A stretch of 64,000 nt of DNA, taken from NCBI GenBank assembly GCA_039583695.1, contig JAVKSL010000001.1, forward strand, positions 10,926 through 74,925, given 5' to 3'. The notes under the pieces were generated by a model that was not told the DNA's origin, made no database searches, and worked only from the letters and a program-made list of their open reading frames with translations. The position numbers were made by a program, and so were the translations under genes. This document shows positions 1-64,000 of this stretch, piece by piece (positions within the stretch are counted from its first letter, which is position 1; each line of letters starts with the position of its first letter). Source of the stretch: Acidimicrobiales bacterium (GTDB lineage Bacteria; Actinomycetota; Acidimicrobiia; Acidimicrobiales; JAJPHD01).

Positions 1-1815
1 TTCTGGGGATTCATCGCCCTGGCATTCACCATCGTCGAGGTCTACGGCGACCTGTTCCAGGCCAACTTCGCCATCCCGGGCATCGGAACCGCCAAGGCGC
101 TCGGTTTCACCGAGGACCTCTTTGCCACCGCCATCCTGGGTGCCATCGTCGTGTTCGCCGTGATCCGCCTCCGCCACCCCCCGAGCAACCGGCAATCGCG
201 CTTCTACGGCTCCCACAACGCCGCCGCCTGGGCGGTGCTGGGGCTCATCGCAGCGGTGATCGCCACCCTGCTCGTCTACCGCGGCGCCCAGATCGACACC
301 GGCAACTTCCCCTACGGCGACACGTGGTGGACCTTCGCCTCCCGCCTGGTCGGCGACGCCCTGTCCCCGCTCGGGCGCCCCGCCAACGCCGACATCGCGA
401 CCGCCTTCGTCCTGGCCCAGATCGGCCTCCTGTGGGGGTTCTTCGTCGTCGTGGTGCGCTCCAAGCACCTCCACATCTTCGTGGCCGAGGCAAACGTGGC
501 TCTCTCCCGCCAGCCACGAGCGCTCGGCGCGCTCGCCACCACCCCCGATCTCGGCCTCTCCGGTGACGGCCCCGGCCCGGCCGAGGACGCCGTGCTGGGC
601 GCGGGGCGCATCGGCCAGCTCTCCTGGAAGCAGCTCCTCGACCTGTGCTCCTGCACAGAGTGCGGCCGCTGCCAGGACGCCTGCCCCGCCTGGGCGACGG
701 ACAAGCCGCTCTCCCCCAAGCTGTTGATCATGGACCTGCGCGACCACCTCCTTGCCAGCGCGCCCGCTCTCCTCGGCAAGGATTGCGCCACGGCCACAGA
801 CCTGGTCCCCTCCGTCGTCGCGCCCGACGTGCTGTGGTCCTGCACCACCTGCGGCGCCTGCGTCGAGGAGTGCCCGGTCGACATCGAGCACGTGGACACC
901 ATCGTCGACATCCGCCGCTACGAGGTCATGATGGAGTCCCGCTTCCCCGCAGAAGCCACCTCCATGCTCCGCAACATGGAAAACCGCGGAGACCCCTGGG
1001 GACTGGGGAAGGCTCACCGCCTCGACTGGACCGCCGGCCTCGACTTCGAGGTCCCCGTGGTCGGCGACACCCTCGACGACGACACGGAATACCTCCTCTG
1101 GGTGGGTTGCGCAGGGGCGCTGGACCAGCGCGCCCGCGCCGCCACCAGGGCGCTCGCCCGGGTCCTGCACTACGCGGGAGTGTCCTTCGCGGTGCTCGGC
1201 CCCCGTGAGTCCTGCACCGGCGACCCGGCGCGCCGCATGGGAAACGAGTACCTGTTCCAGACCCAGGCCACCGAGAACATCGCCGCCCTGAATGGCATCG
1301 GGGCACGCAAGGTCGTGGCCTCCTGCCCCCACTGCTTCAACACCATCGCCAACGAGTACCCAGCCCTGGGCGGCCGATTCGAGGTGGTCCACCACACCAC
1401 CCTGCTCGCCAGCCTGCTCGCCGGGGGCCGCCTCACCCCCACCGTGGCGCTCGACCAGACGGTCACTTACCACGACCCCTGCTACCTGGCCCGCCACAAC
1501 GACATCGTCGCCGCCCCCCGCTCGGTGCTCGACTCGATACCAGCACTCACCAGCGTCGAGATGCACCGCCACGCCAAGCGCACCTTCTGCTGCGGGGCCG
1601 GCGGCTCACGCATGTGGATGGAGGAGCGCACCGGCACCCGCATCAACGTCCGACGCACCGACGAGGCCCTCGCCACCGGCGCGAGCGCGATCGCCGTCGC
1701 CTGCCCCTATTGCATGATCATGCTCGACGACGGTCTCAAGGACCGCCAGAGCCAGGCAAAGGTGATGGACGTCTCCCAGCTGCTCGAAGCCTCGCTCCCG
1801 CCAAAAGATTCATAG
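1..1815 (+). CDS. Membrane-anchored iron-sulfur oxidoreductase, HdrD/GlcF-like (5' end lies outside the window)
   Basis: Frame 1 is open from nt 1 (FWGFIALAFTIVEV...) into tracked ORF 151..1815. Hydrophobic N-terminal segments. Two CxxCxxCxxxCP motifs (CTECGRCQDACP, CTTCGACVEECP). Cysteine-rich CCG-type motifs (CPHCFN, CCGAGG, CPYCMIM). Confidence 0.8.
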   Translation, partial: FWGFIALAFTIVEVYGDLFQANFAIPGIGTAKALGFTEDLFATAILGAIVVFAVIRLRHPPSNRQSRFYGSHNAAAWAVLGLIAAVIATLLVYRGAQIDTGNFPYGDTWWTFASRLVGDALSPLGRPANADIATAFVLAQIGLLWGFFVVVVRSKHLHIFVAEANVALSRQPRALGALATTPDLGLSGDGPGPAEDAVLGAGRIGQLSWKQLLDLCSCTECGRCQDACPAWATDKPLSPKLLIMDLRDHLLASAPALLGKDCATATDLVPSVVAPDVLWSCTTCGACVEECPVDIEHVDTIVDIRRYEVMMESRFPAEATSMLRNMENRGDPWGLGKAHRLDWTAGLDFEVPVVGDTLDDDTEYLLWVGCAGALDQRARAATRALARVLHYAGVSFAVLGPRESCTGDPARRMGNEYLFQTQATENIAALNGIGARKVVASCPHCFNTIANEYPALGGRFEVVHHTTLLASLLAGGRLTPTVALDQTVTYHDPCYLARHNDIVAAPRSVLDSIPALTSVEMHRHAKRTFCCGAGGSRMWMEERTGTRINVRRTDEALATGASAIAVACPYCMIMLDDGLKDRQSQAKVMDVSQLLEASLPPKDS

Positions 1816-2033
1816 AATTTGGGCGCAGCCTGCCACCCTGAAGTGCCCACTCACCAAAGAACCACGCGAGAGGGCCTGGTTGCTTCGCCGCCGTGACTTA
1901 TGCGCCGGCCAAGCTTTCTTGGCGATGCAGGGCGCGCCCGGTTGCCGTTCTTGTCGCGATCGTGACCACTTTTTGGCTCTAAGCGCGACAGCTCAGCCGT
2001 ACGGGCGTGGCGCCCCTCACTTGCTGCGACACA

Positions 2034-2717
2034 TCAGCCCAGCTCGGATCGCGACGTCACCCCGAGGTGCTGGTCGAGCTCGTAGACCATGAGGACGCCG
2101 GTGAGGATCTCCAGCGCAGGGATCTCCTCGTCGGAGATCGACTCGAGGTGCTTGACCAGGGCCCGCAAGCTGTTGCCGTGGGCCACGACCAGCACCACCG
2201 AGCCGGCTCGCAGGTCCGGGACCACCGCGTCGTGCCAGTAGGGCAGGATCCGGGCGATCACGTCGGCCAGGGACTCCCCCGCCGGCACCACATCGGGCGC
2301 CAGGGCGGCGTAGCGAGGGTCATGTCGGGGGTGTCTCGGGTCGTCGAGGTCGAGCTGGGGCGGGCGCACGTCGAAGCTACGCCGCCAGGTCAGGACCTGC
2401 TCGGGGCTGTGACGCTGGGTCATCTCGGCGTGGGTGTGGCCCTCCAGGGCGCCATAGCTGCGCTCGTTGAGCCGCCAGTGCCGCCGGACCGGGATCCACG
2501 ACCGTCCCGCCTCCGCCAGGGCCAGCTCGGCGCTGGCGATCGCCCGAGCCTGCACCGAAGTGTGAACCACGTCCACGCCGAGGCCGGCCATGGCCCTGCC
2601 CGCCGCCCGGGCCTCCTCGACACCCAGCGCGGTGAGGGGAACGTCAGTCCAGCCGGTGAATCGCTTGTCCAGGTTGAAGGTGCTCTGGCCGTGGCGGAGC
2701 AGCACGAGTGTGGGCAC
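2034..2717 (-). CDS. gpmA: 2,3-bisphosphoglycerate-dependent phosphoglycerate mutase
   Basis: [26 protein letters not shown]... histidine-phosphatase signature (RHGxS) and C-terminal [11 protein letters not shown]. Start placed at GTG 2717 ([10 protein letters not shown]); the upstream part of tracked ORF 2034..3047 is non-homologous extension. Confidence 0.85.
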
Positions 2718-2768
2718 GGCAGGCAAGGCTAGCGCCGCGAGACGCACCAGTCGAGGGTGGGCACGAGA

Positions 2769-2801
2769 CTTGACAGGGATAGACTCATATTTCGATATAC
2801 T
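2769..2801 (+). promoter_or_regulatory. dnaK promoter region with a HAIR-like HspR operator candidate and TATACT -10 box
   Basis: CTTGACA-GGGATAG-ACTCATA (2769-2789) matches the HAIR consensus CTTGAGT-N7-ACTCAAG at 5/7 + 5/7. TTGACA (2770-2775) and TATACT (2796-2801) lie in an AT-rich patch 38 nt before the dnaK ATG. hspR ends the operon. Confidence 0.35.
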
Positions 2802-2838
2802 GCTCGTAGTCACTACACAAGATCGGGAGGCAACATCC

Positions 2839-4719
2839 ATGCCCAAGGCAGTCGGCATCGACCTCGGCACCACCAACTCAGTCGTCAGCGTACTAGAAGC
2901 CGGCGAGCCGGCCGTGATCCCCAACGCGGAGGGATCGCGCACCACGCCGTCCGTGGTGGCGTTCTCCAAGTCGGGCGAGGTCCTGGTCGGCGAGGTCGCC
3001 AAGCGCCAGGCCATCACCAACCCAGACCGCACGATCCGCTCGGTCAAGCGTCACATGGGAGAGTCCAGCTGGGGGATCAACATCGACGGCAAGCGCTACA
3101 ACGCCCAGGAGATCAGCGCCCGGATCCTGCAGAAGCTCAAGCGGGATGCCGAGAGCTACCTGGGTGACACCGTCGCCCAGGCCGTCATCACGGTCCCGGC
3201 GTACTTCGACGACGCACAGCGCACAGCCACCAAGGAGGCCGGCCAGATCGCCGGGCTGGAGGTGCTGCGGATCATCAACGAGCCGACCGCCGCGGCTCTC
3301 GCCTACGGGCTGGACAAGGAGGGCGCCGACCAGACCGTGTTGGTGTTCGACCTGGGCGGCGGGACCTTCGACGTGTCGGTGCTGGACATCGGCGAGGGAG
3401 TGTTCGAGGTCAAATCGACCAGCGGCAACACGCATCTGGGTGGAGACGACTGGGACCAGCGGATCATCAACTGGTTGGTCAAGGAGTTCAAGAATACCGA
3501 AGGGGTCGACCTGTCGGTGGACAAGATGGCCCTCCAGCGCCTCCAGGAGGCTGCCGAGAAGGCCAAGATCGAGCTGTCGGCGGTGCAGGAGACTCAGGTC
3601 AACCTGGCGTTCATCACCGCCACCTCCGAAGGCCCCAAGCACCTGGACATCAAGCTCACCCGGGCCAAGTTCCAAGAGCTCACCGCGGATTTGGTGGATG
3701 CCTGCAGGGGTCCGTTCGAGCAGGCCATCAAGGACGCCGGGCTGACCAAGGACAAGATCGACCACGTCATCATGGTTGGTGGGTCGACCAGGATGCCGGC
3801 GATCTACGACCTGGTTCAGGGCCTCACCGGCAAGGAGCCCCACAAGGGGGTCAACCCCGACGAGGTCGTCGCCGTGGGCGCCGCCATCCAGGCCGGGGTG
3901 CTCAAGGGAGAGGTCAAGGATGTCCTTTTGCTCGACGTGACCCCGCTGTCGCTGGGCATCGAGACCAAGGGAGGGATCATGACCCGCCTGATCGAGCGCA
4001 ACACCACGATCCCAACCAAACGCACCGAGGTGTTCACCACGGCCGAGGACTCCCAGCCAAGCGTGGAGATCCACGTGCTCCAGGGCGAGCGGGAGATGGC
4101 CAGCTACAACAAGACCCTGGGCAAGTTCCAGCTCGTCGACCTGCCGCCGGCGCCGCGGGGAATCCCGCAGATCGAGGTGACTTTCGACATCGACGCCAAC
4201 GGGATCGTGCACGTGTCCGCCAAGGACCGGGCAACCAACAAGGAGCAGTCGATGACCATCACCGGCCAGTCGGCGCACTCCAAGGACGACATCGCGGCGA
4301 TGATCCGCGACGCCGAGGCGCATGCCGATGAGGACCGGCGCCGGCGGGAGGAGGCCGAGGTTCGCAACAGCGCCGACACCTTGGTGTACCAGACTGAGAA
4401 GCTGCTGCGCGAGCAGGGCGACAAGATCTCCGGCGATGAGAAGACCAAGGTGGAGGAGGGCCTCAAGGCCCTGAAGGGGGCTGTAGGGGGCTCGGACGTC
4501 GACGCTATCCGCCAGGCCACTGAGACCCTGGTCACTGCCAGCCAGGACTTTGCCCAGCGCCTTTACGAGCAGGCCGCCCAAACCGCCAGCTCCGCCGGTG
4601 GGCCCGGCGCCGATGGCACAGGATCAGGGACAACCGGCTCGGCCTCCGGTTCCGGCGGCGCTGGGCCGGACGAGGAGATAGTGGACGCCGAGATCGTCGA
4701 CGACCCCCCGGCGAAGTGA
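2839..4719 (+). CDS. dnaK: Chaperone DnaK (Hsp70)
   Basis: [20 protein letters not shown]..., [10 protein letters not shown] and VGGSTRMP Hsp70 signatures. ATG 2839 is preceded by GGGAGG. Confidence 0.97.
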
Positions 4720-5507
4720 CGAGCCAACGCCAGGCAAAGGGCGAAGGGGCCCGGCAGCCCGGGCGCGGCTCCGACCAGCGCTCCATGGGCGAGCCCGACC
4801 AGCGCTCCATGGGCGAGCCCGACCAGCGTTCCATGGGCGAGCCCGACCAGCGTTCCATCCCGGGTCAACCGGAGCCAACCTCCCCCATCAACGTCGAGGT
4901 CGAGGAGCGCACGGCGGCTGAGGCGGGGACACGGGGGCCCGAGGGGAGCCGCCCGATCGGTCCCGCACCCGGCGACATTTTGCCGTCGTCGGGGGCGGAG
5001 ACCGGTTCGGGCGGCCCTCAAGCTCCTCACCCGCCGGATGCCCTGACCGTTGCGCTCTCCCAGCGCGACGAGTACCTCGACTCCCTCCGCCACCTGCAGG
5101 CCGACTTCGAGAACTACCGCAAGCGAATGGCCAAGAGCCAGGGCGAGCAGGCCGAGCGCGCCGCGACAGATCTGGTCACCAAGCTGCTGCCGGTCCTCGA
5201 CACCTTGGACATGGCCCTTGCGCATCTAACAGGGACTACCTGCGAAGGCGAGCCCGCGGGGGTCGCCTCCGGCGCCGAAGCGGCCAGCCTCGCCCAAGTG
5301 GGCACGGCCTTGACCGAGGTGCTCACCCGGGCCGGGCTGGAGAGGATCGACCCCCGGGGCCAGGCATTCGACCCCACCGAGCACGACGCAGTCGTGCTCG
5401 ACGCCGACAGCGATGGGGCCGAGCACGAGGTGACCGAGGTGCTCCGAGCCGGCTACCGCTGGAAGGGTCGGGTCCTGCGCCCGGCCATGGTCAAGGTCAG
5501 GGGCTGA
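4716..5507 (+). CDS. grpE: Nucleotide exchange factor GrpE with a long low-complexity N-terminus
   Basis: Core [23 protein letters not shown] ... [19 protein letters not shown] 4716 overlaps the dnaK stop (GTGA). The true start within the low-complexity N-terminus is uncertain. Confidence 0.88.
4771..4858 (+). repeat. 24-bp in-frame tandem repeat (about 3.6 copies) inside grpE
   Basis: CCGACCAGCGCTCCATGGGCGAGC repeated at 4771, 4795, 4819 and partially at 4843. It encodes (DQRSMGEP)n. Confidence 0.9.
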
Positions 5508-5514
5508 GCGCCAG

Positions 5515-6657
5515 ATGGCCCCGCAACGGGAGTGGTTCGAGAAGGACTATTACAAAGCCCTTGGGGTCGCCAAGGGTGCCACCGACAAGGAGGTCACCCG
5601 CGCCTACCGCAAGCTTGCCAAGCAGTATCACCCTGACGCCAACCCCGGCGGCGAGGAGCGCTTCAAGGAGGTCTCGGCCGCCTACGAGGTGCTGGGCGAC
5701 CCGGCCAAGCGCAAGGAGTACGACGACGTCCGGGCACTTGGTCCGGTAGGCAACCCATTTGGGGGCACCGGACCCTTCGCCCGGGCGCCGGGCGGCCCTG
5801 GCGGAGCCCCAGGGGGGGCCAGCTTCCGCGTCGACGATCTAGGCGACCTGCTTGGCGGGATATTCAACCGCGGGCGCCAGCGCCCGGCCACCTCAGGACC
5901 CCAGCGGGGCACAGATCTGGAGACCGAGCTGCACCTGTCCTTCGTCGAGGCGGTCGAGGGGGTCACCACGGTGGTCAACGTCATCAGCGATGCCAGTTGC
6001 TCCACCTGTGGCGGGACCGGTGCCGCGCCTGGCACCTCGCCGATCGTGTGCCCCAACTGCGGGGGGCGGGGCGTGGTGGACGACAACCAGGGACTTTTTT
6101 CTTTCAGCATGCCCTGCGCAGAGTGCGCTGGCCGGGGCCTGGTGGTGGAGCATCCCTGTCCCACCTGCCACGGCACGGGAGTGGAGCGCAGAGCCCGCAA
6201 GGTGCGGGTCAGGATCCCGGCCGGGGTGCAGGACAACCAGCGCATCCGGCTGAAGGCAAGGGGGAGCGCGGGGCGCTCCGGCGGGCCACCCGGTGATCTG
6301 TACGTGGTGGTGAAGGTGGGCGCGCACCCAGTCTTCGGTCGAAGGGGCCGCAACCTCACCGTGACCGTCCCGATCACCTTCCCCGAGGCAACGCTCGGTG
6401 CCACCATCACCGTGCCCACCCTGCACGAGCCGGTCTCGCTGCGGATACCTTCGGGCACGCCCAGCGGGAAGACGTTCCGGGTGAGGGGTCGGGGAGTACC
6501 ATCGGGGGATGCCAAGGGGAGCGCTCCAGGGGACCTGCTGGTCACCGTGCAGGTGAACGTGCCGACGCATATGTCACCCGAGCAACGAGCGGCTGTCGAG
6601 GCGCTGGCTGGGACGCTCAACGAGTCCCTCCGCCGCCAGACCGAGCCAGTCGCATGA
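5515..6657 (+). CDS. dnaJ: Co-chaperone DnaJ
   Basis: J domain (DYYKALGV...KLAKQYHPD), G-rich linker, and four CxxCxG zinc-finger repeats (CSTCGGTG, CPNCGGRG, CAECAGRG, CPTCHGTG). Confidence 0.95.
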   Translation: MAPQREWFEKDYYKALGVAKGATDKEVTRAYRKLAKQYHPDANPGGEERFKEVSAAYEVLGDPAKRKEYDDVRALGPVGNPFGGTGPFARAPGGPGGAPGGASFRVDDLGDLLGGIFNRGRQRPATSGPQRGTDLETELHLSFVEAVEGVTTVVNVISDASCSTCGGTGAAPGTSPIVCPNCGGRGVVDDNQGLFSFSMPCAECAGRGLVVEHPCPTCHGTGVERRARKVRVRIPAGVQDNQRIRLKARGSAGRSGGPPGDLYVVVKVGAHPVFGRRGRNLTVTVPITFPEATLGATITVPTLHEPVSLRIPSGTPSGKTFRVRGRGVPSGDAKGSAPGDLLVTVQVNVPTHMSPEQRAAVEALAGTLNESLRRQTEPVA

Positions 6658-6678
6658 CCGGGCCAGTCGCATGACGCC
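6645..6678 (+). repeat. 17-bp tandem duplication at the dnaJ stop / hspR start junction
   Basis: GCCAGTCGCATGACCGG followed by GCCAGTCGCATGACGCC (15/17 identical). The first copy carries the dnaJ TGA and the second carries the hspR ATG. Confidence 0.8.
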
Positions 6679-7045
6679 GGCGGCGAACCGTGCGGTCTAC
6701 GTCATCTCGGTGGCCGCCGAGCTGGCCGGGGTGCACCCCCAGACCCTTCGCATCTACGAGCGCAAAGGCCTGGTGGACCCGGCCCGCACTCTCGGCGGCA
6801 GCCGGCGGTACAGCGATCGCGACATCGCCCGGCTCCAGCGGATACTGGACCTCACCGCGGCTGGGCTCAACCTGGAAGGTGTCCGCCAGGTGATTGCCCT
6901 GGAGGACGAGGTGGAGCGCCTGCGCGCCGAACTGGTCGAGGCCCGCCGCACCGCCGCGGAGGCGGTCGCCGCGACACATCGCCAATACCGCCGCGACCTG
7001 GTGCCCCTCAACCAGTCCCCCGTCCCCTGGCGCGGGAGGCGCTGA
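6671..7045 (+). CDS. hspR: MerR-family heat-shock repressor HspR
   Basis: YVISVAAELAGVHPQTLRIYERKGLVDPARTLGGSRRYSDRDIARLQRI MerR-type HTH. It is the last gene of the dnaK operon, as in other actinobacteria. Confidence 0.9.
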   Translation: MTPAANRAVYVISVAAELAGVHPQTLRIYERKGLVDPARTLGGSRRYSDRDIARLQRILDLTAAGLNLEGVRQVIALEDEVERLRAELVEARRTAAEAVAATHRQYRRDLVPLNQSPVPWRGRR

Positions 7046-7199
7046 CAGCCACAAAGATACGAACGCCTGGTGAGGGCGACCCGGAAACCAGGGATAATCC
7101 TGGGGATTTCCCCAGCACCTCGAAGATGGCGACCGGCAATACTGGCTTCCATGAGCAAGCCAGCCGGGCGCCGAGGTCAGACCCTTCTGGGGGAGGGAG

Positions 7200-7490
7200 A
7201 TGAGAGGGATGCGGTTTGCGGTGGACATCAAACGGGATCCGAACGGCCACTACGAGGGGGCACTGGCCTGGGACGCCCGGGACGAGCCTTTCGAGTTCTC
7301 GGGCCTCTTGGAGCTTCTCTCGGTGATCGAACGAGAGCTCACCGCCGAGGTCAGCCAGGCCGGCCAGGGTGGCACGCCCACCCCCCGAGTGTCTGGGACC
7401 CCGAGACCTGGGATTCCGACGACTGGCGCTGATCTCCCGGATGCCAAGGACCCTGCCAAGGGCCTAATGAGCCAAGCAGCACACCTCTAG
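7200..7490 (+). CDS. Small hypothetical protein (structured N-terminal ~50 aa, Pro/Gly-rich tail)
   Basis: ATG preceded by GGGAGGGAGA. High third-position GC. No recognisable domain. Sits directly upstream of the LuxR-family gene. Confidence 0.4.
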   Translation: MRGMRFAVDIKRDPNGHYEGALAWDARDEPFEFSGLLELLSVIERELTAEVSQAGQGGTPTPRVSGTPRPGIPTTGADLPDAKDPAKGLMSQAAHL

Positions 7491-7586
7491 GTAGCGGGAA
7501 CAGCCAGCAATCCGGTCGGGGGCGGCGAGAACCCCCGACCGGATTGCGGGCACTGGTGGGGCGCGCGTCCGGCGAGGCGACCTAGC

Positions 7587-10397
7587 ATGGGTACCCCGGC
7601 GCTCAGCGCAGATCGGACCATGACCCCTCTCCCCCCCCACGAGGTGTTCGTAGGTAGGCAAGCAGAGTTGGAGCAGCTCTGCTGGCAGCTCGCCGCGGTC
7701 CGGATGGGTCGGTCCCGCCTGGTGGTGGTCGAGGGCGAGGCGGGCATCGGCAAGTCGGCCCTGCTCCGGCGGCTTCTCCGCGATGCTCCGGACCTGCGCG
7801 TGATCACCGCCAGCGGTGACGAGGCCGAAGCCTCCCTACCCTACGGCATGATCTCCCAGGTGCTTGGCAGCGCGGACCCGGCTTGCCTCGAGGCGTTTCC
7901 CCTGCTGAGCGACGGCCCACCCCCGACTGCCGACCCCCTGGCTGTGGGTGCAGCGCTGCTCGGCCTGCTTGGTGACATGCAGGATAGCGGACCGGTGGCC
8001 ATGCTGATCGAGGACCTGCAGTGGATCGACAAACCGTCCGCTCAGGCCCTGTTGTTCGCCTTTCGCCGCCTGATCGCCGATCGGGTGCTGGTCCTAATCT
8101 CCGCTCGGCCCCCAGTTCTTCGAGACATCGGCGAATCCTGGAACCGGCTGCTCACCACCGATCCACGCTCGCTGCGCATGCGACTGGGCGGGCTGAGCGC
8201 AGCCGAGGTGGCGGAGATGTCGAGGGCGATAGGAACCGGGCCGCTTTCGAACCGCGGCGCGCACCGTCTCGTCGAGCACACTGGTGGCAACGCCTTGTTC
8301 AGCCTGGCACTCCTGGAGGAGCTGCCGCCCGGTGCCCTCGACGGTCGATGTGAAGACCCGCTGCCTGCCCCGGAGTCCCTGGCTGCGATCATCCTACCCC
8401 GCTTGCTGGCACTTTCCGCCGACGCCCTCAAGCTGGTCAGCGCCGCCGCAATCCTCGGGGTTCGCACCACTCTCGAGGCGGCCGGGGCGGTAGCTGACGT
8501 CGCCGACCCCACGGAAGCGTTGGAGGAGGCGCTCACCGCCCGCATTCTCGCTGAGCCGGAGGGCTCTGACGATGCCATCTCGTTCACCCACCACCTGGTG
8601 CGCCAAGCCGTCCTCGACAACCTGGGCCTCGCCCAGCGCCGCAACCTACACATAGCCGCCTCAGGCGTGGTCGAGCCCAGCGCCGCCCTTGCCCACCGCG
8701 TCGCCGCGGCCAAAGGCCCGGACCCGATCCTGGCTCGTGATCTCCGGGCCGCAGCCGATGCCGCTCATCGGGTGAGAGCGCACAGCAGGGCGGGCGAGCT
8801 GTATCTCCAGGCGGCGCGGGTGAGCGAAGCCGAGGTCGCTCGGGAGGACCTCCTGCTCTCCAGCATCGAGGCCTTCCTGCGAGTGGGAGAGGTGGCGTCC
8901 GCAGAGATCGTGAGGCCCCTCGTCGAGGAGCTCGGGCCCTCGGCGCGCCGCGATGCTGCCCTGGGGCACCTGGCCCTGGTCTCGGCACGCTCCGCGGACG
9001 CCGAGGCCCTGCTGCTGTCGGCCTGGGCCACCCACGAGGAGTGCGGGCAGCCTGGGGCCGGAGCGGACGCCGCCCTCTTGCTCGGGACTCTCTACGTCCT
9101 CAGCCGCTCGGGCCAGGCGCTCACCTGGACCGAGACGGCACTGGCCACACCGAGCCTCGATGAGCAGTGGACCGCGATCGCCTGCTACACAGGGGGCATC
9201 GCCCGCGCGCTGGTCGAGACCCCCTGGGTCGCCTTGGAGACGTTCGCCCAGCTTCCCGAGGCTCCGTGGCTGGTTCCACCGTCCCAGACCGATGCGCTGA
9301 CCGGTCGGGGAATGGTGAAGCTGTGGTGCGAGGACATCGTCGGCGCCGTAGAGGACCTCTCTGTGGCGGCAACACGGGTTCGAGAAGGGAGCCAGGTCCA
9401 TTATCCAGGACAGCCGCTGGCTTTTCTGGCCGAGGCGGAGATCGCGCTGGGGCGCTGGGACGATGCGGCCCTGCACGCCGAGCTGGCCGTGTCGCTGGGC
9501 CACGACGCCGACAGGCGTTGGGACTACCCGTTCACGCACGCCATAGCGGCCAAGGTCCCGGCACTGCGGGGGGACTGGGACCAGGCGCTGGCCCACGTCC
9601 GGGCGTCGGAGGAGGCTGCCGCTCGGTTCGGGGCCAGGACAGCGCTGATATTCGCGGCAGAAGCGCGCTGTACGCTGGGCTTCGCCAGGAATGATCCAGC
9701 CGAGGTGCTCAGGGGGGCAGCCGTTGCCCTGGGGTCGGGCGGCGGGTCGGGGACCGGCGACCGGGAACCGGTGCTACTTGGTCGGGGCTGGAGGCCTCTG
9801 CACATCTGGGCGCTGATCCGCCTGGGGCGCCTCGACGAGGCCGCCTCGACGCTCGCGGACTTCTCAGCCATGGCAATGCGTCAGCAGATCCCCTCCGGAT
9901 CTCTCCGGATTGGGCGCCTGGCCGGGATGTTGGCCGATGCCCGCGGCGACTTCGAGGCTGCCAACCGCGCCTTCGCCGATGCGCGGCAGGCATCGTCGGC
10001 AGTGAACGTGCCGTTCTACCGCGCCCTGATAGACCTCGACTGGGGACGATCACTTCGCAAGAGCGGAAAGCACAAGGCGGCCCTGGACACACTCTTGGTC
10101 GCGCGAGCGGCCCTCGACGAGCTCGGCGCCCGACCGTTTGTTGCGGCCTGCGACGCCGACCTGGAGGCCATGGGGAGGCCGGCACCGGCCAGCTCGGGCC
10201 TGGTTGCTCGCCTCACCCATCAGGAAGCGGCCGTCGCTCGCCTGGTTGCCCAGGGCATGTCAAACCGGGAGGCTGCTGCGGAGCTGTACGTGAGCCCCAA
10301 GACCATCGAGTTCCACCTTGGGAACGCGTATGCCAAGCTGGGGGTCCGCGGCCGGGGCAAGCTCGCAGGGGCACTTCGGGCCGACCCGCCCACCTGA
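7587..10397 (+). CDS. Large ATP-binding LuxR-family regulator (LAL/MalT-like: AAA/P-loop + helical repeats + LuxR HTH)
   Basis: Walker A GEAGIGKSALL near the N-terminus, a long Ala/Leu-rich repeat region, and a C-terminal LTHQEAAVARLVAQGMSNREAAAELYVSPKTIEFHLGNAYAKLGV LuxR-type HTH. Confidence 0.85.
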   Translation: MGTPALSADRTMTPLPPHEVFVGRQAELEQLCWQLAAVRMGRSRLVVVEGEAGIGKSALLRRLLRDAPDLRVITASGDEAEASLPYGMISQVLGSADPACLEAFPLLSDGPPPTADPLAVGAALLGLLGDMQDSGPVAMLIEDLQWIDKPSAQALLFAFRRLIADRVLVLISARPPVLRDIGESWNRLLTTDPRSLRMRLGGLSAAEVAEMSRAIGTGPLSNRGAHRLVEHTGGNALFSLALLEELPPGALDGRCEDPLPAPESLAAIILPRLLALSADALKLVSAAAILGVRTTLEAAGAVADVADPTEALEEALTARILAEPEGSDDAISFTHHLVRQAVLDNLGLAQRRNLHIAASGVVEPSAALAHRVAAAKGPDPILARDLRAAADAAHRVRAHSRAGELYLQAARVSEAEVAREDLLLSSIEAFLRVGEVASAEIVRPLVEELGPSARRDAALGHLALVSARSADAEALLLSAWATHEECGQPGAGADAALLLGTLYVLSRSGQALTWTETALATPSLDEQWTAIACYTGGIARALVETPWVALETFAQLPEAPWLVPPSQTDALTGRGMVKLWCEDIVGAVEDLSVAATRVREGSQVHYPGQPLAFLAEAEIALGRWDDAALHAELAVSLGHDADRRWDYPFTHAIAAKVPALRGDWDQALAHVRASEEAAARFGARTALIFAAEARCTLGFARNDPAEVLRGAAVALGSGGGSGTGDREPVLLGRGWRPLHIWALIRLGRLDEAASTLADFSAMAMRQQIPSGSLRIGRLAGMLADARGDFEAANRAFADARQASSAVNVPFYRALIDLDWGRSLRKSGKHKAALDTLLVARAALDELGARPFVAACDADLEAMGRPAPASSGLVARLTHQEAAVARLVAQGMSNREAAAELYVSPKTIEFHLGNAYAKLGVRGRGKLAGALRADPPT

Positions 10398-10570
10398 GCT
10401 GGATCGACCGATTCACCTGAGCATGTAGGGCGAATGGCCACCGAGGTAGCGCCCCAGGTCTTGGGTCGAATCAAGGTCCTGCTCGCCCAAGCAAACCTTC
10501 CAGGACTAGACCTGATATACTTGCTATCAACTTTATTGTATGTTACCCTGACCGATTTGAGGTGCGCCCC

Positions 10571-13063
<2,493 letters not shown>

Positions 13064-13116
13064 GCGGTTCCTCGGAGGGATACAGCTCGGTTTCGCCAGC
13101 CCGCCGTGCCCACGGG

Positions 13117-13223
13117 CTTAGGGTCCGCTGCGCAACTACTCGCGCGGCCGCTTCACATTCGGCCTTGGTGTTGCTACATGTTCGGCCTCTGGCCGCACAA
13201 GTAGTTGCTGCGCGGTCCCTAAG
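13117..13223. repeat. 107-nt palindromic element, copy 1 (33-nt arms, 41-nt loop) between convergent clpB and ligase
   Basis: The left arm is CTTAGGGTCCGCTGCGCAACTACTCGCGCGGCC (13117-13149). The right arm is GGCCGCACAAGTAGTTGCTGCGCGGTCCCTAAG (13191-13223). 27/33 positions are complementary. The ligase stop codon starts 2 nt after the right arm. Confidence 0.7.
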
Positions 13224-13224
13224 C

Positions 13225-14343
13225 CTAAGCGCCGAACACCTCCGACAGCAGCTCGGGCGTGACCACCTCCAGCTGGTCGTAGCTACAGCTCTCGGCATTG
13301 CGATCGGGACGCCAGCGCCGGAACGTCGTGGCGTGGCGGAAGCGCTGGCCCTGCAAGTGGTCGTAGGCCACCTCGCACACCAGCTCGGGCGCCAGCGGCT
13401 CCCACGACAGGTCCTTGCCGGCGCTCCACCGGCTCTGCCCCCCCGGGCGCCGACCGGCGGGAACGGCATGTCCAGGGGGCTCTGCCGCCGTCGGTGCGTC
13501 GGGCGCTGGTGCGCCGGCCCCGGGCATCTGGGCCCACGGGTGACCCGCCAGCTCGAGAAGCCGGTGGGGGGCCAGCTCGTCCACCAGGGCCCGCCGGCGC
13601 TGATCGGTGAACGAAGCAGTCACCCCCACGTGGTGCAGGGTGCGCCCGGCGTCGTAGAGGCCGAGCAGCAGGGACCCCACCCCGACTCCACCGCGATGCC
13701 ACCGAAATCCCCCCACCACACAGTCCGCCGTCCTCTCGTGCTTCACCTTTACCCACGACCGGACCCCCTCCAGGTAGGCAGCGCCCGCCGCCTTGGCCAC
13801 GACGCCATCCAGGCCGGCACCCTCGAAACGCTCGAACCACTCGACCGCCCGATCCCGATCGGTGGTTGCCGGGGTGAGATGAACCGGTGCAGTGACTCCA
13901 CCGAGCACCTTCTCCAAAGCTGCCCGCCTCTGAGCCAACGGCAATGGCCTCAGGTCGAGGTCGCCCAGGGCCAGCAGGTCAAACGCCACGAACGATGCCG
14001 GTGTCTGCGATGCCAGCCGGGCCACCCTCGACGCCGCCGGATGGATGCGCTGCAGCAGCGAGTCGAAGTCCAGCCCGGCCGGACCGGCGATCACGATCTC
14101 GCCGTCCAGGACGCAGCGCTCGGGCAGGGCGGATAGAAGCGCATCGACCAGCTCGGGGAAGTACCGGGTGAGCGGCCGCTCGTTGCGACTGCCCAGCTCC
14201 AGCTCCGCCCCGTCCCGGAACACCACGCTGCGGAACCCGTCCCACTTGGGCTCATAGATCCAGCTGGTTGGCGGGCCGGTTGGCAGCTCCCTAGCTGCCG
14301 TGGCCAGCATCGGCGCGACCGGGGGCGTCACGGGGAGGTCCAC
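13225..14343 (-). CDS. ligC: ATP-dependent DNA ligase, LigC-like
   Basis: VDLPVTPPVAPMLATA...YEPKWDGFRSVVFRDGAELELGSRNERPLTRYFPELV contains the KxDG adenylation motif, and GLDGVVAK is also present. Start placed at GTG 14343 (VDLPV) by analogy with mycobacterial LigC N-termini; the tracked ORF extends to 14418. Confidence 0.85.
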   Translation of the reverse strand: MDLPVTPPVAPMLATAARELPTGPPTSWIYEPKWDGFRSVVFRDGAELELGSRNERPLTRYFPELVDALLSALPERCVLDGEIVIAGPAGLDFDSLLQRIHPAASRVARLASQTPASFVAFDLLALGDLDLRPLPLAQRRAALEKVLGGVTAPVHLTPATTDRDRAVEWFERFEGAGLDGVVAKAAGAAYLEGVRSWVKVKHERTADCVVGGFRWHRGGVGVGSLLLGLYDAGRTLHHVGVTASFTDQRRRALVDELAPHRLLELAGHPWAQMPGAGAPAPDAPTAAEPPGHAVPAGRRPGGQSRWSAGKDLSWEPLAPELVCEVAYDHLQGQRFRHATTFRRWRPDRNAESCSYDQLEVVTPELLSEVFGA

Positions 14344-14457
14344 GCCCACATCCTGGCACTTCCGGAGGGCGCCTCCCGTATCAGGACCTCCACCTGGCCG
14401 CCGCCGCATAGACAACATTTTGTCGATGGAGGAGCCTCAAGCACCTAGCGTTGCGCC

Positions 14458-14991
14458 GTGAACGACACCGACATCGCCCTGGCCGGAATCGTCCTGCCAG
14501 ACGCCCGCAACGGCCAGCTGGTGGACCTTGGTGCAGGGCCGGCGCTGGGGTTGCTCATCCTCATCCGCCACCGCTACTGACTGCCCTGCCAAGAGCACCT
14601 GGTCGAGGTGCGCGCGCGAACCGAGGAGCTGGACGAGCTGGGAGCGGAGCCGATTGCGGTCGGCTTCAGCCCGGTCGAGCCCCTAGGCGCTCTGGCCGAG
14701 TACCTCAGGTGGCCCTGGCCGTTCCTCTCGGACACCGAGCGGGTCCTGTATCAGCGGCTGGGCCTGCCCCGGGCCAAGCTGCGCGACGTCTGGACACCAG
14801 GGACCAAGGGTGTCTACCGCAGGGCCAAGGCCAGGGGCGAGCCCGTCCATGCTCCCGTCGAGGACCCCCTCCAGCTGGGTGGCGACGCGATCGTCCGTGC
14901 AGGAGTGGTCACCACCCTGTGGAGACCTGCCAGTCCCGACGACCGTCCCCCCGTCGATGATGTGATGTCTGCCCTCCAGGGTCACGCTTAG
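14458..14991 (+). CDS. PRX_like2 / SelL-related thioredoxin-fold protein with an in-frame TGA at the first Cys of the CxxC motif. It is either a candidate selenoprotein (UxxC) or a nonsense-mutated pseudogene.
   Basis: The same frame as tracked ORF 14608..14991 is open from GTG 14458. It reads ...LLILIRHRY-TGA(14578-14580)-LPCQEHLVEVRARTEELDELGAEPIAVGFSP...FLSDTERVLYQRLGL...QLGGDAIV...DDRPPVDDVMSAL. Third-position G/C is 36/40 upstream of the TGA. Confidence 0.55.
14593..14613 (+). promoter_or_regulatory. SECIS-like hairpin 12-14 nt downstream of the in-frame UGA
   Basis: The stem is GCACC / GGUGC (14595-14599 / 14607-14611) with loop UGGUCGA, which contains GGUC. An additional outer G-C pair (14593/14613) is possible. 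Confidence 0.35.
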
Positions 14992-15004
14992 GCTTAGGGC
15001 TGAG

Positions 15005-15022
15005 CGTCAGGCCAGCCTGACG
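15005..15022. terminator. Hairpin between the convergent PRX-like gene and uppP
   Basis: CGTCAGG-CCAG-CCTGACG (7-bp stem, 4-nt loop). No U-tract. Confidence 0.35.
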
Positions 15023-15108
15023 GGCACCGGCGGGCGCAGGCGGGGCAGCGCGGCACTCCCCGGCACGGGCCGCCCAGCGAGCGCCGATCCTCCAGCGGCG
15101 GCACGGAC

Positions 15109-16146
15109 TTAGAGCACCGCGAACCGGATGATCGAGGCCACTCCGAACAGGATCGAGTAGGCGGCAAACGGCCGAAGCGTGCGGGTCTTGAAGTACTTGG
15201 ACAGGAAGATCACCGCCAGCAACGAGGTCACCAATGCCGCCAGGCTCCCGGCGACCACCTGGCCCCGGATCCCGTTGCCCAGCGGCCCGAGCAGGTCGGG
15301 CACCTTGAGCACCCCGGCTGCCAGGATCACCGGCGTGGATAGCAGGAAGGAGAACCGCAGGGCGTTCTCGTTGGTGAGGCCGCGATACAGGCCTCCGACC
15401 ATCGCCACTCCCTCGCGGCTGATGCCCGCCAGCAACGCCAGGGTCTGGGCCAGACCTATGAAGAAGGCGCTGACCACCCCGATGCGTGACAGCTGCCGCT
15501 CGGCTTCCCCGTCGAACGGTACGATCCGCTCGTCGCGAAAGCTCGATGCCGGCAGGACAGGGCCGTACCCCCGGACCCGTCGTTCGGCGGCGGCCTCCCG
15601 CTCGGAGACAGGCGCAGGCCCGGGCACAGGCTCGAGGGCCGGTGCCTGGGCGGCCCGCCGGCGGTAGGCCTCCCCAGCCAGCAGGATGAACCCGTTGATC
15701 GTGAGGAATATCGCTGCCGCGGCGGGCTTGGCGAACAGGACCCGAAACTCGTGCTCCAGCGCGATGCCCAGGAGCCCCACCGGGATGGTGGCGATGACGA
15801 TGAGCCAGGCCAAGCGCTCTGAGTCCGTCTCGATACGCCAGCGGACGATGCTGCGCACGAACCCGATGATCACCCGGATCCACTCCCGGATGTAGAAGCC
15901 GATGAGCACCACGGCCGTAGCCAGGTGCAGCCCCACTATGAACGCCAGGTAAGGACTGGACTTCAGGGACTCCTGGCGTACCAGCGTCGCCCAGGTTCCC
16001 CCGATCCACGACGGGATCAGCACGGTGTGGCCCAGGCTGGAGATCGGGAACAGCTCGGTGAGCCCCTGGATCAAGCCGATCACGATGGCCTGGAAGTAGT
16101 TCATGTGGTACAGCGCGGGAGCTACTGCTGGCAAGGGCACGGGCAT
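15109..16146 (-). CDS. uppP: Undecaprenyl-diphosphate phosphatase (BacA/UppP) with an internal insertion
   Basis: GLTELFPISSLGH and ...LAGISREG... UppP motifs in a polytopic membrane protein. An alternative start is MNYFQAIV at 16104. Confidence 0.85.
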   Translation of the reverse strand: MPVPLPAVAPALYHMNYFQAIVIGLIQGLTELFPISSLGHTVLIPSWIGGTWATLVRQESLKSSPYLAFIVGLHLATAVVLIGFYIREWIRVIIGFVRSIVRWRIETDSERLAWLIVIATIPVGLLGIALEHEFRVLFAKPAAAAIFLTINGFILLAGEAYRRRAAQAPALEPVPGPAPVSEREAAAERRVRGYGPVLPASSFRDERIVPFDGEAERQLSRIGVVSAFFIGLAQTLALLAGISREGVAMVGGLYRGLTNENALRFSFLLSTPVILAAGVLKVPDLLGPLGNGIRGQVVAGSLAALVTSLLAVIFLSKYFKTRTLRPFAAYSILFGVASIIRFAVL

Positions 16147-16195
16147 CTCGTCTCTTTTTTAGTAGGCCGGACCGCCGGGGTAGCTGAAAAGGTTC

Positions 16196-17827
16196 TCAGC
16201 TCGGGGGAATACTCTGGCCAAAACGAAAGACGTCGTCGGGATCGTAGGCCGCCTTCACCCGCCTCAACCTGGCGTAGTTGGCCCCGTAATACGCCTCCTG
16301 CCAGTCCACCAGGGTTGGGTCCATGTAGTTCTGATACGCCTGGAGGCTAACATACGGCTGCATTTTGGTCCAAGCGTGGGACAGCCAGGACCGGTTGGCC
16401 GCCACCACCCCGGCCGTCGCCCCGGTGTCCCATCCCACGTTGTATTCCATGAGGAACTCAGTGTCGCGGTGCACGAAGGCGGTGGCATCGGCCGGGACTG
16501 CGTTGATCGCGCCCCCGGTCGTGGAGACCACGATGCCGCCCGAGCCGGGCACCGAGAGGCCCTGCCGGTCGTCCAGGAGGCCAACCGCCGCCCTCACCCC
16601 GGCATCGGACAGCACCGAGGTCAAGAAGCTCGACTTGGTGGCGAAGGCAGACCTGCTCAGCACCCCGGCCGGGTTCTCGCTCGGCAGGTGACACCCTGCC
16701 ACGCCGTCGCCCTCACAGCCCGCCTCGATCATCATCGCCCGCATGAACGGCTCCGGGCCCACGAAGCTGTAGGTCGGAGCGGTCCCCACGGCCCGCAGCA
16801 GCGGGTCCAGGGCCCCGGAGAGCGCTGTGACGCTCCCCACCCACACACCGGTGACTTTCAAGCCGGGCGCCGACTGCCCAGGCGCCCCCATCTGGCAGTT
16901 GGCCCAGATGGCCTGCGGGGCGGCCCGCGCCCACGCCAACCACGCCCCCACCACATCGACAGCAGCCGCCCAAGGCCACTCCAGCGTGAACAGGGCCAGC
17001 TCGTCAACGGGGTGCACCAGGAAGCGAAAGGCGGTGGCGACCCCGAAGCTGCCCCCGCCTCCCCCCTGGCTGGCCCAGTACAGATCGGGGTCGGAGCCCT
17101 GGTCACAGGTGAGCAGCCGGCTGTCGGCGGTCACGATGTCGGCCGAGCTGAGCGCGTCGCAAGTCAGCCCGTGGGTGCGGTCGACAACCCCCATCCCGCC
17201 CCCGAGCGTGAGGCCGGCAATGCCCACGGTCGGGCACGAGCCGCCCGCCAGCGCCACGCCCTGGGCAGATAGGGAGGAATAGAGATCGATGAGCCGCGCA
17301 CCCGCGCCCACTTGCGCCGTCGAACCCCCCTCCCCGACCCCCACCGTGCTCATTGTGCTCACGTCGACCACCAGGCCCCGCCCGGTGGAGTACCCGGCGA
17401 AGCTGTGCCCACCCGAGCGGGTCGCAAGCTGAACGCCGTGGGCTCGGGCGAACTCGATCGAGCGCTGCACGTCAGACGCTGAGGCACAATAGGCGACCGC
17501 GGCGGGGTGAACCGAGTCGAAGATCGGGTTGAACAGCTGCGTAGCGCCTGGATAGGCGGATTGTCCAGGCAGGACGAGCCTCCCGGTGAGGGACTTGGCC
17601 AGCGCGGCCCAGCCAGGCGGGCCGGTGTCGACAGTCGTCTCGGTGACCGTAGGGACAGTCGCGGGGGTCGTCGGGCCGGTGATCTTCGGGCTTGATCCAC
17701 CAGCGGGTGGTCTCGGATGGGTCGCCCCGCACCCCGCCAGCTCGCCCATGGCCGTGCCCCCGAGCGAAAACACGGCCAGCCCGGCAGCAACCCGACCCGC
17801 CGAGCGCAGGAACTCCCGCCGGTCCAT
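16196..17827 (-). CDS. Tat-exported FAD-linked oxidase with C-terminal BBE (berberine-bridge) domain
   Basis: MDRREFLRSAGRVAAGLAV twin-arginine signal, an FAD_binding_4-type core, and C-terminal YQNYMDP...YGANYARLRRVKAAYDPDDVFRFGQSI. Confidence 0.85.
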   Translation of the reverse strand: MDRREFLRSAGRVAAGLAVFSLGGTAMGELAGCGATHPRPPAGGSSPKITGPTTPATVPTVTETTVDTGPPGWAALAKSLTGRLVLPGQSAYPGATQLFNPIFDSVHPAAVAYCASASDVQRSIEFARAHGVQLATRSGGHSFAGYSTGRGLVVDVSTMSTVGVGEGGSTAQVGAGARLIDLYSSLSAQGVALAGGSCPTVGIAGLTLGGGMGVVDRTHGLTCDALSSADIVTADSRLLTCDQGSDPDLYWASQGGGGGSFGVATAFRFLVHPVDELALFTLEWPWAAAVDVVGAWLAWARAAPQAIWANCQMGAPGQSAPGLKVTGVWVGSVTALSGALDPLLRAVGTAPTYSFVGPEPFMRAMMIEAGCEGDGVAGCHLPSENPAGVLSRSAFATKSSFLTSVLSDAGVRAAVGLLDDRQGLSVPGSGGIVVSTTGGAINAVPADATAFVHRDTEFLMEYNVGWDTGATAGVVAANRSWLSHAWTKMQPYVSLQAYQNYMDPTLVDWQEAYYGANYARLRRVKAAYDPDDVFRFGQSIPPS

Positions 17828-18001
17828 CGCGGCTTGACCGAGTCCGTCGTCGAGCACCACCGGCTCACCGTAGCGCTCCCAGCCAATGCGCAGTGGCCGG
17901 GGCCTGGGCTAAGCTCGCCAGGGCGAGCATAAAAGCGGGTGTTGCAGGGAACCAGAAGGGGGGCTCACGGGTCCAGTGAGCATGAGCATTCAGACCGGGC
18001 G

Positions 18002-18970
18002 ATGAGCAAGCCCAAGTGGCTGGGCCGTCGGCAGGGCCGTGGTGGCCCGTACGGCCTGGGTGGCCTCGGAGGCTACAGCGGGCCCAGCGGCCCGAGCGGG
18101 CCCAGCGGCCCTGGATGGCCCACCGGACCTGGTGATCCCGTCATCAGCCGGCGCACCGTGTTGATGCTCGTGGGAGGCGTCGTATCGGTTGCTGCGCTTG
18201 GCGGCGGCGCCACCGAGCTGATCCTCAACAGCGGTTCCAAAGGCACGACCCAGCAACTCACGACCGATGCGAGCGACTCCGCCGCGCTGCGGGCCTTGCA
18301 GGCAAAAACCGCTCCGCGAGCGGTGTCCCCGTCTCACTCCCCCACCACCACCCAGAGCACCGAGAACCCCGCGCAGCTGGCGACCCAAGTCGACAGTGGT
18401 GTCGTGCCGGCGTCGACCACATTCTTTGGGCCATCGGCTGACCGCCACGTGTACATAACCATCGACGACGGCTGGTTTCCCGACAGACGGGTGATCGACC
18501 TCATCCGCTCCGAGAAGGTGCCGATCACCACTTTCTTGATAACCCAGGCTGCGTCCGAGCACCTCCGCTTCTGGAAGGCGTTCATCGCCGCCGGTGGGCA
18601 GATCCAAAATCACACCTATTCCCACCCGGACCTCACCAGATTGACTCAAGGCGGCGCCGAGAGCCAGTGGGCCCGGACCAACCAGCACTTTGCCAGCTGG
18701 TTCGGAGCCGCCCCGACGATCGGACGGCCCCCCTACGGAGCCATCGACAACAAGGTGGCCGTAGCCGCTCGCGAGGCGGGGCTCGACTCAATGATCATGT
18801 GGAGCTCCCTCGACGACGGCTTGGGAATCAAGACGTGGAACAATGGACCCATCATGCCCGGATCGATAATCCTTCTTCATTGGGATCCGGGCCTTTACGC
18901 CGAATTGCTTCAGGTGCTTCAGTTCGTGGACGACCATCACCTGGTGCCAGCCTTCTTGACCACCGCCTGA
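18002..18970 (+). CDS. Polysaccharide deacetylase (NodB homology domain), secreted or membrane-anchored
   Basis: VYITIDDGWFPD..., HTYSHPDL and RPPYGA NodB motifs. The N-terminus has a GPSGPSGPSGPG repeat followed by a hydrophobic anchor. Confidence 0.8.
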   Translation: MSKPKWLGRRQGRGGPYGLGGLGGYSGPSGPSGPSGPGWPTGPGDPVISRRTVLMLVGGVVSVAALGGGATELILNSGSKGTTQQLTTDASDSAALRALQAKTAPRAVSPSHSPTTTQSTENPAQLATQVDSGVVPASTTFFGPSADRHVYITIDDGWFPDRRVIDLIRSEKVPITTFLITQAASEHLRFWKAFIAAGGQIQNHTYSHPDLTRLTQGGAESQWARTNQHFASWFGAAPTIGRPPYGAIDNKVAVAAREAGLDSMIMWSSLDDGLGIKTWNNGPIMPGSIILLHWDPGLYAELLQVLQFVDDHHLVPAFLTTA

Positions 18971-18978
18971 GCCGCGTG

Positions 18979-19746
18979 ATGCAGGCGGTGGTGTTCGACG
19001 TCGACGGAACCCTCGTGGACAGTGAGCAAGAGGGGCACCGGGTTGCTTTCAACTGGGCCTTTGCCGAGCTTGGCCTGGGATGCAGCTGGGACCGGGACAC
19101 TTACCGGGCGCTTCTTGGCATACCCGGAGGAGTGCCCCGCCTGCGCCACTACCTCGATTCGGTTGGAATCGAGGTAGGCTCTGCCGAGGCCCTCGCTTCC
19201 CGGCTTCATGTCCTCAAGACCGCCCGCCTCGCCGAGATGATCGCACAAGGGCTGCTACCCCTGCGACCAGGAGTCCGCGAGCTGGTGGATGACCTGCGCC
19301 AGGCGGGCGTCCGGCTGGCCGTGGCCACGACCGGCTCGCGCCGGTGGGTGGAGCCGTTGCTGGCGAAGCTGTGTCCGGGGGCATTCGAGGTGATAGTGGC
19401 CGGATCGGACGTGCCCGCCATCAAGCCGGACCCCGCCTGCTACCAGTTGGCGCTGGCCAAGCTGGACCTGGAGCCGGCTGATGCGCTGGCGGTGGAAGAC
19501 TCCCCCTCGGGTTGTGCCGCGGCCCTCCGAGCCGGGCTGGCTTGCCTGGTGGTGACCAACGAGGACACGGCCACGGCGCGCTTTCCTGGCGCCGCGCTGG
19601 TGGTGAGCGGGTTCGGCGGCCCGCCCCGGGACAAGGTGGTCTCGGACCCCCTGGGCGTCGCGCCCCAGCTGCCTCTTCGTGCGTCCGAGCTTGCGGGGCT
19701 CCTCGCCGCGGCCAGCCGAGCTGGCGCCCCGGTGCATGTCCCGTGA
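18979..19746 (+). CDS. HAD-superfamily hydrolase (CbbY/phosphatase-like)
   Basis: MQAVVFDVDGTLVDSE (DxDGT motif I) and ...ALAVEDSPSGCAAALRAGL. ATG 18979 comes just after the upstream stop. Confidence 0.85.
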   Translation: MQAVVFDVDGTLVDSEQEGHRVAFNWAFAELGLGCSWDRDTYRALLGIPGGVPRLRHYLDSVGIEVGSAEALASRLHVLKTARLAEMIAQGLLPLRPGVRELVDDLRQAGVRLAVATTGSRRWVEPLLAKLCPGAFEVIVAGSDVPAIKPDPACYQLALAKLDLEPADALAVEDSPSGCAAALRAGLACLVVTNEDTATARFPGAALVVSGFGGPPRDKVVSDPLGVAPQLPLRASELAGLLAAASRAGAPVHVP

Positions 19747-20765
19747 GGGTGCTGATCACCGGAGCCAGCGGATTCCTCGCCCGCCATGTCGTGCCGGCCG
19801 CCCTCGCCAGCGGCGCCGAGGTCCGAGCCAGCGCCCGGGGGCCGCGGCCTGGGTGGCTGGAGGATGCAGTCGACTTCTGCCCGGCAGACCTCACCTTCCC
19901 AGCATCGGGAGAGCTGCTCGAAGGCGTGACCCACGTGATCCACCTCGCTGGCGCGTCCAGCTCGCGCTCCTCAGAACAACAGATGCACCAGGTCAACGTG
20001 ACCGGCACGGCGAACCTCGCCGCCGCCATGCTCCGCCACGCTCCCCTGGCCCGGCTGGTCCACGTCAGCTCGACCTCTGTGTACGGCGAGGAGGTCCAGC
20101 TGGCCCTGCCGGTGCGTGAGGACGGTCCCCTGTCGCCCAGCCGCGCCTACGGCAAGACCAAGCTCGAGGCCGAAAAGGTGGTGCTCCACGCGATCGGCGA
20201 GGGCCTCAAGGCGCTGGTCGTGCGCCCGGTAACGGTGTTCGGCCCCTACAACACCAAGCTGCTTGCCAGCGCCATCCTGGACGCGTCCCTGGAGCGGGCT
20301 GCCGGCCTCGGGACCCTGGACCTCAGCGCCCCGCCGGTCGAGCTCCGCCTGGTGCACGCGCAAGACGCGGCGCGCGCCCTGTTGCACCTCGGGATGCGAT
20401 GCGGGAGCGAGGTGCTGGGTCGGGCCTTCAACCTGAGCCTGCCTGAGTTCCCCACCAGCCACGAGGTGGGCAGGGCGGTGGCGGGGGCACTGGGAATGGC
20501 ACATCGGATCGTCCCGGAGGGATCCCCAGGGCTGTCCCTGGCGGAGCGCCAGGCCACGTGGGAGCGAGTCCAGCGCAGCGCCGGGCTGATTCCGAAGATC
20601 ATCCTGAGCCCACGGCGGCTTCAGTTCCTCACCCGTCCCAACCCCAACAACGCCCTGAGCCTGGACGCGCTCTTGGGGACCGGATTCCGCTTCGAGCGCA
20701 CGGACCTGGCCGCCGAGATCGCGGCGGTGACTGCCTGGTACGCCGAGCAGGCCTGGATCGTCTGA
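19743..20765 (+). CDS. NAD-dependent epimerase/dehydratase family protein
   Basis: VRVLITGASGFLARHV Rossmann GxxGxxG motif and YGKTK (YxxxK). GTG 19743 overlaps the upstream TGA. Confidence 0.85.
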   Translation: MRVLITGASGFLARHVVPAALASGAEVRASARGPRPGWLEDAVDFCPADLTFPASGELLEGVTHVIHLAGASSSRSSEQQMHQVNVTGTANLAAAMLRHAPLARLVHVSSTSVYGEEVQLALPVREDGPLSPSRAYGKTKLEAEKVVLHAIGEGLKALVVRPVTVFGPYNTKLLASAILDASLERAAGLGTLDLSAPPVELRLVHAQDAARALLHLGMRCGSEVLGRAFNLSLPEFPTSHEVGRAVAGALGMAHRIVPEGSPGLSLAERQATWERVQRSAGLIPKIILSPRRLQFLTRPNPNNALSLDALLGTGFRFERTDLAAEIAAVTAWYAEQAWIV

Positions 20766-20852
20766 TTCCGGTGCCGGGCCTCGGGCCAGGCCCCGCTACA
20801 TCCTATTTTTTGACCGGTACTTCGTGGGCCAGTGGTGGCTTCTTTGACCCGT

Positions 20853-22919
20853 TCATCCGAGGGCCACCACCGCCGCCAGGAGGGCAACCAGGGCCACCAG
20901 CATGTAGGCGATGTAGGCGTCGAGGCGTCCCGACTGCAGGCGCCTGGCCCAACGCGCTGCCCACAGGGCCACCACCCGGCCTGGTCTATATATGTAGGCC
21001 TCGATCGGCTCGACAGCCGTCGCTTGGTACTCGACGTGGGTGGGACCCGGGATCCCTTCGGCAGGTAGGCCACCCTTGACGACCACTACCTCGCGGCGTG
21101 ATCCGAGCACGTTCGCGAGGACATGGCGCAACACATTGGCGTAGGCGTACGCCCCGTAGCTGTCGGGGCCGGCCACCCCGGCAGTCGCCGAATGCCAGGC
21201 TGGCACCCGACGGACCCGCAGCACTCGAGTCCGGCTCAGCCCGACCGCAGCCAGGGCGACGGTCACCATCCCCACCGGTATCACCACGAAGAGCCAGGTG
21301 GGGGACAGGATGGAGAACCCACCGAACACAGGTTGGAGGACCCAGGGCGATTTGAGCGCCTGGTCGACCACCGCCGTGGGCACGATGGGGCCCAGGCCGG
21401 CAGCGATGTAGCGGATGCACCACGGAGCCGCCGCGGCCAACCAGAGGCAGCCCGAGCCCAAGAGGAGAAGGCCGGTCCGCCCCGATGCGCCGCGGTCACC
21501 CCGCCTGGGCAGGGCTCCGTTGGGCGGCGGCTGACCAAGCACGGCGAAAGCAAGCAGGCGGACGAACACCAGGGCAGCCACCCCGGCGCTGAGCGCCACC
21601 AAGGCCCCCCCACCTGCCATGGAGAGTCGCAAAGCCAAGCCGTGCACCCGAAACTGCTGCATCAGGGCTTCGAGGATGAACCACTCCGAGACGAAGCCGA
21701 TGGTCGGGGGCAGCCCAGCAAGCGTGAGAGCACCCGCCGCAAGGGTGGCCGAGCTCCAGGGGTGGGAGTGAGCTGCCCCTACTACCTCGGAAAAGCTCGA
21801 GCCTCCTCGGTCGGCCTCCACGTTGGCGACAGCCACGAACAGGCAGGACTTGGCGACTGCGTGAGCAACCGCCTGGAGGGTGGCGGCCAAGAGGCCCACG
21901 GCCAGCAATGACGGCTGACCCAGGGCCATGCCCACCATTGCCACCCCATAGCCAACCATGATTATGCCGCCGTTCTCCACGCTGGAGAAAGCGATCACTC
22001 GATTGAGGTCGGACTGCACCGCAGCAAAGACGACACCAAGGAGCGCCGTGAGACCGCCGAGGAGAAGCACCAAGGCAATCAGCCAGGTCGGCGGTGAACC
22101 CAGCACTCCGAGCATCCGCCATAGGCCGTAGAAGCCGACGTTCACCGCCAACCCGGCCATGGCGGCCCGCATGGGACCCGTAGCGGCGGGATAGCCGCGC
22201 GGCATCCACACCTGGAGGGGGACCAGGCCCACCTTGGCACCGAAACCTGCCACGATGAGCGCGTAACTTGCTGCGTGGAGGACGCCGTGCGGCACGGCGT
22301 GCCAGGATGCGATCGTGAAGCTACCGACATTGCCGGCGAGGAGGAGAAAGGCGAACGTCAGGCAGGCGCCACTGGACTTGGAGAAGCAGAGCGTGACCCA
22401 GCTGGCCCTGGCTTGGCCCACGCTCGATCGGCGTACGCCCGAGAGCACGTAGAAAGCAACCGTGAGCGACTCCCACGCAAAAAGGAAGGTGAAGGCGTCG
22501 CCGGCGACGATGATCACCGTGACCGCTCCCAGCAGCAGCATGTACCCGGCGCCGAGGCCGTGACCATGCACCCTGGGCCCTTGTGCCGTGGGCCCTTGTG
22601 CCGTGGGTCCTTGTCTGACCCACGTGACCATGCAGGCTGAGATCCCTATGCCCAGGCCAGAGGTGAGGGTGAGGAACAGCCCAGCCAGGCCGTCCAGGCG
22701 CAGGGACGTGCGACCGACACCGAGCAGGCTCCCCAGGTCGACGTTGACCGGGTGACCACCCACCATCTGGATCGCCGCGGCCAGCACGCAGGCACTGCCG
22801 AGGAGGCCGGCCAGGTAGGGGATGGGCCGGACCCGGCGGCTGCTGGCACCGAGGGTCAGGTCGATGGCGGCGCCGACGAACCAGACGACCAGGCCAGCCA
22901 GCAGCAGCTCTGCCCTCAC
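20853..22919 (-). CDS. NuoL/HyfB/MrpA-like proton-conducting antiporter subunit (last gene of the Ehr-like operon)
   Basis: A 688-aa polytopic protein of the NuoL/M/N family type. GTG 22919 overlaps the upstream TGA (GTGA). Confidence 0.85.
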   Translation of the reverse strand: MRAELLLAGLVVWFVGAAIDLTLGASSRRVRPIPYLAGLLGSACVLAAAIQMVGGHPVNVDLGSLLGVGRTSLRLDGLAGLFLTLTSGLGIGISACMVTWVRQGPTAQGPTAQGPRVHGHGLGAGYMLLLGAVTVIIVAGDAFTFLFAWESLTVAFYVLSGVRRSSVGQARASWVTLCFSKSSGACLTFAFLLLAGNVGSFTIASWHAVPHGVLHAASYALIVAGFGAKVGLVPLQVWMPRGYPAATGPMRAAMAGLAVNVGFYGLWRMLGVLGSPPTWLIALVLLLGGLTALLGVVFAAVQSDLNRVIAFSSVENGGIIMVGYGVAMVGMALGQPSLLAVGLLAATLQAVAHAVAKSCLFVAVANVEADRGGSSFSEVVGAAHSHPWSSATLAAGALTLAGLPPTIGFVSEWFILEALMQQFRVHGLALRLSMAGGGALVALSAGVAALVFVRLLAFAVLGQPPPNGALPRRGDRGASGRTGLLLLGSGCLWLAAAAPWCIRYIAAGLGPIVPTAVVDQALKSPWVLQPVFGGFSILSPTWLFVVIPVGMVTVALAAVGLSRTRVLRVRRVPAWHSATAGVAGPDSYGAYAYANVLRHVLANVLGSRREVVVVKGGLPAEGIPGPTHVEYQATAVEPIEAYIYRPGRVVALWAARWARRLQSGRLDAYIAYMLVALVALLAAVVALG
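22575..22619 (-). repeat. 15-bp in-frame tandem repeat in the NuoL-like gene
   Basis: GGGCCCTTGTGCCGT occurs twice, followed by a degenerate third copy. It encodes the GPTAQGPTAQGPRV loop. Confidence 0.8.
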
Positions 22920-23764
22920 AGGGCCCTGCCCCCCTCGGGGTTCCCCGACCTACCCCGCTCCGTGACCAGGCCGAGCGCCAAGAGGATCCCATGGAGCAGG
23001 CTGAACGGGCTCGGAGGCGAGCCCGGGACCCATACGTCTACAGGCAACAGGTCCCCGATGCCCCCGCTGGTGGCGTAGGTCCGGTGCACAAGACCACCAC
23101 TGGTGGCGTCGGTGCCAGCCGCGATCACGACCTTGGGGTCGGGCATGGACTCGTAGGTCCGCCGGAGGGGGCCCACCATTCCGGCGCTGCCCACACCAGT
23201 GGCCAGCAGGATGTCGGCGTGCCGGGGGCTGGCGGTGAAGAAGATCCCCAGACGATGGATGTCGTACACCGGGTTGCCCAGCGCCTTTACCTCCCACTCG
23301 TCGGATCCGTCGGAGCCGACGTCCACATGGCGGATGTGAACCGAGCGTCGCAGGCCGCGGGTACGCCTGGCCAGCTCGGCGCGTACCTGGGCGAGGGCTC
23401 CCTCGTCCTCCTGCACATCGGCGCCCAGGACCAGCCCCTGGCGGTGGATGCTGGCCACCTCGGGGGATGGGTCGAATCGGAACAGGTCTGGCCTTGCCTC
23501 CACGCAGCGGCCGCAGAGTATGCACCGCCCCCGGTCCAGGTGCAGCCGAGCCTTCGTCGTCCCGATAGCTCCTGTCGGGCAAAGGGCCGCGAGGTCCGCT
23601 GCCGAGCTCGTGCCGTCGCTCTCAACCTGGTCGGGCACCGCTGGCCCGCGGCGCTGCTCGACCAGACTGACCGCTCCCCGCCAGAGCTCTCCGTAGTCGT
23701 CGGGCCGAGCTGGATAACGGGTGGTGACCACCCCCTCGCTCAAGCCCCTCGTGATCCAGGGCAC
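22916..23764 (-). CDS. Fusion of a NuoI/HycF-like ferredoxin domain and a Cys-less NuoB/HycG-like domain
   Basis: The N-terminal half has LCPTGAI and CILCGRCVEARP. The C-terminal half (HIRHVDVGSDGSDEWE...SPRHADILLATG...AAGTDATSGG...VPGSPPSP) matches the NuoB/HycG fold but contains no cysteine at all. Confidence 0.8.
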   Translation of the reverse strand: MPWITRGLSEGVVTTRYPARPDDYGELWRGAVSLVEQRRGPAVPDQVESDGTSSAADLAALCPTGAIGTTKARLHLDRGRCILCGRCVEARPDLFRFDPSPEVASIHRQGLVLGADVQEDEGALAQVRAELARRTRGLRRSVHIRHVDVGSDGSDEWEVKALGNPVYDIHRLGIFFTASPRHADILLATGVGSAGMVGPLRRTYESMPDPKVVIAAGTDATSGGLVHRTYATSGGIGDLLPVDVWVPGSPPSPFSLLHGILLALGLVTERGRSGNPEGGRAL

Positions 23765-25258
23765 CTAGGTTGACGCTCCCGCGACCGAGAGACCAAAGCT
23801 CGCCTCGATGAAGACAAAGTCGGTGAAGATGTCGGTGCCAAAGGCGCTCGGAAAGAGCGCCAGATTGTGGAACGAGGCGGACCGGGGCTTTGCCCTTGCC
23901 ACCCGTCCGTCCTCGATCTCCACGAGGTACAGGATCTCGCCCTGCGGGGCCTCGGCCCAACCCAGGGCCAGGCCGTCGGCCTTTGGCACCCGGACCCGGA
24001 ACTGGGCGTTGTCCATGCCGGCCAGCAGCTCGAGCGCACCGCGAGCCAATCCCAGCGATGTCCCTATCTCTGCAAGGCGCACGTACTGGCGGGCAAGAGC
24101 GTCTCCCTCGTCGCGCGAAGCGGGCAGATCCAGGCTGAGCAGGTCGAGGTAGGCACCGTAGGGGCGGGTGCAGCGAGCGTCTTCGGTGGAGCCCGAGGCC
24201 CGCCCCACGGGACCCAGGGCACCATGGGCGGCAGCCAACGCGGGCTTGATCACACCAGTTCCCCGCAGCCGGTCGAGGAACGACGGTGTGGCCATCAGGA
24301 GATTGGCGTCTGCCCTGATGCCATGCTCCAGCTGAGCCAGCAGGCCGAGGGCCTGCGCAGGCGATATTCGAAGCGCGCCAGACACACCGCCGGGCACGAC
24401 GACCCCCCTGGCGAAGCGGTGACCGCAGAGCTGGGCTTGCAGGCGCAAGACCCGTTCTTTGTGCAAGGTCATCCGGGTATAGGCCACCGCCTGGCCGGCA
24501 CCCTCGGTGTGATGGACCACGGAGTCAAGATGGTTGGCCACACGCTCCAGCTCGGCGTGGAGGAGCCGCACAAGAGCCGCAGGCGCGGGCAGCACCACCT
24601 GTGCCAGCTGCTCCACCGCCTGGCAGAACGCCAGAGCATGAGCAACCGAGGCCACCCCCTCGACTCGCTCGCCGAGCAGGACCCCATCCTCGATGGAGAG
24701 ACCCTCGAAGCGGGCCTGGATGCCACGGTGCTTGTGATATACCCGGGTCCGTACGTGAGGGATGTCCTCTCCTGGCGTCTCGAGCAGGTACTCGATGGCT
24801 TCGTAGACGCCGGACCGCACCGGTCCGTAGGGGATCGTGAGCAACCCCTCACCCCTGGCGCGAACGGCCAACGCCCGATCGTCCAGCTCGACCTCCTCCC
24901 AGGTGACCGGAATCCTGATCTCGCCGGCTTCCCGCGGACGATGGAGCGGCAGGACCAGAGGGTCGAGCTCGGGATGGCCCAGCGGCTCGATGCCCACCAA
25001 GTCGTGAATCTCGCGCTCGTACCACGAGGCGGCCGGCACCTGGGCGGTCACGGCAGGGTAGGACCTCGCTCCTGGAGGAAGAGCTGCTTCGATCACCTCC
25101 ATCCGGTCCGGCCAGGCGAGCACGGCACGGAGGAATATCTGGTCTCCGATTGGGAAGGCGAACAGGCCAGCCAAACGCGCGGCCCCTGACCGCACGGCCT
25201 GGCCGATCACTCCAGCCAACGCGCTGCCCTCGAGCCTGGTCGTCGGGGCGAGGCTCAC
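23765..25258 (-). CDS. NuoC-NuoD / HycE-like large subunit lacking the NiFe-binding cysteines
   Basis: NuoC-like N-terminus (WYEREIHDLVGI) and NuoD/HycE-like body. At the L1 position, RxCGxCxxxH reads RVEGVASVAH. The C-terminal DPCxxC position reads EASFGL. GTG 25258 overlaps the upstream TGA. Confidence 0.85.
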   Translation of the reverse strand: MSLAPTTRLEGSALAGVIGQAVRSGAARLAGLFAFPIGDQIFLRAVLAWPDRMEVIEAALPPGARSYPAVTAQVPAASWYEREIHDLVGIEPLGHPELDPLVLPLHRPREAGEIRIPVTWEEVELDDRALAVRARGEGLLTIPYGPVRSGVYEAIEYLLETPGEDIPHVRTRVYHKHRGIQARFEGLSIEDGVLLGERVEGVASVAHALAFCQAVEQLAQVVLPAPAALVRLLHAELERVANHLDSVVHHTEGAGQAVAYTRMTLHKERVLRLQAQLCGHRFARGVVVPGGVSGALRISPAQALGLLAQLEHGIRADANLLMATPSFLDRLRGTGVIKPALAAAHGALGPVGRASGSTEDARCTRPYGAYLDLLSLDLPASRDEGDALARQYVRLAEIGTSLGLARGALELLAGMDNAQFRVRVPKADGLALGWAEAPQGEILYLVEIEDGRVARAKPRSASFHNLALFPSAFGTDIFTDFVFIEASFGLSVAGAST

Positions 25259-26793
25259 CGCGGAGGCCCCAGCTCCGCGGCAGCCCGCGCGAGGAGGTGG
25301 TCCAGCTGGGCGGGCGGATGGATGCCAAGCATGGCCAAGGCGATCAACCCCACCAGCATCGCGGCGACGATCCATCCACTGGTCTCACCCCTGATCGCCC
25401 CCTCGGGGGCAGGAGTGACCATGGCCTGGGTGCCATACCACGACAGACCGAAGAAGGCCATGGTCACTCCTGCCACCAGGATCGCAACGGCCACGTCTTG
25501 GGGATCGGACAGGCCACCGTACACGATCAGGAACTCGCTGCGAAATATCCCGAAGGGGGGGGCCGCAGACAGTCCCAAGATGGCCAGGACCAGCATCGGG
25601 CCGCTCCAAGGCAGGAGCCCGATGCCACCTCGGATCTGGGTCATGTCCTTGGTTCCCAACCTGCGCATGACGCTTCCCGCACCGAAGAAGGCGGTGGCCT
25701 TGGCGGCAGCGTGCGCCAGCACGTGGATCAGCACACCCACCACGGCGATGGTCACCCCGAAGCTCATTCCGATCATCAAGATCCCCATGTGCTCGATGCT
25801 GGAGTAGGCGAAAAGGCGTTTTAGATCGCGCTGGCTGAGCAGGTAAAGGGCAGCCAGCACCAGCGAGGCGATGCCGAACGCCAGCAGGACCTCGCGAGGG
25901 AAGGCAACCCCCACGGAGCGGATGGCGATCTGATAGTAGCGCAGTATCGCGTAGAACGCAATGGTGAGAAGTGATCCCGAAAGGAGCGCCGAGACGGGTG
26001 TGGGTGCCTCCGAATGCGCGTCCGGAAGCCAGGTGTGCACCGGGAACAGACCCATCTTGGTGCCGTAGCCAAGGACGGCGAGCACGAAGGCCAGCCGGAC
26101 GATGCCTGGGGGGAAGCGGGGGGCAGCTCGCAGCAACGGATCGAAGAACAGCTCGTAGCCCGAGCCAAGCACGGTGGAACCGGCATAGTAGATGACGATC
26201 GTCGCCACCAGGGCGATGCCCAGTCCCATGGACGCGATCAACACGTACTTCCACGAAGCCTCCGTGGCTCCCTCCGTGTTGTCGATCGCCACCAGCAGGG
26301 CCGATATGACTGTGGTGATCTCGATCGCCACCCACAACAGGGCCAGGCTGTTGACGATCGGGGCAACCGCCATGGACCAGGCAAAAAAGTTCAGGCCTGC
26401 CCAGAATCGCTGGCTGTACAGGAGAGTCCCTGGCTCAGCGGGTGTGGAGAATGTGATCAGGTTGAGCGGGCCGCCGAGCCTTCGAGAGCCGTCCAGCACC
26501 TCCCGCGGCTCTCGCTTCGGTCCGTGCAGGTACCCAACAGCGAATATGGAGGTGACGGCATAAAGGAAAGCGGTGGCTACCAGGAACACCACGGAGAGCG
26601 CGTCGGCCCGCAACCAGGAGTCGAGAGCAAGGACCGAATGAGACCCGACCCCGGGCACGAGGGCCAGGGCCAGCCCAAATGTTGCGACGCCAGCCGAGAC
26701 GGTCAGGCCTCCAGCGAGCGCTGGCGAGCTGCGCCACGCCACCAGGCCGACCACGACCGGCATCACCAGGATCACGACCAGGATCGCGCCCAC
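25255..26793 (-). CDS. NuoN/HyfF/MrpD-like antiporter subunit
   Basis: A 512-aa polytopic protein with NuoM/N-family blocks (WLPDAHSEAPTPVSALLSG...). Confidence 0.85.
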   Translation of the reverse strand: MGAILVVILVMPVVVGLVAWRSSPALAGGLTVSAGVATFGLALALVPGVGSHSVLALDSWLRADALSVVFLVATAFLYAVTSIFAVGYLHGPKREPREVLDGSRRLGGPLNLITFSTPAEPGTLLYSQRFWAGLNFFAWSMAVAPIVNSLALLWVAIEITTVISALLVAIDNTEGATEASWKYVLIASMGLGIALVATIVIYYAGSTVLGSGYELFFDPLLRAAPRFPPGIVRLAFVLAVLGYGTKMGLFPVHTWLPDAHSEAPTPVSALLSGSLLTIAFYAILRYYQIAIRSVGVAFPREVLLAFGIASLVLAALYLLSQRDLKRLFAYSSIEHMGILMIGMSFGVTIAVVGVLIHVLAHAAAKATAFFGAGSVMRRLGTKDMTQIRGGIGLLPWSGPMLVLAILGLSAAPPFGIFRSEFLIVYGGLSDPQDVAVAILVAGVTMAFFGLSWYGTQAMVTPAPEGAIRGETSGWIVAAMLVGLIALAMLGIHPPAQLDHLLARAAAELGPPR

Positions 26794-26796
26794 TAC

Positions 26797-27468
26797 CTAG
26801 CCCTTCAACCTATCGAGGACGTCTGTGGACAAGGTGTCGGCCTTCATGTGGTGGACCCGCATCAGCACCCCGAACACCACGACGGCCACCAGCAAGTCGA
26901 CCAGGAATGCCACCTCGACGATAAAGGGCAGCCCGGCAGCCACCACCAGGCTGGCGACGGACACCCCGTTCTCCAGGGAGAAGAAGCCCACGGCCTGGGA
27001 TACCACGTCCCCTCGCAGGATTATGACCACGAAGGAGACCAGCACCACCGCAACGGCCGTACCGAGGGCCGGAGTGGGCAACGTCGCCGAGTGGATGTCG
27101 AGGCCTTCCACCGCCAGGAAGCCGAAGACCGAGACGGAGATGCCTATGAAGATCATGGTGGCCACGTTCAGCCGGTGGCTGCCCGCCAAGTCCACCTTTG
27201 ACCCCCGCATGACCCGAAAGATGATCCCTGGGATCAGGATTACCTTGAGAACCAAGGTCAGTCCGGCCAGGATGAAGAGATCGGGTATCCCCCGCGCCGC
27301 CGCCACTGCTGAAGCGAGAGCGGCAACCACCAGAGATTGGAACGAGTAGAGCCGGACCTGCGAGCGCAGCATCGCGGAGCGAAGCATCGCGAACTCGGTC
27401 AACAGGATCAGGGCGGCCAAGCCTTCCGTGATCCCCGAGAACGTGCCGGGGTCTGGGGTCGGGTGCAT
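26797..27468 (-). CDS. HyfE/HycP-like small membrane subunit (NuoK-related)
   Basis: Start at ATG 27468 (MHPTPD...), sharing one nt with the upstream TGA. About 223 aa and hydrophobic, with its position matching hyfE/hycP. Confidence 0.75.
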   Translation of the reverse strand: MHPTPDPGTFSGITEGLAALILLTEFAMLRSAMLRSQVRLYSFQSLVVAALASAVAAARGIPDLFILAGLTLVLKVILIPGIIFRVMRGSKVDLAGSHRLNVATMIFIGISVSVFGFLAVEGLDIHSATLPTPALGTAVAVVLVSFVVIILRGDVVSQAVGFFSLENGVSVASLVVAAGLPFIVEVAFLVDLLVAVVVFGVLMRVHHMKADTLSTDVLDRLKG

Positions 27469-28421
27469 CAGGCGTACCCCACGTAGAGGGTCAGGATTGC
27501 CAGCACCGCCAAGAGGAAGGCGGCAGCCATGAACTCGGTGAGCTTGAACAGGCGCAGCTTCGAGAAGGTGTTGTCGCTCAGCGTCAGGACAGCCCCCACA
27601 CCGACTGCCTTTCCAAGCAGGATGGGTATTGCCAGGAGGACCGAGCCGGCGGCCAAGGAGCCAGCCAATCCCCACGGAGCTGCGAACACGTCCAGGAGGA
27701 TCACGTACAAGATGACCTGTTTCATGTTGGAGCCCCACTTGAGCAGGGCGAATGGGGGCCCGGACCACTCGAGCGTGCGTCCCTCGTCGATCATGCCGAG
27801 CTCGGTGGTGCTGGCGTGGGTCTCCACCGGGATGCGACCGGTGTCGGAGATGACCACCAAGAAGAAGGCGATGGCGGCCAGGAGGTGGGCCGGAAGGATG
27901 GCCTGGCTGAGCGAGGAGCGCGCCGCAGCCGCCTCGACGAAGGGGAGGTCGGTGCTGGTGACGATGCCGACCACGAAGGTGATGAACAGGATCGACGGCT
28001 CGATCAGCGCCCCGAAGGTCATGGCCCGGCTGCTGCCCAGCTGGGCGTAGGGGGCCCCGGTCTCGGCTGCCGCCAGGGATACGGAGAATCCCGCAAGGGC
28101 AAGTATGAAGGCCCCGCCCAAGATGTCCGCCGTGTAGGACAGCGGCAGCCCGAAGTTGGTCAGCTCAGGAATCAGCAGGGGGACTATCAGGTAGCAGGTG
28201 AAGGCCACCACCGGGGCCGCCAGGAAGACCCAGCTGGACTCCTCGGGCATGAGCGTCTCCTTCCTGAACAGCTTGGCCAGGTCGTAGTAGGGCTGGAGCA
28301 CGCGAGGCCCCCGCCTTCCCTGTAGCCGCGCCTCGATCTTGGCGATCACCCCACTCACCAACGGAGCGCCGAGCGCGACAGTGAGCACCTGCAGCACCTG
28401 AGCCAGCCACGCTGGTAACAC
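27468..28421 (-). CDS. NuoH/HycD-like membrane subunit (first gene of the Ehr-like operon)
   Basis: ...GAPLVSGVIAKIEARLQGRRGPRVLQPYYDLAKLFRKE is typical of HycD/NuoH. Start placed at GTG 28421, which follows GGACGGAGGA; the tracked ORF begins at TTG 28466. Confidence 0.85.
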   Translation of the reverse strand: MLPAWLAQVLQVLTVALGAPLVSGVIAKIEARLQGRRGPRVLQPYYDLAKLFRKETLMPEESSWVFLAAPVVAFTCYLIVPLLIPELTNFGLPLSYTADILGGAFILALAGFSVSLAAAETGAPYAQLGSSRAMTFGALIEPSILFITFVVGIVTSTDLPFVEAAAARSSLSQAILPAHLLAAIAFFLVVISDTGRIPVETHASTTELGMIDEGRTLEWSGPPFALLKWGSNMKQVILYVILLDVFAAPWGLAGSLAAGSVLLAIPILLGKAVGVGAVLTLSDNTFSKLRLFKLTEFMAAAFLLAVLAILTLYVGYA

Positions 28422-28656
28422 AAGAATCCTCCGTCCTCGTCGTGCCAAGTAGTCCTGCTTCAGCAAAGTTCCGCTGAGCAGAAGCCATCAGCTCCAAGGA
28501 GCAGTTCGGGTCGTGGCCCGCCGGAGCTTCATCCGACACGGGCATGGTAGCAGTCGGGCGCCCATCGCGCGTAGATCGGCGAACAGAGTACCTTTGACCC
28601 CACATGACACGCCCACGCATCTACCGGGAGCGACTCGCTACGCTCGGGGGGACGGG

Positions 28657-30120
28657 GTGAGCAGGCGCCAGGTGCGCCCCACATCGACGAGCAACTTCGG
28701 GGTGGGCGCTCGCGAGGCTCACGACGCCTCTGCTTTCTACGCTCGCTTCAGCCCCAAGGATGTAACCACCGACGAGGAGCTCGCCGAGCCGTTCGAGCTG
28801 GCCCAACCGCTCGTCTGCGGCGACTCGCGGGCTCTCGACCTGCCGGATAGATCCGTGGCCCTGGTGGTCACCTCACCCCCGTACTTCGCCGGCAAGGAGT
28901 ACGAGGAGGCACTGGGCCAAGGAGTTATCCCCGCCACCTACGTCGAGTACCTCACTCTACTGAGCCAGGTCTTCGCCGAGTGCCTGCGGGTCCTCGAGCC
29001 CGGAGGGCGGATCGCGGTCAATGTCGCCAACCTCGGCCGGCGACCGTACCGGTCGCTGTCCGCTGACGTAGTGCGCATCCTCGACGACGATCTGGGCATG
29101 CTGCTTCGCGGCGAGATAATCTGGAAGAAGGCCGACGGTGCAGCTGGGTCCTGTGCCTGGGGCTCGTACCGCTCGCCGGCCAATCCGGTCTTGCGCGACA
29201 TCAGCGAGCGGGTGATCGTCGCCTCCAAGGGGCGCTTTGACCGAGCCGTCGATATCGACGAGCGTCGTGCGCAGGGTCGCCCGCACCTGTCGTCGATCTC
29301 GGCCGACGAGTTCCTGGAGGCCACCCTCGACGTTTGGGACATCCGTCCGGAGTCCGCCAGACGGGTTGGGCACCCCGCTCCCTTCCCGGTCGAGCTGCCA
29401 CAACGACTCATCGAGCTTTACACCTTCAGAGACGACCTGATCCTCGACCCGTTCCTCGGGTCCGGCACGACAGCGGTCGCGGCGGTGCGCACCGGGCGGC
29501 GTTACGTGGGCTACGAGACCGATCCCGCCTACGTGAGCATCGCCCGGCAGCGAGTGGCCAAGGAGCAGATGCTGCTGGCGGCCAAGGTGGCACCGCAGGC
29601 GAGCTTGCCGATCTACCCCTCGCAGTCCCCCGCCACGTCTCGCTTGATTGAGCAGGGTAAGGCAGCGCAGGCGTTGGCCGTCGACATCGTGACCGAGGCC
29701 GGTTTCGAGATGCTCGAAGCCGATCACCGGATCCCAGGTGTCGGGATCCTCGTCAGTCTCGTCGCCCGCGACGCCGACTGCGCCGAATGGTATTTCGACG
29801 TGACCGGGGCCTTCACCTCGACCCGGAGCGGCCTTGTGCGCACCGACGCACTCTGGAAGTGCCTGGGACGAGCAAGCGTCCTCAAGGCTCGTGGCATCCA
29901 ACCGGTTGTGTTGCTCTCGTCCCACCTCCCACCGCAGCGCAGCACGGGAGACCAAGCGCTGCGTAGCGTCGGACCTAGCGGTATCCACGATGTCATGAGC
30001 ATGCTCAACGGCGCCGATCGTCAGCGCCTCGCGACCTACGCCGCTGGCGGCCATCGCAGCCGGCCCCTACCCGGCTTCTGGAGAGCGGCTGACCTCGGCC
30101 CAGCCCGCCCCCAGCCTTAG
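28657..30120 (+). CDS. Solitary beta-class (N4-C / N6-A) DNA methyltransferase with a ~170-aa C-terminal domain of unknown function
   Basis: Motif IV VVTSPPYF precedes motif I ILDPFLGSGTT, which is the beta-class order. Start placed at GTG 28657, which follows GGGGGGA; the tracked ORF begins at 28513. No endonuclease gene is adjacent. Confidence 0.85.
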   Translation: MSRRQVRPTSTSNFGVGAREAHDASAFYARFSPKDVTTDEELAEPFELAQPLVCGDSRALDLPDRSVALVVTSPPYFAGKEYEEALGQGVIPATYVEYLTLLSQVFAECLRVLEPGGRIAVNVANLGRRPYRSLSADVVRILDDDLGMLLRGEIIWKKADGAAGSCAWGSYRSPANPVLRDISERVIVASKGRFDRAVDIDERRAQGRPHLSSISADEFLEATLDVWDIRPESARRVGHPAPFPVELPQRLIELYTFRDDLILDPFLGSGTTAVAAVRTGRRYVGYETDPAYVSIARQRVAKEQMLLAAKVAPQASLPIYPSQSPATSRLIEQGKAAQALAVDIVTEAGFEMLEADHRIPGVGILVSLVARDADCAEWYFDVTGAFTSTRSGLVRTDALWKCLGRASVLKARGIQPVVLLSSHLPPQRSTGDQALRSVGPSGIHDVMSMLNGADRQRLATYAAGGHRSRPLPGFWRAADLGPARPQP

Positions 30121-30222
30121 GGCCTGGCAGAGAACAACCTGGGCGGCGGGCACAGCTATAGCCCTGATGAGGACCGCATTGAGCAGCGTCGCCGCCCAGG
30201 TTGTTCTCGTACAGGCCCTTAG
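30116..30222. repeat. 107-nt palindromic element, copy 2 (33-nt arms, 41-nt loop) between the convergent methyltransferase and hemD-regulator genes
   Basis: The left arm is CTTAGGGCCTGGCAGAGAACAACCTGGGCGGCG (30116-30148). The right arm is CGCCGCCCAGGTTGTTCTCGTACAGGCCCTTAG (30190-30222). 29/33 positions are complementary. Both flanking stop codons (TAG 30118-30120; TAA complement 30219-30221) lie in the arm tips. Confidence 0.8.
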
Positions 30223-31340
30223 CGAGGCTGCTGGTCGTCCAGGCAGAACCGGTAGCCCCGACCGGAGACGGCCTGCAACCCGCCACCTGCGGGACCAAGC
30301 CGGCGCCGGAGGCGGCTAACGGCTACCTCGAGGAGGTGGGGATCGGTGTTGGCGCATCCCCAGACCCCGGCGAGCAAGACCTCCCGGCCTACAACCGCGC
30401 CTGGCTTGCGGGTCAGCATGCCCAGGATCGTCCGCTCCTTCGGCGTCAGCTGCTCGACGGCACCGTCGAACTCTATCGCCCCGCCTTGGACGACCATCTC
30501 GTGGCCGGAGAGCCGGTAGGAGCGCCGGCTCTGGCTCAAGTGGTCGCCGAGAGCGCGCACGAGCAACCCCAGCCGGCCGAGCGGGGGTGTCAGCGGGTCC
30601 TCGATGCCCTCGGCCCGTGCCCCTCCGGCGCAGACCGGCCCCACGCAGGCGGCCAGCACGGAGCCACCATTGAATGCATCCCGGAGCTGTGCCGCCTCGT
30701 GCTGGGCCATCGCGAACAGATTGTGCACCGCCGGAGCGCTGGTGAAGGTGATCGCGTCGAGGCGACCAGCACACGCAGCCTTCACCAGGCGAAGGGCGGG
30801 CTCGGTGTCAGTGGGGAGACGCCACCGGTACACGGGCACGGACACGACCTCGGCTCCGGCATCGCTCAGGACCTTCACCAGCTCCGGGCTCTCCATGCCG
30901 TACTCCTGCACCGCCACCCGTCGATCCCGGAGTGGCTCAGCCAGGAGGATCTCGACCAGCGCGTCCATCCGCTCGGTCGGGGAGCTCTGCCACACGCCGA
31001 TACCCCCGATATGCAGGGCGGCGGCGGACTTGGGCCCGCGAGCAACGGTACGGGCCTGCCCGAGCGCAGCGACCAGCTGGGCACCGAGGCCCCACGTCGT
31101 CGCAGTGTCCAACCACGCCCGTACCCCGATTCCGGTCGTGGCGACCAGGTAGTCCGGGGGCGCCTCGATGATCGCCAGCGTCGCACGGCGCAGGTTCTCG
31201 TCCGAGGCCAGGTAAGAAGTGGTGATGCTGGCGCCGTGAACGATCGAGGCCCCCCGGCGTGACAGCAACTCGGCCTGCTCCTCCCAACGACGGTCGGCGG
31301 TGATCCCGATCACGAAGCCGTCGAGCGGACGCAGCGACAT
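30219..31340 (-). CDS. Uroporphyrinogen-III synthase (HemD) domain fused to an OmpR/PhoB-type winged-helix DNA-binding domain
   Basis: An N-terminal HemD-like two-lobe domain. C-terminal ...VEQLTPKERTILGMLTRKPGAVVGREVLLAGVWG...EVAVSRLRRRLG...VSGRGYRF Trans_reg_C signature. Confidence 0.85.
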   Translation of the reverse strand: MSLRPLDGFVIGITADRRWEEQAELLSRRGASIVHGASITTSYLASDENLRRATLAIIEAPPDYLVATTGIGVRAWLDTATTWGLGAQLVAALGQARTVARGPKSAAALHIGGIGVWQSSPTERMDALVEILLAEPLRDRRVAVQEYGMESPELVKVLSDAGAEVVSVPVYRWRLPTDTEPALRLVKAACAGRLDAITFTSAPAVHNLFAMAQHEAAQLRDAFNGGSVLAACVGPVCAGGARAEGIEDPLTPPLGRLGLLVRALGDHLSQSRRSYRLSGHEMVVQGGAIEFDGAVEQLTPKERTILGMLTRKPGAVVGREVLLAGVWGCANTDPHLLEVAVSRLRRRLGPAGGGLQAVSGRGYRFCLDDQQPR

Positions 31341-31464
31341 TGTCCGGTCGACTCTAGGGGGCCAGCTGTGACCGGCGAGTTTCGTAGGGATTGCGACTTG
31401 GAGAAATTAGTCCTGAGCGGAGCCCGACCACCGCCATCTCCGGCCGGCGGAAGGCTTGTAAGAC

Positions 31465-31492
31465 CTCACATTGCCTCTCCCGCCATTGTGAG
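31465..31492. promoter_or_regulatory. Inverted repeat in the divergent hemD-regulator / narK intergenic region (candidate operator)
   Basis: CTCACATTG-N10-CATTGTGAG (8/9 complementary), about 70 nt upstream of narK. Confidence 0.3.
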
Positions 31493-31559
31493 CGACCTGA
31501 CCACCAGGGTTCATGGCCCGGCAATGACTCGAACACATTGACAGGCTTGGCTTTCGGCC

Positions 31560-33137
31560 ATGAGCACAACGGTCGACCGCCAGAGCCCCCTCAGCGTCTC
31601 GGACCGGCTGGAGCCCCCGCCCGTCGGGCGCCGGCATGGTTCGCGTGGTCACTGGATCGATCACTGGGATCCCGACGACCAGGCCTTCTGGGAGAGCCAG
31701 GGCAGGAGGATCGCCCGCAGGAACCTCGCCCTTTCCATGTTCACCGACCACGTCGGCTTCTCGATCTGGGTAGTGTGGACGATCGTCGTCCTCAACCTGG
31801 CCGACGTTGGCATAGCGCTCCCGGTATCCCAGCTGTTCGTGCTGACCCTCGTCCCCAACCTGATCGGCTCGATCCTGAGAGTTCCCTACACCTTCGCCAT
31901 CCCCCGCTTCGGCGGTCGGGCGTGGACCACCATGAGCGGAGTTCTGTTGTTGCTCCCGGCCCTGCTGCTCGCATTCTTGGTGCCTAGCGGCTGGCTGGCC
32001 GGCCAGGGCCACAGCGCCCAGGATTGGATACTGTTCGGCTGCGCCGCCACCGCTGGCGTCGGGGGCGGGAACTTCGCTTCTTCGATGGCCAACATCTCGT
32101 TCTTCTACCCCGAGAGCAAGAAGGGCTGGGCGCTAGGACTCAACGCGGCTGGCGGGAACCTGGGCGTGGCAAGCGCTCAGCTGCTCGTGCCGCTGGTGGT
32201 GATCATCGGCATCCCCGCAGCCACGATCAGGCTCGCTAAGCACCCGGTGCATCTCTCCTACGCCGGCCTGGTGTTCCTTCCCTTCATCATCTTGGCGGCC
32301 ATCGGTGCGTGGGCATGCATGGACAGCCTCACCCAGGCCAAGGCCGATACCAGCGCCTACAAGGCCGCCCTGCGGTACTCCCAGACCTGGGTCATATCAC
32401 TTCTGTACATCGGGACCTTCGGCTCGTTCATCGGCTTTTCCTTCGCGCTGCCGCTGGTGATCAAGAACACGTTCCCCGAATTCCTGGCGCACCACGTGTT
32501 CATCGCCACCTACCTGGGTGGTCTCGGGTTCATAGGGGCGCTGGTCGGGTCGCTGTCCCGCCCGGTGGGTGGCCGCCTGGCCGACCGGGTCGGCGGGTCC
32601 CGGGTCACTCTCGCTATGTTCGCCGGGATGGCGATTGCCACCCTCAGCGCCATCGTGGGGGTCGAGAACCGCAACTTCGGCCTATTCTTCGCTTCCTACA
32701 TGGCGGTCTTCCTGCTCGCTGGGATGGGCAACGGCTCCACCTACAAGATGATCCCGTCCATCTTCGCCGCGCTCGGCAAGGCCGAGGGCAAAGCCGAGGG
32801 CGCCGACGCCCGGGTCACCTCCGTTGAGTACAAGCGCCGGGCTGCGTCGGTCATCGGCATTGCCGGCGCTATCGGCGCCTTTGGAGGGGTGCTGATCCAG
32901 CTTGCGTTCCACCAGTCGAGCCTGGGCATCTCCGCATTGGAGGCAGCCGCCAAAACCCCCGCCGCGAAGGTGGCCGTTGCCGCCGCCCACTCCAACTGGT
33001 CGGTTCCCGCTCTGTGGGCGTTCATCGCCACCTATGTCATCCTCGCCGGCCTCACCTGGGCCGTGTACATCCGTCGCCAGTCGTCCCTCGCCGGCAGCGA
33101 CCTCGAGGGCGTCGTCGCCCCGCTGGGGGCCTCGTAG
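31560..33137 (+). CDS. narK: MFS nitrate/nitrite transporter (NNP family, NarK/NasA-like)
   Basis: GGGNFASSMANISFFYPESKKGWALGLNAAGGNLGVA NNP signature in a 12+ TM MFS layout. Confidence 0.9.
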   Translation: MSTTVDRQSPLSVSDRLEPPPVGRRHGSRGHWIDHWDPDDQAFWESQGRRIARRNLALSMFTDHVGFSIWVVWTIVVLNLADVGIALPVSQLFVLTLVPNLIGSILRVPYTFAIPRFGGRAWTTMSGVLLLLPALLLAFLVPSGWLAGQGHSAQDWILFGCAATAGVGGGNFASSMANISFFYPESKKGWALGLNAAGGNLGVASAQLLVPLVVIIGIPAATIRLAKHPVHLSYAGLVFLPFIILAAIGAWACMDSLTQAKADTSAYKAALRYSQTWVISLLYIGTFGSFIGFSFALPLVIKNTFPEFLAHHVFIATYLGGLGFIGALVGSLSRPVGGRLADRVGGSRVTLAMFAGMAIATLSAIVGVENRNFGLFFASYMAVFLLAGMGNGSTYKMIPSIFAALGKAEGKAEGADARVTSVEYKRRAASVIGIAGAIGAFGGVLIQLAFHQSSLGISALEAAAKTPAAKVAVAAAHSNWSVPALWAFIATYVILAGLTWAVYIRRQSSLAGSDLEGVVAPLGAS

Positions 33138-33146
33138 CGCAGGCCC

Positions 33147-33356
33147 TTAGTGGTCCGGGTTGTAAATTCGATTACGTATCTTCGAGGCCCGTGCACTACG
33201 GCCCGTCAGGCCGCGTGCGGGTAGTCCGGCTTCTCGGCGAACGATCTTGGCCCAGACGACCTCTCGATACGGCGACGTATAGCGCCGAGCCCTGGCCTCC
33301 AGTACTCGACGTTGATCGGCGGTGAGAACCAGCACGTACGGGCTCTTCCTGGGCAT
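33147..33356 (-). mobile_element. Remnant of an IS630-like transposase 5' end (about 35 conserved codons, then divergence)
   Basis: MPRKSPYVLVLTADQRRVLEARARRYTSPYREVVWAKIV matches the HTH-containing N-terminus seen in actinobacterial IS630-type transposases. No catalytic part is present. Confidence 0.45.
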
Positions 33357-34055
33357 AGGTTCCCCTCTCTGGGGGAACCTGACGTCCTGGGCGGCCCAGA
33401 GCGTACGGAAGCTCTCGCTGCGGGTGGAGAGCTCTCCGATGAGGTCGGTGAGGGCCTTGTTGTACGGATCTCGCCCGGCTTCGGTGCGCAGAAGCGCGAC
33501 GGTGGTGTGGGCGGACTCGTCGAAGTCGGGGTAGAGCTGGTGGGCGGCGGGATCGAGGAACCGGAACCGGGCCAGGTTCACCGGGCGGGCCGAGCGGGCG
33601 AACGCCGGTGCGTAGAGGGCTTCGCCGAGCGGGTTGATGGCGAGGATGTCGAGTCGGCCGTTTCGGACGAAGGCGGGGGTGTTGGCCATGCCGTCGAGGA
33701 TGAGTTGCACGGCGGGCCGGACCTGGTGCGCCACGCGGCGTCTGGCCCGGGTCGGGCTGGTGTTGGCGGCGGTGGCCAGGTTGGCCAGGTACAGGCGTTC
33801 GGCCTCGTCGAGTTGCAGGGCGGCGGCGATGGCGTCGAGGACGCTGTCGGAGACACCGGTGAGGTTCCCCTTTTCCAGGCGGGTGTAGTAGTCGACGCTG
33901 ACCCCAGCGAGCATGGCGGTCTCTTCGCGGCGTAGGCCGGGGACGCGGCGGTTGGCGCCGTAGATCGTCAAGCCGGCCTGGGCGGGGGTGATCTTGGCCC
34001 GTCGGCTGACGAGGAAGTCGCGGACCTCGCTGCGGTTGCTGGTCACGCCCCCCAT
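33147..34055 (-). pseudogene. XRE-HTH / MmyB-like regulator whose C-terminus is replaced by a transposase N-terminal fragment
   Basis: The HTH (RREETAMLAGVSVDYYTRLEKG) and MmyB-like domain run up to ...RTLWAAQDVRF. The frame then continues into MPRKSPYVLVLTADQRRVLEARARRYTSPYREVV..., typical of IS630-type orfA N-termini. Confidence 0.55.
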
Positions 34056-34139
34056 GCTATGGACCGACGGGGCGCCCTGGGAGGTTCTGTCGTAACCCGG
34101 AACAACGTGACCTGCCGCCTCGCCGGGAGAAGGGGTTGA

Positions 34140-35233
34140 ATGGCTGGCGTGACCACTTCGACCGCGACGGCCAGCCTCGTGACGGCAGAGCGCTCGGGCC
34201 CGGGCCCGGGGTGGTCGCTCGCTGCGGCGCTGCTGGGGTTCTTCGTGGTGACCCTGGACGCGGTGATCGTCAACGTGGCCCTTCCGCGCATCAGCACCGA
34301 CCTGCACAGCTCGATGAGCGGCCTGCAGTGGGTGGTCGACAGCTACACCTTGATGTTCGCGGCCTTGCTGCTGTCGTCGGGCTCGCTGTCGGACCGGGTC
34401 GGGGCCCGCCGGGCCTTCGGCGCCGGGATGGCCGTCACGCGGCCCCGTTCGATTGGTCAGGCCAAGTCTTCGCCGTGTTGGGCATTGGCGGCCTCACCTA
34501 CGGCGCCATCGAGACCGGCGCAGCGGGGATCGGTTCCCCCCGGGTGCTCGCCGCGTTCGGGGTTGCCCTCGTCGCCTTGGCCGGGTTCTTCGCCCTCCAA
34601 GCCCGGGGACGGCACCCGATGATGCCGCTCGACCTCTTCCGGTCCCGGACGGTCAGCGTGGCAGTGGCCACCGGGTTCGCGTTCATGGTCGGCTACTACG
34701 GCCTTCCGTTTGTCATGAGCCTGTACCTCCAGCAGCTGCGGGGCCTCTCCGCCTTGGAGACCGGGGTGGCGTTCCTGCCGATGATGCTGATCGGTGCGCT
34801 ACTCACCCCCTTCGTCGCCCGGCTCGCTGAGCGCTTCGGCGCCCGCACCCTGATCACCACCGGTCTGGTGGCCATGACCGCCGGACTCGCAGTGATCGCG
34901 GTGATGCCAGCCGCCACCCCGGTGGTCTGCCTTGCCCTCCTCATGGTTCTGGTCGGGCTGGCCGGACCGTTCGTGATGCCGCCAATCATGGGCCTGCTCC
35001 TCCAAGCCGTCCCGAACCGGCGTGCCGGCGTGGCCAGCGGGGTATTCAACAGCGGCCGCCAGGTCGGCGGGGCCCTTGCCGTCGCCGTGTTCGGAGCCTT
35101 CCTGGCGCACCGGGCGACGTTCCTCCACGGGCTGCGGGCGAGCTTGCTCATCGCCGCTGCCGTCTCGCTCGCCACCGCCGGAGTGAGCCTGCTGATCAAG
35201 CCCCCGACCCCTGAAGGAGCAGCCAAACGATGA
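34140..35233 (+). pseudogene. DHA2-family MFS transporter with an internal deletion and frame change
   Basis: The N-terminal ~97 aa (LDAVIVNVALPRISTDLHSSMSGLQWVVDSYTLMFAALLLSSGSLSDRVGARRAF) are in the frame of ORF 34140. The C-terminal ~258 aa (VFAVLGIGGLTYGAIE...) are in the frame of ORF 34136..35233. About TM3-TM6 are missing. Confidence 0.65.
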
Positions 35234-35606
35234 CGGCTTGGACAGCCGTTGAGCTCGACGCCATTGGTTCGACCGGTGAGGTGACCATCACGCCCCGCCG
35301 TGCCGACGGCTCTCTCCGCTCCGCGGTGCCGATCTGGGTTGTGCGGGTCGGAGACGACATCTACGTCCGCTCCTACCGGGGCCGGGACGGGGCATGGTAT
35401 CGGTACGCCGTTGCGCAGGGGAGCGCGCATATTCGGGCTGGCGGCGTCGAACGCGACGTCACCGTGACCCCGACCGGCCCGTCGACGCGAGCGGCGGTCG
35501 ACGACGCCTACCGAGACAAGTGCCGCACTCTGGCCGCACCTACGTGGAGCCGATGGTCGCCGACGCCGCAGCCGGGGCCACCCTCCGCCTCACCCCCACC
35601 GACTGA
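35230..35606 (+). pseudogene. DUF2255-family protein, frameshifted near 35520
   Basis: WVVRVGDDIYVRSYRGRDGAWYRYA...DDAYRDK is in one frame. The conserved C-terminus YVEPMVADAAAGATLRLTPTD is in the frame of ORF 35394..35606. Confidence 0.6.
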
Positions 35607-35618
35607 AAGGAAAAAGCC

Positions 35619-35978
35619 ATGGCACAGTCCCAAGACCCGAAGCCCGATCAGACCAAGGGGTCCTCGGGTGCCCAGAAGATGTTCGGTGACTTCGCCCCCA
35701 CGCTGGTGGAACTCACCGACGAGACGCTGTTCGGGAAGGTCTGGACCCGCAGTGAGCTGTCACCCAAGGAGCGCAGCCTGGTGACCGTCGCGGCGCTCAC
35801 CACCGCTGGGAACACCGAGCAACTGGTCTACCACCTCGGTCTGGCCAAACAGAACGGCAACACCGAGACCGAGCTGATCGAGGCCATCACCCACCTGGCG
35901 TTCTACGCCGGATGGCCCAAGGCCATGTCGGCCATGGCCGTCGCCAAGCAGGTCTTCACCGAAAAGGAGAGCTCATGA
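35619..35978 (+). CDS. Carboxymuconolactone decarboxylase (AhpD-like) family protein
   Basis: FGKVWTRSELSPKERSLVTVAALTTAGNTEQLVYHL...HLAFYAGWPKAMSA. Confidence 0.85.
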   Translation: MAQSQDPKPDQTKGSSGAQKMFGDFAPTLVELTDETLFGKVWTRSELSPKERSLVTVAALTTAGNTEQLVYHLGLAKQNGNTETELIEAITHLAFYAGWPKAMSAMAVAKQVFTEKESS

Positions 35979-36394
35979 ACATCGAACCCAAGCACCCCAC
36001 GGTCAAGGGCCCGGCGGCCTGGTTCACCGGGGACGTGTACATCGACCCCGTCCACACCCGCAAAGCCGAGCCTTCCCGGATGGCCTGTGGCTGCATGCAC
36101 TTCACCCCCGGCGCCCGCACCGCCTGGCACTCCCACGCCGTCGGCCAGACCCTCCTCATCACCGAAGGCGTCGCGCTGCTCGGCACCCGTGACGGGACCG
36201 TGATCGTGGCACGCCCCGGCCAGGTCGTCTACACCCCACCGGGCGAGGAGCACTGGCACGGCGCCGCCCCCGAGAGCTTCATGGTGCACCTCGCCCTCTA
36301 CGAGGGCACCGCCGACGGCGACGGCGCCAGCTGGCTCGAACACGTCACCGACGAGCAGTACAACGCCGCCGCGGCGGCGGTCACCGCTGCCTGA
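35975..36394 (+). CDS. Cupin-domain protein
   Basis: MNIEPKHP...FTPGARTAWHSHAVGQTLLITEG...PPGEEHWHGA cupin motifs. ATG 35975 overlaps the upstream TGA. Confidence 0.8.
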   Translation: MNIEPKHPTVKGPAAWFTGDVYIDPVHTRKAEPSRMACGCMHFTPGARTAWHSHAVGQTLLITEGVALLGTRDGTVIVARPGQVVYTPPGEEHWHGAAPESFMVHLALYEGTADGDGASWLEHVTDEQYNAAAAAVTAA

Positions 36395-36408
36395 AAGGAG
36401 CAACCATC

Positions 36409-37431
36409 ATGCGCGGAGCAGTCATGTACGCCCCCGGCGACGTCCGATTCGAGGAGCGCCCGGACCCGAAGATCATCCACCCGACCGACGCCATCATCTC
36501 CATGACCGCCACTTGTGTTTGCGGGTCGGACCTGTGGCCCTGGCGGGGCACCGACACCGTCACCGAGCCGACCCCGATGGGCCATGAGTACGTCGGCATC
36601 GTCGAAGAAGTCGGCGCCAAGGTCACCACCATCAAGCCCGGCCAGTTCGTCATCGGCTCGTTCATGGCGTCGGACAACACCTGCCCGATCTGCCAGGCCG
36701 GCTACCAGAGCCGCTGCGCCCACGTCGAGTACGTCGGCGCCGGAGGAGCGCAATCGGAGTACTTGCGGGTCCCCCTGGCCGACGGCACCCTCGTCGCCAC
36801 CACCGAGGCGCCCTCCGACGACCTGGTGCCTGACCTACTCGCCGCTTCTGACGTGCTGGGCACCGGCTGGTTCGCCGCCGTCGCCGCCGAGGTGGCGCCC
36901 GGCAAGACCGTGGCCGTCGTCGGTGACGGCGCGGTGGGCCTGCTCGCCATCCTCGCCGCCAAGCAGCTCGGTGCCGAGCGGATCATCGCCATGAGCCGCC
37001 ACGAGGCCCGCCAGGAGCTGGCCCGGGGGTTCGGGGCGACCGACATCGTGGTCGAGCGCGGCGACGAAGGCGTCGCCCGGATCAAGGAGCTCACCGGCGG
37101 GCTCGGCGCCCACAGCGTCATCGAGGCCGTCGGCACGCAAGAGTCGATGATGCAGGCGATCCGTTCCGCCCGCCCGGGTGGCCACGTCGGTTTCGTCGGC
37201 GTCGCCCACGGCGTGACGTTGCCCGGCCAAGAGCTCTTCTACGCCGAGGTCCACCTGCTCGGCGGACCCGCCCCTGTGCGGCGGTTCCTCCCACAGCTCG
37301 TCGACCTCATCGAGCAGCGCCAGATCAACCCCGGCAAAGTCTTCGACCTCGATCTGCCCCTCGACAAGGTCGCCGAGGGGTACCGGGCCATGGACGAGCG
37401 CCGGGCGATCAAGACGCTCCTACGACCTTGA
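36409..37431 (+). CDS. Zinc-dependent alcohol dehydrogenase (MDR) family oxidoreductase
   Basis: CVCGSDLW..., GHEYVGIVEEVG, structural-zinc CPICQAGYQSRC, and GDGAVGLLA Rossmann motif. Confidence 0.9.
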   Translation: MRGAVMYAPGDVRFEERPDPKIIHPTDAIISMTATCVCGSDLWPWRGTDTVTEPTPMGHEYVGIVEEVGAKVTTIKPGQFVIGSFMASDNTCPICQAGYQSRCAHVEYVGAGGAQSEYLRVPLADGTLVATTEAPSDDLVPDLLAASDVLGTGWFAAVAAEVAPGKTVAVVGDGAVGLLAILAAKQLGAERIIAMSRHEARQELARGFGATDIVVERGDEGVARIKELTGGLGAHSVIEAVGTQESMMQAIRSARPGGHVGFVGVAHGVTLPGQELFYAEVHLLGGPAPVRRFLPQLVDLIEQRQINPGKVFDLDLPLDKVAEGYRAMDERRAIKTLLRP

Positions 37432-37488
37432 AGACTCCTCATGGTCCGCGGCCAGGACAGCTCATTTCCCTCCACGGAGGAGACCATC

Positions 37489-38340
37489 GTGAGTGAGACC
37501 AAGGTGTGGTTCATCACCGGGGCCAGCAGTGGCATGGGCGCCGAGCTCGCCAAAGCGGCGCTGGCGGTCGGCGAGCGGGCCGTCGCCACCGGCCGCGACC
37601 CCGACGCCGTGACCAGCGCAGTCGGCGCAGCCGACAACCTGCTGGCTTCCGAGCTCGATGTCACCGAGTCGAGTGACGCCACGACAGCGGTCGCAGCCGC
37701 CGTCGAACGCTTCGGGCGGATCGACGTGCTCGTCAACAACGCCGGCCGCTCCTTCAAAGGGTTCTTCGAGGAGATGACCGCACACCAGGTCGACCAGCAA
37801 CTCGCTGTGAACCTGCTCGGCCCGATGAACGTCACCCGGGAGATCCTCCCGGTCATGCGACGGCAGCGCTGCGGGCACGTCATCTCGATTTCCTCGGGAG
37901 CCGGGCTGGTCGGGTTCGCCTACTCGTCGGTCTACGCGGCCTCCAAGTTCGGGCTCGAAGGCTGGATGGGAGCCCTCGCCCAAGAGGTCGAACCGTTCGG
38001 TATCCACACCACCATCGTGAACCCCGGATGGTTCCGCACCGACCTCATTCGTACCGACCCGGCGCTCTGGCCGCAACAGTCGATCGACGACTACGCGGAG
38101 CGAAGCGCCGCCCAGCGGGAATGGTGGGAAGCCCAAGACGGGCACCAAACCGGGGATCCGGCCAAGCTCGCCCAGGCATTGCTCGTCATCGCCGCCGAAG
38201 ACCCGCCGCCCCGGCGTTTCATTGCCGGCGCCGACGCGATCAGCCTGGCCGAACGAAAAATAGCCGAGCTACGCGAACAGATCGACGCCCACCGCGATCT
38301 GTCCACCTCGCTCGACAGCGACGACACCCAGGCGGATTAG
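37489..38340 (+). CDS. SDR-family oxidoreductase
   Basis: VWFITGASSGMGAEL (TGxxxGxG), NNAG and YAASKFGLEG (YxxxK). GTG 37489 follows ACGGAGGAG. Confidence 0.88.
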   Translation: MSETKVWFITGASSGMGAELAKAALAVGERAVATGRDPDAVTSAVGAADNLLASELDVTESSDATTAVAAAVERFGRIDVLVNNAGRSFKGFFEEMTAHQVDQQLAVNLLGPMNVTREILPVMRRQRCGHVISISSGAGLVGFAYSSVYAASKFGLEGWMGALAQEVEPFGIHTTIVNPGWFRTDLIRTDPALWPQQSIDDYAERSAAQREWWEAQDGHQTGDPAKLAQALLVIAAEDPPPRRFIAGADAISLAERKIAELREQIDAHRDLSTSLDSDDTQAD

Positions 38341-38566
38341 CTCGGATCCGCTATCGCCCCAGCGTGCCGAAAGGCGACCGTAGAACGACGGCGCTCAGCT
38401 CAGGGCCGCTGCCTCACTGGGGACCGGCCTCACTGCTCGGGCCAATGGGCGGGACGAGCCTCCAAGAAACCCAGGGCGGATCACTCGGAGGCAGCCCAGT
38501 GCTTCGGGTACCCGGACCCGAGCGTTGAAGTCCATGCGCGCCCCCCGTGGTCGCGGCAGCGTCGCG

Positions 38567-39277
38567 TCATTGGGGCTTCTCTGCTGGTCCCCGTTGGTTG
38601 TCGGAGCACGCGGTCAGGAGCCGGAGGGCGCTGTCGGCGAACCATGTGCCGAAGCGTTCTGGGGTCCATCCGCGGTCGGTGATGAGCCGGTCGAACACGG
38701 CAGGCTCCATAAGCAGCCAGACGACGTCGACGGCGTGCGTGCGGTCGATCCCGGAGCGGAGGGGCACGCGGGCGGACAGCCCGTCGACGATCCAGGCGGC
38801 GGTGACGGCCCGCTGGGTCTTCAACTGGTCGGCGATCGGCCCGAGGCGTTCGTCGCTGCGAGCAGCCTCGAAGGCAGCGAGGACGAGGGGATCCGAGCGC
38901 TGGGCTGCGGTGACCAGGATCTCGGCGACGACGCCAAGGAACTCCTCGGGAGTAACAGCTGCCTGCGCTCGGGTGGCCCAGGGGCGTTCGAGCACCGGGA
39001 CCGGCTCGTCGTCACCGGCTATGGCGACGTCGATCGCCGCCTTGAGCAACGCCGCCTTGGTCCCGAAGGCGAGCTCGACCGCAGGGACCGAGACGCCGGC
39101 GGCGGCCGCGACCGCAGCCATGGTGGTGCCGGCATAGCCGCCGACACGAAACAGCTCGCAGGCGGCCGCAAGGATCCGCTCCCGGGTGCGACGGGCTTGG
39201 GCCTGGCGCTTGGGTGACCGGTAGGGGCGGGATCGCAGCGGCGATGCCTCCGGGCTTGCGTCCGAGACCATATTCAC
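38567..39277 (-). CDS. TetR-family transcriptional regulator
   Basis: RTRERILAAACELFRVGGYAGTTMAAVAAAAGVSVPAVELAFGTKAALL N-terminal HTH. Confidence 0.9.
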   Translation of the reverse strand: MNMVSDASPEASPLRSRPYRSPKRQAQARRTRERILAAACELFRVGGYAGTTMAAVAAAAGVSVPAVELAFGTKAALLKAAIDVAIAGDDEPVPVLERPWATRAQAAVTPEEFLGVVAEILVTAAQRSDPLVLAAFEAARSDERLGPIADQLKTQRAVTAAWIVDGLSARVPLRSGIDRTHAVDVVWLLMEPAVFDRLITDRGWTPERFGTWFADSALRLLTACSDNQRGPAEKPQ

Positions 39278-39324
39278 TATGCTAGGGTCCTACCAAACCT
39301 CTCGAGAACGGGAACAGCTGGAAG

Positions 39325-39837
39325 ATGCCGGCGCACGAGGACAGCCACCCGACGGTCTGCCCGCACCTGCGCTACCGGGACCCTGCCGCCGCGGTGGCGT
39401 GGCTCGGCCGGTTGTTCGGGTTCACCGAGCGGATGCGCTTCGACCGTGGCGACCGCGACCTGACGGCCCGCCTACAGGGTCCCGACGGTGGGACGGTGAT
39501 GGTCTCTGGCCTCGGCGAGGAGTTCAAGGAGTGGATGGGTGAGCGGGCGCCGCGCTTCGAGGAGGCGAGCGGAGCGGGCTGGCCGCTGCTGACGCATGCC
39601 GTCACGGTCGTCGTCGACCAGGTGGACGCCCATTACCGGCGGGCCGAGCAGGCAGGCGCCATCATCTTGAGCGTCCCGACGGACCAGCCGTGGGGGCTGC
39701 GCAGCTACGCCGCCCTCGACCCGGAGGGCCACCAGTGGGAGTTCGCCACGATCGCCTCCGATCGTGCGAACTCAGGCGGTGCAGCCAGCGCTATGGACCG
39801 CCCCGGCTCTGGGGAGGCACCTGGTGGCCGGGCCTGA
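39325..39837 (+). CDS. VOC (glyoxalase/bleomycin-resistance) family protein
   Basis: ...LRYRDPAAAVAWLGRLFGF...VVDQVDAHYRRAEQAGAIILSVPTDQPWGLRSYAALDPEGHQWEF. Confidence 0.8.
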   Translation: MPAHEDSHPTVCPHLRYRDPAAAVAWLGRLFGFTERMRFDRGDRDLTARLQGPDGGTVMVSGLGEEFKEWMGERAPRFEEASGAGWPLLTHAVTVVVDQVDAHYRRAEQAGAIILSVPTDQPWGLRSYAALDPEGHQWEFATIASDRANSGGAASAMDRPGSGEAPGGRA

Positions 39838-40267
39838 GCCGGCTCCGCCGGGGGTCCAGGTACAGCTGTCGGTGCGGCGCGGCCGGGAGGCGGTCGGGTT
39901 CTACCAGCAGGCGTTCGGCGCCGAGGAGGTGTTCCGTGTCGGGGGCGACGCAGAGAACGAGGAGGTCGTCGCCCAGCTGGCCGTCGGCGACACCCGGTTC
40001 TGGGTGGAGGACGAGTCGCCCGAGCACCACAACTTCAGCCCCGAGAGCCTCGGCGGGGCGAGCGAGCGGATGCTGTTCGTGGTCGAGGACCCGGTGGTGG
40101 TCATGGAGCGTGCCATAGCGGCGGGAGCCGAGGAGGTCTACCCCGTCGAGGAGGCTCACGGATGGCTGCTCGGCCGGGTGGTCGACCCGTACGGTCATCA
40201 CTGGGAGATCGGAAAGCCGCTATCGGCGTGGCCACCGCCGACGACTCCAGAAGACACGCCGAGATGA
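39824..40267 (+). CDS. VOC family protein (PhnB-like)
   Basis: VQLSVRRGREAVGFYQQAFGAEEV...HGWLLGRVVDPYGHHWEIGKP. The start (GTG 39824) is uncertain. Confidence 0.7.
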   Translation: MAGPEPAPPGVQVQLSVRRGREAVGFYQQAFGAEEVFRVGGDAENEEVVAQLAVGDTRFWVEDESPEHHNFSPESLGGASERMLFVVEDPVVVMERAIAAGAEEVYPVEEAHGWLLGRVVDPYGHHWEIGKPLSAWPPPTTPEDTPR

Positions 40268-40707
40268 GGCGCAACCGGTCGGTCCCGCCGGCCACCGTCG
40301 TCCCGGTCCTCGTCTACCCGGACGTGCGGGCCGCGGTGGAGTGGCTGACAACCACGTTTGGCTTCGTCGAGCGCACCCGGATCGGCGAGAGCCACCGCGC
40401 CCAGATGGCCATCGGCGCCGAGGGGGCGATGATCGTGTCCGACGTCGCAGGTGAGCGCCGACCACCGCAGGCTGGCGTCGTGACGCACGAGGTGAGGGTG
40501 CGGGTCGAGGACATCGACTCCCACTTCGAGCGGGCCCGTGCTCGGGGGGCCCGGGTGCTGGAGCCGCCAACCGACCGGGAGTACGGCGAGCGGGACTGCA
40601 CCTTCGAGGATCTCGCCGGACATCGATGGCAGTTCTGCGAGACGGTGCGAGACGTCGCACCCGAGGAGTACGGGTGCGAGACGGTATCGCCCTGGCCCGA
40701 ACGGTGA
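40264..40707 (+). CDS. VOC family protein
   Basis: VVPVLVYPDVRAAVEWLTTTFGF...VEDIDSHFERARARGARVLEPPTDREYGERDCTFEDLAGHRWQF. ATG 40264 overlaps the upstream TGA. Confidence 0.8.
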   Translation: MRRNRSVPPATVVPVLVYPDVRAAVEWLTTTFGFVERTRIGESHRAQMAIGAEGAMIVSDVAGERRPPQAGVVTHEVRVRVEDIDSHFERARARGARVLEPPTDREYGERDCTFEDLAGHRWQFCETVRDVAPEEYGCETVSPWPER

Positions 40708-40778
40708 CGGTCGAACGACCGATCGCATCTCCGATAGTCGACCTTCGGGTCACGGACCAGAAGATCAGGGTCGATTCG

Positions 40779-40853
40779 CCCCTCGGCTGTCGTTTCTGGG
40801 GACTTCTGCGGGAGGACAACGACATTGAGTAGTGCAGCGCCTGGGCGGCTGCA
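40779..40853. repeat. Intergenic repeat R1 (upstream of brnTA)
   Basis: CCCCTCGGCTGTCG-TTTCTGGGGACTT...ATTGAGTAGTGCAGCGCCTGGGCGGCTGCA aligns with R2. Confidence 0.6.
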
Positions 40854-41021
40854 CATACACAGCCCTGTAGGGCCCAAGAACTCGATGTGCACTGTGAGCT
40901 GGGTAGAGGTGCGGGCGATTCGAGAGCTTCTCACTGACGGTAGCATCAGGCCAATGGCGCCCCCGAGCCCACTCGGTGTCCACAATGACGCCTCAGAGCC
41001 GACCAGCGGCTCCGCGGCAGC

Positions 41022-41038
41022 GGTATAGTTTCTATACC
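41022..41038. promoter_or_regulatory. Perfect palindrome immediately upstream of brnT (candidate BrnA operator / -10 region)
   Basis: GGTATAG-TTT-CTATACC, ending 4 nt before the brnT GTG. It contains TATAGT. Confidence 0.4.
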
Positions 41039-41042
41039 ATGG

Positions 41043-41318
41043 GTGCTCGTGGAGTTCGAGTTCGACACCGAGAAGAGCACGGCGAACCGGGCCAAGCACG
41101 GGACAGACTTCGTGGAGGCGCAGGCGCTGTGGGACGACCCGGATCGCGTCGAGGTGCCGGCTCGCACGGTGGGCGAGTCGAGGGCGCTCGTGATCGGCCG
41201 CATCGGCGCCCAGCACTGGTCGGCGGTGGTCACCTACCGGGATGGACGGGTCCGGATCATCTCGGTTCGGCGCTCACGGACAGAGGAGGTGAGGATTTTT
41301 GGAGAAGATGAGAGCTGA
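41043..41318 (+). CDS. brnT: BrnT-family (DUF497) type II toxin
   Basis: VEFEFDTEKSTANRAKHGTDFVEAQALWDDP...IISVRRSRTEE matches the BrnT pattern (FEWDxxKxxxNxxKHGxxFxEA). Confidence 0.8.
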   Translation: MLVEFEFDTEKSTANRAKHGTDFVEAQALWDDPDRVEVPARTVGESRALVIGRIGAQHWSAVVTYRDGRVRIISVRRSRTEEVRIFGEDES

Positions 41319-41544
41319 GGAGTTCGACGAGCGCTTCGATGCGGGCGAGGACATGACGTCGTTGCTCGACCTTCAAGCTGCCCGGCGTCCGGGACTCGAG
41401 CAGCGACGGGTGAACGTCGACTTTCCCTCTTGGATGATCGCGGCACTCGACCGAGAGGCCAAGCGTCTCGGCGTCACCCGCCAGTCGATCATCAAGGTGT
41501 GGATCGCCGATCGACTTGAGCGTCGACCCGAGAGCGCGGCATGA
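41299..41544 (+). CDS. brnA: BrnA-like / CopG ribbon-helix-helix antitoxin
   Basis: ...RRVNVDFPSWMIAALDREAKRLGVTRQSIIKVWIADRLE. It overlaps the brnT 3' end. Starts at TTG 41299 or ATG 41308. Confidence 0.75.
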   Translation: MEKMRAEEFDERFDAGEDMTSLLDLQAARRPGLEQRRVNVDFPSWMIAALDREAKRLGVTRQSIIKVWIADRLERRPESAA

Positions 41545-41556
41545 GCATCGCCGAAC

Positions 41557-41645
41557 CCCTCGTTGTCGGCAGGAGGTTGCGAGTTTCTCGGGACTTGGGC
41601 GGCCGTTGTCGCAAAATTGAGTAGGGCAGCGCCCGGGTGGCTGCA
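41557..41645. repeat. Intergenic repeat R2 (downstream of brnTA)
   Basis: CCCCTCGTTGTCGG...GCGAGTTTCTCGGGACTTGGG...ATTGAGTAGGGCAGCGCCCGGGTGGCTGCA. It shares the GCAGC-N9-GCTGC hairpin with R1. Confidence 0.6.
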
Positions 41646-41799
41646 TAGGGCAAGCCCGGTGACCAGCGACTTCATCAGGCGCCTAACCCGATGGTCGTGT
41701 GCTGGTCCTGAACCCCCGCTACTACGACCGCTTGTCAGGCGCGCACCTCGTGCAGGGGCGCAAGCGCCTGACCAGCGGTTTCTCGTTCCGGCGTGCGTC

Positions 41800-41826
41800 G
41801 GAGATGCGAGTTTCTCGGGGAAGTTT
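41800..41826. repeat. Partial repeat R3
   Basis: GGAGATGCGAGTTTCTCGGGGAAGTTT matches the R2 core GGAGGTTGCGAGTTTCTCGGGACTT. Confidence 0.5.
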
Positions 41827-42018
41827 CAAAGGGCGTCACCGGCTCGAATGAACAGGTTGCGGGCCTGCTGAACACCTACCACGCGTCCCAGCCATCCCTA
41901 ACCGGCGGGAGAAGATCATCTCCGAACGCCCGGTTCGGGAGCGCAGAGAATACCGACCGCGGACGTACCCCGATAGCCCCGCTCGCCCGAGACTGGGAAG
42001 TTGTTGTTACGCCAGCCC

Positions 42019-42357
42019 TTATGCACTGCGCTTGGTGGCCGGGGCGTCGGTGGCGGTGAGAGGGATGCGCTTGCCATCGACAACAGCATTGATCTCAAGG
42101 TGGCCGCCCAGCGCTTCGACGTAAGCGGCGAGCGTCGAGAGCAGCATGTCACCTTCGCGCTCGATCCGAGAGATCGTCGACTGGGGCCGCTGCATCGTGC
42201 GGGAGAGTTCCACCTGGGTGAGCTGACGGACGCGGCGCAATTCGCCCAGGGCGTCGCGTACCTGCTCGGCGACAACCTTGGCCCGCTCGCGCTCGACCCG
42301 CTCCCGGCGGGAAGCGTCCGCCATCACTTCGGCTTCTAGCTCTTCGAAGCGCTTCAT
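42019..42357 (-). CDS. XRE-family HTH antitoxin (HigA-like)
   Basis: MKRFEELEAEV...LRRVRQLTQVELSRTMQRPQSTISRIEREGDMLLSTLAAYVEALGG. ATG 42357 overlaps the toxin TGA. Confidence 0.8.
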   Translation of the reverse strand: MKRFEELEAEVMADASRRERVERERAKVVAEQVRDALGELRRVRQLTQVELSRTMQRPQSTISRIEREGDMLLSTLAAYVEALGGHLEINAVVDGKRIPLTATDAPATKRSA

Positions 42358-42713
42358 CGTTTGCTCCTCTTCATGGTCTCGACGTGCTGGGCGTACAGGC
42401 GCTCCGCTTCGGGAATGGCCCGGCGGTACCAGGACTGCCACTGCCCGGCCTTGCTGCCGCCGACGAGCAGGACCGCCCGACGTGACGGGTCGAAAACGAA
42501 CAGCACTCGCAGGTGCGCCCGACCGATTGAAGCCCGGAGCTCTTTCAAGTTGGCGATCCTGCTGGCCTGGATGGTGTCGACCGTGGGCCTCCCGAGCGCT
42601 GGACCGTGGTCACGTAGCATGGCGATCCGGGCCGTGAGCGCTTCCTGATGCTCGTCTGGAAGAGTCCGCCACCACCGCTCGAACTCATCGGTGACGAGAA
42701 CCTCCCACGGCAC
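42354..42713 (-). CDS. RelE/ParE-superfamily toxin (HigB / Gp49-like), encoded upstream of its antitoxin
   Basis: VTDEFERWWRTLPDEHQEALTARIAMLRDHGPALGRPTVDTIQASRIANLKELR...HLRVLFVFDPSRRAVLLVGGSKAG. Confidence 0.75.
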   Translation of the reverse strand: MPWEVLVTDEFERWWRTLPDEHQEALTARIAMLRDHGPALGRPTVDTIQASRIANLKELRASIGRAHLRVLFVFDPSRRAVLLVGGSKAGQWQSWYRRAIPEAERLYAQHVETMKRSKR

Positions 42714-42864
42714 ACCCCGAGTATAGCGCCGAAAGGTTATACCGTCAACAGGTTTGCCCGAGAGCAGCCGGGCACGGTATCGCGACGGCGTGCCGGCTAC
42801 GGCTGGTTAGAAGGCTCCGATCCTGAGCCCGCGTAATCCAGTTGCGGGTTGATCAAGTAGATGC

Positions 42865-43218
42865 TTGAATCAGGACGTGGTCGCAATCGCCGATCGACAG
42901 CCGGACGCGATTTTCGCGGCGCTCGCCGACGCCACCCGCCGCGACATTGTGGCCCGGTTGGCGAAGGGTGAGGCGACCGTCAAGCAGCTGGCGGCCCCGT
43001 ACTCGATGACCTTGCAGGCCGTCTCACAGCACATCGCCGTGCTCGAACGATGCAGGCTGATCAGTCGGGGCCGGTACCGCCAGACCCGCCCCTGCCGGCT
43101 CGAACCAGACGCCCTTGAGGTGGCGGCGTCGTGGATCGAGGACAGCCGGCGAGCGTGGGCGGAGCGCATGGACCGGCTGGAGGCGCATCTGGCCCATCTC
43201 CAGGAACACCAGTCGTGA
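42865..43218 (+). CDS. ArsR/SmtB-family transcriptional regulator
   Basis: IFAALADATRRDIVARLAKGEATVKQLAAPYSMTLQAVSQHIAVLERCRLI winged HTH. Confidence 0.88.
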   Translation: MNQDVVAIADRQPDAIFAALADATRRDIVARLAKGEATVKQLAAPYSMTLQAVSQHIAVLERCRLISRGRYRQTRPCRLEPDALEVAASWIEDSRRAWAERMDRLEAHLAHLQEHQS

Positions 43219-43654
43219 GTGACGACGAACTGATCTACCGACGCACCTTCCTCGCGCCGCGCGAGCTCGTGTGGCGCTGCCTGACCGAGCCGGCAGAGCT
43301 CTCCGAGTATTGGGGTCCGCGTGGCGTGACCACCCCCTTGGAGGGGATAGTCGTCGAGCTGCGCGTCGGGGGGCGGTTCGAGACTCTGATGGTCGGCGAC
43401 CATGGCAGCGACCGGATGGCCGCCACCTTCACCGAGGTCGTCCCGCCTGAACGGTTGCCTGGGTCGACTCGGCCAGCGGGATGCACACCACCGGCACCTT
43501 GCGCGACCTCGGCGAAGGCGGCACCGAGGTAGTCATCTGCCAGCGGAGCGTGCCCGAGCCCCTGCGCTCGCCCGACGCTCGTGCCGGCTTCATCACCTCG
43601 CTCGACAAGCTCGACGACCACCTCGCCCGCATGATCCCGAAGGAGCCACCATGA
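43215..43654 (+). pseudogene. SRPBCC (Aha1-like) family protein, frameshifted near 43455
   Basis: VSDDELIYRRTFLAPRELVWRCLTEPAELSEYWGPRG...TEVVPPERL is in one frame. The conserved C-terminus WVDSASGMHTTGTLRDLGEGGTEVVICQRSVPE...GFITSLDKLDDHLARM is in another frame and ends at TGA 43652-43654. Confidence 0.6.
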
Positions 43655-43811
43655 CACCGTCTGTGTCAACCCCTAATCAAGAAATATTGCATTTGGTTGT
43701 TCCTCGTTTCGCTGGTTCAGCCGGCGCTGAGCTCTTGGCGGCAGGAGTCGGAGCATCAGCGCTGGCGGCCAGTGGGGGTGAAGAGCCAACCGCAGCAGGG
43801 GCAGGGGATCG

Positions 43812-44660
43812 TTACGGGGTCGTTACGCGACGGGGATCCGATGGGCATACAGGCCGCCTCCTGGTCGATCCTGGCTTCGCTGTTGGCGGGGGCGGCCTGG
43901 GCGGCGAGCCGTCGTAGGCGATGCCGTCTTGCCAGCACCGCCAGATGACCCGGATCCAGGCGCGGGCCAGGACGCGGATGGCGTGGGGGTGGTCGCAGCC
44001 TCTGGCCCGGGCGCGCCGGTAGATGTCGGCGGCCCAGGGACTTTGGTGGCGGGAGTTGTCGGCGAAGCTGCACATGGCCGCCCGGAAGCCTTTGTTGCAC
44101 GCCCAGCGGAACTGGACCGGCTCGTACTTGTCCGAGCGCTTGGTCACCGGAGTCTGGCCGGCGAGCGCGGCGACGGCTTCGGGGGTGTCGTAGGCTTGGC
44201 GGCAGTCGCCCAGCAGGCGAGCATCTGGGCTGCGTTGAGGCGACCCGACCGTGGCAGGGAGGTGAAGGTCTCGCCGTCCGGGTGCTCACCGAGGTGGGCG
44301 GCGACCGAGCGATCGAGGCTCTTGATGGAGGTGTTGAGCGCCCGGATGACCCGTACGTAGCCCAAAACGGCGTCTCTGCGGGCTTCGGCCTCGGGGCCGT
44401 CGCCGATGCCTTGGGGGGCGGAGCGCAGCCGCTCGACCAGCACGGCGGCGGGCTGGCGGCCGGAGTAGCCGTGCTTGGTCCAAAAGGCGGCCATCCGCTT
44501 CTCGCCCAGGGCCCGGGCCGATCCCGGGGTCGGGTAGCGGGCCAAGAAGGCCAGGGCGATCTCGCTGGCGGTATCCGCGAAGAGCGCCTTGGCGCCAGAC
44601 CAGAAGGCGTCCAGGCACGCTTCGAGCTGGTTGTGGGCGGCGACACGCTGGCAGACGATT
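43812..44660 (-). mobile_element. IS110-family transposase remnant (N-terminal catalytic domain missing, one internal frameshift)
   Basis: Two minus-strand frames read RVAAHNQLEACLDAFWSGAKALF...FTSLPRSGRLNAAQMLA and then (V)TKRSDKYEPVQFRWACNKGFRAAM...PWAADIYRRARARGCDHPHAIRVLARAWIRVIWRCWQDGIAYD. This is the Transposase_20-type C-terminal part. Confidence 0.7.
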
Positions 44661-45685
44661 ATGTGACCGGGGGCCTGGCGCTGGCTCGCACAACGGGGTC
44701 GACCTATCACCTAAATGGGGCGGATCCGGCATCCTTCGAGCGTCACCCGATCGTCGACGGCGACGTTGTGGAGGTCTCGGCGTCCATTTCGGTGCGGGCC
44801 GTGGCGACGCCTGGACACACCTTCAACCATCTGTCCTATGTCCTGCTCGTCGACGGCGCGCCACTTGGGATGTTCAGCGGCGGGCCCCTGTGCGGCTCGA
44901 CCGGTCGAACCGACCTGCTTGGCGCCGACGTCACGGACCTCCTGGCGCACGCGCAGTACCACTCGGCGCACCACCTGGCGCAGGAGTTGGCAGATGACAC
45001 CCCGATCTTCCCAACGCACGGCTTCGGCAGCTTCTGCTCGGCGAGCGAGACCGTGGGAACCATGTCCACGATCGGAGCCGAGAAGCGGGCCAACCCGGCT
45101 CTGACCCAAACCGAGGACCGATTGGTATCCGAGCTGCTCGCTGGCCTGGATGCCTATCCGGCGTATTACGCCCACATGGGCGCAGCGAACCTCGCAGCGC
45201 CCGATAGCCCGCCTGACCTGTCCCCGGTGCGGCGGGCGGATCCGGTCGAGCTGCAGGTCAGGATCGACGCAGGGGAGTGGGTGGTCGATCTGCGCAACCG
45301 CACGGCGTTCGCCGACGGGCACATGGCCGGAACGCTGAACTTTGGCTTGGATGGCTCCTTCGCCACATACCTGGGCTGGCTGATCCCCTGGGGAACCCCC
45401 CTCAGCTTGTTGGGCGAGAGCTCCGAGCAGATACTCGAAGCCCAACGAGAGCTGGTTCGCATCGGCATCGACCGACCTGTGGCCGGGGTGGACGGAGCGC
45501 CCGAGTTGGTCGAGCGAATGGGTGAGATTCCCCCCGGGCGGATCTGGGTGCACCGTCGCACGGGCTATCGGGCTTCGCTGGCCGCGTCGCTGCTGGCCGC
45601 AGGTGGTCGCGAAGTTGTCCTGATCGACGACCACTTCGACCATGTCGGCGCCGAGCTCATCGACCCGGCCAGGGTGGCGGCGTGA
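44657..45685 (+). pseudogene. MBL-fold hydrolase / rhodanese fusion (persulfide-dioxygenase-like), 5'-truncated at the IS110 remnant
   Basis: Homology starts abruptly at DYVTGGLALARTTGSTY...ATPGHTFNHLSYVL...PTHGFGSFC. The HxHxDH metal motif and everything upstream are missing. A rhodanese-like C-terminal domain follows. Confidence 0.6.
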
Positions 45686-46053
45686 GGCTTGCCGGGTCGC
45701 TAAGGTCGATTTTCACCAAGCCCTACGAATCGATCAGCGCCACCGAGGTCCACGAGCGGATCAGTCAGGGCGCGGTTCTAGTCGACGTGCGCGAGCCCGG
45801 GGAGTGGCAGGCCGGGCACGCGCCGGGTGCTCGTCACATTCCCCTCGCCCAGCTGGCCGTCAGGGCCAGCCAGCTACCGACCGACACAGAGCTGATAACA
45901 GTGTGTCGCAGCGGGGGGCGCTCTGCGCAGGCGGCGGTGCTGCTCACCGGTATCGGCCACAAGGTGGCGAACCTGGCCGGGGGCATGAGCGCCTGGGCTC
46001 ACGAGGGCCTGCCCGTCATCACCAACGGTGCCCGCCCCGGTCGGATCGCCTGA
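45682..46053 (+). CDS. Single-domain rhodanese-like sulfurtransferase
   Basis: VLVDVREPGEWQAGHAPGARHIPL...ITVCRSGGRSAQAA active-site loop (CRSGGRS). GTG 45682 overlaps the upstream TGA. Confidence 0.88.
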   Translation: MRLAGSLRSIFTKPYESISATEVHERISQGAVLVDVREPGEWQAGHAPGARHIPLAQLAVRASQLPTDTELITVCRSGGRSAQAAVLLTGIGHKVANLAGGMSAWAHEGLPVITNGARPGRIA

Positions 46054-46206
46054 AGTGACGGGGGCCTTTTTTGAGCAGCAAGCTGCACTTGCTCGAAGCC
46101 ATCACGGCTGGTCGGCATCCGGAGGACCGGGCATGAGGGACGAGACCGGGAAGACGGACGGCGAATCGGGCGTTGAGCCAGGGGAACAATCCCAAGGAGG
46201 GTCCTT

Positions 46207-46833
46207 GTGACTAGCACGCTTGAGAATCTTGACCGCAGCCCGGTCGACTTCTGGTTCGATCCGATCTGCCCGTGGGCCTGGATGGCGTCTCGCTGGATGA
46301 TCGAGGTCGAGAAGGTGCGCCCGGTCACCACCCGCTGGCACGTGATGTCCCTCGCCATGCTCAACGAGGATCGCCGTGCCCTCCCCGAAGGGCTCCAGAC
46401 TTTGATGCAGGAGGCCTGGGGTCCGGTCCGCGTCTGCATCGCCGCCAGCCAAGAGTGCGGCGAGGAGACGCTGCTTTCGCTGTACAGCGCGTTCGGCGAA
46501 CGGATTCACATCCAGGGCCGTCGGGATCCCGAGATCATCAGGGAAGCTCTCGCGGAGGCCGGGTTGCCTGTCGAGCTGGCCGAGGCGGCCCAGAGCACGG
46601 ACCATGACGACGCTCTGCGCAAGTCCCACCACGCCGGCATGGATCCGGTGGGCTATGACGTGGGCACGCCGGTCATTCACGTTGACGGAGTAGCGTTCTT
46701 CGGCCCTGTCATTTCCCCGGCTCCCAAGGGTGAGGCGGCCGGTCGACTGTGGGACGGGGTCAAACTTGTAGCTGGTACCGACGGCTTCTACGAGCTCAAG
46801 CGCACCCGCGACCGGGATCCGATCTTCGACTGA
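46207..46833 (+). CDS. DsbA-like thioredoxin-fold protein (Rv2466c-like layout) with a monothiol CPWA motif
   Basis: VDFWFDPICPWAWMASRWMIEVEK. The second Cys of the expected CPxC is Ala. GTG 46207 follows AAGGAGGG. Confidence 0.75.
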   Translation: MTSTLENLDRSPVDFWFDPICPWAWMASRWMIEVEKVRPVTTRWHVMSLAMLNEDRRALPEGLQTLMQEAWGPVRVCIAASQECGEETLLSLYSAFGERIHIQGRRDPEIIREALAEAGLPVELAEAAQSTDHDDALRKSHHAGMDPVGYDVGTPVIHVDGVAFFGPVISPAPKGEAAGRLWDGVKLVAGTDGFYELKRTRDRDPIFD

Positions 46834-46901
46834 TCCAAGTCGTACACTGGTATCACGACACCGGTGTGAGCGCCAGCCGGGCCTAGTCACATGAGCCTGT
46901 A

Positions 46902-48482
46902 TCAGGCCTTCGGTAGGGATGGACGTACCCGTAGGGCGGAGTTCCGGGATCCCCGGTTGGCCACGAAGGGAAACGAGTCGGGTCCACCGGGCGGTAGTTG
47001 GCGCACGAGGTGGCGGTAGGACCAGCCCAGCCAGTAGGGCACGGCCACGCACACCGCAGCCGACAGCACGAATGCCCACAGTGCCACCGGCATCGGTAAA
47101 GGGCCATAGGTGAGCTCGACCGCCGCCCCAGCTGCCACCAGAAGGACGGACCTCTGGCTGGGGCAGGTTGTAGCCAGGATCACCAAACCCCAGGACAGAT
47201 ACCATTGGCGTGTCCCTGGCGCCATGATCGCCACCGCGAGCAGGCATATGCCGATGCTCCTCGTCCAGCCGAGGATCACAGCCCGACGCAGGACACCCAC
47301 GCAGAACAGCGCTGCCCCCACCAGGCCCACGAGTTCCGCGCCATTCACTAAGACCAGCGTGTCGACGTGCGAGCCGGCGTCACGCAGGATTCCGCCCAGG
47401 AGCAGTCCGACCGCATTAGAGGGCGTCGTGACCGTCACGACACGCGAAGGCCCGCCGAGAATCCCCGGATTGAGCCAACCCCACCCCAATCCCGCGACGA
47501 GCGATGTTCCTGCCATGACCAGGCCCGTCACCAGGCCCGCCTCCAAGCCACGCCACAACCGGGACCGCCAGCCATGCGCCTTGCCGATCCACGCCAGGGC
47601 TACGAACCCGAGGGCCAGTGCAGCCGGCGCCTTTACCATGACGCTCAGCGCGCAAAGGGCTACGGCGAGGACCGGCCTGCCCTCTTTTCGCATCACCAGA
47701 GCGGCCAGCACGAGCGCGATCATGACGATGTCGTTGTGGCCCGCCATGACGAACTCCACGAGCATGAATGGGCTGGCAACCGCCAGCCAGGTGGCCCGTA
47801 CCGGGTCCGCACGCAGTGCCACGGCGAGGCGGGGGACATAGCGCGCCACTACGACCAGCCCGCCTACGGCGAGCAGCCGCATCCCGAGGACGCCGGTCGC
47901 AATGTGCGACCCGGTCGCGGCCCCGATGATCGCGGCGAGCGCGAGGAACAAGGGCCCGTAGTCGGCTGGGGCGTCTCTCCAGGGCGGAGGCACCGAAGCG
48001 ACCAGCCTGCTGTGGCCGAGCACGGCCGGACCGAATCGATATGGGTTGAGTCCGGCATGGATCACCGCTGCCTGAGACAGGTAGGCGTACAAGTCGGTGC
48101 TGCCCAACGCAGGCCCGACGACGAGGGGCACCGACCAGATGGCAGCGGCTGCCCAAAGGGCGTGCAGGTCGGGTCGATGCCTGGGCCGGAGCGACCTGCC
48201 GAGCACCAGCCAGGCACCGGTGAGCAGGGCCAGGCCCCCGTAATAGCAGGCTTCGAGAGCCGAGTTGTGATGAGTTGACCACCCCACCGGCAGGGCGAAG
48301 AACCACGGCAGCGGTGTTGACGTGCCGGAGATGCGGGTGAGCCCTGCACCGGCGAGAGCCATCGTGGTCGAGCCCAGGAGTCCAAGGGCCACCGGCCAGC
48401 GAGGCAGCCTCCCCAGCTCGACCTCGCTCGGCTCAGCGGGGAGGAGGTCGGGCCCGGGCGCCAGGTTCAGGGCAGTGCTCAT
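46902..48482 (-). CDS. GT-C polyprenyl-phosphate-mannose-dependent mannosyltransferase (MptB / DUF2029-like)
   Basis: A polytopic membrane protein with STDLYAYLSQAAVIHAGLNPYRFGP...WRDAPADYGPLFL, the D-x-Y...NPY...YGP loop typical of MptA/MptB-type enzymes. Confidence 0.7.
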   Translation of the reverse strand: MSTALNLAPGPDLLPAEPSEVELGRLPRWPVALGLLGSTTMALAGAGLTRISGTSTPLPWFFALPVGWSTHHNSALEACYYGGLALLTGAWLVLGRSLRPRHRPDLHALWAAAAIWSVPLVVGPALGSTDLYAYLSQAAVIHAGLNPYRFGPAVLGHSRLVASVPPPWRDAPADYGPLFLALAAIIGAATGSHIATGVLGMRLLAVGGLVVVARYVPRLAVALRADPVRATWLAVASPFMLVEFVMAGHNDIVMIALVLAALVMRKEGRPVLAVALCALSVMVKAPAALALGFVALAWIGKAHGWRSRLWRGLEAGLVTGLVMAGTSLVAGLGWGWLNPGILGGPSRVVTVTTPSNAVGLLLGGILRDAGSHVDTLVLVNGAELVGLVGAALFCVGVLRRAVILGWTRSIGICLLAVAIMAPGTRQWYLSWGLVILATTCPSQRSVLLVAAGAAVELTYGPLPMPVALWAFVLSAAVCVAVPYWLGWSYRHLVRQLPPGGPDSFPFVANRGSRNSALRVRPSLPKA

Positions 48483-48518
48483 TCCCTCAAGAGCCGACGC
48501 CGCGACGGAAGCTGAGCC

Positions 48519-49295
48519 TCATGTCATCACAGGCAGCATGTCCGCAGGTACGGGCGCAGTGGACCCGGGAGATGTGCGATTCAGCCGGTGCGGGGAACGG
48601 CGCAGTCGCCAGACCGCGAGCATGGCCTCGATCCCGATGCCTGCGTTCATCTTGGAGGTTCCGTAAACCCGGTCGACGAAGGTGATAGGGATCTCTGTGA
48701 ACCTGAGGCCACGATCACGGGCGATTGTAGCCATCTCCACCATAAAGCCGTAGCCGAGCGTCGCGGTGGCATCCGGCTCGGTGGCGGCGAGAGCCGCCCA
48801 GCTCCAGGCGCGGAAGGCTCCGGTGACGTCCCGCTGGTCCAAGCCGAGCAATGTGCGAGCGTAAAGGTTGGCAAAGCGTGAAAGCATCAGTCTCCGCCAC
48901 GGCCAGCCCTGGGTACGGCCGCCAGCCACGTAGCGTGATCCGACAACCACATCGACACGTCCACTCCCGATCAGGTCGAGCATGACCGGGATCTGATCCG
49001 AAGGGTGAGACCCGTCGGCGTCCATCTGCACGATCACCTGATAGCGGTGCTCCAGTGCCCAGGCGAATCCCGCTCGGTAAGCCGCTCCAAGGCCAGATTT
49101 GTGGGTCCGATCCATCACGTGAACACGTCCGGGGTACTTGGTCGCTGCCTCGTAGGCGATCCTCGCAGTGCCGTCGGGGCTCGCGTCGTCGACGACAAGG
49201 ACTTCGACGGATGGGCCAAGGCGCATCAGCGAGTCGAGCATGAAGTCGATGTTGTCAATCTCGTTGTAGGTGGGGAGCACAACGACCAAAGACAT
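48519..49295 (-). CDS. ppm1: Polyprenol-phosphate mannose synthase (GT2, Ppm1/Dpm1-like)
   Basis: VVLPTYNEIDNI...VLVVDDASPDGT...KSGLGAAYRAGF...VQMDADGSH. Start is ambiguous (ATG 49295, 49382 or 49403; the tracked ORF runs to 49556). Confidence 0.85.
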   Translation of the reverse strand: MSLVVVLPTYNEIDNIDFMLDSLMRLGPSVEVLVVDDASPDGTARIAYEAATKYPGRVHVMDRTHKSGLGAAYRAGFAWALEHRYQVIVQMDADGSHPSDQIPVMLDLIGSGRVDVVVGSRYVAGGRTQGWPWRRLMLSRFANLYARTLLGLDQRDVTGAFRAWSWAALAATEPDATATLGYGFMVEMATIARDRGLRFTEIPITFVDRVYGTSKMNAGIGIEAMLAVWRLRRSPHRLNRTSPGSTAPVPADMLPVMT

Positions 49296-49617
49296 GGCGT
49301 GCGCGCTCACACCGACTAGCGGAGCTTGTTGGGGGCTCGAACCATCCGGCCGGGTATCGGGTCCTTGGCCAGCTTCCGCCATGACGTTCAGGTTCGAGGC
49401 CATCCCCCAGATATCGGCAGGCCAGATCCTGAAGTTGAGGGGAATCCAGCGGTTGAGGACAAATCCATCGAGCGGATCACAGCCGCCAGGTCGGCGGGTG
49501 AGGTCCTCGCTACAGCCTGGTCGGTCGGATACCGATGACTGGGTAGCAGTCCTCACCGCAGACCGGCAACACGAACGGGGAAACCGCCATGCCGAACCTG
49601 ATTGAACCGGTCGAGAG

Positions 49618-51711
49618 GTGTCGCGGATGTCTCTCGACTTGAGGCGCCGCGCCGCCGAGGAGGAGAAGACGAGCAGGCGTGACCTGGCGCCGACCAGTGA
49701 CGCTCCCCCTGGTCTGGCCGGGCTTCCTCTGGATCACCTCGCGGAACGAGCTGGGTGGTCCGGCGCGTGCATGGTCCTGCTCACTCTCGCAGTAGTTGGA
49801 ACGGCCCCTGTGGACATTGCCATCGTGGCTGTCGGCCTTTGGGGCGGCTATCGCTGCTGGAGCTCTGCGGCAGGGCCCTCGCGCAGGCTTCAGGCCCTGA
49901 TACTCGCAACGATCGTCGCTTCGATCGGGGTCAGCGTCGCTGCTCAGGGCAGTGGCATTCACTATGGCACGGACGAGCTGGCGTTCGGGCAGTACGCGGC
50001 GACCCTGGTCCTACGGGGTGTCAATCCATTCACCCACAGCCTGGCCCCGTCGCTTGCCCTCTATCACGTCCCGGCCAGCTTTCTGACCCACTACCTAAAC
50101 GGATCGACCATAACCACCTCGACGTACCCGGCGGGCTCCTTCCTGGTTTACCTGCCCGCCCTTGCTATCGGCCTGGGTACACAGGCGTCCATCGCGACCG
50201 ATGTGGTGTTCTGGATCGTGTCGATGATCTTGATGTGGGCGCTGCTGCCAAGGAGCGTCAGCTGGCTGGCGGCGCTGTTCCTCGCCAGCAGTGTCTACAT
50301 CTCTTACGCGATCGGTGGGGTCACGGACAGCCTCTACCTACCTTTCGCGATCCTCGCCCTGTGGCGTTGGGACCGCTTCGGTGACATGACCGAGCGCACC
50401 ATCGCTCGCTGGATTGGCCCGATCGCCCTCGGTGTGGCCATGTCGGTCAAACAGACACCGTGGTTCCTCCTGCCTTTCCTGCTCGTCGGCGTGGCTTTCG
50501 AAGCCCGCGCCCAGGGCCGGTCATGGCTGCGCAGCTCTGCCCTCTACCTGGCCATCTGTGCGGGCGTGTTCGTTGTGATCAATGCACCTTGGATCATCGC
50601 GAGTCCCAGTGCCTGGTTCGACGGGAGCATCCTCCCGTTGTTTGGGTCCTTCGTACCGATTGGCCAAGGATTGGTAAACCTGACGCTGATCGGGCGGATC
50701 GGCGGCGGTGACCTGATGCTCTACACCCTGGCTGGGGCAGCGTGGCTGGTCCTGGCGCTGTTGCTCCTGGCACTGCGGTACGAGAAGACCAAGCGAGCCT
50801 GGGTGTTCGTTGTCATAGCTTCATTCTTCTTCGTCCCCCGAAGCATGGCTACTTATCTGCTGATGCTGATACCCGCAGCGATCATCGCCGCCCTCAGCGT
50901 CCAGGGGGCGACCCACGACGGGCCACTGGATGGGATTCCTCTTGTACGCAGGTGGGACCGTGGCGTCCTGGCGATCTCAATGTTGGCCGTCGTCGCTGCG
51001 GTGGTGGGGGCGGTCGCCGCGCCCCCGCCGCTCGACATGACCGTGACGGGTGTCAGCACCAATGGGCGCCAGGGTCTGGTCACCGGGGCCACTCTGCAGG
51101 TCCACAACAACACGGCCAGGGTGCTCCATCCGACCTTCACGATCGTGAACGCCGGGTATGTCACCAACTTCTGGACACCCGCCGGGGCTGGCGCCGCTCC
51201 AGTCACCATCGGGCCGCACCAGAGCGAGGTCCTCACTCTCCAGGCGCCCGATGAGCCGTCCATGCCCAACGCGCTGACGCCGTTCCGGATGTTCGCCTAC
51301 ACTACCGGGCCGGCGGCGGTCAGCTCGACCCAGGCCTACATGGCCTCCGCTCAGTCGACATACCTCACGCCCGATGCCATCGAGTCCCCCGTTCGGCTCG
51401 GCAAGGCGAGGCTCTTCACGGTGCAGGTCGATCAGGGCCAGGGTGCCGCCGGTGGGGTGCGGGTCGATCTCGGGCAGGTCATCTACGGCCAGAACGGCAA
51501 CCTCAAAGGAGTTGCGTCGATCGACGGGCTACCCGGGGGCGCCTCGCCGGCCTCGGCGATCACCAACGCTGCCGGGGTGGCGACCTTCACCGTGACTGGT
51601 GTGCAGACCAGCACTGATCCGGACTACTTCCAGGCGTGGATCGCACCGCTAGGAAAGCACACCCCACCTACCGGCTACTCCGAGATCGTCGCAGTGAGGT
51701 TTGCGCCCTGA
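49618..51711 (+). CDS. Large polytopic membrane protein (putative GT-C-type glycosyltransferase) with a C-terminal extracytoplasmic beta-sandwich/Ig-like region
   Basis: Many TM segments, then a Thr/Ala/Gly-rich region with a Big-like segment (ITNAAGVATFTVTG). Divergent from the ppm1/mptB-like genes. Function is inferred only. Confidence 0.5.
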   Translation: MSRMSLDLRRRAAEEEKTSRRDLAPTSDAPPGLAGLPLDHLAERAGWSGACMVLLTLAVVGTAPVDIAIVAVGLWGGYRCWSSAAGPSRRLQALILATIVASIGVSVAAQGSGIHYGTDELAFGQYAATLVLRGVNPFTHSLAPSLALYHVPASFLTHYLNGSTITTSTYPAGSFLVYLPALAIGLGTQASIATDVVFWIVSMILMWALLPRSVSWLAALFLASSVYISYAIGGVTDSLYLPFAILALWRWDRFGDMTERTIARWIGPIALGVAMSVKQTPWFLLPFLLVGVAFEARAQGRSWLRSSALYLAICAGVFVVINAPWIIASPSAWFDGSILPLFGSFVPIGQGLVNLTLIGRIGGGDLMLYTLAGAAWLVLALLLLALRYEKTKRAWVFVVIASFFFVPRSMATYLLMLIPAAIIAALSVQGATHDGPLDGIPLVRRWDRGVLAISMLAVVAAVVGAVAAPPPLDMTVTGVSTNGRQGLVTGATLQVHNNTARVLHPTFTIVNAGYVTNFWTPAGAGAAPVTIGPHQSEVLTLQAPDEPSMPNALTPFRMFAYTTGPAAVSSTQAYMASAQSTYLTPDAIESPVRLGKARLFTVQVDQGQGAAGGVRVDLGQVIYGQNGNLKGVASIDGLPGGASPASAITNAAGVATFTVTGVQTSTDPDYFQAWIAPLGKHTPPTGYSEIVAVRFAP

Positions 51712-52065
51712 CAAAACGTGCTCCTGGGGCGACGGGGCTTGATCGTGGCGTCGCCGGAGGTGGCCGTGATATGGGTTCTATAGCAACCCGAATCACTACC
51801 ACCCTGGCGCGTCCCGCCACCGCCCGAGACGGATCCCGTCTCGCGCCAGTAGCGACCGGCTTGCCAACGCCCCGGACCGATAGCCGGATCCATGTGGCTT
51901 TCACATGAACGACCTCTGGCTCACTGACAACTAACTGCTTGTGCGGGGTGCCGCGGCACCAAACAGGCCGCGCCCTGCTCACCATTGTGGCCGAGAAGGG
52001 AGCAGGGAGCCCGTCAACGCCAGGCTTCCTGACGGCCTCCGCTGGGCCCCCTCGATGGGTGGCGT

Positions 52066-52833
52066 CTACAGCGCCTCGAGGGGCCCTCGATCTCCATGGC
52101 GGACGAACCACTCGTACCCGTAGACCGCCGCGAATGCCTCAGTGGGTAGGCGCATCGCCGACGCCGTCTCGGGGATCTGGCTTTGATGCGCGGCCATTGC
52201 CGCCCGCTTGACCTCGAGCCTGGACCGCACGTCCACAGTGGTGTCGATCAGCACCGTGGGCATGCCGATGTGCGAGGCGACCAGCCCTAAGCCACCCACA
52301 TCTGAGCCGACCTCGACCACCAGATGGGTCTCCACGAAATGAAGGTACTCCCTGTCCACCGTGGCCTCGTACAGGGCGCTCACACCCGCCATCTCGCCAG
52401 CAAGCGTCCCTGCCTGATGCACCTTGACGTGATCGGGATGGCCGTAGATGCCGGTCTGGTCGTATACCACCAACGCCGCTGCGTCCTCCTCGTCGAGCAC
52501 GGCAGCGACCCGCCGGGCCACCTCGCCCGTATCGGCGGACCAGAACGCGCCAGGAGAGACATTGGCGGGGTCGCCGAGCATGCCCGAGTCGTGATAGCCG
52601 AGCCACTCGATACGGCTGACGCCCAGGATCTCCGCCGAGCGTCGAGTCTCATCCACCCGCCGGGAGGCCACCAGCTCTCCTGGGGCCCGAGGTAGCCCCA
52701 GCTCCCCCTGTGTGGCCACGACCAACGTCACCCGCCATCCAGCCCCGGCCAGCAGGGAGATGGTCCCCCCGGTGAAGATTGCCTCGTCATCGGGGTGGGC
52801 GTGGAAGAACACCACGGTGCGCTGCGGAGGCAT
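52066..52833 (-). CDS. PIG-L (LmbE/MshB-like) family deacetylase
   Basis: VVFFHAHPDDEAIFTGGTI...VATQGELG (AHPDDE motif), and HPDH later. Confidence 0.88.
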   Translation of the reverse strand: MPPQRTVVFFHAHPDDEAIFTGGTISLLAGAGWRVTLVVATQGELGLPRAPGELVASRRVDETRRSAEILGVSRIEWLGYHDSGMLGDPANVSPGAFWSADTGEVARRVAAVLDEEDAAALVVYDQTGIYGHPDHVKVHQAGTLAGEMAGVSALYEATVDREYLHFVETHLVVEVGSDVGGLGLVASHIGMPTVLIDTTVDVRSRLEVKRAAMAAHQSQIPETASAMRLPTEAFAAVYGYEWFVRHGDRGPLEAL

Positions 52834-52933
52834 GCCATCAGTATGGCGCGTCTCCCAGCTCTCCCACAGGGTTGTTCCAGCTTCATCCCAGGATAGGCCA
52901 ACTAGATTGAGGTACCTAGATGGAGGACCAACT

Positions 52934-53209
52934 ATGGGAATAATCAGCTACATCATCAGCCTCGTGATCGTGGGGCTCGTCATCGGCGCCTTGGGCCGCC
53001 TCGTCGTGCCCGGCCCCAACCCGATCGGCCTCGGTGCGACCGTGGTCGTCGGAATGGCCGGCGCGATCTTGGGGGCCATCGTGGGCGGGCTGCTGGGCCT
53101 CGGCGTGATCAGCATCGTGTTCGAGGTGGCCATATCCGCAGGCTTGGTGTACGTCGTGAGCGGCGGCAGGTGGCGCCACAGGGCGCTGAGCTCGCGCTCG
53201 CGCTGGTAG
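52934..53209 (+). CDS. GlsB/YeaQ/YmgE (transglycosylase-associated) family small membrane protein
   Basis: MGIISYIISLVIVGLVIGALGRLVVPGPNPIGLGATVVVGMAGAILGAIVGG. ATG follows GGAGGA. Confidence 0.85.
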   Translation: MGIISYIISLVIVGLVIGALGRLVVPGPNPIGLGATVVVGMAGAILGAIVGGLLGLGVISIVFEVAISAGLVYVVSGGRWRHRALSSRSRW

Positions 53210-53339
53210 CTCGCCGGTCCCGAGGCCAGGCAGCGTCTCGGAAATGGGCACGGTGGGCCCCCGGCCGCCATGCCCACCCAAGCCCTGCAATCGCGGCGGC
53301 TCTGTGAGACCTTCCGGTTGGTGAGGATGTGAACGCGAG

Positions 53340-53372
53340 CCAGGGGCGGCACCCGGAGGGTGCCGCCCCTGG
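53340..53372. terminator. 15-bp perfect GC-rich hairpin between convergent glsB-like and flp genes
   Basis: CCAGGGGCGGCACCC-GGA-GGGTGCCGCCCCTGG. No clear U-tract on either strand. Confidence 0.6.
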
Positions 53373-53399
53373 CGGGGGGTTCGTGGTGTCGGTGCTGGG

Positions 53400-53627
53400 T
53401 TAGGGGGTTGCCGCATTGTTGCAGCCGCTCGCACCGCTCGCGGTGGCGGAGTTACAAACCTGCTTGGCCACGCCGCCGAACAGGTTGCTGATGCTGGTGC
53501 CCAGGAAGGTCAGGATGACGATGCACACGGCGGCGATGAGGGCCACCAGGAGGGCGTACTCCACCATCGAGGCGCCCGACTCCTCGCGGTTGAGGCGGTG
53601 CTGAATGAAGCCGATGGTGTTGGTCAT
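53400..53627 (-). CDS. flp: Flp-family type IVb pilin
   Basis: ...REESGASMVEYALLVALIAAVCIVIL, with the Flp processing motif G/ASMVEY followed by a hydrophobic helix. Start at MTNTIG (53627). Confidence 0.85.
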   Translation of the reverse strand: MTNTIGFIQHRLNREESGASMVEYALLVALIAAVCIVILTFLGTSISNLFGGVAKQVCNSATASGASGCNNAATP

Positions 53628-53809
53628 GGCGGTGACGAGGAACATTTTCCGGCACTCTCCCTTTCGATCTTGGCGGGCGGGTCGCCGCCACTGAACACAG
53701 TGTCGGCAGGTTCGCCGGGGGAGCTGTATAGGTCAAAAGGACCATTTCGCGCGGGCTCGCGGCCGAGCCCAGAAGGCCTGTAAAGGTCGGCCCACCGCCT
53801 GCCGATGGG

Positions 53810-54274
53810 ATGAGCGTGGACAGACCCAGACCTCTGCGGGGCCAGGACGGCGCGTCGATGGTGGAGTTTGCCATCGTGTTGCCCCTCCTGTTGCTCCTTA
53901 TCTACGGCATCATCAGCTTCGGTGCCCAGTTCCTGGTGCTCCAGACGATCAAGCAGGCCGCCTCCGATGGCGCCCGAGCGGCGATCGCCGGGACCACTCC
54001 AACTGAGGAGCAGGCCCTCGCCTCAACCACGGCAACGGCAGACTTGAGCTATCTGAACCAGAGCGACCTCAGCGTGACTCCCACGATCTATGCAGCCGGC
54101 AGCAGCGAGTGCGGCTCCAGCTCCGGGGAGCCTTGCATCCAGGTGAGCGTCGTCTACAACGGCCCTCAGATCGTCCCTGCGTTCCCTGGCCTGCCCACCC
54201 TGCCGGATAGCACGTTCACAACGGTGCTGTTGAACCAGCCCCCGCCCACCACCACGACCACCGTGGCCAGTTAG
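53810..54274 (+). CDS. tadE: TadE-family pilus assembly (pseudopilin) protein
   Basis: GQDGASMVEFAIVLPLLLLLIYGIISFG TadE N-terminal motif. Confidence 0.8.
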   Translation: MSVDRPRPLRGQDGASMVEFAIVLPLLLLLIYGIISFGAQFLVLQTIKQAASDGARAAIAGTTPTEEQALASTTATADLSYLNQSDLSVTPTIYAAGSSECGSSSGEPCIQVSVVYNGPQIVPAFPGLPTLPDSTFTTVLLNQPPPTTTTTVAS

Positions 54275-54276
54275 CG

Positions 54277-55956
54277 ATGGCCTGGCCCGGAATCCGGGTG
54301 GTCGGGCCGCCCCGCCGGCCCCGCGCTGGCGACGAGCGTGGGTCGGTCCTCGTCTTCACGGCAGTGTCCCTTGTGGTCCTGCTTGGCGCGGCGGCGCTGT
54401 CGGTGGACATCGGGAACCTGAGCTTCACCAAGCGCAACTTGCAGTCGATAGCGGACGCCGCGGCGATGGACGCCCGCTTCGCGCTCGACCAGGGAGCCAA
54501 CTCCTGCGCGCAGGCGGTGGCCCTGGCCGACCAGAGCGCGGCAAATAACAACTTCGACCTCGCCATGTCCGGTAATACTCTCACAGTCACCCTTGGAAGC
54601 ACCGGGGTGGTCAACAACGTCGAGACCTTTGTCCCCGACCCGGCCACCTGCACGGTCCCGGGCGCCGATACCGCTCAGGCCGCCGCCACCGCGGTGCAGG
54701 TCCAAACCACCGGCAACGTGGCCTACTTCTTCGCTCCCGTAGTTTCCGGTATCGCTTCGGGCACGCCCTCTGCCACCGCTTTCTGGACGGGCGGCCCAGC
54801 TGAGACGGGCGTCTCCATCGGCACCACCCTGGCGAGCTTCAATACCGCCAACTCCGCGCTGTTGGACCCACTGTTCAGTGGCCTGCTAGGCGGGAACGTG
54901 GACCTCACCGCGGTCGGCTACCAGGGCCTGACCGGTGCCCACGTCACTCTTGGGCAGCTGGCGGCAGCGCTCAATATCGGTTCAGTCTCCCAACTCCTGA
55001 CGACGCAGATCACCTTTGGCCAGCTACTCACCGCAGAGGCGTATGCCCTTGGCACCGGACCTCAGGGAGCAACTGTGACGGCCGAGATCGCGGCACTCAA
55101 CGGTCTGGTTGGCACAGCCACCAGCAGCTCCTTCCCAACCACGTTCAGCCTGGGTCAGTTGATCAATGTTGCCGACCCGGGTGCCGCCTCGGCGGCCGAC
55201 GTCAGCAGCAACGTGCTGGGCCTGATCACTGCCGGCGCCGAGATTGCCGAAGGCACCGGAGCGAACGCCAAGGCGATCAATATTCCCAACGTGAGCCTCG
55301 GCTTGGCGGGCTTGACGACGACCAATGTCACCGCCAGCGTCATCCAAGCGCCGCAGGTGGCTTATGGTCCGGTGGGCACCTCGGCGACCACCTCGCAGGT
55401 GCAGGTGGCCCTCACCATGACAGTTGATGTGCCCTTGGTCGCTACGGTGACGATCCCACTCACGGTCACTGCGGCCTCAGGCAGGGCGACCATCGCTCAG
55501 ATAACCTGCCCCGGCACCACCCCTCCCGAGTTCAGCGTGAACACCCAAGCGCTCACCCTCAACCTGGGAACCCAAACGAATCCGCTGGTCATAGCGCCGC
55601 TGGACTCATCGCTCGGAAACATCAGCGCCTACGGTCCCATCGGCGTCGGTTCGTACGGACCTGTGCTCCTCCCTGGTCCCTATCCAGAGCAGATCCCGGG
55701 ACAGCCCACCCAGGTCGTGTCGCTCTCCCAGCTTCAAGGCTTGACTGTCGAAGGCGGCGGCCTCCTGGGCGGCGTCGGAGGGCTTCTCGCACCGGTCGTG
55801 GGCGCAGTCCTGCCTGCTCTGGTGCAGCCGCTCGACACAGTGGTCGTGTCCTTGGTTGACCCCATCCTGGGAGCGCTGGGGGCCGGTATCGACTCTGGCT
55901 TCGTGGGCAACCCCGGACCGACGATCTGCGGCACCGCCAGCGGGTCCCTCTACTGA
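54277..55956 (+). CDS. TadG-like / Tad_N-domain protein, large Ala/Gly/Thr-rich extracellular part
   Basis: ERGSVLVFTAVSLVVLLGAAALSVDIGNLSFTKRNLQSIADAAAMDA (putative Flp pilus-assembly TadE/G-like N-terminus). Confidence 0.7.
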   Translation: MAWPGIRVVGPPRRPRAGDERGSVLVFTAVSLVVLLGAAALSVDIGNLSFTKRNLQSIADAAAMDARFALDQGANSCAQAVALADQSAANNNFDLAMSGNTLTVTLGSTGVVNNVETFVPDPATCTVPGADTAQAAATAVQVQTTGNVAYFFAPVVSGIASGTPSATAFWTGGPAETGVSIGTTLASFNTANSALLDPLFSGLLGGNVDLTAVGYQGLTGAHVTLGQLAAALNIGSVSQLLTTQITFGQLLTAEAYALGTGPQGATVTAEIAALNGLVGTATSSSFPTTFSLGQLINVADPGAASAADVSSNVLGLITAGAEIAEGTGANAKAINIPNVSLGLAGLTTTNVTASVIQAPQVAYGPVGTSATTSQVQVALTMTVDVPLVATVTIPLTVTAASGRATIAQITCPGTTPPEFSVNTQALTLNLGTQTNPLVIAPLDSSLGNISAYGPIGVGSYGPVLLPGPYPEQIPGQPTQVVSLSQLQGLTVEGGGLLGGVGGLLAPVVGAVLPALVQPLDTVVVSLVDPILGALGAGIDSGFVGNPGPTICGTASGSLY

Positions 55957-56108
55957 TCTTGGACCCATGCTTGTGGACATGCCGCGCCTCAGATTCGCTT
56001 GGGTGGTAGCGCTCGCAGCGGCACCTCCCAGCTTGCCTGGGTCAACAAATCCGACGACTTCTCATTGAGCCGGCGGACCTGCGGGAGCTGTTGGATGACG
56101 CGGTTGAC

Positions 56109-56285
56109 TCCGGCCGCATCGGGCTCGATGAGGCCTATGACGCGGCTCTTGCCGACGTAGTCGGTCACGGAAGGCGCAAGACGGAACTGAGCTCACCAGC
56201 GCGCCTGTCGACCTCGAGGCCGGACGCATCGGGCTCGACGAGGCGTACGGGAGGGAGGACCAACCCAGCGCGCCTGGCAGAATTG
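56109..56285. repeat. Degenerate direct repeat in the tadG-like / oxidoreductase intergenic region
   Basis: CCGGCCGCATCGGGCTCGATGAGGCCTATGAC...CACCAGCGCGCCTGTC is repeated as CCGGACGCATCGGGCTCGACGAGGCGTACGGG...CCCAGCGCGCCTGGC. The second unit is ~40 nt shorter. Confidence 0.6.
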
Positions 56286-56290
56286 CCGCC

Positions 56291-57682
56291 ATGAAGCGAT
56301 TCGAGGTGATTGTGCTTGGTGGCGGCTCAGCCGGAGAGTACGTGGCAACGGGGCTGGCCAGGGCCGGCCGGGGCGTAGCGCTGGTGGAGGCCTCCCGGGT
56401 GGGAGGCGAGTGTCCCTATGTGGCCTGCATGCCCAGCAAGGCGCTCCTGGCGTCTGCGGCCGCCCGGCATCGCGCACTGCGGGCCCACACACTCGGCGGC
56501 ACGGCGGGGCCGCTGAGCCTGGACGATCCGGCGGCGGCTTGGGCCGCGGCCGTTGCTCACCGCGACCTGGTTGCCGCGTTTCGCGACGACAGTGCCTCGG
56601 CTCGCTCCGTGGTCGAGGCGGGTGTGACCCTGGTCCGGGGCTTTGGCAGCATCGCCGGCCCCGGCCACCTGGAGATCTATGGGGAGGACCACGTGTGGGA
56701 CGACCTGGTGATCGCCACGGGGAGCGCGGCGATGATCCCACCGATCGAAGGCTTGGCCGACGTGGGCTTCTGGACGAGCGACCAGGCCCTGTCAGCCGAC
56801 ATGCTGCCCGACTCGCTCGGCGTGATCGGTGGGGGTCCCGTCGGATGCGAGCTGGCCCAGGTGTACGCCCGATTTGGCGTGTCGGTGACCTTGATCGAGC
56901 TCGCCGACCGGCTCGTAGCGGCCGAGGAGCCTGCGGTGTCGGAGCTGATGGCTGACGCCCTTGGTTCCGACGGTGTGACCCTCGAGCTTGGATGTCGAGT
57001 CCGGACTGCCGTCTCCACGCCCGAGGGAATTGCCCTCACCCTTGAAGGTGCGCGTCACGGCCAGGTCGTGGTCAGCCAGCTTCTGGTAGTAGCCGGACGT
57101 AGGCCGGCTGTCGAGGACCTGGGTCTGGAGACCCTCGGCATCGAGGCGGGCACGAAGGGCCTCCAAGTGGACAGCCACTGTCGGGTAGTCGGGCAGGATC
57201 ACGTGTGGGCTGCTGGTGATGTAACTGGGGTTGCGCCGTTCACGCATACGGCCAACTACCAGGCCCGGGTGTGCATCACCAACTTGTCAGGCGGCGATGC
57301 CAGCGCCGATTATCGGGCGATCCCCCGCTGCGTGTACACCGACCCCGCCCTTGCATCTGTCGGTCTGACAGTCTCAGGCGCAGTGGCGTCCGGGGTTGAC
57401 ATAGCTGTGACCAGCGCGCACGTCGAGCAGACGGCCAGGGCATCCAGCGATGGACCGCCCGGGGGCCTGTTGATGCTGGTGGCGGACCGCGATCGACAGG
57501 TGCTGGTGGGGGCCTCCGCGATCGGCCCCCACGCGGATGAGTGGATCGGCGAGGCTGTCCTTGCCATCCGCGCCGAGATACCGTTGGCCGTCCTGGCCGA
57601 GGTGGTCCACCCGTTTCCCACCTTCAGCGAGGTCTATGAGCCTGCGCTGCGCGAACTGGCACGAAGCGCCGGCAAGGTATGA
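56291..57682 (+). CDS. FAD-dependent pyridine nucleotide-disulfide oxidoreductase (class I, Lpd/mercuric/mycothione-reductase-like)
   Basis: VIVLGGGSAGEY, GGECPYVACMPSK (CxxxxC redox pair), a second Rossmann motif GVIGGGPVGCELA, and C-terminal HPFPTFSE. Confidence 0.88.
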   Translation: MKRFEVIVLGGGSAGEYVATGLARAGRGVALVEASRVGGECPYVACMPSKALLASAAARHRALRAHTLGGTAGPLSLDDPAAAWAAAVAHRDLVAAFRDDSASARSVVEAGVTLVRGFGSIAGPGHLEIYGEDHVWDDLVIATGSAAMIPPIEGLADVGFWTSDQALSADMLPDSLGVIGGGPVGCELAQVYARFGVSVTLIELADRLVAAEEPAVSELMADALGSDGVTLELGCRVRTAVSTPEGIALTLEGARHGQVVVSQLLVVAGRRPAVEDLGLETLGIEAGTKGLQVDSHCRVVGQDHVWAAGDVTGVAPFTHTANYQARVCITNLSGGDASADYRAIPRCVYTDPALASVGLTVSGAVASGVDIAVTSAHVEQTARASSDGPPGGLLMLVADRDRQVLVGASAIGPHADEWIGEAVLAIRAEIPLAVLAEVVHPFPTFSEVYEPALRELARSAGKV

Positions 57683-57788
57683 GTTCGGGTTGGCCATCCG
57701 CCTGAGGGGCCCGTTCCTCACTGTGATGGCGGCATACCGGCGTTGTGGCTGCAGCACCGGCGGTTCGTCTGCAGGAGCGACGACGGCC

Positions 57789-59150
57789 TCAGCCCCCGCG
57801 CAGCAGCTCGGCGACCCTGAAGGCGAGGTCGAGGGACTGGCTGGCGTTGAGGCGGGGGTCGCAGGTGGTGGTGTAGCGAAGGGCGAGGTCGTCCTCGGCG
57901 ACCTCGTGAGCGCCACCCAGGCACTCCGTGACGTCGTCACCGGTGAGCTCCACGTGCACGCCGCCCGGCCAGGTCCCGACCTCGGCGTGGGCAGCGAAGA
58001 ATCCCCTGATCTCCTCCAAGATGTCCTCGAAGCGCCTGGTCTTGCGCCCGTCCCCAGAGAAGAAGGTGTTCCCGTGCATCGGGTCGCACGCCCACACGAC
58101 GGGGTGCCCCGACTCGACGACCGCTCGGAGCAAAGCTGGCAAGACCGACCGAACCCTGCCGGCGCCCATCCGGGACACCAGGGTGAGCCGCCCAGGGGTC
58201 CTGCCGGGGTCCAAGACATCGCACAGGGCCACCAGCTCGGCCGGTGTCGTGGTCGGGCCGATCTTGGCACCCAGCGGGTTGTGGATCCCCCGCAGGAACT
58301 CCACGTGCGCGCCGTCCAGCAACCGGGTCCGCTCGCCCACCCACACCAGGTGCGCCGAGCAGTCGTAGAAATCGCCCGTGAGGCTATCACGTCGGGTCAA
58401 CGCCTCTTCCCAGGCCAGCAACAACGCCTCGTGGCTGGTCCAGAACTCCACCTGGTGCAGGTTGGTGGCCCGATCCGGGTCGATCCGGCAGGCCCGCATG
58501 AAACGCAACGCCCTCTCGATCTCAGCCGCGATGACCTCGTAGCGCTGGCCCTCGGGGCTGCGGGCCACGAACTCCTGGTTCCACACATGCACCTGGGAGA
58601 GATCGGCGAATCCGCCCCGGGTGAAGGCACGCAACAGGTTGAGGGTCGAGGCCGCCTGGTGGTATGCGTCCAGCAGGCGTGACGGGTCAGGAATCCGTCC
58701 CTCGACGGTGGGAACGTCGTCGTGAACGATGTGACCCCGGAATGCCGGCAGCTCCACCCCATCCACCGATTCGGTTTCCGCAGAGCGGGGCTTGGCGAAC
58801 TGTCCGGCGATCCGGCCCAGCTTGATCACGGGCACGCCTGCCCCATAGGTGAGAACCACCGCCATCTGCAGGATCACCTTCAGCTTGTCGCGGATCGCGT
58901 CGGCGCTCCAATCCGCGAAGGACTCGGCGCAGTCGCCAGCTTGGAGGAGGAACGCCTGCCCGGCGGCTACCTCGGCCAGCGCGCCCTGGAGCTGGCGGGC
59001 CTCGCCGGCGAAGACCAGGGGCGGCATCGACCCCAGCGTCTTGAGAGCGCCGGCAAGGGCGGCCTCGTCGGGCCAGGTCGGCTGCTGTGCCGCAAGCCGT
59101 TCACGCCAGCTTCCCGGGCGCCAGGGAGTGAGGGTCATGGCCCGGCCCAT
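57789..59150 (-). CDS. aroG: Class II 3-deoxy-7-phosphoheptulonate (DAHP) synthase
   Basis: QQPTWPD...[36 protein letters not shown]...ACDPMHGN...HVELTG are class II AroG signatures. Confidence 0.92.
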
Positions 59151-59235
59151 GCTAGCGCGACGCCGCCGCGACGATCATTTGCCCCGCCACCAAATTCACC
59201 GCCATATTTGGCGCAAAAGAAATGTTGTAAGCCAG

Positions 59236-61818
59236 TTGGTTCTTTTCGGAGTATGTATCTCCGAAAGCGGTCACGGGCCATCGTCCGGGCCGCCAGATAC
59301 CCACCGGCACTCTGTAGCATCACTCGGCATCGAGCCCATCTACGACTTTCGCGCGGTGGAGAGGCGCTGGCAGGAGCGCTGGATTGCCGAGGGGACCTGG
59401 GAGGTCGACGCCGACGACCCCCGGCCGCCGTATTACGTGCTGTGCATGTACCCCTACCCGAGCGGGCCGGCGCACCAGGGCCACGTGCGCAACTACACCT
59501 TCGGGGACCTCAACGTTCGCTGGAGGACGATGCTGGGTTACGCCGTGCTGTCGCCGATCGGGTTCGACTCCTTCGGGCTGCCCGCGGAGAACGCGGCCAT
59601 CGCCACCGGGGTGCATCCCCGGGTCTTCACGGAGGCTCGCATAGCCGAGCTGCGTGCCAGCCTGGTGCGCCTGGGAGCGGCGTATGACTGGCGGCGAGAG
59701 GTGCGCAGCCACGATCCGGAGTACATGCGCTGGAACCAGGTGTTCTTTGTCCGGATGCTCGAGGCCGGGCTGGCCTACCGGGCCAGTGCGCCGGTGAACT
59801 GGTGCCCTGGTTGCCGCACAGTCCTGGCGAACGAGCAGGTGCTGGCCGACGGGACCTGCGACCGCAGCGGGGACCTGGTGGAGCGCCGGCAGCTGGAGCA
59901 GTGGTTTCTCCGGATCACGGCTTATGCCGATGAGCTGCTAGAGGCTCTTCCGGCCCTCGATTGGCCCGAGCGGGTCAAGGTGATGCAGCGCAACTGGATC
60001 GGGCGGTCCGAGGGGGCCGAGCTATCCCTGGCTGTGCAGGGTCGCCCCGAGCTGAGCGTGGAGGTGTTCACGACCCGACCGGACACCCTGGGCGGGGTCA
60101 CCTACGCCGTTCTCGCGCCCGAGCACCCGCTGGTGGGGTCGCTGACGGCCCCGGCACAGCGGGCCGAGGTGGAGGCGCTTGTCAAGTCGGTGGCTCGGCT
60201 CTCGGACATCGAACGCCAGGCGGGGGCGGGGACCGACCGCGTCGCGTTGGCCAAGCGGGGGGCGTTCACTGGGGCCCACGTCATCAACCCGCTCACCGGA
60301 GCCCCGGTGCCGGTCTATGTGGCCGACTACGTGCTCATGGGGTACGGAACCGGCGCCATCATGGCCGTGCCGGCCGAGGACCAGCGGGACTGGGACTTTG
60401 CGGCCGCCTATGACCTGCCGGTCGTGCGGACCGTGGCACCGCCACAAGCTTGGGAGGGGGAGGCATACATCGGCGACGGCGTGAAGATCAATAGCTCGTT
60501 CATGGACGGCATGACCGTGACGGAGGCCAGGGCGGAGGCGATCGAGTGGCTGGAGCGCACCGGATTCGGGACCCGCAAGGTCAACTACCGCCTGAGGGAC
60601 TGGCTGATCAGCCGCCAGCGCTACTGGGGATGCCCGATTCCCGTCGTGTACTGCGAGCGTTGTGGTGTCGTCCCCGTGCCCGAGGACGAGCTGCCGGTCA
60701 TGTTGCCTGACGACGTGGAGTTCGCCCCGACGGGGGAGCCGCCCCTCGCCAGCTGCCCGGAGTTCGTAAAGGCGCTGTGTCCACGCTGTGGCGGGCCGGC
60801 GAGGCGCGAGACCGACACCATGGATACCTTCGTGGACTCGTCGTGGTACTTCCTTCGAATGTGCGACCTACCCCAGGGCGCCCCCGCGCCCCCAACTGCT
60901 CCTTTTGACCCCGCAGCTGTCGCTCGCTGGATGCCCGTGGACACCTACATCGGAGGTGTCACCCATGCCATCATGCACCTGCTGTACGCCAGATTCTTCA
61001 CTCGGGTCCTGGGGGACCTGGACTTTGCCCCCGCAGCACTGCGTGAGCCCTTCGGGAGGCTGTTCACCCAGGGAATGATCCGTATGGGAGGGCGGGCCAT
61101 GTCCAAGTCCAAGGGGAACGTCGTTGCCCCGGAGCGCTACTTCGACAGCGTTGGCGCTGACGCCCTCCGGGTGTTTCACCTGTCGGTCGGCCCGCCCGCC
61201 GACGATGTGGACTGGACCTCCCAGACCGATGAGCTGATCGAGGGCTGCGCCCGCTGGTTGGGCAGGGTCTGGCGCCTGGCGGTTGGAGTGAGCGCGGCGG
61301 ACGAGACCTCTGACCGGGCGGGCGCAGCGCCTGACCTGGCGCTGAGAAGGGTGACCCATCGGGCGATCCAGGCCGTGACCCGGGACTTCGAGCGCTGGTC
61401 CTACAACACCGCGGTCGCGCGTCTTCGGGAGCTGACGAACGCCATCCATGCCTACCTGGGATGCCCTGAGGGACCGCAGACTGCCACGCTCACCGAGGCT
61501 GTCGACACACTGCTCTTGCTGCTGAACCCAATGGCCCCCCACCTGGTCGCGGAGTGCTGGGAGCGCCGCCACGGCGGCGAAGTGAGCACGCAGCCCTGGC
61601 CAGTCGCCGACCCCGACCTGGTGCGCGACGACACTACGACCCTGGTGGTCCAGCTCAACGGCAAGGTTCGCGACCGGCTGGAGGTCGATCCGGGGATCAG
61701 CGAATCCGAAGCTGCGGCGCTGGCACTGGCGTCACCCAAGGTCGTCGAGCGCCTCGCTGGCGTCGAGCCCCGCCGCGTCGTGGTCCGGCCTCCGAACCTG
61801 GTGAACATCGTCGTTTGA
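59236..61818 (+). CDS. leuS: Leucine--tRNA ligase (start codon uncertain)
   Basis: [14 protein letters not shown]..., [14 protein letters not shown] (HIGH-type), KMSKSKGN (here AMSKSKGN) and a CP1 editing domain. The only canonical in-frame starts near the conserved N-terminus are TTG 59236 and GTG 59356. Confidence 0.9.
59242..59267 (+). promoter_or_regulatory. Hairpin in the leuS leader / 5' region
   Basis: TTTCGGAG-TATGTAT-CTCCGAAA (8-bp perfect stem) in an AT-rich patch. Confidence 0.3.
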
Positions 61819-61845
61819 GGGGCCGCGGCCGGCGACATCGGCCCC
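61819..61845 (+). terminator. GC-rich hairpin right after the leuS stop
   Basis: GGGGCCG-N13-CGGCCCC begins 1 nt after TGA 61816-61818. A weak T-run follows (GGTTTC). Confidence 0.4.
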
Positions 61846-61854
61846 CAGACGGTT

Positions 61855-61899
61855 TCATGTGGCTGAATGAGCCAGTGGCTGGCACTTATAGCCACATGA
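61855..61899. repeat. Nested palindrome downstream of leuS
   Basis: TCATGTGGCT-N25-AGCCACATGA (10-bp perfect), enclosing GCCAG-TGG-CTGGC. Confidence 0.6.
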
Positions 61900-62050
61900 A
61901 CGATTGAGGGAGCTCGTGCCGAGCCGCCGAACCCGAGCCGCCGAACCCGAGACCAACGGAAGCCCGAGCCCAACAAGAGCACATCCCGGTCGAACCCTGC
62001 TTGCAGGCATTGTCACCAACCTGTCAGACTGGGTGGACCAGGAGGAAAGA

Positions 62051-62902
62051 GTGCCCCAAGTCGAAGACCCCAGCTGGTCGCCCCTCGTCGGCGAGGATGC
62101 GATCGTCGAGGTGTTCGACGAGCTCATGCGCACGACCCGTGTGCTTCATGCCGCCGTGGGGGTAAGGGCCATGCTGCAGGCCATAGTTGACCTGGCCGTG
62201 GAAACCGTCGAGGCTTGCGACGCTTCCAGCATCTTTGTCCTTGACCAAGCTGGATCGGTGCACGTTCCGGCCTTCTCGGGGCCGTTGCTCGAAGCGATCC
62301 AAACCAGGATCCGCGAGGGGCCCTGCATCGATGCCATCGTCACCAAGAAAGTCCATTATGCCGCTGACCTGGCTAATGACGAGCGCTGGCCATGCTTCGG
62401 GGCCCTCGCTGCCGCTGCGGGGATCCGCTGCCTGCTCGCCCTGCCCCTGGGTGACGATGGCACGCTCGGCGCCCTGAACCTGTATGCGGCCTACCCCAAC
62501 GCCTTCGGGATCATCGACCGGGCCAAGGCGTCGGTCCTTGTAACCCTGGCCGGTCCGGCGGTGGCCAGCACCAGGGCCCACGAGATCCAGGAGCGCCGGG
62601 CCGAGAACTTGCAGGCGGCCCTGGAGACAAGGGAGCTCATCGGCCAGGCGCAGGGCATCCTCATGGAGCGCGAGTGGATAAGCGCCGATCAAGCGTTTGT
62701 CATCTTGCGCAAGGGTTCCCAAGACCTCAACATCAAGCTGTGTGAGGTGGCCAAACGCCTGGTGGAGACAGGCGAGCAGCCCCGCACGAACCCTCAGAGA
62801 GCCAAGGCCCGGCAGCGCCCGCCCGAGACGGGACCCAAGATCCTGGCCCAAGGCCCCGGCCCAGACCCGGAATCGACTCCTGACGAATCAGGACTCGGCT
62901 GA
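62051..62902 (+). CDS. GAF-ANTAR RNA-binding antitermination-type regulator
   Basis: A GAF-like sensor followed by the ANTAR motif [52 protein letters not shown] 62051 follows GGAGGAAAGA; the tracked ORF begins at 61904. Confidence 0.85.
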
Positions 62903-63160
62903 GCCGAGCGCGGCAACCCGGCGCATGAGGGCCGACTTGCGGTTGGAGGCCTGGTTGGCGTGGATGATCCCCTTCGCTGCGGCCATGTCCAAGCGCTTGC
63001 AGGCCATTCGCAAGGCCTCGGCGGACTCCGGCGCACCCGCCTCGGCTGTGGCGACAGCGGTCTTGATCCGCGTCTTTACCTCGGAACGCACACCCTTGTT
63101 CCGCACCCGTAGGCGTTCGTTCTGGCGGTTGCGCTTGATCTGGCTCTTGATGTTTGCCAC
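62888..63160 (-). CDS. rpsT: 30S ribosomal protein S20
   Basis: [33 protein letters not shown]... Confidence 0.95.
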
Positions 63161-63261
63161 GGCGCATCACCCTAGCACCCGACGCACCCGACGCACCCCG
63201 CGGGCGCACCCGATATGAGTGGGCACGGGTGCGGCCGGACGCGGGGGCATATTCCGTAAAG

Positions 63262-64000
63262 ATGGCTGGCACAGTGACCCTGCGCTCCCAAACACCGCCC
63301 GCCCTGATACGCAACCTGTCGGTCATCGCTCACATCGACCACGGCAAGTCGACCCTGTCGGACCGAATCCTGGAGCTCACCGGGGCCGTCGACCCCCGGG
63401 AGATGCGGGAGCAGTACCTCGACACCATGGACATCGAGCGGGAGCGGGGCATCACCATCAAGGCGCAGAACGTGAGGGTCGGATGGCGCGGCCACGTCCT
63501 GCACCTGATCGACACGCCGGGCCACGTGGACTTCGCGTACGAGGTGAGCAGGTCGCTGGTCGCGTGTGAGGGGGCAGTCCTGCTGGTCGACGCCTCCCAG
63601 GGGATCGAGGCCCAGACCCTCGCCACCTGCTACCAGGCCCTGGAGCACGACCTGGAGATCGTCGCGGTGCTCAACAAGATCGACTTGGCCGCCGCCGAGC
63701 CTGACCGCTGCGCGGAGGAGATCGAGCGGGTCCTGGGGATCGACGCGGCCGGCATCCTGCGGATCTCGGCCAAGACCGGCGAGGGTGTCCCCGCCCTGCT
63801 GGACGCGGTGGTCGAGCGCATCCCCCCGCCGAGCGGCGACCCCGACGCGCCGCTGCGGGCGCTCATATTCGACTCCTACTACGACCGCTACCGGGGCGTG
63901 GTGAGCGCGGTGCGGGTGGTGGACGGGCGACTCGCCCCCCCCCAGCGCGTGCGCTTCATGCAGACCGGGGTGGTGCACGAGGCCGAGGAGGTGGGGGTGC
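63262..64000 (+). CDS. lepA: Elongation factor 4 (LepA), 3' end outside the window
   Basis: Absent from the ORF track because there is no stop in the window. ATG 63262 reads [41 protein letters not shown]...DTPGHVDF...LNKIDL GTPase motifs. Confidence 0.92.

Follow-up and report, generated by a model that had tools for sequence, protein, structure and literature searches.

A predicted UxxC selenoprotein gene of the PRX_like2/SelL-related family in an Acidimicrobiales genome, annotated without its redox motif

The locus, its reading frame and its annotation

In the window, the 64-kb stretch of Acidimicrobiales DNA analysed here, a reading frame interrupted by a single in-frame TGA had been proposed as a selenoprotein gene in a sequence-only reading (Table 1). 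The list of open reading frames holds one entry for positions 14458-14991, the 127-residue frame with a GTG start at 14608, and this frame is open back to the TAG at 14446, both as that reading had described. Translation from GTG 14458 gives VNDTDIALAGIVLPDARNGQLVDLGAGPALGLLILIRHRY, then the TGA, then LPCQEHLVEV..., and ends with the TAG at 14989-14991, again in agreement. Past the upstream stop, GTG 14458 is the sole ATG, GTG or TTG ahead of the conserved N-terminal block, and we take it as the putative start codon of the 177-residue product. The 40 codons 5' of the TGA are high in third-position G/C, as had been claimed, with a count of 35/40 where 36/40 had been given. A six-frame survey of the window gave just two in-frame TGAs with coding-type composition over at least 35 codons on both sides, and the second, at 37429, turned out to be two adjacent genes sharing one frame. 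A promoter and terminator scan of positions 14200-15200 found none.

Table 1. Predicted features of the selenoprotein locus
Feature	Position	Strand	Structure or sequence	Basis or remark
In-frame stop TAG	14446..14448	+	N-terminal bound of the frame	reading-frame inspection
Complete selenoprotein gene (predicted)	14458..14991	+	GTG, 40 codons, UGA (Sec), 136 codons, TAG	177 residues
In-frame TGA, Sec (predicted)	14578..14580	+	residue 1 of U-L-P-C	same-column TGA in relatives
TGC, second (resolving) Cys of UxxC	14587..14589	+		TGC/TGT in 70/70 Sec-form sequences
SECIS-like hairpin within the CDS	14595..14611	+	stem 14595-14600 : 14606-14611 (GCACCU/AGGUGC), apical loop GGUCG 14601-14605	
Short ORF called by gene finders	14608..14991	+	127 aa; start codon is the conserved stem GTG (Val)	without the redox motif

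The surrounding genes had been described as partly decaying. We found instead that the neighbours give full-length domain matches with no sign of decay, the intact ones including DnaJ, a LuxR-type ATPase, ClpB, an ATP-dependent DNA ligase, BacA and an FAD/BBE oxidase. TGA ends 7 of the 10 neighbouring genes that have full-length Pfam matches, and a genome-wide code with UGA as a sense codon was rejected because TGA terminates most neighbours whose domains run to their C-termini. The gene neighbours of the window are shared by loci L088 and L089 only, the first of which keeps the order ligase, selenoprotein gene, BBE-oxidase, and no shared synteny with the window was found among loci L001-L085. 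Clustering of the neighbours of related loci gave mostly spurious antisense ORFs of G+C-rich DNA.

The 127-residue ORF is identical to a database protein (P0001), and the suspicion that automated annotation shortens this gene proved well founded: 65 of 68 homologous clusters (90% identity) are 119-151 residues long and begin just past the TGA column, as do 103 of the 150 top representatives at 50% identity, which begin after the redox motif. In L088 the N-terminal piece is annotated as a separate 47-residue gene, and the closest annotated relatives, likewise shortened, go by 'peroxiredoxin-like family protein' or 'AhpC/TSA family protein' only. Two of the representative matches, P0157 and P0233, were set aside as long repeat proteins with TPR-type low-complexity matches that do not belong to the family. 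Gene finders would shorten the gene because, as judged from the comparisons below, the in-frame TGA almost certainly encodes selenocysteine (Sec).

Protein family and conservation of the UGA codon

The joined 177-residue product is a PRX_like2/AhpC-TSA_2 thioredoxin-fold protein in which U-L-P-C takes the place of the C-x-x-C of its homologues. The earlier PRX_like2 assignment holds, with a match to Pfam PF13911 (AhpC-TSA_2) at 39.6 bits against a gathering threshold of 27, and PF00578 scores 29.4 bits against a cut-off of 26. Alignment to homologues also places the TGA in the first-Cys column of the CxxC motif, where it had been placed before, with Cys forms reading RHRNCIPC, RHRHCLPC and HLACLPC. 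In the AlphaFold model of a Cys orthologue (P0002, 64% identical to the window protein; pLDDT 93), the fold is that of a thioredoxin and C43 immediately precedes the helix formed by residues 44-55, and the CxxC sits where helix 1 begins. Among PDB structures, human PRXL2B, a prostamide/prostaglandin F synthase and CxxC member of PRX_like2/AhpC-TSA_2, matches this model best (PDB 9usa and 9us9; against 9usa, E = 3.4e-8, TM 0.63/0.74 and 23% identity), and its CxxC (C44/C47) lies in the same place. PRXL2B is an animal Cys enzyme that reduces a lipid endoperoxide, and its likeness to the bacterial protein is a structural one, as judged from the model. In an alignment to the peroxiredoxin BcpB (5epf), the window protein has U41 in the Thr column and C44 in the peroxidatic-Cys column, so that its motif is of the thioredoxin-like UxxC type and not TxxC, and it lacks the peroxidatic Cys in (P)xxxTxxC that typifies peroxiredoxins.

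Among NCBIfam models, the window protein matches NF040769 (SelL_rel_redox) alone, over model positions 12-172 of 173, and resembles these SelL-related redox proteins, the bacterial PRX_like2 type, in length, fold and motif position. Its score of 92.3 bits (with U replaced by C) is below the cut-off of 120 bits, as are all scores of its clade (88-98 bits), and these proteins are therefore not named members under the NCBI rule; more distant TGA-bearing relatives score above the cut-off at 135-176 bits, and one Cys form does likewise at 130 bits. The clade carries the motifs RHR[YHF]-U-LPCQ(E/Q)HLV.V, VGFSP, WPWPFLSD, PVED.xQLGGDA and SPDDRP, and is probably one of Acidimicrobiia/Actinomycetota. 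We compared it by description with UxxC selenoproteins of the Prx-like kind known from prokaryotes through the Gladyshev/Zhang surveys (Prx-like thiol:disulfide oxidoreductase and Prx-like 1-3, cd02970). The survey families are assigned to PF00578, PF08534, or cd02970 with UxxS, and come mostly from marine and anaerobic Proteobacteria, whereas the window clade comes from Actinomycetota/Acidimicrobiales MAGs. The name of the NCBIfam model also provides a link to eukaryotic SelL, a Prx-like thioredoxin-fold selenoprotein with Sec in an xCxxC-type redox motif (PMC2398784). The window gene differs in having a single Sec (UxxC), and thus no UxxU, and an in-ORF hairpin of the bacterial type. Eukaryotic SelL has a UxxU motif whose two Sec form a diselenide, and its SECIS lies in the 3'-UTR.

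A check proposed earlier, for TGA or TGC in relatives at codon 14578-14580, gave both. In 70 distinct related sequences, as remote as about 31% identity, this column has an in-frame TGA, and in four genes it has a Cys codon (TGC/TGT in the gene DNA of L033, L083, L086 and L087). The sequence RHR[YHF]-TGA-LPCQ(E/Q)HL recurs in L001-L004 and in about 75 metagenome loci. At the protein level, Cys stands in this column in P0002, P0003 and the full-length P0093, P0098, P0103, P0117, P0125, P0134 and P0140. A Sec/Cys pair with at least two homologues, and a UGA kept in at least two different sequences, are among the features by which bacterial selenoprotein genes are called (PMC1088965), and the locus shows both. 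The closest relative, L088 (Acidimicrobiales MAG GCA_050744085.1), keeps the TGA, and its protein is 78% conserved relative to that of the window. Differences between the two genes at the first, second and third codon positions number 5/3/15 upstream of the TGA and 17/11/51 downstream, and against L088, L001, L004 and L006 alike the substitutions are third-position-dominated in the same frame on either side of the TGA. At the level of sequence comparison, a single reading frame is thus shown to be under coding selection across the TGA.

A SECIS-like hairpin downstream of the UGA

The hairpin GCACC-UGGUCGA-GGUGC noted earlier is present at 14595-14611, 14 nt after the TGA and with GGUC in its loop, and an added U:A pair extends the stem to 6 bp and leaves the loop GGUCG. 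It has the form expected of a bacterial SECIS, a stem-loop just 3' of the UGA whose apical loop is small and includes G. Across 68 distinct sequences, 88.7% of hairpin cells are paired, compared with 23-53% when the partners are slid. Alignment pair 31:39 is C:G in 46 sequences and G:C in 18, the latter being 18 compensatory C:G to G:C cases that are coupled to Leu/Glu to Ala/Ala changes, and pairs 22:30 and 18:34 are also maintained through compensatory changes. The Val codon in the stem is GTG in 67/68 sequences against a background of 38%, whereas the Val codon in the loop, two codons from it, is GTC in 40, GTG in 9 and GTT in 4 (Fisher p = 8e-23, a value that, like the other hairpin p-values, overstates independence because the aligned sequences are relatives of one another). 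When synonymous codons were resampled under a constant protein sequence, the 5-bp core formed in 16 +/- 4% of cases, compared with 69% of the observed sequences.

The RNAalifold consensus of the close clade is the same hairpin, 14595-14611, and over 75 nt RNAalifold gave no conserved lower helix or extended SECIS beyond a weak 3-bp helix. The hairpin has no excess thermodynamic stability relative to shuffles (z = 0.44, for a single-sequence fold in G+C-rich DNA), and its significance comes from conservation only. Rfam searches of the whole window at the gathering threshold, and of 14540-14680 at E <= 10, returned no SECIS family and chance matches only; bacterial SECIS elements are poorly covered there. 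Three of the four Cys-form genes (L086, L087 and L083) still have a hairpin at that site, which is hence not exclusive to Sec forms. The upper stem-loop of E. coli fdhF begins 11 nt after the UGA and has GGUC in its apical loop. The hairpin described here resembles the fdhF SECIS as a short in-ORF hairpin with GGUC in the apical loop (here GGUCG), with the stem starting 14 nt after the UGA as opposed to 11 nt in fdhF, and the loop 20 as opposed to 18 nt. Unlike the fdhF element, it lacks a bulged U and a conserved lower helix containing the UGA, and its stem has another sequence.

Decoding of the UGA, competing explanations and significance

By in-silico criteria the locus is a genuine selenoprotein gene, and we infer that Sec is actually inserted at UGA 14578-14580. 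The region 14458-14991 is very probably one gene for a 177-residue PRX_like2/AhpC-TSA_2/SelL-related oxidoreductase whose UGA is decoded as Sec. ARAGORN found no tRNA-Sec in the 64-kb window or in any related locus; a 'tRNA-???' call in L012 (6128-6218) was discarded as a false positive with no Rfam support. In tblastn searches with E. coli queries, selA, selB and selD were absent from the window and 85 loci (about 1 Mb of related loci), a weak negative. The sole match, to the SelB GTPase domain at 63316-63816 of the window, belongs to LepA, a GTPase at 63.2-64.0 kb. The earlier remark that selenoproteins are uncommon in actinobacteria went too far: several actinobacterial lineages have documented Sec use (PMC5029168), and complete Sec machinery is reported in Actinomarinales, of the class Acidimicrobiia (bioRxiv 10.64898/2026.04.03.716425).

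Other readings of the locus fare less well. A recent TGC-to-TGA nonsense mutation in an ordinary CxxC gene had been named as the competing explanation, and Cys forms of the family do exist, as does one relative in true decay (L090/L091, with CGA at the TGA codon and a frameshift downstream). Conservation of the TGA in 70 distinct sequences, including the syntenic closest relative, excludes such a single mutation and effectively refutes the pseudogene reading; together with the intact frame, the third-position-dominated substitutions on both sides and the sound neighbours, it leaves this reading next to no probability. We give hardly any credence either to the existing annotation, in which a functional 127-residue protein would start at GTG 14608, preceded by a separate small ORF or leader of 40 codons. 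Gene finders make the same call in nearly every relative, but the resulting piece misses the redox motif and, of the thioredoxin fold, strand 1 and half of helix 1, the internal starts chosen by the callers vary among relatives, the GTG used as the start is the conserved stem Val codon, and conservation of the N-terminal block runs in the same frame as that of the remainder. The gene might instead be a relic, a member of a true selenoprotein family in a host genome that has lost Sec decoding, and be silent or yield only a 40-residue peptide. This would fit a 64-kb window without sel genes or tRNA-Sec, and Sec use in bacteria is patchy and frequently lost (PMC1794560, PMC5029168). Such loss, however, normally leads to a Sec-to-Cys change or to decay, as in L090, while in the window the ORF, the UxxC and the hairpin are all intact and the 78% protein conservation with the syntenic relative follows a pattern of purifying selection; we consider a relic improbable.

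In 62/70 sequences the UGA is followed by C, which is a leaky termination context. This would fit a recoding of the UGA as something other than Sec, either as Cys via a tRNA-Sec-like tRNA(Cys)UCA with a SelB paralogue, or by near-cognate read-through with Trp or Cys. The selC* tRNA(Cys)UCA with SelB* is present in some anaerobic bacteria, but has been reported in Firmicutes, Thermodesulfobacteria, Nitrospirae and Proteobacteria and not in Actinobacteria, and such systems are always accompanied by full Sec machinery (PMC5389517). Moreover, Trp would abolish the active site, and a redox-motif column shared by Sec and Cys, together with a SECIS-type hairpin, is the usual mark of Sec, which makes non-Sec recoding very improbable. 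Finally, the gene could encode a selenoprotein while the hairpin at 14595-14611 merely reflects conserved codons for His (CAC) and Val (GUG), and a different or more extended element would then bind SelB. The stem core is indeed CAC paired with GUG and partly dictated by the conserved His and Val residues, the three Cys forms retain a hairpin, and the fold is unexceptional and without an Rfam match. Against this, the stem forms far above the 16% expected from codon usage, GTG is nearly invariant at the stem Val while the nearby loop Val shows ordinary usage, compensatory changes maintain pairs 22:30 and 18:34, and RNAalifold gave no other conserved helix save the weak 3-bp one. We therefore regard a by-product hairpin as unlikely.

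Under the favoured reading of a Sec-encoding UGA, and by analogy with E. coli fdhF, SelB with Sec-tRNA(Sec) would bind the hairpin 14-31 nt past the UGA while the ribosome stands on the UGA. For the enzyme, with a presumed substrate and reductant, the selenolate at the start of helix 1 would most likely attack an oxidised substrate (a peroxide/endoperoxide or a disulfide), the neighbouring Cys44 would most likely resolve the intermediate to a selenenylsulfide, and the reduced form would most likely be restored by one of the cell's disulfide reductase systems. Several relatives have a gene for a class-I flavoprotein disulfide reductase as a neighbour, directly adjoining in 8 of 47 loci; in L024 this adjacent flavoprotein gene lies at 10485-11912.

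Prx-like selenoproteins with a UxxC motif and a SECIS hairpin inside the ORF were already known some twenty years ago, and our result is an annotation correction inside a known selenoprotein kind, with no new mechanism. The public entries for this gene and almost all its relatives are 120-150-residue fragments without the active site, or two genes, so that functional or comparative analyses of them would be wrong, and as NF040769 does not reach the clade, the gene is not rescued automatically. It is possible, if rather doubtful, that the RHR[YHF]-U-LPCQEHL clade is a distinct, undescribed Actinomycetota selenoprotein subfamily, and maybe the selenol half of a two-component reductase with the adjacent flavoprotein disulfide reductase. 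If true, this would be a private thioredoxin-like system of soil and desert actinobacteria, largely aerobic organisms in which selenoproteins are considered rare. On the evidence of sequence, Acidimicrobiia-like Actinomycetota would gain a Sec-dependent thiol/selenol oxidoreductase, a prediction which implies that these organisms keep the Sec machinery.

Reading frame and conservation of the TGA

The sole ORF listed at this locus, from a GTG start at 14608 to 14991 (127 aa), lies in a frame that stays open back to TAG 14446. From GTG 14458 this frame runs through 40 codons (...LLILIRHRY), the TGA at 14578-80 and LPCQEHLVEV... to TAG 14989-91, as the sequence-only reading had described; on recount, 35 of the 40 pre-TGA codons carry G or C at the third position rather than the 36 given there. 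We compared the window with its closest relative, locus L088 of an Acidimicrobiales MAG (GCA_050744085.1; 78% identical over the C-terminal part), and with loci L001, L004 and L006, and found changes mainly at third codon positions on both sides of the TGA. Against L088, differences at the three codon positions number 5/3/15 upstream of the TGA and 17/11/51 downstream, which means that both parts are translated in one frame. The gene is thus one ORF, with coding selection across a conserved UGA. In a six-frame scan, the only other TGA flanked on both sides by coding-type composition was that at 37429, a plain gene stop with the next gene ten bases on in the same frame. A consensus scan found no promoter upstream of the gene. 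The nearest Shine-Dalgarno-like sequence (GGAGGAG, 14429-35) is too distant, 22 nt 5' of GTG 14458, and TAGCGT (14446-51) would suit the TANNNT -10 box of a leaderless transcript.

A protein-database search returned 68 homologous clusters, of which 65 (119-151 aa) start just past the TGA column, two (P0002 and P0003) are full length with RHRNCIPCHEHL, and one (P0041) has Arg in that column. At the DNA level, four out of four genome loci (Actinomycetota and Euzebyales MAGs, 60-66% identity) read RHRY-TGA-LPCQ(E/Q)HL in one frame, and the same TGA reading was seen in nearly all of 80 metagenome loci, down to ~31% identity. Altogether we collected 70 distinct sequences with TGA in the motif column (Sec forms), and two Cys forms (L033 and L083) in that set. 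Searched exhaustively with HMMER, 1.84 billion representatives yielded 408 family members at E <= 0.001; of the best 150, 103 begin past the motif and the other 47 are full length. CxxC occupies the motif column in 9 of the 12 full-length members read (RHRHCLPC, RHLACLPC, RHLACIAC and similar), one keeps the first Cys alone (CxxD) and two are without Cys there, which bears out the earlier placement of the TGA at the first redox Cys. A Sec/Cys pair in one column is the signature that defines bacterial selenoprotein families (PMC1088965), and the pairing in the TGA column fits it.

Some members depart from this pattern. Full-length P0100 (RHDGCVQD) and P0109 (RHSCRSGIQ) have lost the redox motif and are probably derivatives with no catalysis or with a different function. 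P0041 has CGA for the Sec TGA (RHRY-R-LPCQEHL) and a frameshift ~95 codons on, beyond which the conserved C-terminus lies in another frame; this copy seems to be decaying. Immediately 3' of the Sec UGA (window 14581, column 13 of the Sec-form codon alignment), 62 of 70 sequences have C, 7 have A and one has G, a bias due in part to the Leu codon CUN. UGA-C is a weak termination context.

Two other accounts of the in-frame TGA were weighed. A single nonsense mutation did not create it, since the TGA is kept across relatives; the remark that several nearby genes are decaying found no support either, as the neighbours are full length. Genome-wide reassignment of UGA is excluded because TGA is the stop of 7 of 10 neighbouring genes, including DnaJ, LuxR-ATPase, ClpB and the BBE oxidase, with Pfam matches that extend to the C-terminus. 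The reading of this TGA as a Sec codon is also consistent with L088, which has both the TGA and the hairpin downstream of it, and in which the gene is annotated as two, a 47-aa ORF and a 142-aa 'peroxiredoxin-like family protein'. L088 and the window share the gene order ATP-dependent DNA ligase (-), selenoprotein gene (+), lipid phosphatase (-) and FAD/BBE oxidase (-). At the phosphatase position the window encodes BacA/UppP and L088 a PAP2-family enzyme; these are unrelated families that each include undecaprenyl-pyrophosphate phosphatases.

Coordinates of features in the window and in fetched loci of relatives (L-numbers)
Feature	Location	Strand	Remark
Divergent spacer	window 14419-14457		39 bp, between DNA ligase ATG 14418 (-) and selenoprotein GTG 14458
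Hairpin GCACCU-GGUCG-AGGUGC	window 14595-14611		starts 14 nt past the TGA
lepA (elongation factor 4), 5' part	window 63154-63999	+	runs off window end; sole SelB-query match
Shared synteny	window 13225-17860, L088 8555-12655		four genes, same order
47-aa gene call up to the TGA	L088 9830-9973		JBOGGU010000029.1 (GCA_050744085.1); clear split-annotation case
P0041 locus, two samples	L090 10001-10600, L091 3305-3900		JGI contigs Ga0169967_1000010, Ga0170682_1002111
Reductase	L024 10485-11912	+	overlaps selenoprotein gene 3' end, same strand
Reductase	L016 ~8560-9920	-	divergent
Reductase	L019 321-1100	-	divergent
Reductase	L078 898-2270	+	
Reductase	L052 10-975	+	
Reductase	L020 3366-4703	-	
Reductase	L021 7582-8859	+	
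Reductase	L021 10688-11932	-	
Reductase	L033 15-509	+	beside a Cys form

The hairpin downstream of the UGA

The hairpin with a GGUC loop, previously put 12-14 nt past the TGA, was located at the latter distance. Folded as a single sequence it reaches -12.8 kcal/mol (z = 0.44), ordinary for 68% G+C DNA, and it has no Rfam match; on the sequence data, its support is comparative, not thermodynamic. Numbering the U of UGA as 1, the six pairs (+18 to +23 with +29 to +34) are formed in 88.7% of cells among 68 distinct Sec-form sequences, versus 78% after column shuffling and 23-53% with slid partners. At +22:+30, 46 sequences have C:G and 18 have G:C, a switch that goes with Leu/Glu to Ala/Ala; four sequences carry C:G at +18:+34 and one carries U:A at +21:+31. 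Codon choice follows the stem: its Val codon (+31 to +33) is GTG in 67 of 68 sequences versus 38% among the same genes' other Val codons (binomial p = 3e-27), and the loop Val two codons 5' of it is GTC 40, GTG 9 and GTT 4 times (Fisher p = 8e-23), p-values that overstate independence because the aligned sequences are kin. Where +22 is G, 21 of 22 sequences use GCC for the partner Ala. When amino acids were fixed and synonymous codons redrawn from the genes' own usage (500 draws), the 5-bp core appeared in 16 +/- 4% of sequences (maximum 29%), versus 69% observed; the stem core CAC/GUG owes part to conserved His and Val residues. In the close clade, RNAalifold again folded this hairpin, 6 bp closing a 5-nt loop, with no conserved lower helix in that consensus. 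The hairpin is therefore conserved and covarying, at SECIS distance. It is kept in three of the four Cys-form genes read (L086, L087 and L083) and lost in L033. In E. coli fdhF the minimal hairpin begins 11 nt past the UGA with GGUC in its loop, a position and loop type that SelB recognises; here the stem starts 14 nt past the UGA and the loop is GGUCG.

Fold, proposed mechanism and a possible reductase partner

The joined product, with Cys in place of U for the search, matched Pfam AhpC-TSA_2 (PF13911) at 39.6 bits (cut-off 27) and AhpC-TSA (PF00578) at 29.4 bits (cut-off 26). Similarity to solved structures is marginal (BcpB 5epf, E = 0.03), and that alignment pairs U41, the residue at the TGA, with the Thr column of peroxiredoxins and C44 with their peroxidatic Cys, so that the motif is a thioredoxin-like (C/U)xxC rather than the Prx TxxC. 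The Sec/Cys column is at the attacking position of a thioredoxin-fold motif. Modelling of the Cys orthologue P0002 (64% identical to the window protein) gave, at pLDDT 93, a thioredoxin fold in which C43-I-P-C46 sits at the N-terminal end of helix 1. Among PDB entries the model most resembles human prostamide/prostaglandin F synthase (PRXL2B, 9usa), which also belongs to PRX_like2 and has a CxxC motif, with BCP/PrxQ/AhpE peroxiredoxins next. The earlier assignment as a PRX_like2-type protein agrees with this model and with the PF13911 match.

We propose that SelB with Sec-tRNA(Sec) would bind the hairpin and bring Sec to the UGA. The U41 selenolate may then attack an oxidised substrate (a peroxide/endoperoxide or a disulfide), C44 would resolve the intermediate to a selenenylsulfide, and a disulfide reductase system would recycle the enzyme. 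Of 47 loci with sufficient flanking sequence, 8 encode a class-I FAD/NAD(P)H disulfide reductase <=2.5 kb from the gene, each time no more than ~600 nt from the Sec or Cys codon. This neighbour has a CxxxxC active site of the MerA/Lpd/GR superfamily and falls under every NCBIfam cut-off (best matches: 'FAD-containing oxidoreductase', MerA and Lpd). The adjoining flavoprotein may be a dedicated reductase partner; the window has its nearest homologue 42 kb from the gene, at 56261-57661.

Selenocysteine machinery and place among known selenoproteins

The 64-kb window holds no tRNA genes of any kind, and no tRNA-Sec was found in the fetched loci; a 91-nt ARAGORN 'tRNA-???' (L012 6128-6218, 3.9 kb 5' of the selenoprotein gene) is unsupported by Rfam and in all likelihood a false positive. 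Approximate E. coli SelA, SelB and SelD queries gave no tblastn match in the window and 85 loci save the LepA GTPase domain at the window end, which is not SelB. Elsewhere in Acidimicrobiia, selA, selB, selC and selD occur in 84 of 84 complete Actinomarinales genomes (bioRxiv 10.64898/2026.04.03.716425), and Sec use is on record in several other actinobacterial groups (PMC5029168).

UxxC 'Prx-like' selenoproteins with an in-ORF SECIS have been catalogued since 2004-2008 and appear in current reviews (PMC1088965, PMC2398784, PMC9312934, PMC13188914), and more distant TGA-bearing relatives pass the model NF040769 'SelL-related redox protein' (135-176 bits); the kind is thus already known. No paper was found using the name 'SelL-related'. 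NF040769 is the only NCBIfam match of the window protein (model positions 12-172 of 173), at 92.3 bits where the curated cut-off is 120, and the protein's clade from Actinomycetota and Acidimicrobiales MAGs, whose database records are almost all truncated, likewise stays under it with 88-98 bits. The clade shares the blocks RHR[YHF]-U-LPCQ(E/Q)HLV.V, VGFSP, WPWPFLSD, PVED..QLGGDA and SPDDRP. P0191 (476 aa) and P0102 (418 aa) start right past the Sec column (MPCQQHL...) and may be fusion forms of the selenoprotein, with long C-terminal extensions; that of P0191 resembles a multi-pass membrane domain. We rate the window gene as a member or sub-clade of the known Prx-like UxxC selenoproteins.

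Overall, the conserved TGA (present in 70 distinct related sequences), the Sec/Cys column and the conserved hairpin support the proposal that the TGA encodes Sec, and the gene is very probably a genuine selenoprotein gene. The finding brings no new principle; it offers a useful annotation correction and reveals a sizeable mis-annotated clade.

Follow-up and report, generated by a model that had tools for sequence, protein, structure and literature searches.

The operon described here encodes, by sequence and domain comparison, a relative of hydrogenases and complex I that lacks the NiFe site and most of the electron wire, keeps the ion-pumping parts, and is preceded by a leader resembling a fluoride riboswitch. 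Its products make up a six-subunit Ehr-type membrane complex with HycD/NuoH-, HyfE- and HycE/NuoCD-like subunits, two antiporter-like subunits and a NuoI-NuoB fusion. With moderate confidence, we propose that this complex is a fluoride-induced, redox-independent cation/proton translocator which supports pH and proton-motive-force homeostasis. Its leader would provide the first physiological context for the Ehr class, to which no function is attached. A previous, sequence-only reading of this DNA as Ehr-type and not a hydrogenase is supported by the lost NiFe cysteines, a radiation of Cys-less relatives and the classical Ehr subunit set; its interpretation is incomplete rather than wrong, having missed the Fe-S losses and the leader. 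Features are listed in Table 1, and "the window" denotes the whole 64-kb stretch analysed.

Table 1. Features of the Ehr-type operon and its leader, with the basis for each assignment.
Feature	Position	Strand	Basis
Fluoride-riboswitch aptamer (predicted), variant class, operon 5' leader	28468..28540	-	Rfam RF01734 and model R2
Putative expression platform: competing hairpin, then Shine-Dalgarno GGAGGA 5 nt before GTG start	28422..28467	-	sequence
g1, NuoH/HycD-like membrane subunit, 317 aa, GTG start	27468..28421	-	PF00146, E 8.5e-35
g2, HyfE-like membrane subunit, 223 aa	26797..27468	-	NCBIfam NF008556
g3, antiporter-like subunit (HyfF/NuoM/N-like), 512 aa	25255..26793	-	PF00361 and hydrogenase-4 subunit F models
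g4, NuoC+NuoD / HycE-like large subunit without NiFe site, 497 aa	23765..25258	-	PF00329 and PF00346
g4, former L1 motif RVEGVASVAH (Cys1 to E200, Cys2 to A203)	24638..24667	-	HycE and MbhL alignments
g4, former L2 motif EASFGLSVAG (Cys3 to S491, Cys4 to G494)	23777..23806	-	aligns with DPCxxC region
g5, NuoI-NuoB-like fusion, 282 aa	22916..23764	-	Fer4-type domain and PF01058
g5, single kept [4Fe-4S] ligand set: C62-P63 (last Cys, motif 1) and C81xxC84xxC87 (motif 2)	23489..23581	-	
g5, former proximal-cluster ligands 1 and 2, DVGSDGSDEWE (Cys to D152, Cys to D155)	23291..23323	-	
g5, former proximal-cluster ligand 3 (Cys to D219)	23108..23110	-	D219 in 63/63, HycG/MbhJ-type alignment
g5, former proximal-cluster ligand 4 (Cys to S249)	23018..23020	-	S249 in 60/63
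g6, antiporter-like subunit (HyfB/NuoL-like), 688 aa	20853..22919	-	NF005086

The six minus-strand ORFs lie at 20853-28421, where the sequence-only reading had placed them, and their products are identified by domain and PDB alignments. The translational coupling it described is real, as the five junctions overlap, abut or lie 3 nt apart (in order: TGATG; TAG, 3 nt, GTG; GTGA; TAG directly followed by GTG; GTGA). The subunit order H-E-F-CD-IB-L recurs in all 58 complete related loci, and all six genes are, as judged by dN/dS against the closest relative (0.05-0.27), under purifying selection. Full-length similarity to HycD (7z0s_D, E 2e-39) is seen in g1, which conserves RLQGRRGPRxLQPYYD and the acidic TM5-6 loop, while g2, unmatched among PDB sequences, scores 88.6 bits, under the model cut-off, against NF008556 ('hydrogenase 4 membrane subunit') and carries the conserved intramembrane motifs ENG and E..DLL. 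Among the antiporter-like subunits, g3 conserves the TM5 Glu, TM7 Lys, TM11 His/Lys and TM12 Glu, with Thr/Ala at the position of NuoM K265; g6, which matches NF005086 over its full length (360 bits), conserves the TM5 Glu, TM7 Lys, HAxAK and SEW. By these alignments, the operon's proteins keep the residues that typify ion translocation in the complex-I/Mrp superfamily. Public labels on such genes include 'formate hydrogenlyase subunit 5', 'Ni,Fe-hydrogenase III large subunit' and 'hydrogenase 4'.

The large subunit g4 has HycE as its best PDB match (7z0s_E, E 4.8e-36) and, in an AF2 model (pLDDT 77, pTM 0.81), as its best fold match (TM 0.79). Alignment with HycE and MbhL, a check proposed alongside the sequence-only reading, puts E200, A203, S491 and G494 in the NiFe Cys columns, so that g4 lacks all four ligands; RVEGVASVAH stands in column-for-column register with HycE RVCGICGFAH and MbhL RMCGICSFSH, and both the L1 and the C-terminal DPCxxC motifs read letter for letter as reported, each with both Cys replaced. 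The replacements are themselves conserved, with E200 invariant in 80/80 family members, as are R198 and G201, and A203 present in 72. The protein ends 3 residues past the last former ligand and, like all 80 family members, has no C-terminal extension, which leaves nothing for endopeptidase maturation to act on. The Nqo4 quinone-site positions His38 and Tyr87 are occupied by Y (F in most relatives) and G201. On alignment evidence, g4 is part of a large radiation of Cys-less group-4 hydrogenase relatives: all four Cys occur in just 19 of the best full-length cluster representatives, and the others lack the full set.

It is thus barely credible that the operon encodes a genuine [NiFe]-hydrogenase with unconventional ligands, or is a decaying, non-functional remnant. 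The former would suit the labels 'formate hydrogenlyase subunit 5' and 'Ni,Fe-hydrogenase III large subunit', and the presence of hypA and hypB 3.5 kb from the operon of the closest relative; against it stand the E/A/S/G ligands, the absent C-terminal extension and proximal cluster, and the absence of hypAB from the window and 80 other loci. The sequence-only reading had also found no maturation, endopeptidase, formate dehydrogenase or CO dehydrogenase genes nearby, which holds: a Pfam search with about 55 flanking ORFs from across the window, covering very small ORFs incompletely, detected no hyp, hycI, fdh or coo gene, and tblastn with HypA and HypB found none there. Decay is countered by the dN/dS values and by conservation of the family from Acidimicrobiia to Nocardia. 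Lost ligands and purifying selection already contradict both forms of this reading, and the complex would be unable to act as a hydrogenase.

Most of the electron wire is also missing. Fusion protein g5 joins a one-cluster, NuoI/HycF-like ferredoxin domain to a cluster-less NuoB/HycG-like domain (AF2 pLDDT 73.6, fold match HycG). We assign the NuoI motifs because a profile made from the N-terminal domain can be aligned, across both of them, with TYKY/NuoI and HycF; Arg91 stands where motif 2 would have its fourth Cys, and the C62/C81/C84/C87 set is invariant in 63/63 and 29/29 sequences. By alignment, one of the two NuoI-type clusters is lost, with none of its four ligands kept, and exactly one complete [4Fe-4S] ligand set remains. 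The NuoB-like half lacks all four proximal-cluster Cys, as judged by alignment of ligands 1 and 2 with HycG vdCggCngCeie and MbhJ gsCngCdie, and by VPGSPP where VPGCPP is expected (S249). A conserved D/E/D/S set takes their place, in which D152 is invariant and 60 of 63 sequences carry E or D at position 155.

The operon is preceded by what is, from its structure and conservation, a variant fluoride-riboswitch aptamer predicted to bind fluoride. P1 (TCGG/CCGG) with loop ATGAAGCT is followed by an inserted hairpin, CGGGCCACGACCC, then by GAAC, P3 (GCTCC/GGAGC), TGATG and the pseudoknot strand GCTTC. Against Rfam RF01734 it scores 25.2 bits (E 5.7e-5 in a 401-nt search), below the gathering score of 34. 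A model (R2) whose 30 training riboswitches all come from other loci, run over the whole window without filters, places it first (22.8 bits, E 1.4e-5; runner-up E 0.035), as the only significant match in 64 kb. All pairs form in P1 (4/4) and the pseudoknot (5/5); the latter covaries (GAAGC/GCTTC here, GAGGC/GCCTC in the family), as does P3 between this aptamer and that of the closest relative, L081. Nearly every family member shares the variant: a covariance-model search finds it in 51 of 68 loci, structure parsing recovers it, with covariation in P1 and the pseudoknot, from 63 or more of the 69 leaders examined, and it is seen by eye in the remainder. The platform hairpin competes with the 3' strand of the aptamer: that strand is taken up by a long hairpin in the MFE and centroid folds, and CUCCUU of the P3 region pairs with the purine-rich stretch just 5' of the Shine-Dalgarno sequence. 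In relatives' leaders, the aptamer tail CCTCTACGCA is complementary to the Shine-Dalgarno-containing TGCGTGGAGG. Fluoride may act by stabilizing the pseudoknot, which would free the ribosome-binding site and switch on translation of the operon.

Several observations speak against the fluoride reading: the sub-threshold Rfam score, a flipped P1 pair that changes two positions invariant elsewhere, an insertion of 12 nt, and the lack of a fluoride exporter or other fluoride gene in the 64-kb window. The score, the flipped pair and the lack of fluoride genes might suggest a decayed relic or a sensor of something else, with the operon under some other control, such as hypoxia or general stress, as hinted at by Usp genes and by the DosR/Rv0081 literature, in which such regulation is reported for M. 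tuberculosis Rv0081-87 (PMC6901956). We consider this quite improbable, given recurrence of the variant across the family with compensatory changes in P1, P3 and pseudoknot, the presence of all remaining invariant core nucleotides, and canonical, above-threshold riboswitches at the same position in Nocardia (directly upstream of the operon in L073) and Pseudonocardiaceae family members. In favour of the fluoride reading, fluoride-regulon genes (CrcB, DUF190, Usp, enolase, MutS-like, pyrophosphatase and CLC) abound in the flanks of relatives.

Type B, AMTG, SDSG and SSSD Ehr operons have fluoride-riboswitch matches upstream as well, so that, as judged by these matches, canonical riboswitches precede four other Ehr sub-groups; we found no earlier description of such leaders on Ehr operons in the literature. 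Across Ehr groups gene architecture is constant while cluster content drops stepwise, from all three clusters in L084 and L085 (the latter in rotated order, L-H-E-F-CD-IB) and two in type B, through 3/4 proximal Cys in SDSG and no proximal cluster in AMTG, to one cluster in the present family; the same kind of riboswitch is found everywhere except L085. On this comparison the redox chain of Ehr complexes looks dispensable, although groups with three clusters may still be doing redox chemistry. The AMTG large subunit (P0263) is 42% identical to g4 and shares its acidic replacements at the former metal sites.

Because the relay lacks its last cluster, electrons would not pass from a donor to the large-subunit pocket, and a complex with neither hydrogenase activity nor an intact relay would therefore most likely be a redox-independent, Mrp-like cation/proton translocator. 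Such a complex could counter the cytoplasmic acidification and proton-motive-force drain that arise from HF influx and F- efflux, with the remaining [4Fe-4S] cluster structural or serving as a sensor, and the hydrophilic cap acting as a lid, regulator or ligand site. We infer redox independence from missing cofactor ligands and context; against an antiporter, the large, highly conserved cap is not obviously needed by a secondary one. The strict conservation of E153, R198, E200, H207, D480 and E485, and of the D/E/D/S set, suggests some specific role for the cap beyond the antiporter model.

A rival reading is a redox-driven, Mbx/MBS-type pump, in which the single [4Fe-4S] cluster would be reduced by some soluble donor, for instance ferredoxin, electrons pass to a substrate near that cluster or via a non-Cys-ligated metal at the D/E/D/S site, and the reaction drives ion translocation, rebuilding proton-motive force under fluoride stress. 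The invariant ligand set, the carboxylates strictly conserved at the lost proximal site, and sister groups with a full three-cluster wire (L084 behind the same riboswitch) agree with this, and a primary pump would solve the problem of energy source. It is nonetheless unlikely: no partner oxidoreductase gene is conserved beside the operon across 80 loci, an all-oxygen D/E/D/S site would be unusual for a redox metal, the Nqo4 quinone-site His38 and Tyr87 are absent, and in complex-I geometry a single cluster cannot bridge to the large-subunit pocket without the proximal one. Alternatively, a non-redox machine driven by proton-motive force might handle fluoride or metal-fluoride species directly, with carboxylate-lined former cofactor pockets binding Mg2+/Ca2+(-F), and antiporter-like subunits harnessing the proton gradient for extrusion, sequestration or sensing, much as complex-I-type subunits energize CO2 hydration in DAB and Cup. 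Fluoride is recognized via Mg2+ in its riboswitch and in enolase- and pyrophosphatase-type sites, regulation here appears fluoride-specific, and acidic residues occupy both former metal sites (E200; D152, E/D155, D219) in more than 60 sequences and in AMTG. We regard this too as unlikely, as binding of metal or fluoride by these pockets is purely putative, the counterpart of the quinone tunnel faces membrane and cytoplasm rather than the outside, and CrcB exporters already lie near the operon in many carrier loci.

The Ehr class was reportedly defined by Coppi 2005 and Marreiros et al. 2013, and its function is still given as unknown in sources up to 2023 (PMC10284858). Geobacter sulfurreducens EhrA-S (GSU0739-45) has the same NuoL-, NuoH-, HyfE-, HyfF-like, large and small subunits, its large subunit likewise without NiFe cysteines (PMC7894505, PMC10284858, PMC6349859). 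Unlike this classical Ehr, the present complex has lost the proximal and one NuoI-type cluster, and its NuoI and NuoB are fused. Weinberg 2010 and Baker 2012 are said to have placed 'formate hydrogen lyase' genes among the targets of fluoride (crcB-motif) riboswitches. Listed since 2010, this common riboswitch-associated class (PMC11139923; PMC2864571) has been read literally, as a shift to formate-based fermentation (PMC11139923). Those genes share the 5' UTR riboswitch family and pipeline labels of the present operon; in every riboswitch-linked operon examined, the 'hydrogenase' lacks NiFe ligands and has no formate dehydrogenase nearby, and by this comparison the genes so labelled in the loci studied here are Cys-less Ehr operons. 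M. tuberculosis Rv0082-Rv0087 (the hycD/P/Q/E locus) comprises six actinobacterial genes for the same kinds of subunit in rotated order (B, L, H, E, F, CD, compared by published gene list). The earlier description of our operon as a circular permutation of this set fits that list (PMC6901956) and the identities of Rv0082 and Rv0083; one paper calls the locus EHR and no functional hydrogenase, and it is stress-regulated through Rv0081, DosR and MprA (PMC6728331, PMC6901956).

The best sequence and fold matches of g1, g4 and g5 are in E. coli FHL/hydrogenase-4 (Hyc/Hyf; PDB 7Z0S), and HyfB/E/F-type membrane subunits are common to both systems, but FHL has a NiFe site, proximal cluster and two HycF clusters, none of them found here, as well as HycB, FdhF, Hyp maturation and HycI cleavage, which this locus lacks. 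Pyrococcus Mbx/MBS and complex I share the fold, with a NuoD-like subunit lacking a complete NiFe site and coupled to antiporter-like subunits; they keep a three-cluster relay including the N2/proximal cluster, whereas the present relay is broken, and g4 lacks H38 and Y87, which serve complex I as quinone ligands. Mrp antiporters, like this operon, have two PF00361 subunits with Lys/Glu relay residues and need no redox drive; they lack the NuoH/NuoD/NuoB/NuoI-like module, and their MrpB/C/E/F/G are not found here. Among the gene classes linked to fluoride riboswitches, Na+/H+ antiporters rank second in frequency; those behind such riboswitches share the physiological context of our operon, and are thought to do the job proposed for its complex. 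They have been tied to pH homeostasis under fluoride (PMC11139923; PMC2864571).

The six minus-strand genes had been described from the sequence alone as a translationally coupled operon, and open reading frames, domain searches and junction sequences (TGATG, TAG+3+GTG, GTGA, TAG directly abutting GTG, and GTGA) confirm the gene list, the coupling and the coordinates. Assignments were made through Pfam, NCBIfam and PDB searches; the HyfE-like g2 returned no sequence match in the PDB. The window has a GC content of ~68%, and scans for internal promoters and terminators in the operon gave matches at chance level only. Selection on the operon is purifying: relative to the closest relative (JGI metagenome contigs L081-L083, large subunit 87% identical), dN/dS is 0.05, 0.15, 0.14, 0.16, 0.27, and 0.14 for g1 to g6, respectively. 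The GTDB species genomes include at least 403 carriers of this sub-family, those listed being mostly Acidimicrobiales and Acidimicrobiaceae MAGs, with further carriers among Pseudonocardiaceae and Streptosporangiaceae and in the cultured Nocardia sp. NPDC051570; the order H-E-F-CD-IB-L is retained in 58/58 complete loci. In the membrane subunits the canonical relay residues are still in place, including TM5 Glu, TM7 Lys, TM11 His/Lys and TM12 Glu in g3, the WE, K, HAxAK and SEW features in g6, an acidic TM5-6 loop in g1, and an intramembrane Glu/Asp in g2. Two local peculiarities were recorded in these subunits: an insertion in g3, common to the window and the closest relative and missing from most family members, and an in-frame tandem repeat in g6 that is not in the closest relative (L083).

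Coordinates of the operon, its leader and other features in the window and in related loci (L-numbers denote contigs or loci with related operons)
Sequence	Feature	Coordinates	Strand	Description
Window	g1	27468-28421	-	NuoH/HycD-like; PF00146; full-length match to E. coli HycD, E 2e-39
Window	g2	26797-27468	-	HyfE-like
Window	g3	25255-26793	-	HyfF/NuoM-N-like
Window	g3 insertion	residues ~96-120		~25 residues (PREVLDGSRRLGGPLNLITFSTPAE)
Window	g4	23765-25258	-	NuoC+NuoD/HycE-like, 497 aa
Window	g5	22916-23764	-	Ferredoxin-type domain fused to NuoB/HycG-like domain
Window	g6	20853-22919	-	HyfB/NuoL-like
Window	g6 tandem repeat	22574-22614		15 bp, 2.7 copies; codes for GPTAQGPTAQGP in a subunit loop
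Window	Candidate aptamer	28468-28540	-	22.8 bits, E 1.4e-5 (covariance model, unfiltered)
Window	Second-best model match	43737-43792	-	Weak, 12 bits, E 0.035; upstream of Pfam-less ORF 43235-43669
Window	DNA-methylase ORF	28513-30120	+	N6/N4 type, divergent from operon
Window	HemD fusion	30219-31340	-	Uroporphyrinogen-III synthase domain + OmpR-type winged-helix DNA-binding domain
Window	Toxin-antitoxin-type genes	41043-42713		BrnT toxin; Gp49/HigB-like protein + HTH partner
Window	CCG-domain/4Fe-4S dicluster protein	151-1815	+	GlpC/HdrD-like
L081	hypA, hypB-like, AsnC regulator	2189-3303		Closest relative
L082	hypA, hypB-like, AsnC regulator	1392-2506		Closest relative
L066	Riboswitch of flanking gene	11413-11474
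L013	Riboswitch of flanking gene	16499-16563
L087	Riboswitch of flanking gene	18762-18822
L030	Riboswitch of flanking gene	4963-5026
L058	Riboswitch of flanking gene	13967-14026
L065	Riboswitch of flanking gene	5569-5630
L053	Riboswitch of flanking gene	3009-3069
L001	Riboswitch near Usp gene	13354-13419		~400 nt upstream

The large subunit carries none of the four Cys that group 4 [NiFe]-hydrogenases hold in L1 (RxCGxCxxxH) and L2 (DPCxxCxx(H/R)). In phmmer alignments its RVEGVASVAH lies opposite RVCGICGFAH of HycE and RMCGICSFSH of MbhL, and its C-terminal EASFGLSVAG opposite the DPCxxC region, placing E200, A203, S491, and G494 at the NiFe-Cys positions, in register with both references. 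Across 80 orthologues from GTDB genomes, R198, E200, G201, and G494 are invariant, A203 occurs in 72 and S491 in 74, and all 80 proteins end three residues past G494, leaving no extension for endopeptidase maturation. The AF2 model of g4 (pLDDT 77, pTM 0.81) finds HycE as its best fold match (TM 0.79), followed by NuoCD; monomer AF2 models with PDB fold searches thus confirm a HycE fold for g4, and likewise a HycG fold for g5. An exhaustive HMMER comparison with 1.84 billion cluster representatives yielded 377 matches at E <= 1e-30, and only 19 of the best full-length matches have all four Cys, the remainder being Cys-less with ligand patterns EASG (the window's family), SxSG, AxTG, SxxE, and others. 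The window's family is, on these alignments, part of a Cys-less radiation of large subunits.

Loss of ligands extends to the small-subunit fusion, an aspect that the sequence-only reading did not cover. All four Cys of the proximal [4Fe-4S] cluster, a further hallmark of group 4 [NiFe]-hydrogenases, are replaced in the NuoB-like half of g5, by D152, D155, D219, and S249: the first two regions (vdCggCngCeie in HycG, gsCngCdie in MbhJ) read DVGSDGSDEWE, the third (...C.nsGG) AGTDATSGG, and the fourth (PGCPP) PGSPP. The replacements are themselves conserved, D152 and D219 being invariant in 63 orthologues, with E/D at position 155 and S249 each found in 60/63. Aligned as a profile, the N-terminal half matches TYKY/NuoI and HycF across both ferredoxin motifs, and it retains the NuoI-type N-terminal amphipathic helix and TxxYP motif. 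Its remaining Cys, all invariant, are C62, followed by Pro and last of motif 1, and C81, C84, and C87, the first three of motif 2, which we take to be the exact ligand set of one cluster under the 2x[4Fe-4S] ferredoxin rule; the other NuoI-type cluster has lost 4/4 ligands. From these losses g5 is therefore predicted to hold at most one [4Fe-4S] cluster, with no relay to the large-subunit pocket. The retained cluster would be the one next to NuoB, given that a paralogous Ehr operon, type B, keeps that cluster along with the proximal one.

Genes for maturation or for a redox partner are likewise missing from the surroundings. Pfam scans of ~55 ORFs across the whole window turned up none of the hyp, hycI, fdh and coo genes, and tblastn found no HypA or HypB in the 64 kb; neither the Hyp system nor the cleaved C-terminal extension of FHL-type enzymes thus accompanies the operon within the window. 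In the closest relative, hypA, a hypB-like gene whose product has a His-rich N-terminus and an ENVGNLVCP motif, and an AsnC regulator are found 3.5 kb upstream of the operon in divergent orientation; the immediate upstream neighbours, on the operon's strand, are a gene for an E1 2-oxoacid-dehydrogenase fusion and one of the enolase superfamily. The hypA/hypB pair could challenge the view that the complex is not a hydrogenase; as neither the window nor any of 80 other loci has it, we set it aside as a lineage-specific neighbour. Partnership with a conserved oxidoreductase, as in the FDH-Ehr complex proposed for Margulisbacteria, was rejected for the window's family because clustering of flanking genes gave no conserved redox partner. 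With a large subunit homologous to group 4 hydrogenases yet devoid of the NiFe Cys, and NuoH-like, HyfE-like, antiporter-like, large and small subunits in one operon, the complex remains classified as Ehr-type and not a hydrogenase, as first read; the accompanying claims, that both large-subunit motifs lack Cys and that maturation genes are missing from the window, are borne out by HycE/MbhL and the 80 orthologues, and by the Pfam and tblastn searches, respectively.

Other genes of the window bear on its wider content. The CCG-domain/4Fe-4S dicluster protein (GlpC/HdrD-like) upstream of dnaK-grpE-dnaJ-hspR is by position unrelated to the operon; mycothiol genes and a dnaK, clpB and hspR context, which point to an actinobacterium, are also present, and so is an unusual HemD fusion. 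Toxin-antitoxin-type genes stand between a glyoxalase cluster and an ArsR-type regulator.

Comparison among Ehr groups, named for the residues at the four former NiFe-Cys positions, places the window's family at one end of a series. In SSSD (L084, Desulfotomaculales) and SNSG (L085) operons the fused I-B protein keeps all three clusters; type B (L013, L047, L087) has a Cys-less large subunit, keeps the four proximal Cys and has one NuoI-type cluster; SDSG (L088) keeps 3/4 proximal Cys; and AMTG (L086; large subunit 42% identical) shows the same D/E/D/S replacement as the window. The type B large subunit is 35-37% identical, with motifs ERMEGLSAVAN ... IIEASFWLTVAG, and its operon, which has a fluoride riboswitch of its own, adjoins the family operon in five loci (L002, L013, L031, L047, L055) and occurs also in L087. 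Group by group, the FeS relay therefore erodes stepwise within one conserved six-gene architecture, of which the window's family is the most reduced state. Repeated loss of the relay in lineages that keep architecture, regulation and constraint argues that it is dispensable for the core function.

That regulation is the second addition to the sequence-only reading, which had not placed the operon in a fluoride context. No match to RF01734 reaches the Rfam gathering score anywhere in the window, the leader scoring 25.2 bits (threshold 34; E 5.7e-5 in 401 nt), and a leader that is a relic, or that senses a different ligand, is a rival reading to which this sub-threshold score lends some weight. 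The same-position element in Nocardia (L073) is above threshold at 46.2 bits, directly upstream of the Ehr operon and on its strand. A covariance model that we derived from 30 riboswitches at other loci, leaving the window out (E-values are roughly calibrated), has the candidate aptamer as its only significant match in 64 kb; the second-best match is probably chance. With default filters, model R1, which takes the pseudoknot as structure, did not detect the window element. The aptamer has the P1, P3 and pseudoknot architecture and conserved core nucleotides of fluoride riboswitches, with 4/4 P1 pairs, 5/5 pseudoknot pairs and 11/13 invariant columns, the two exceptions together forming one P1 pair that is flipped in a compensatory manner. 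A GGAGGA is found 5 nt upstream of the GTG at 28421, and P3 and the pseudoknot face competition from alternative pairings, a layout that would suit a translational ON switch. We favour a variant fluoride-riboswitch aptamer, sub-threshold in Rfam, with fluoride as predicted ligand. The longest frame of the divergent methylase overlaps the aptamer in a very short shared intergenic region, and its true start is thus probably further downstream.

The element recurs throughout the family. RF01734 is above threshold in 5/7 related loci scanned, one of the matches being the L073 element; a same-strand model match, ending a median of 33 nt before the first gene, occurs in 51/68 family loci; and structure parsing found at least 3/4 P1 pairs with at least 4/5 pseudoknot pairs in 63/69 leaders, 44 of them perfect. 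In the other leaders the element is visible by eye, or a canonical riboswitch precedes an intervening same-strand gene. The family variant has P1 CCGG/CCGG in place of GGCG/CGCC and an additional hairpin after P1. Covariation across the 63 leaders affects P1 (CCGG/CCGG, GGCG/CGCC, CCAG/CTGG, TCGG/CCGA), the pseudoknot (GAGGC/GCCTC, GAAGC/GCTTC in the window, GAGAC/GTCTC, GGAGC/GCTCC) and P3, where the window (CTCC/GGAG) and the closest relative (CCCC/GGGG) differ by a compensated substitution. In relatives, the 3' end of the aptamer, CCTCTACGCA, has its complement in TGCGTGGAGG, a stretch that includes the Shine-Dalgarno sequence. Operons of the type B, AMTG, SDSG and SSSD groups are preceded by riboswitches as well. 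The operon flanks hold no conserved gene block; the recurrent genes are those known from fluoride-riboswitch regulons, namely Usp (19 of 80 loci), DUF190 (16), dynamin-like GTPase (14), MutS_V-type ATPase (12), CrcB (10), histidine phosphatase (8) and enolase (5), and CLC, pyrophosphatase and Usp genes lie beside other Ehr groups. In related loci, riboswitches stand directly upstream of dynamin-like GTPase, MutS_V-type ATPase, histidine-phosphatase and crcB/DUF190 genes, and such riboswitch-led genes form 'fluoride islands' with the Ehr operon.

Since 2010 (Weinberg et al.), 'formate hydrogen lyase' has often been named among the targets in fluoride-riboswitch studies, read as a metabolic shift to fermentation. 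A 2024 review retains that reading for anaerobic fermentation; in it, Na+/H+ antiporters rank second in frequency among the riboswitch-linked classes and are tied to pH homeostasis (PMC11139923). In every riboswitch-linked operon that we examined the 'hydrogenase' is Cys-less, and none has a formate dehydrogenase nearby. For these 'FHL' targets, at least, the product is an Ehr complex. We found no paper connecting the two, within incomplete literature coverage. The window locus is more than another Ehr: a redox-dead variant predicted to be under a fluoride riboswitch. We infer that fluoride would turn the operon on, and that the complex may move ions without redox drive, helping to restore the cytoplasmic pH and proton-motive force drained by HF entry and F- exit. 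A weak point of this redox-independent reading is that it leaves the strict conservation of the hydrophilic cap, including the D/E/D/S and E200 sites, unexplained. Redox pumping by way of a cofactor of another kind is one rival; direct handling of fluoride or metal-fluoride is a second. A bolder proposal, which we consider improbable, makes Ehr complexes the part of the bacterial response to fluoride that has gone by the name 'formate hydrogen lyase', and the redox-dead sub-family a new complex-I-derived machine, in which conserved carboxylates of the former NiFe and FeS pockets bind or sense Mg2+/Ca2+-fluoride, and proton flow through the antiporter-like subunits is coupled directly to fluoride detoxification, not to generic pH homeostasis.

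Ehr complexes are widespread and sit at the evolutionary junction of membrane hydrogenases and complex I. Linking their function with the riboswitch-'FHL' puzzle makes both testable, with a defined inducer (fluoride), a cultured carrier (Nocardia sp. NPDC051570) and measurable phenotypes, namely tolerance of NaF under acidic conditions, cytoplasmic pH and membrane potential. Stepwise NiFe and FeS loss under purifying selection further offers a natural experiment on whether the coupling machinery of complex I can still function, or be put to a new use, once redox chemistry is gone. 'FHL' and 'hydrogenase' labels, meanwhile, can mislead metagenomic surveys of H2 metabolism and lists of fluoride regulons.

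Among known systems, Ehr is treated as function-unknown in the literature (PMC6349859, PMC10284858, PMC7894505), and one paper gives the name 'EHR' to M. tuberculosis Rv0081-87 (PMC6728331); the subunit list of the Geobacter Ehr matches the operon's set. Respiratory complex I/NDH-1 has the quinone-site His38 and Tyr87 and a tandem-Cys N2 cluster in NuoB, all of which the operon lacks: in g4 the position of Nqo4 Tyr87 is G201, and that of His38 is Tyr, or Phe in most relatives. Mrp-type antiporters combine MrpA/D-like subunits with MrpB, C, E, F, and G and have no hydrophilic redox-type arm, whereas the operon has two PF00361 subunits and four that are NuoH-, HyfE-, NuoCD- and NuoI/B-like. The complex is thus no member of the Mrp family, although it may work like one.

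Follow-up and report, generated by a model that had tools for sequence, protein, structure and literature searches.

A predicted fluoride-riboswitch-led Ehr operon in Actinomycetota, with a one-cluster small subunit that probably serves ion handling rather than hydrogenase chemistry

What can a protein assembled from two electron-relay subunits do once most of its cluster ligands have gone? In E. coli HycF and HycG (7z0s), as in P. furiosus MbhN and MbhJ (6cfw), separate proteins carry three [4Fe-4S] clusters that feed a NiFe site. The window analysed here, a 64,000-nt stretch of DNA from an Acidimicrobiales bacterium, encodes a protein that a preliminary description had taken for a NuoI-NuoB fusion with one remaining ligand set, a Cys-free NuoB part, and a new role on an antiporter-like module. 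[quoted passage not shown] The features on which the argument rests, in operon order, are these:

28474..28539, minus strand: predicted fluoride riboswitch aptamer, 66 nt, in the operon leader (RF01734 and a custom covariance model)
27468..28421, minus strand: EhrB, NuoH/HyfC-like membrane subunit, first operon gene (Pfam NADHdh, E 8.5e-35)
26797..27468, minus strand: EhrC, HyfE-like small membrane subunit (NCBIfam NF008556, hydrogenase 4 membrane subunit, E 5.3e-25, the match covering residues 112-323 of the long ORF)
25255..26793, minus strand: EhrD, HyfF/NuoM-like antiporter-type subunit (Pfam Proton_antipo_M, E 6.9e-50)
23765..25258, minus strand: EhrL, NuoC+NuoD/HycE-like large subunit without NiFe ligands (Pfam Complex1_30kDa and Complex1_49kDa)
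22916..23764, minus strand: EhrS, 282 aa, one-cluster ferredoxin remnant fused to a Cys-free NuoB/HycG-like domain
EhrS residues 1-35: HycF/NuoI-like N-terminus
EhrS residues ~58-100: one-cluster ferredoxin region
EhrS C62, C81, C84 and C87: codons 23581-23579, 23524-23522, 23515-23513 and 23506-23504
EhrS residues ~141-268: Cys-free NuoB/HycG-like domain
EhrS D152, D155, D219 and S249: codons 23311-23309, 23302-23300, 23110-23108 and 23020-23018
20853..22919, minus strand: EhrA, HyfB/NuoL-like antiporter-type subunit, last operon gene (NCBIfam NF005086, hydrogenase 4 subunit B, E 2.7e-107)

Both halves of the proposed fusion were borne out. The C-terminal half has the NuoB/HycG fold, with 7z0s_G as its best Foldseek match (E 1.6e-11), and the E. 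coli and P. furiosus proteins are its best solved homologues (E 8e-32 and 3e-27, Foldseek probability 1.0). Pfam assigned residues 155-261 to Oxidored_q6 (PF01058, NuoB family) at 62.7 bits against a cut-off of 27; the NuoB-type NCBIfam models stayed below their cut-offs (NF005012, 98 against 116; TIGR01957, 90.4 against 142.7). The N-terminal part resembles HycF and NuoI in its motif and ferredoxin fold. Its profile matched NuoI/TYKY chains over profile positions 5-110 (E ~3e-4), with weak similarity to HycF (E 0.013), and a single-cluster Fer4 domain (Fer4_15/Fer4_13) was recognised at residues ~75-120. The AF2 model of EhrS was only moderate (pLDDT 70).

Cys occurs in EhrS at residues 62, 81, 84 and 87 and nowhere after 87. 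All strings cited in the preliminary description (RRSVHIRHVD, VGSDGSDEWE, AAGTDATSGG, VPGSPPSP, LCP, CILCGRC and CVEARP) are present in the 282-aa translation, and the stretch from RRSVHIRHVD to the C-terminus is free of Cys, as it had stated. Alignment with fused relatives that have eight Cys reproduced its ligand mapping: C62 corresponds to the last Cys of ferredoxin motif 1 and C81, C84 and C87 to Cys 1, 2 and 3 of motif 2, whose fourth Cys position is taken by R91. The two CxxCxxCxxxCP motifs (eight Cys, two clusters) that mark NuoI and HycF are therefore missing from EhrS, and its four Cys are predicted to make up one [4Fe-4S] ligand set. By homology, the remaining cluster would be equivalent to N6b, which normally adjoins NuoB. 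Support for a single cluster came from the ferredoxin inserts of DsrA and DsrB (3mm5), the top solved matches to this part of EhrS in profile searches (E 2.6e-7 and 3.4e-6). These inserts show the same degenerate arrangement, LCPTGAI ... CxxCxxC ... xP with the final Cys missing, in an unrelated protein context, so that the likeness supports only the sufficiency of such a ligand set for one cluster.

The positions of the proximal cluster proved Cys-free as well. When EhrS was aligned residue by residue with HycG (7z0s_G) and MbhJ (6cfw_J), D152 and D155 fell on the C-x-x-C pair, D219 on the Cys of GxC(A/G)xxGG, and S249 on the PGCPP Cys. Thus, none of the four Cys that bind the N2-type cluster in NuoB and HycG is present in EhrS. 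The replacements are specific, three carboxylates and a Ser rather than random residues, and the former proximal-cluster pocket of the family would be lined by Asp-Glu/Asp-Asp-Ser.

Is this simply a hydrogenase operon in decay? Cofactor ligands have been lost at three sites, and a truncated relic of a second, similar locus lies elsewhere in the genome, both of which a non-functional remnant would account for. In contrast, the conservation of EhrS is that of a protein in use. Among 120 homologues (60-83% identity), C62, C81, C84, C87, D152 and S249 were found in every sequence and D219 in 119, whereas position 155, Asp in the window protein, was Glu in 101 and Asp in 16; exactly four Cys were present in 98. 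Nei-Gojobori estimates of dN/dS between the closest gene pairs were 0.18-0.25, the NuoB half having a median of 0.22 and the ferredoxin half one of 0.45, and 77 of the 81 extracted EhrS genes had open frames. Near-invariance of the eight ligand-position residues together with a dN/dS of about 0.2 points to purifying selection, which is how the orthologue check proposed in the preliminary description came out. Also against a remnant, a reading that we regard as highly improbable, are the gene order kept in at least 354 species genomes of two actinobacterial classes, the translational coupling of the genes and the conservation of the riboswitch; simple decay is effectively refuted by the conservation data and dN/dS.

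Every gene junction of the operon in the window overlaps or abuts. EhrB, which has GGAGGA as its Shine-Dalgarno sequence, begins with GTG at 28421; the ATG of EhrC at 27468 shares one base with the EhrB stop codon; EhrL likely starts with the GTG at 25258, overlapping the EhrD stop codon; and the GTG of EhrA overlaps the EhrS stop as GTGA. The order EhrB-C-D-L-S-A was complete in 60 of 80 loci, the rest being cut by contig ends, and at least 354 Actinomycetota species genomes keep the six-gene operon. Among its cultured carriers are Streptantibioticus parmotrematis Ptm05 and Actinoallomurus acaciae TBRC 0563 (loci L016 and L064). Both NiFe CxxC motifs are missing from EhrL: HycE RVCGICGFAH aligns with ERVEGVASVAH, and the DPCxxC region reads FGLSVAG. 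This ligand-free state is shared by 78-80 relatives, in which E239 (78/78), Ala at position 242 (63/78), S530 (72/80) and G533 (80/80) are conserved; the alignment thus predicts an invariant Glu, E239, at the position of the first former NiFe ligand. A large subunit without the two NiFe motifs and a six-subunit operon without an NADH, FDH or CODH module are the two marks of an Ehr complex.

The membrane arm, by comparison with relatives, keeps its ion-translocation residues. E150, K229, H353, K357 and E412 are invariant in EhrA, and so are E158, K246, H361, K365 and E420 in EhrD, which align with NuoM E144, K234 and E407; the NuoM K265 position is Thr in EhrD. Invariant residues of EhrC include K175, E266 and D291, and the invariant acidic residues of EhrB include E156, E215, E222 and E228. 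The retention of these intramembrane Glu, Lys and His residues lends support to the earlier suggestion that the module was repurposed on an antiporter-like membrane arm.

Formate hydrogenlyase and hydrogenase-3 or -4 were considered and rejected on three grounds: the missing NiFe ligands, the single cluster set, and the absence of FDH, HycB and hyp genes from the flanks and related loci. The membrane subunits are of the same kinds as those next to HycF; however, unlike the E. coli and P. furiosus enzymes, the complex described here has fused subunits and one cluster set and lacks a NiFe site and an FDH or HycB partner. A closer likeness is the Ehr complex of Geobacter sulfurreducens (EhrA-D, L, S); PMC7894505, PMC3569383 and PMC6349859 cite Coppi (2005) for the name and Marreiros et al. 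(2013) for a survey. The Geobacter complex has the same six subunits (NuoL-, NuoH-, HyfE- and NuoM/N-like, large and small), a large subunit without NiFe Cys, and, as here, no assigned function. In contrast, our small subunit carries a fused HycF-like one-cluster ferredoxin remnant, its four proximal Cys are replaced by Asp/Glu/Asp/Ser, and its operon is under predicted riboswitch control. The passages on Ehr in the three citing papers treat the loss of Cys from the large subunit only. Current annotations call these genes Ni,Fe-hydrogenase III small subunit, formate hydrogenlyase subunit 7 or NuoB; as far as its sequences tell, the clade can be neither a hydrogenase nor an NADH dehydrogenase.

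What, then, controls the operon? At its gathering threshold, Rfam returned no match in the whole window. RF01734 (the crcB motif) scored 25.2 bits at the leader, below the gathering score of 34, because an additional, inserted hairpin separates P1 from the AAC junction in this aptamer variant; the match nevertheless had an E of 4.8e-5 in a local search and of 1.1e-4 genome-wide, the third-best in the genome. A covariance model built without the window sequence gave 54 bits (E ~1e-14) and no other strong match in the 64 kb. P1, the pseudoknot, the inserted hairpin and P3 were 96% paired over 20 sequences, with compensatory changes in six pairs, to which the window itself contributes A12:U72 (pseudoknot) and U52:A62 (P3), and none of 500 shuffles reached this level of covariation. 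P1, pseudoknot, P3 and the CUGAUGG core are all predicted in the window directly upstream of the regulated gene.

The same arrangement recurred in relatives. RF01734 exceeded its gathering score directly upstream of EhrB in seven of the nine loci tested, and regular expressions combined with the covariance model (R1) placed an aptamer upstream of the operon in at least 60 of 62 related loci with upstream sequence. Regular expressions alone found 3 of the 62 in a strict form and 34 in a looser one, the covariance model being required for the hairpin-insert variant. Extra riboswitch copies lie beside several related loci. The Ehr operon is thus predicted to be switched on by a fluoride riboswitch; an MFE fold of the leader suggests that the 5' strand of P3 may pair with the Shine-Dalgarno region in the unfolded aptamer, the z-score being only -1.3.

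'Formate hydrogen lyase' and Na+/H+ antiporters are named among the commonest genes associated with fluoride riboswitches in passages of PMC11139923 (citing Baker et al. 2012) and PMC8004769, and the former passage reads the formate hydrogen lyase link as a shift to fermentation. Our literature search for papers tying the fluoride riboswitch to hydrogenase-like or Ehr details found nothing relevant. New here is the predicted riboswitch control of this operon, through the inserted-hairpin variant. The Ehr operon belongs to the 'formate hydrogenlyase' genes of that literature, yet it cannot encode a hydrogenase. Indeed, the riboswitch-led operons of the Actinomycetota and Dormibacterota families examined encode Ehr complexes without a NiFe site, and those of Actinomycetota also lack the electron relay.

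Relatives with more clusters show how this state may have arisen. Fused EhrS relatives exist with 2+1 and with 1+1 clusters. A Dormibacterota sister family (relatives of P0152; loci L096-L098) shares the six-gene order and likewise has no NiFe Cys in its large subunit. Its small subunits join a one-cluster ferredoxin domain to a NuoB-like domain, and a fluoride-riboswitch-like element lies upstream of its operons. In contrast to the Actinomycetota proteins, however, these small subunits keep all four proximal-cluster Cys (CNGC...C...GCPP), and Ala stands at the position of E239. Acidic residues at both former metal sites together are therefore confined to the Actinomycetota clade, whose sister family has Ala and Cys there. 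Since a riboswitch-led family has the proximal Cys intact, cluster loss was stepwise. In the Actinomycetota clade neither the NiFe site nor the distal ferredoxin cluster nor the proximal (N2-type) cluster survives, and one [4Fe-4S] site is left in the HycF-like domain. In a NuoB-domain tree of few columns, ligand columns included, with midpoint rooting only, the clade of the window's EhrS has no Cys-bearing member, and other Cys losses are scattered. The series of three, two and one clusters, in which the acidic replacements are conserved and the membrane arm stays whole, amounts to a natural experiment in how much complex-I coupling machinery can persist without redox chemistry.

We consider it somewhat better than an even chance that EhrS belongs to a fluoride-induced ion translocator that does not act as an electron wire; the complex probably handles ions in the fluoride stress response rather than working as a hydrogenase. 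Judged from distances in solved homologues, the gap between the remaining cluster and the former active site would, once the relay cluster was lost, be too wide for electrons to cross, and for that reason the complex would not conduct electrons. Its membrane arm may translocate protons and cations in the manner of Mrp, supporting pH and ion homeostasis while HF/F- acidifies the cytoplasm. The peripheral arm would be a cap with a structural or gating role, the acidic pocket would bind a cation or supply fixed negative charge, and the single cluster would be a structural element or redox sensor. Such a scheme would turn a puzzling fluoride association, listed since 2012, into a testable hypothesis of ion and pH homeostasis under fluoride stress.

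The likeness to Mrp antiporters is one of working, not of membership. Like them, the Ehr complex has Proton_antipo_M subunits with the conserved TM5 Glu, TM7 Lys and TM12 Glu/Lys, and ion translocation without electron transfer is proposed for both; unlike it, they have no NuoH/NuoD/NuoB/NuoC-like peripheral module and no iron-sulfur site. Of Mrp components, only MrpA/D-like (PF00361) and NuoK/HyfE-like subunits were recognised here, and homologues of MrpB, MrpE, MrpF and MrpG were not seen. Typical Mrp antiporters move H+ in and Na+ out, which for the relief of acid stress is the wrong direction and counts against a translocator. So do the Thr at the NuoM K265 equivalent in EhrD, the sub-gathering riboswitch score in the window, and an invariant [4Fe-4S] site, for which a purely secondary transporter gives no evident reason. 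Na+/H+ antiporters themselves are common in fluoride regulons, according to a passage of PMC11139923.

Might the complex instead still be a redox enzyme? A soluble donor, for example ferredoxin, could feed electrons to the cluster, which would reduce a nearby substrate, or the Asp/Glu/Asp/Ser pocket with E239 of EhrL could bind non-cysteinyl Fe or Mn and restore the electron path. In both cases ion pumping driven by redox energy would rebuild the proton-motive force under fluoride stress. The four-Cys set invariant in 120/120 homologues, the two adjacent clusters kept in the sister family and the conservation of the whole peripheral arm, including its NuoC-like domain, are consistent with such an enzyme. 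Since the riboswitch-led Dormibacterota keep the proximal Cys, the ancestral fluoride-linked function may itself have involved two-cluster electron transfer. A primary pump would also suit the physiology, as fluoride export needs proton-motive force according to a passage of PMC11139923. Against this stands the lack of any recognisable electron-input module or acceptor-site residues, the equivalents of Nqo4 Tyr87 and His38 being Gly and Tyr in our reading of the EhrL alignment, and no conserved redox or electron-supplying neighbour was found across 60 related loci. Moreover, we know of no iron-sulfur cluster with four non-Cys ligands. We therefore regard a redox enzyme as unlikely.

Two further proposals give the carboxylates a more direct part. 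Both former metal sites may have been rebuilt as one carboxylate site (Asp-Glu-Asp-Ser plus Glu) that either binds a hard cation (Mg2+ or Ca2+), perhaps together with fluoride, or imitates the negative charge that a reduced cluster would carry. Ion binding or a single redox-sensing cluster, and not electron transfer, would then drive or gate a conformational machine of the complex-I type, which would be a dedicated fluoride-stress pump. This idea is speculative and rather improbable; if true, it would explain the 'formate hydrogenlyases' of fluoride regulons. Still more doubtful is direct action on fluoride, in which the pocket would bind Mg2+ (or Ca2+) and, by way of it, F-, much as the riboswitch holds F- through Mg2+. 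The complex would sense or extrude F-/HF or metal-fluoride, or extrude divalent cations, with the antiporter-like subunits carrying the coupled proton movement. Three carboxylates and a Ser are typical hard-cation ligands, the acidic residues at both metal sites occur in this clade only, the riboswitch link is near-universal, and no CrcB gene was found in the 96.7%-complete source genome. However, this proposal is purely inferential, the four CLC-family genes of the genome could include a CLC-F exporter, CrcB adjoins the operon in seven related loci, so that there the two are not alternatives, and the sister family is fluoride-linked without an acidic pocket. We return to the translocator as the preferred reading.

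The operon is flanked in the window by unrelated genes, for an epimerase, a DNA methylase and a HemD-type regulator, and neither FDH, CODH, hyp nor other electron-input genes were seen in these flanks. In related loci a universal stress protein gene is the commonest neighbour (17 loci), ahead of genes for CrcB (7), a dynamin-like GTPase (6) and enolase (4). Elsewhere, the same genome encodes a canonical complex I.

EhrS is encoded within an operon of six translationally coupled genes on the minus strand:

28421-27468 (-), EhrB, NuoH/HyfC-like
27468-26797 (-), EhrC, HyfE-like
26793-25255 (-), EhrD, HyfF/NuoM-like
25258-23765 (-), EhrL, large subunit, NuoC+NuoD/HycE-like
23764-22916 (-), EhrS, fused ferredoxin/NuoB-like small subunit, 282 residues
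22919-20853 (-), EhrA, HyfB/NuoL-like

The GTG start of EhrS lies immediately 3' of the EhrL stop codon and its homologues start with MPW(I/V)xRGL at the same position, indicating that the start codon is right. All sequence strings quoted in the preliminary description are present in the translation, and the NuoI-NuoB fusion proposed there was recovered. Pfam placed a single-cluster ferredoxin domain (Fer4_15/Fer4_13) at residues ~75-120 and the NuoB family domain Oxidored_q6 at residues 155-261 (62.7 bits; cut-off 27); NCBIfam NuoB subfamily models matched with scores under their cut-offs. When an AF2 model of EhrS (pLDDT 70) was submitted to Foldseek, HycG ranked first (E 1.6e-11), ahead of NuoB/PSST chains. 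The best solved matches to a profile of the N-terminal half were the ferredoxin inserts of DsrA and DsrB (E 2.6e-7 and 3.4e-6), which, like EhrS, have CP and CxxCxxC but lack the final Cys. NuoI/TYKY chains came next, covering nearly the whole profile (E ~3e-4), and HycF matched at E 0.013.

The only cysteines of EhrS are residues 62, 81, 84 and 87, leaving the NuoB-like half free of Cys, as had been claimed. HMMER alignments to HycG (7z0s_G, E 8e-32) and MbhJ (6cfw_J, E 3e-27) set D152 and D155 against the C-N-G-C pair, D219 against the Cys of G-A-C-x-x-x-G-G, and S249 against the Cys of P-G-C-P-P. Thus, the ligands of the proximal (N2-type) cluster, whose replacement was correctly predicted, have become Asp, Asp (most relatives have Glu here), Asp and Ser. 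Alignment with fused relatives retaining eight Cys identified C62 (LCPTGAI) as the fourth Cys of ferredoxin motif 1 and C81/C84/C87 as Cys 1-3 of motif 2, the fourth Cys of which is replaced by R91; this agrees with the original assignment. In 2x[4Fe-4S] ferredoxins, these four Cys together ligate one cluster. Going by the Thermus Nqo9 assignments, we take the one remaining in EhrS to be the N6b equivalent, adjoining N2.

A search of 5.8 billion proteins provided, among the matches listed, 120 homologues of 60-83% identity, mostly from MAGs of Acidimicrobiales and other Actinomycetota. All 120 retain C62, C81, C84 and C87 as well as D152 and S249, and 119 retain D219; position 155 is Glu in 101 and Asp in 16. 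The motifs around the replaced ligands (HVDAGSDGSEEWE, AAGTDAxSGG and VPGSPPSPF) are almost invariant in this set, 98 members of which have exactly four Cys. Nei-Gojobori dN/dS, computed for 77 intact orthologous genes, was 0.18-0.25 in the closest pairs, with medians of 0.22 for the NuoB-like half and 0.45 for the ferredoxin half, a stretch that includes a variable linker. Since dS is close to saturation in many pairs, these values, if anything, overestimate omega. By these estimates, EhrS is under strong purifying selection. The preliminary description had named random substitutions and frameshifts as signs of simple decay. With the ligand pattern kept in the 120 listed homologues and dN/dS this low, such signs are not the picture seen, and it is extremely improbable that EhrS or its operon is a decay product.

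The active site of the large subunit has changed as well. NiFe ligands are absent from EhrL: where HycE has RVCGICGFAH, EhrL has ERVEGVASVAH, and FGLSVAG occupies the place of the C-terminal DPCxxC region. Across 78-80 relatives, Glu (E239) invariably stands at the first former NiFe Cys; at the other positions the residue is Ala in 63/78, Ser in 72/80 and Gly in 80/80. An Ehr complex is by definition a group-4-hydrogenase relative without metal-binding cysteines, and the six subunits correspond to the EhrA-D, L, S set named for Geobacter (PMC7894505, PMC3569383, PMC6349859, PMC10284858). Judged by its sequence, the operon encodes an Ehr complex, as its large subunit without NiFe ligands fits that definition.

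When one genome per species was scanned, at least 354 relatives came up, and the best 80 loci were retained. All 80 belong to Actinomycetota (Acidimicrobiales and Actinomycetes), with two cultured carriers, Streptantibioticus parmotrematis and Actinoallomurus acaciae. The gene order B-C-D-L-S-A was complete in 60 of the 80; the remainder were cut by contig ends or blurred by paralogue cross-hits. In the window the genes flanking the operon are unrelated, and canonical complex I is encoded elsewhere in the same genome (3.2 Mb, 96.7% complete). Two more matches to PF01058, the hydrogenase small subunit/NuoB family (C1:105564-105914 (+) and C17:24846-25352 (-)) lie in long ORFs of 402 and 544 aa, so this genome may also encode true [NiFe] hydrogenases.

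The Ehr membrane arm looks functional from its residues. EhrD E158, K246 and E420 align with NuoM E144, K234 and E407 and are invariant, as are H361 and K365; the one departure is Thr at the position of NuoM K265. EhrA retains E150, K229, H353, K357 and E412, and invariant intramembrane Glu, Asp and Lys residues are kept in EhrC and EhrB.

Upstream of EhrB, a local search detected the fluoride riboswitch RF01734 at 28472-28531 (-) with 25.2 bits (E 4.8e-5), where the gathering score is 34; at the gathering threshold, Rfam gave no match in the whole window. Genome-wide, this match was third-best (E 1.1e-4). Its low score reflects an extra hairpin of 17-44 nt inserted between P1 and the AAC junction in an Acidimicrobiales aptamer variant (28474-28539 (-) in the window, and immediately before the first gene of the operon in loci L004-L058), an insert that drops many true Acidimicrobiales aptamers under the Rfam gathering score. 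In an alignment of 20 hairpin-bearing leaders, P1, the pseudoknot, the inserted hairpin and P3 were 96% paired, with compensatory changes at six pairs, a level reached in 0 of 500 shuffles. The base of the hairpin showed such changes in 4 of 5 pairs, and the window leader itself contributed compensatory pairs in the pseudoknot and P3. With the window sequence left out of its construction, a covariance model found 28474-28539 (-) at 54 bits (E ~1e-14) as the sole strong match in 64 kb. Of 9 loci tested, 7 had an RF01734 match above the gathering score immediately before EhrB, and by regex and covariance model combined an aptamer occupied this position in at least 60 of the 62 loci with upstream sequence.

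Several related loci have further aptamer copies before neighbouring genes. Recurrent neighbours are a universal stress protein (downstream in 17 loci), CrcB (upstream in 7) and enolase (upstream in 4); as some carry their own riboswitch copies, the operon often lies in a fluoride-response island. The two strongest fluoride riboswitches of the window's genome, C23:8448-8508 (+) and C38:2836-2895 (-), precede genes for a MutS-domain-V protein and a dynamin-family GTPase; in ~6 related loci, the region downstream of the Ehr operon likewise contains a dynamin-like GTPase gene. A fourth element, fluoride-riboswitch-like, at C30:30912-30973 (-) (20 bits with Rfam, 28 bits with our model R2), is followed 3' by an EhrB N-terminal fragment (residues 23-80, two frames) joined to a stretch like the EhrA C-terminal third (residues 405-685, 28% identity); this locus (L091:35-1556) looks like what deletion has left of a second Ehr operon. 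The 96.7%-complete assembly yielded no CrcB/Fluc homologue (PF02537); it has four CLC-family genes, which could include a CLC-F fluoride/proton antiporter. Low pH favours entry of HF, and the many carriers that are MAGs from peat, bog and palsa fit a link to fluoride.

Among the genes most often associated with fluoride riboswitches, the literature counts 'formate hydrogen lyase' as well as Na+/H+ antiporters, and it explains the former as a shift to fermentation (PMC11139923, citing Baker et al. 2012; PMC8004769). In the open literature searched, no paper noted that these 'formate hydrogen lyase' operons lack NiFe and FeS ligands.

In sequence, then, EhrS keeps one cluster set and has an acidic pocket, in a complex without a NiFe site but with an intact membrane arm and a fluoride switch. 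Physiological electron tunnelling is usually limited to ~14 Å. With the proximal cluster gone, the remaining one would be separated from the former active site by about two relay steps and would lie, judging from solved homologues, beyond this limit, so that the complex would not be an electron wire. That it is still a redox pump, drawing on some other donor and site, seems unlikely to us, even though one cluster set is kept. That it acts directly on fluoride, metal-fluoride or divalent cations, with which the predicted switch and pocket might accord, we regard as more doubtful still. Because the complex would not conduct electrons and combines an intact membrane arm with a predicted fluoride switch, we lean towards a fluoride-induced ion translocator. 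Upon induction, the membrane arm would translocate ions in the manner of an Mrp-type antiporter, with the peripheral arm as a structural or gating cap; the acidic pocket might bind a cation or provide a fixed negative charge, and the single cluster could be structural or a redox sensor. We speculate that the net charge of the three carboxylates equals that of a reduced [4Fe-4S](Cys)4 centre.

Scanning 1.84 billion representatives in full with HMMER yielded 5,209 relatives. Two-domain members combine an eight-Cys ferredoxin with CCCC (three clusters), a four-Cys ferredoxin with CCCC (two clusters), or a four-Cys ferredoxin with D-(E/D)-D-S (one cluster); other Cys-less patterns also occur among them, few and scattered. 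The series from three to two to one indicates that clusters were lost stepwise. In a quick, midpoint-rooted NuoB-domain tree (142 columns, ligand columns included), none of the 40 rows in the window clade (SH-aLRT 91) bears Cys, and Cys losses elsewhere were scattered.

The two-cluster form occurs mainly in Dormibacterota. Three loci on metagenome contigs (L096-L098) share the six-gene order of the Ehr operon in the window; their large subunit likewise lacks the NiFe Cys and has Ala at the position of Glu239, and, unlike EhrS, they have an intact CNGC...C...GCPP set in the small subunit. Carboxylates at both former metal sites are specific to the Actinomycetota clade. Upstream of these three loci are fluoride-riboswitch-like elements (33.1, 27 and 26 bits; E 2e-5 to 4e-3), so that fluoride control is independent of proximal-cluster loss. 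This sister Ehr family is a natural comparison set for what cluster loss changed.
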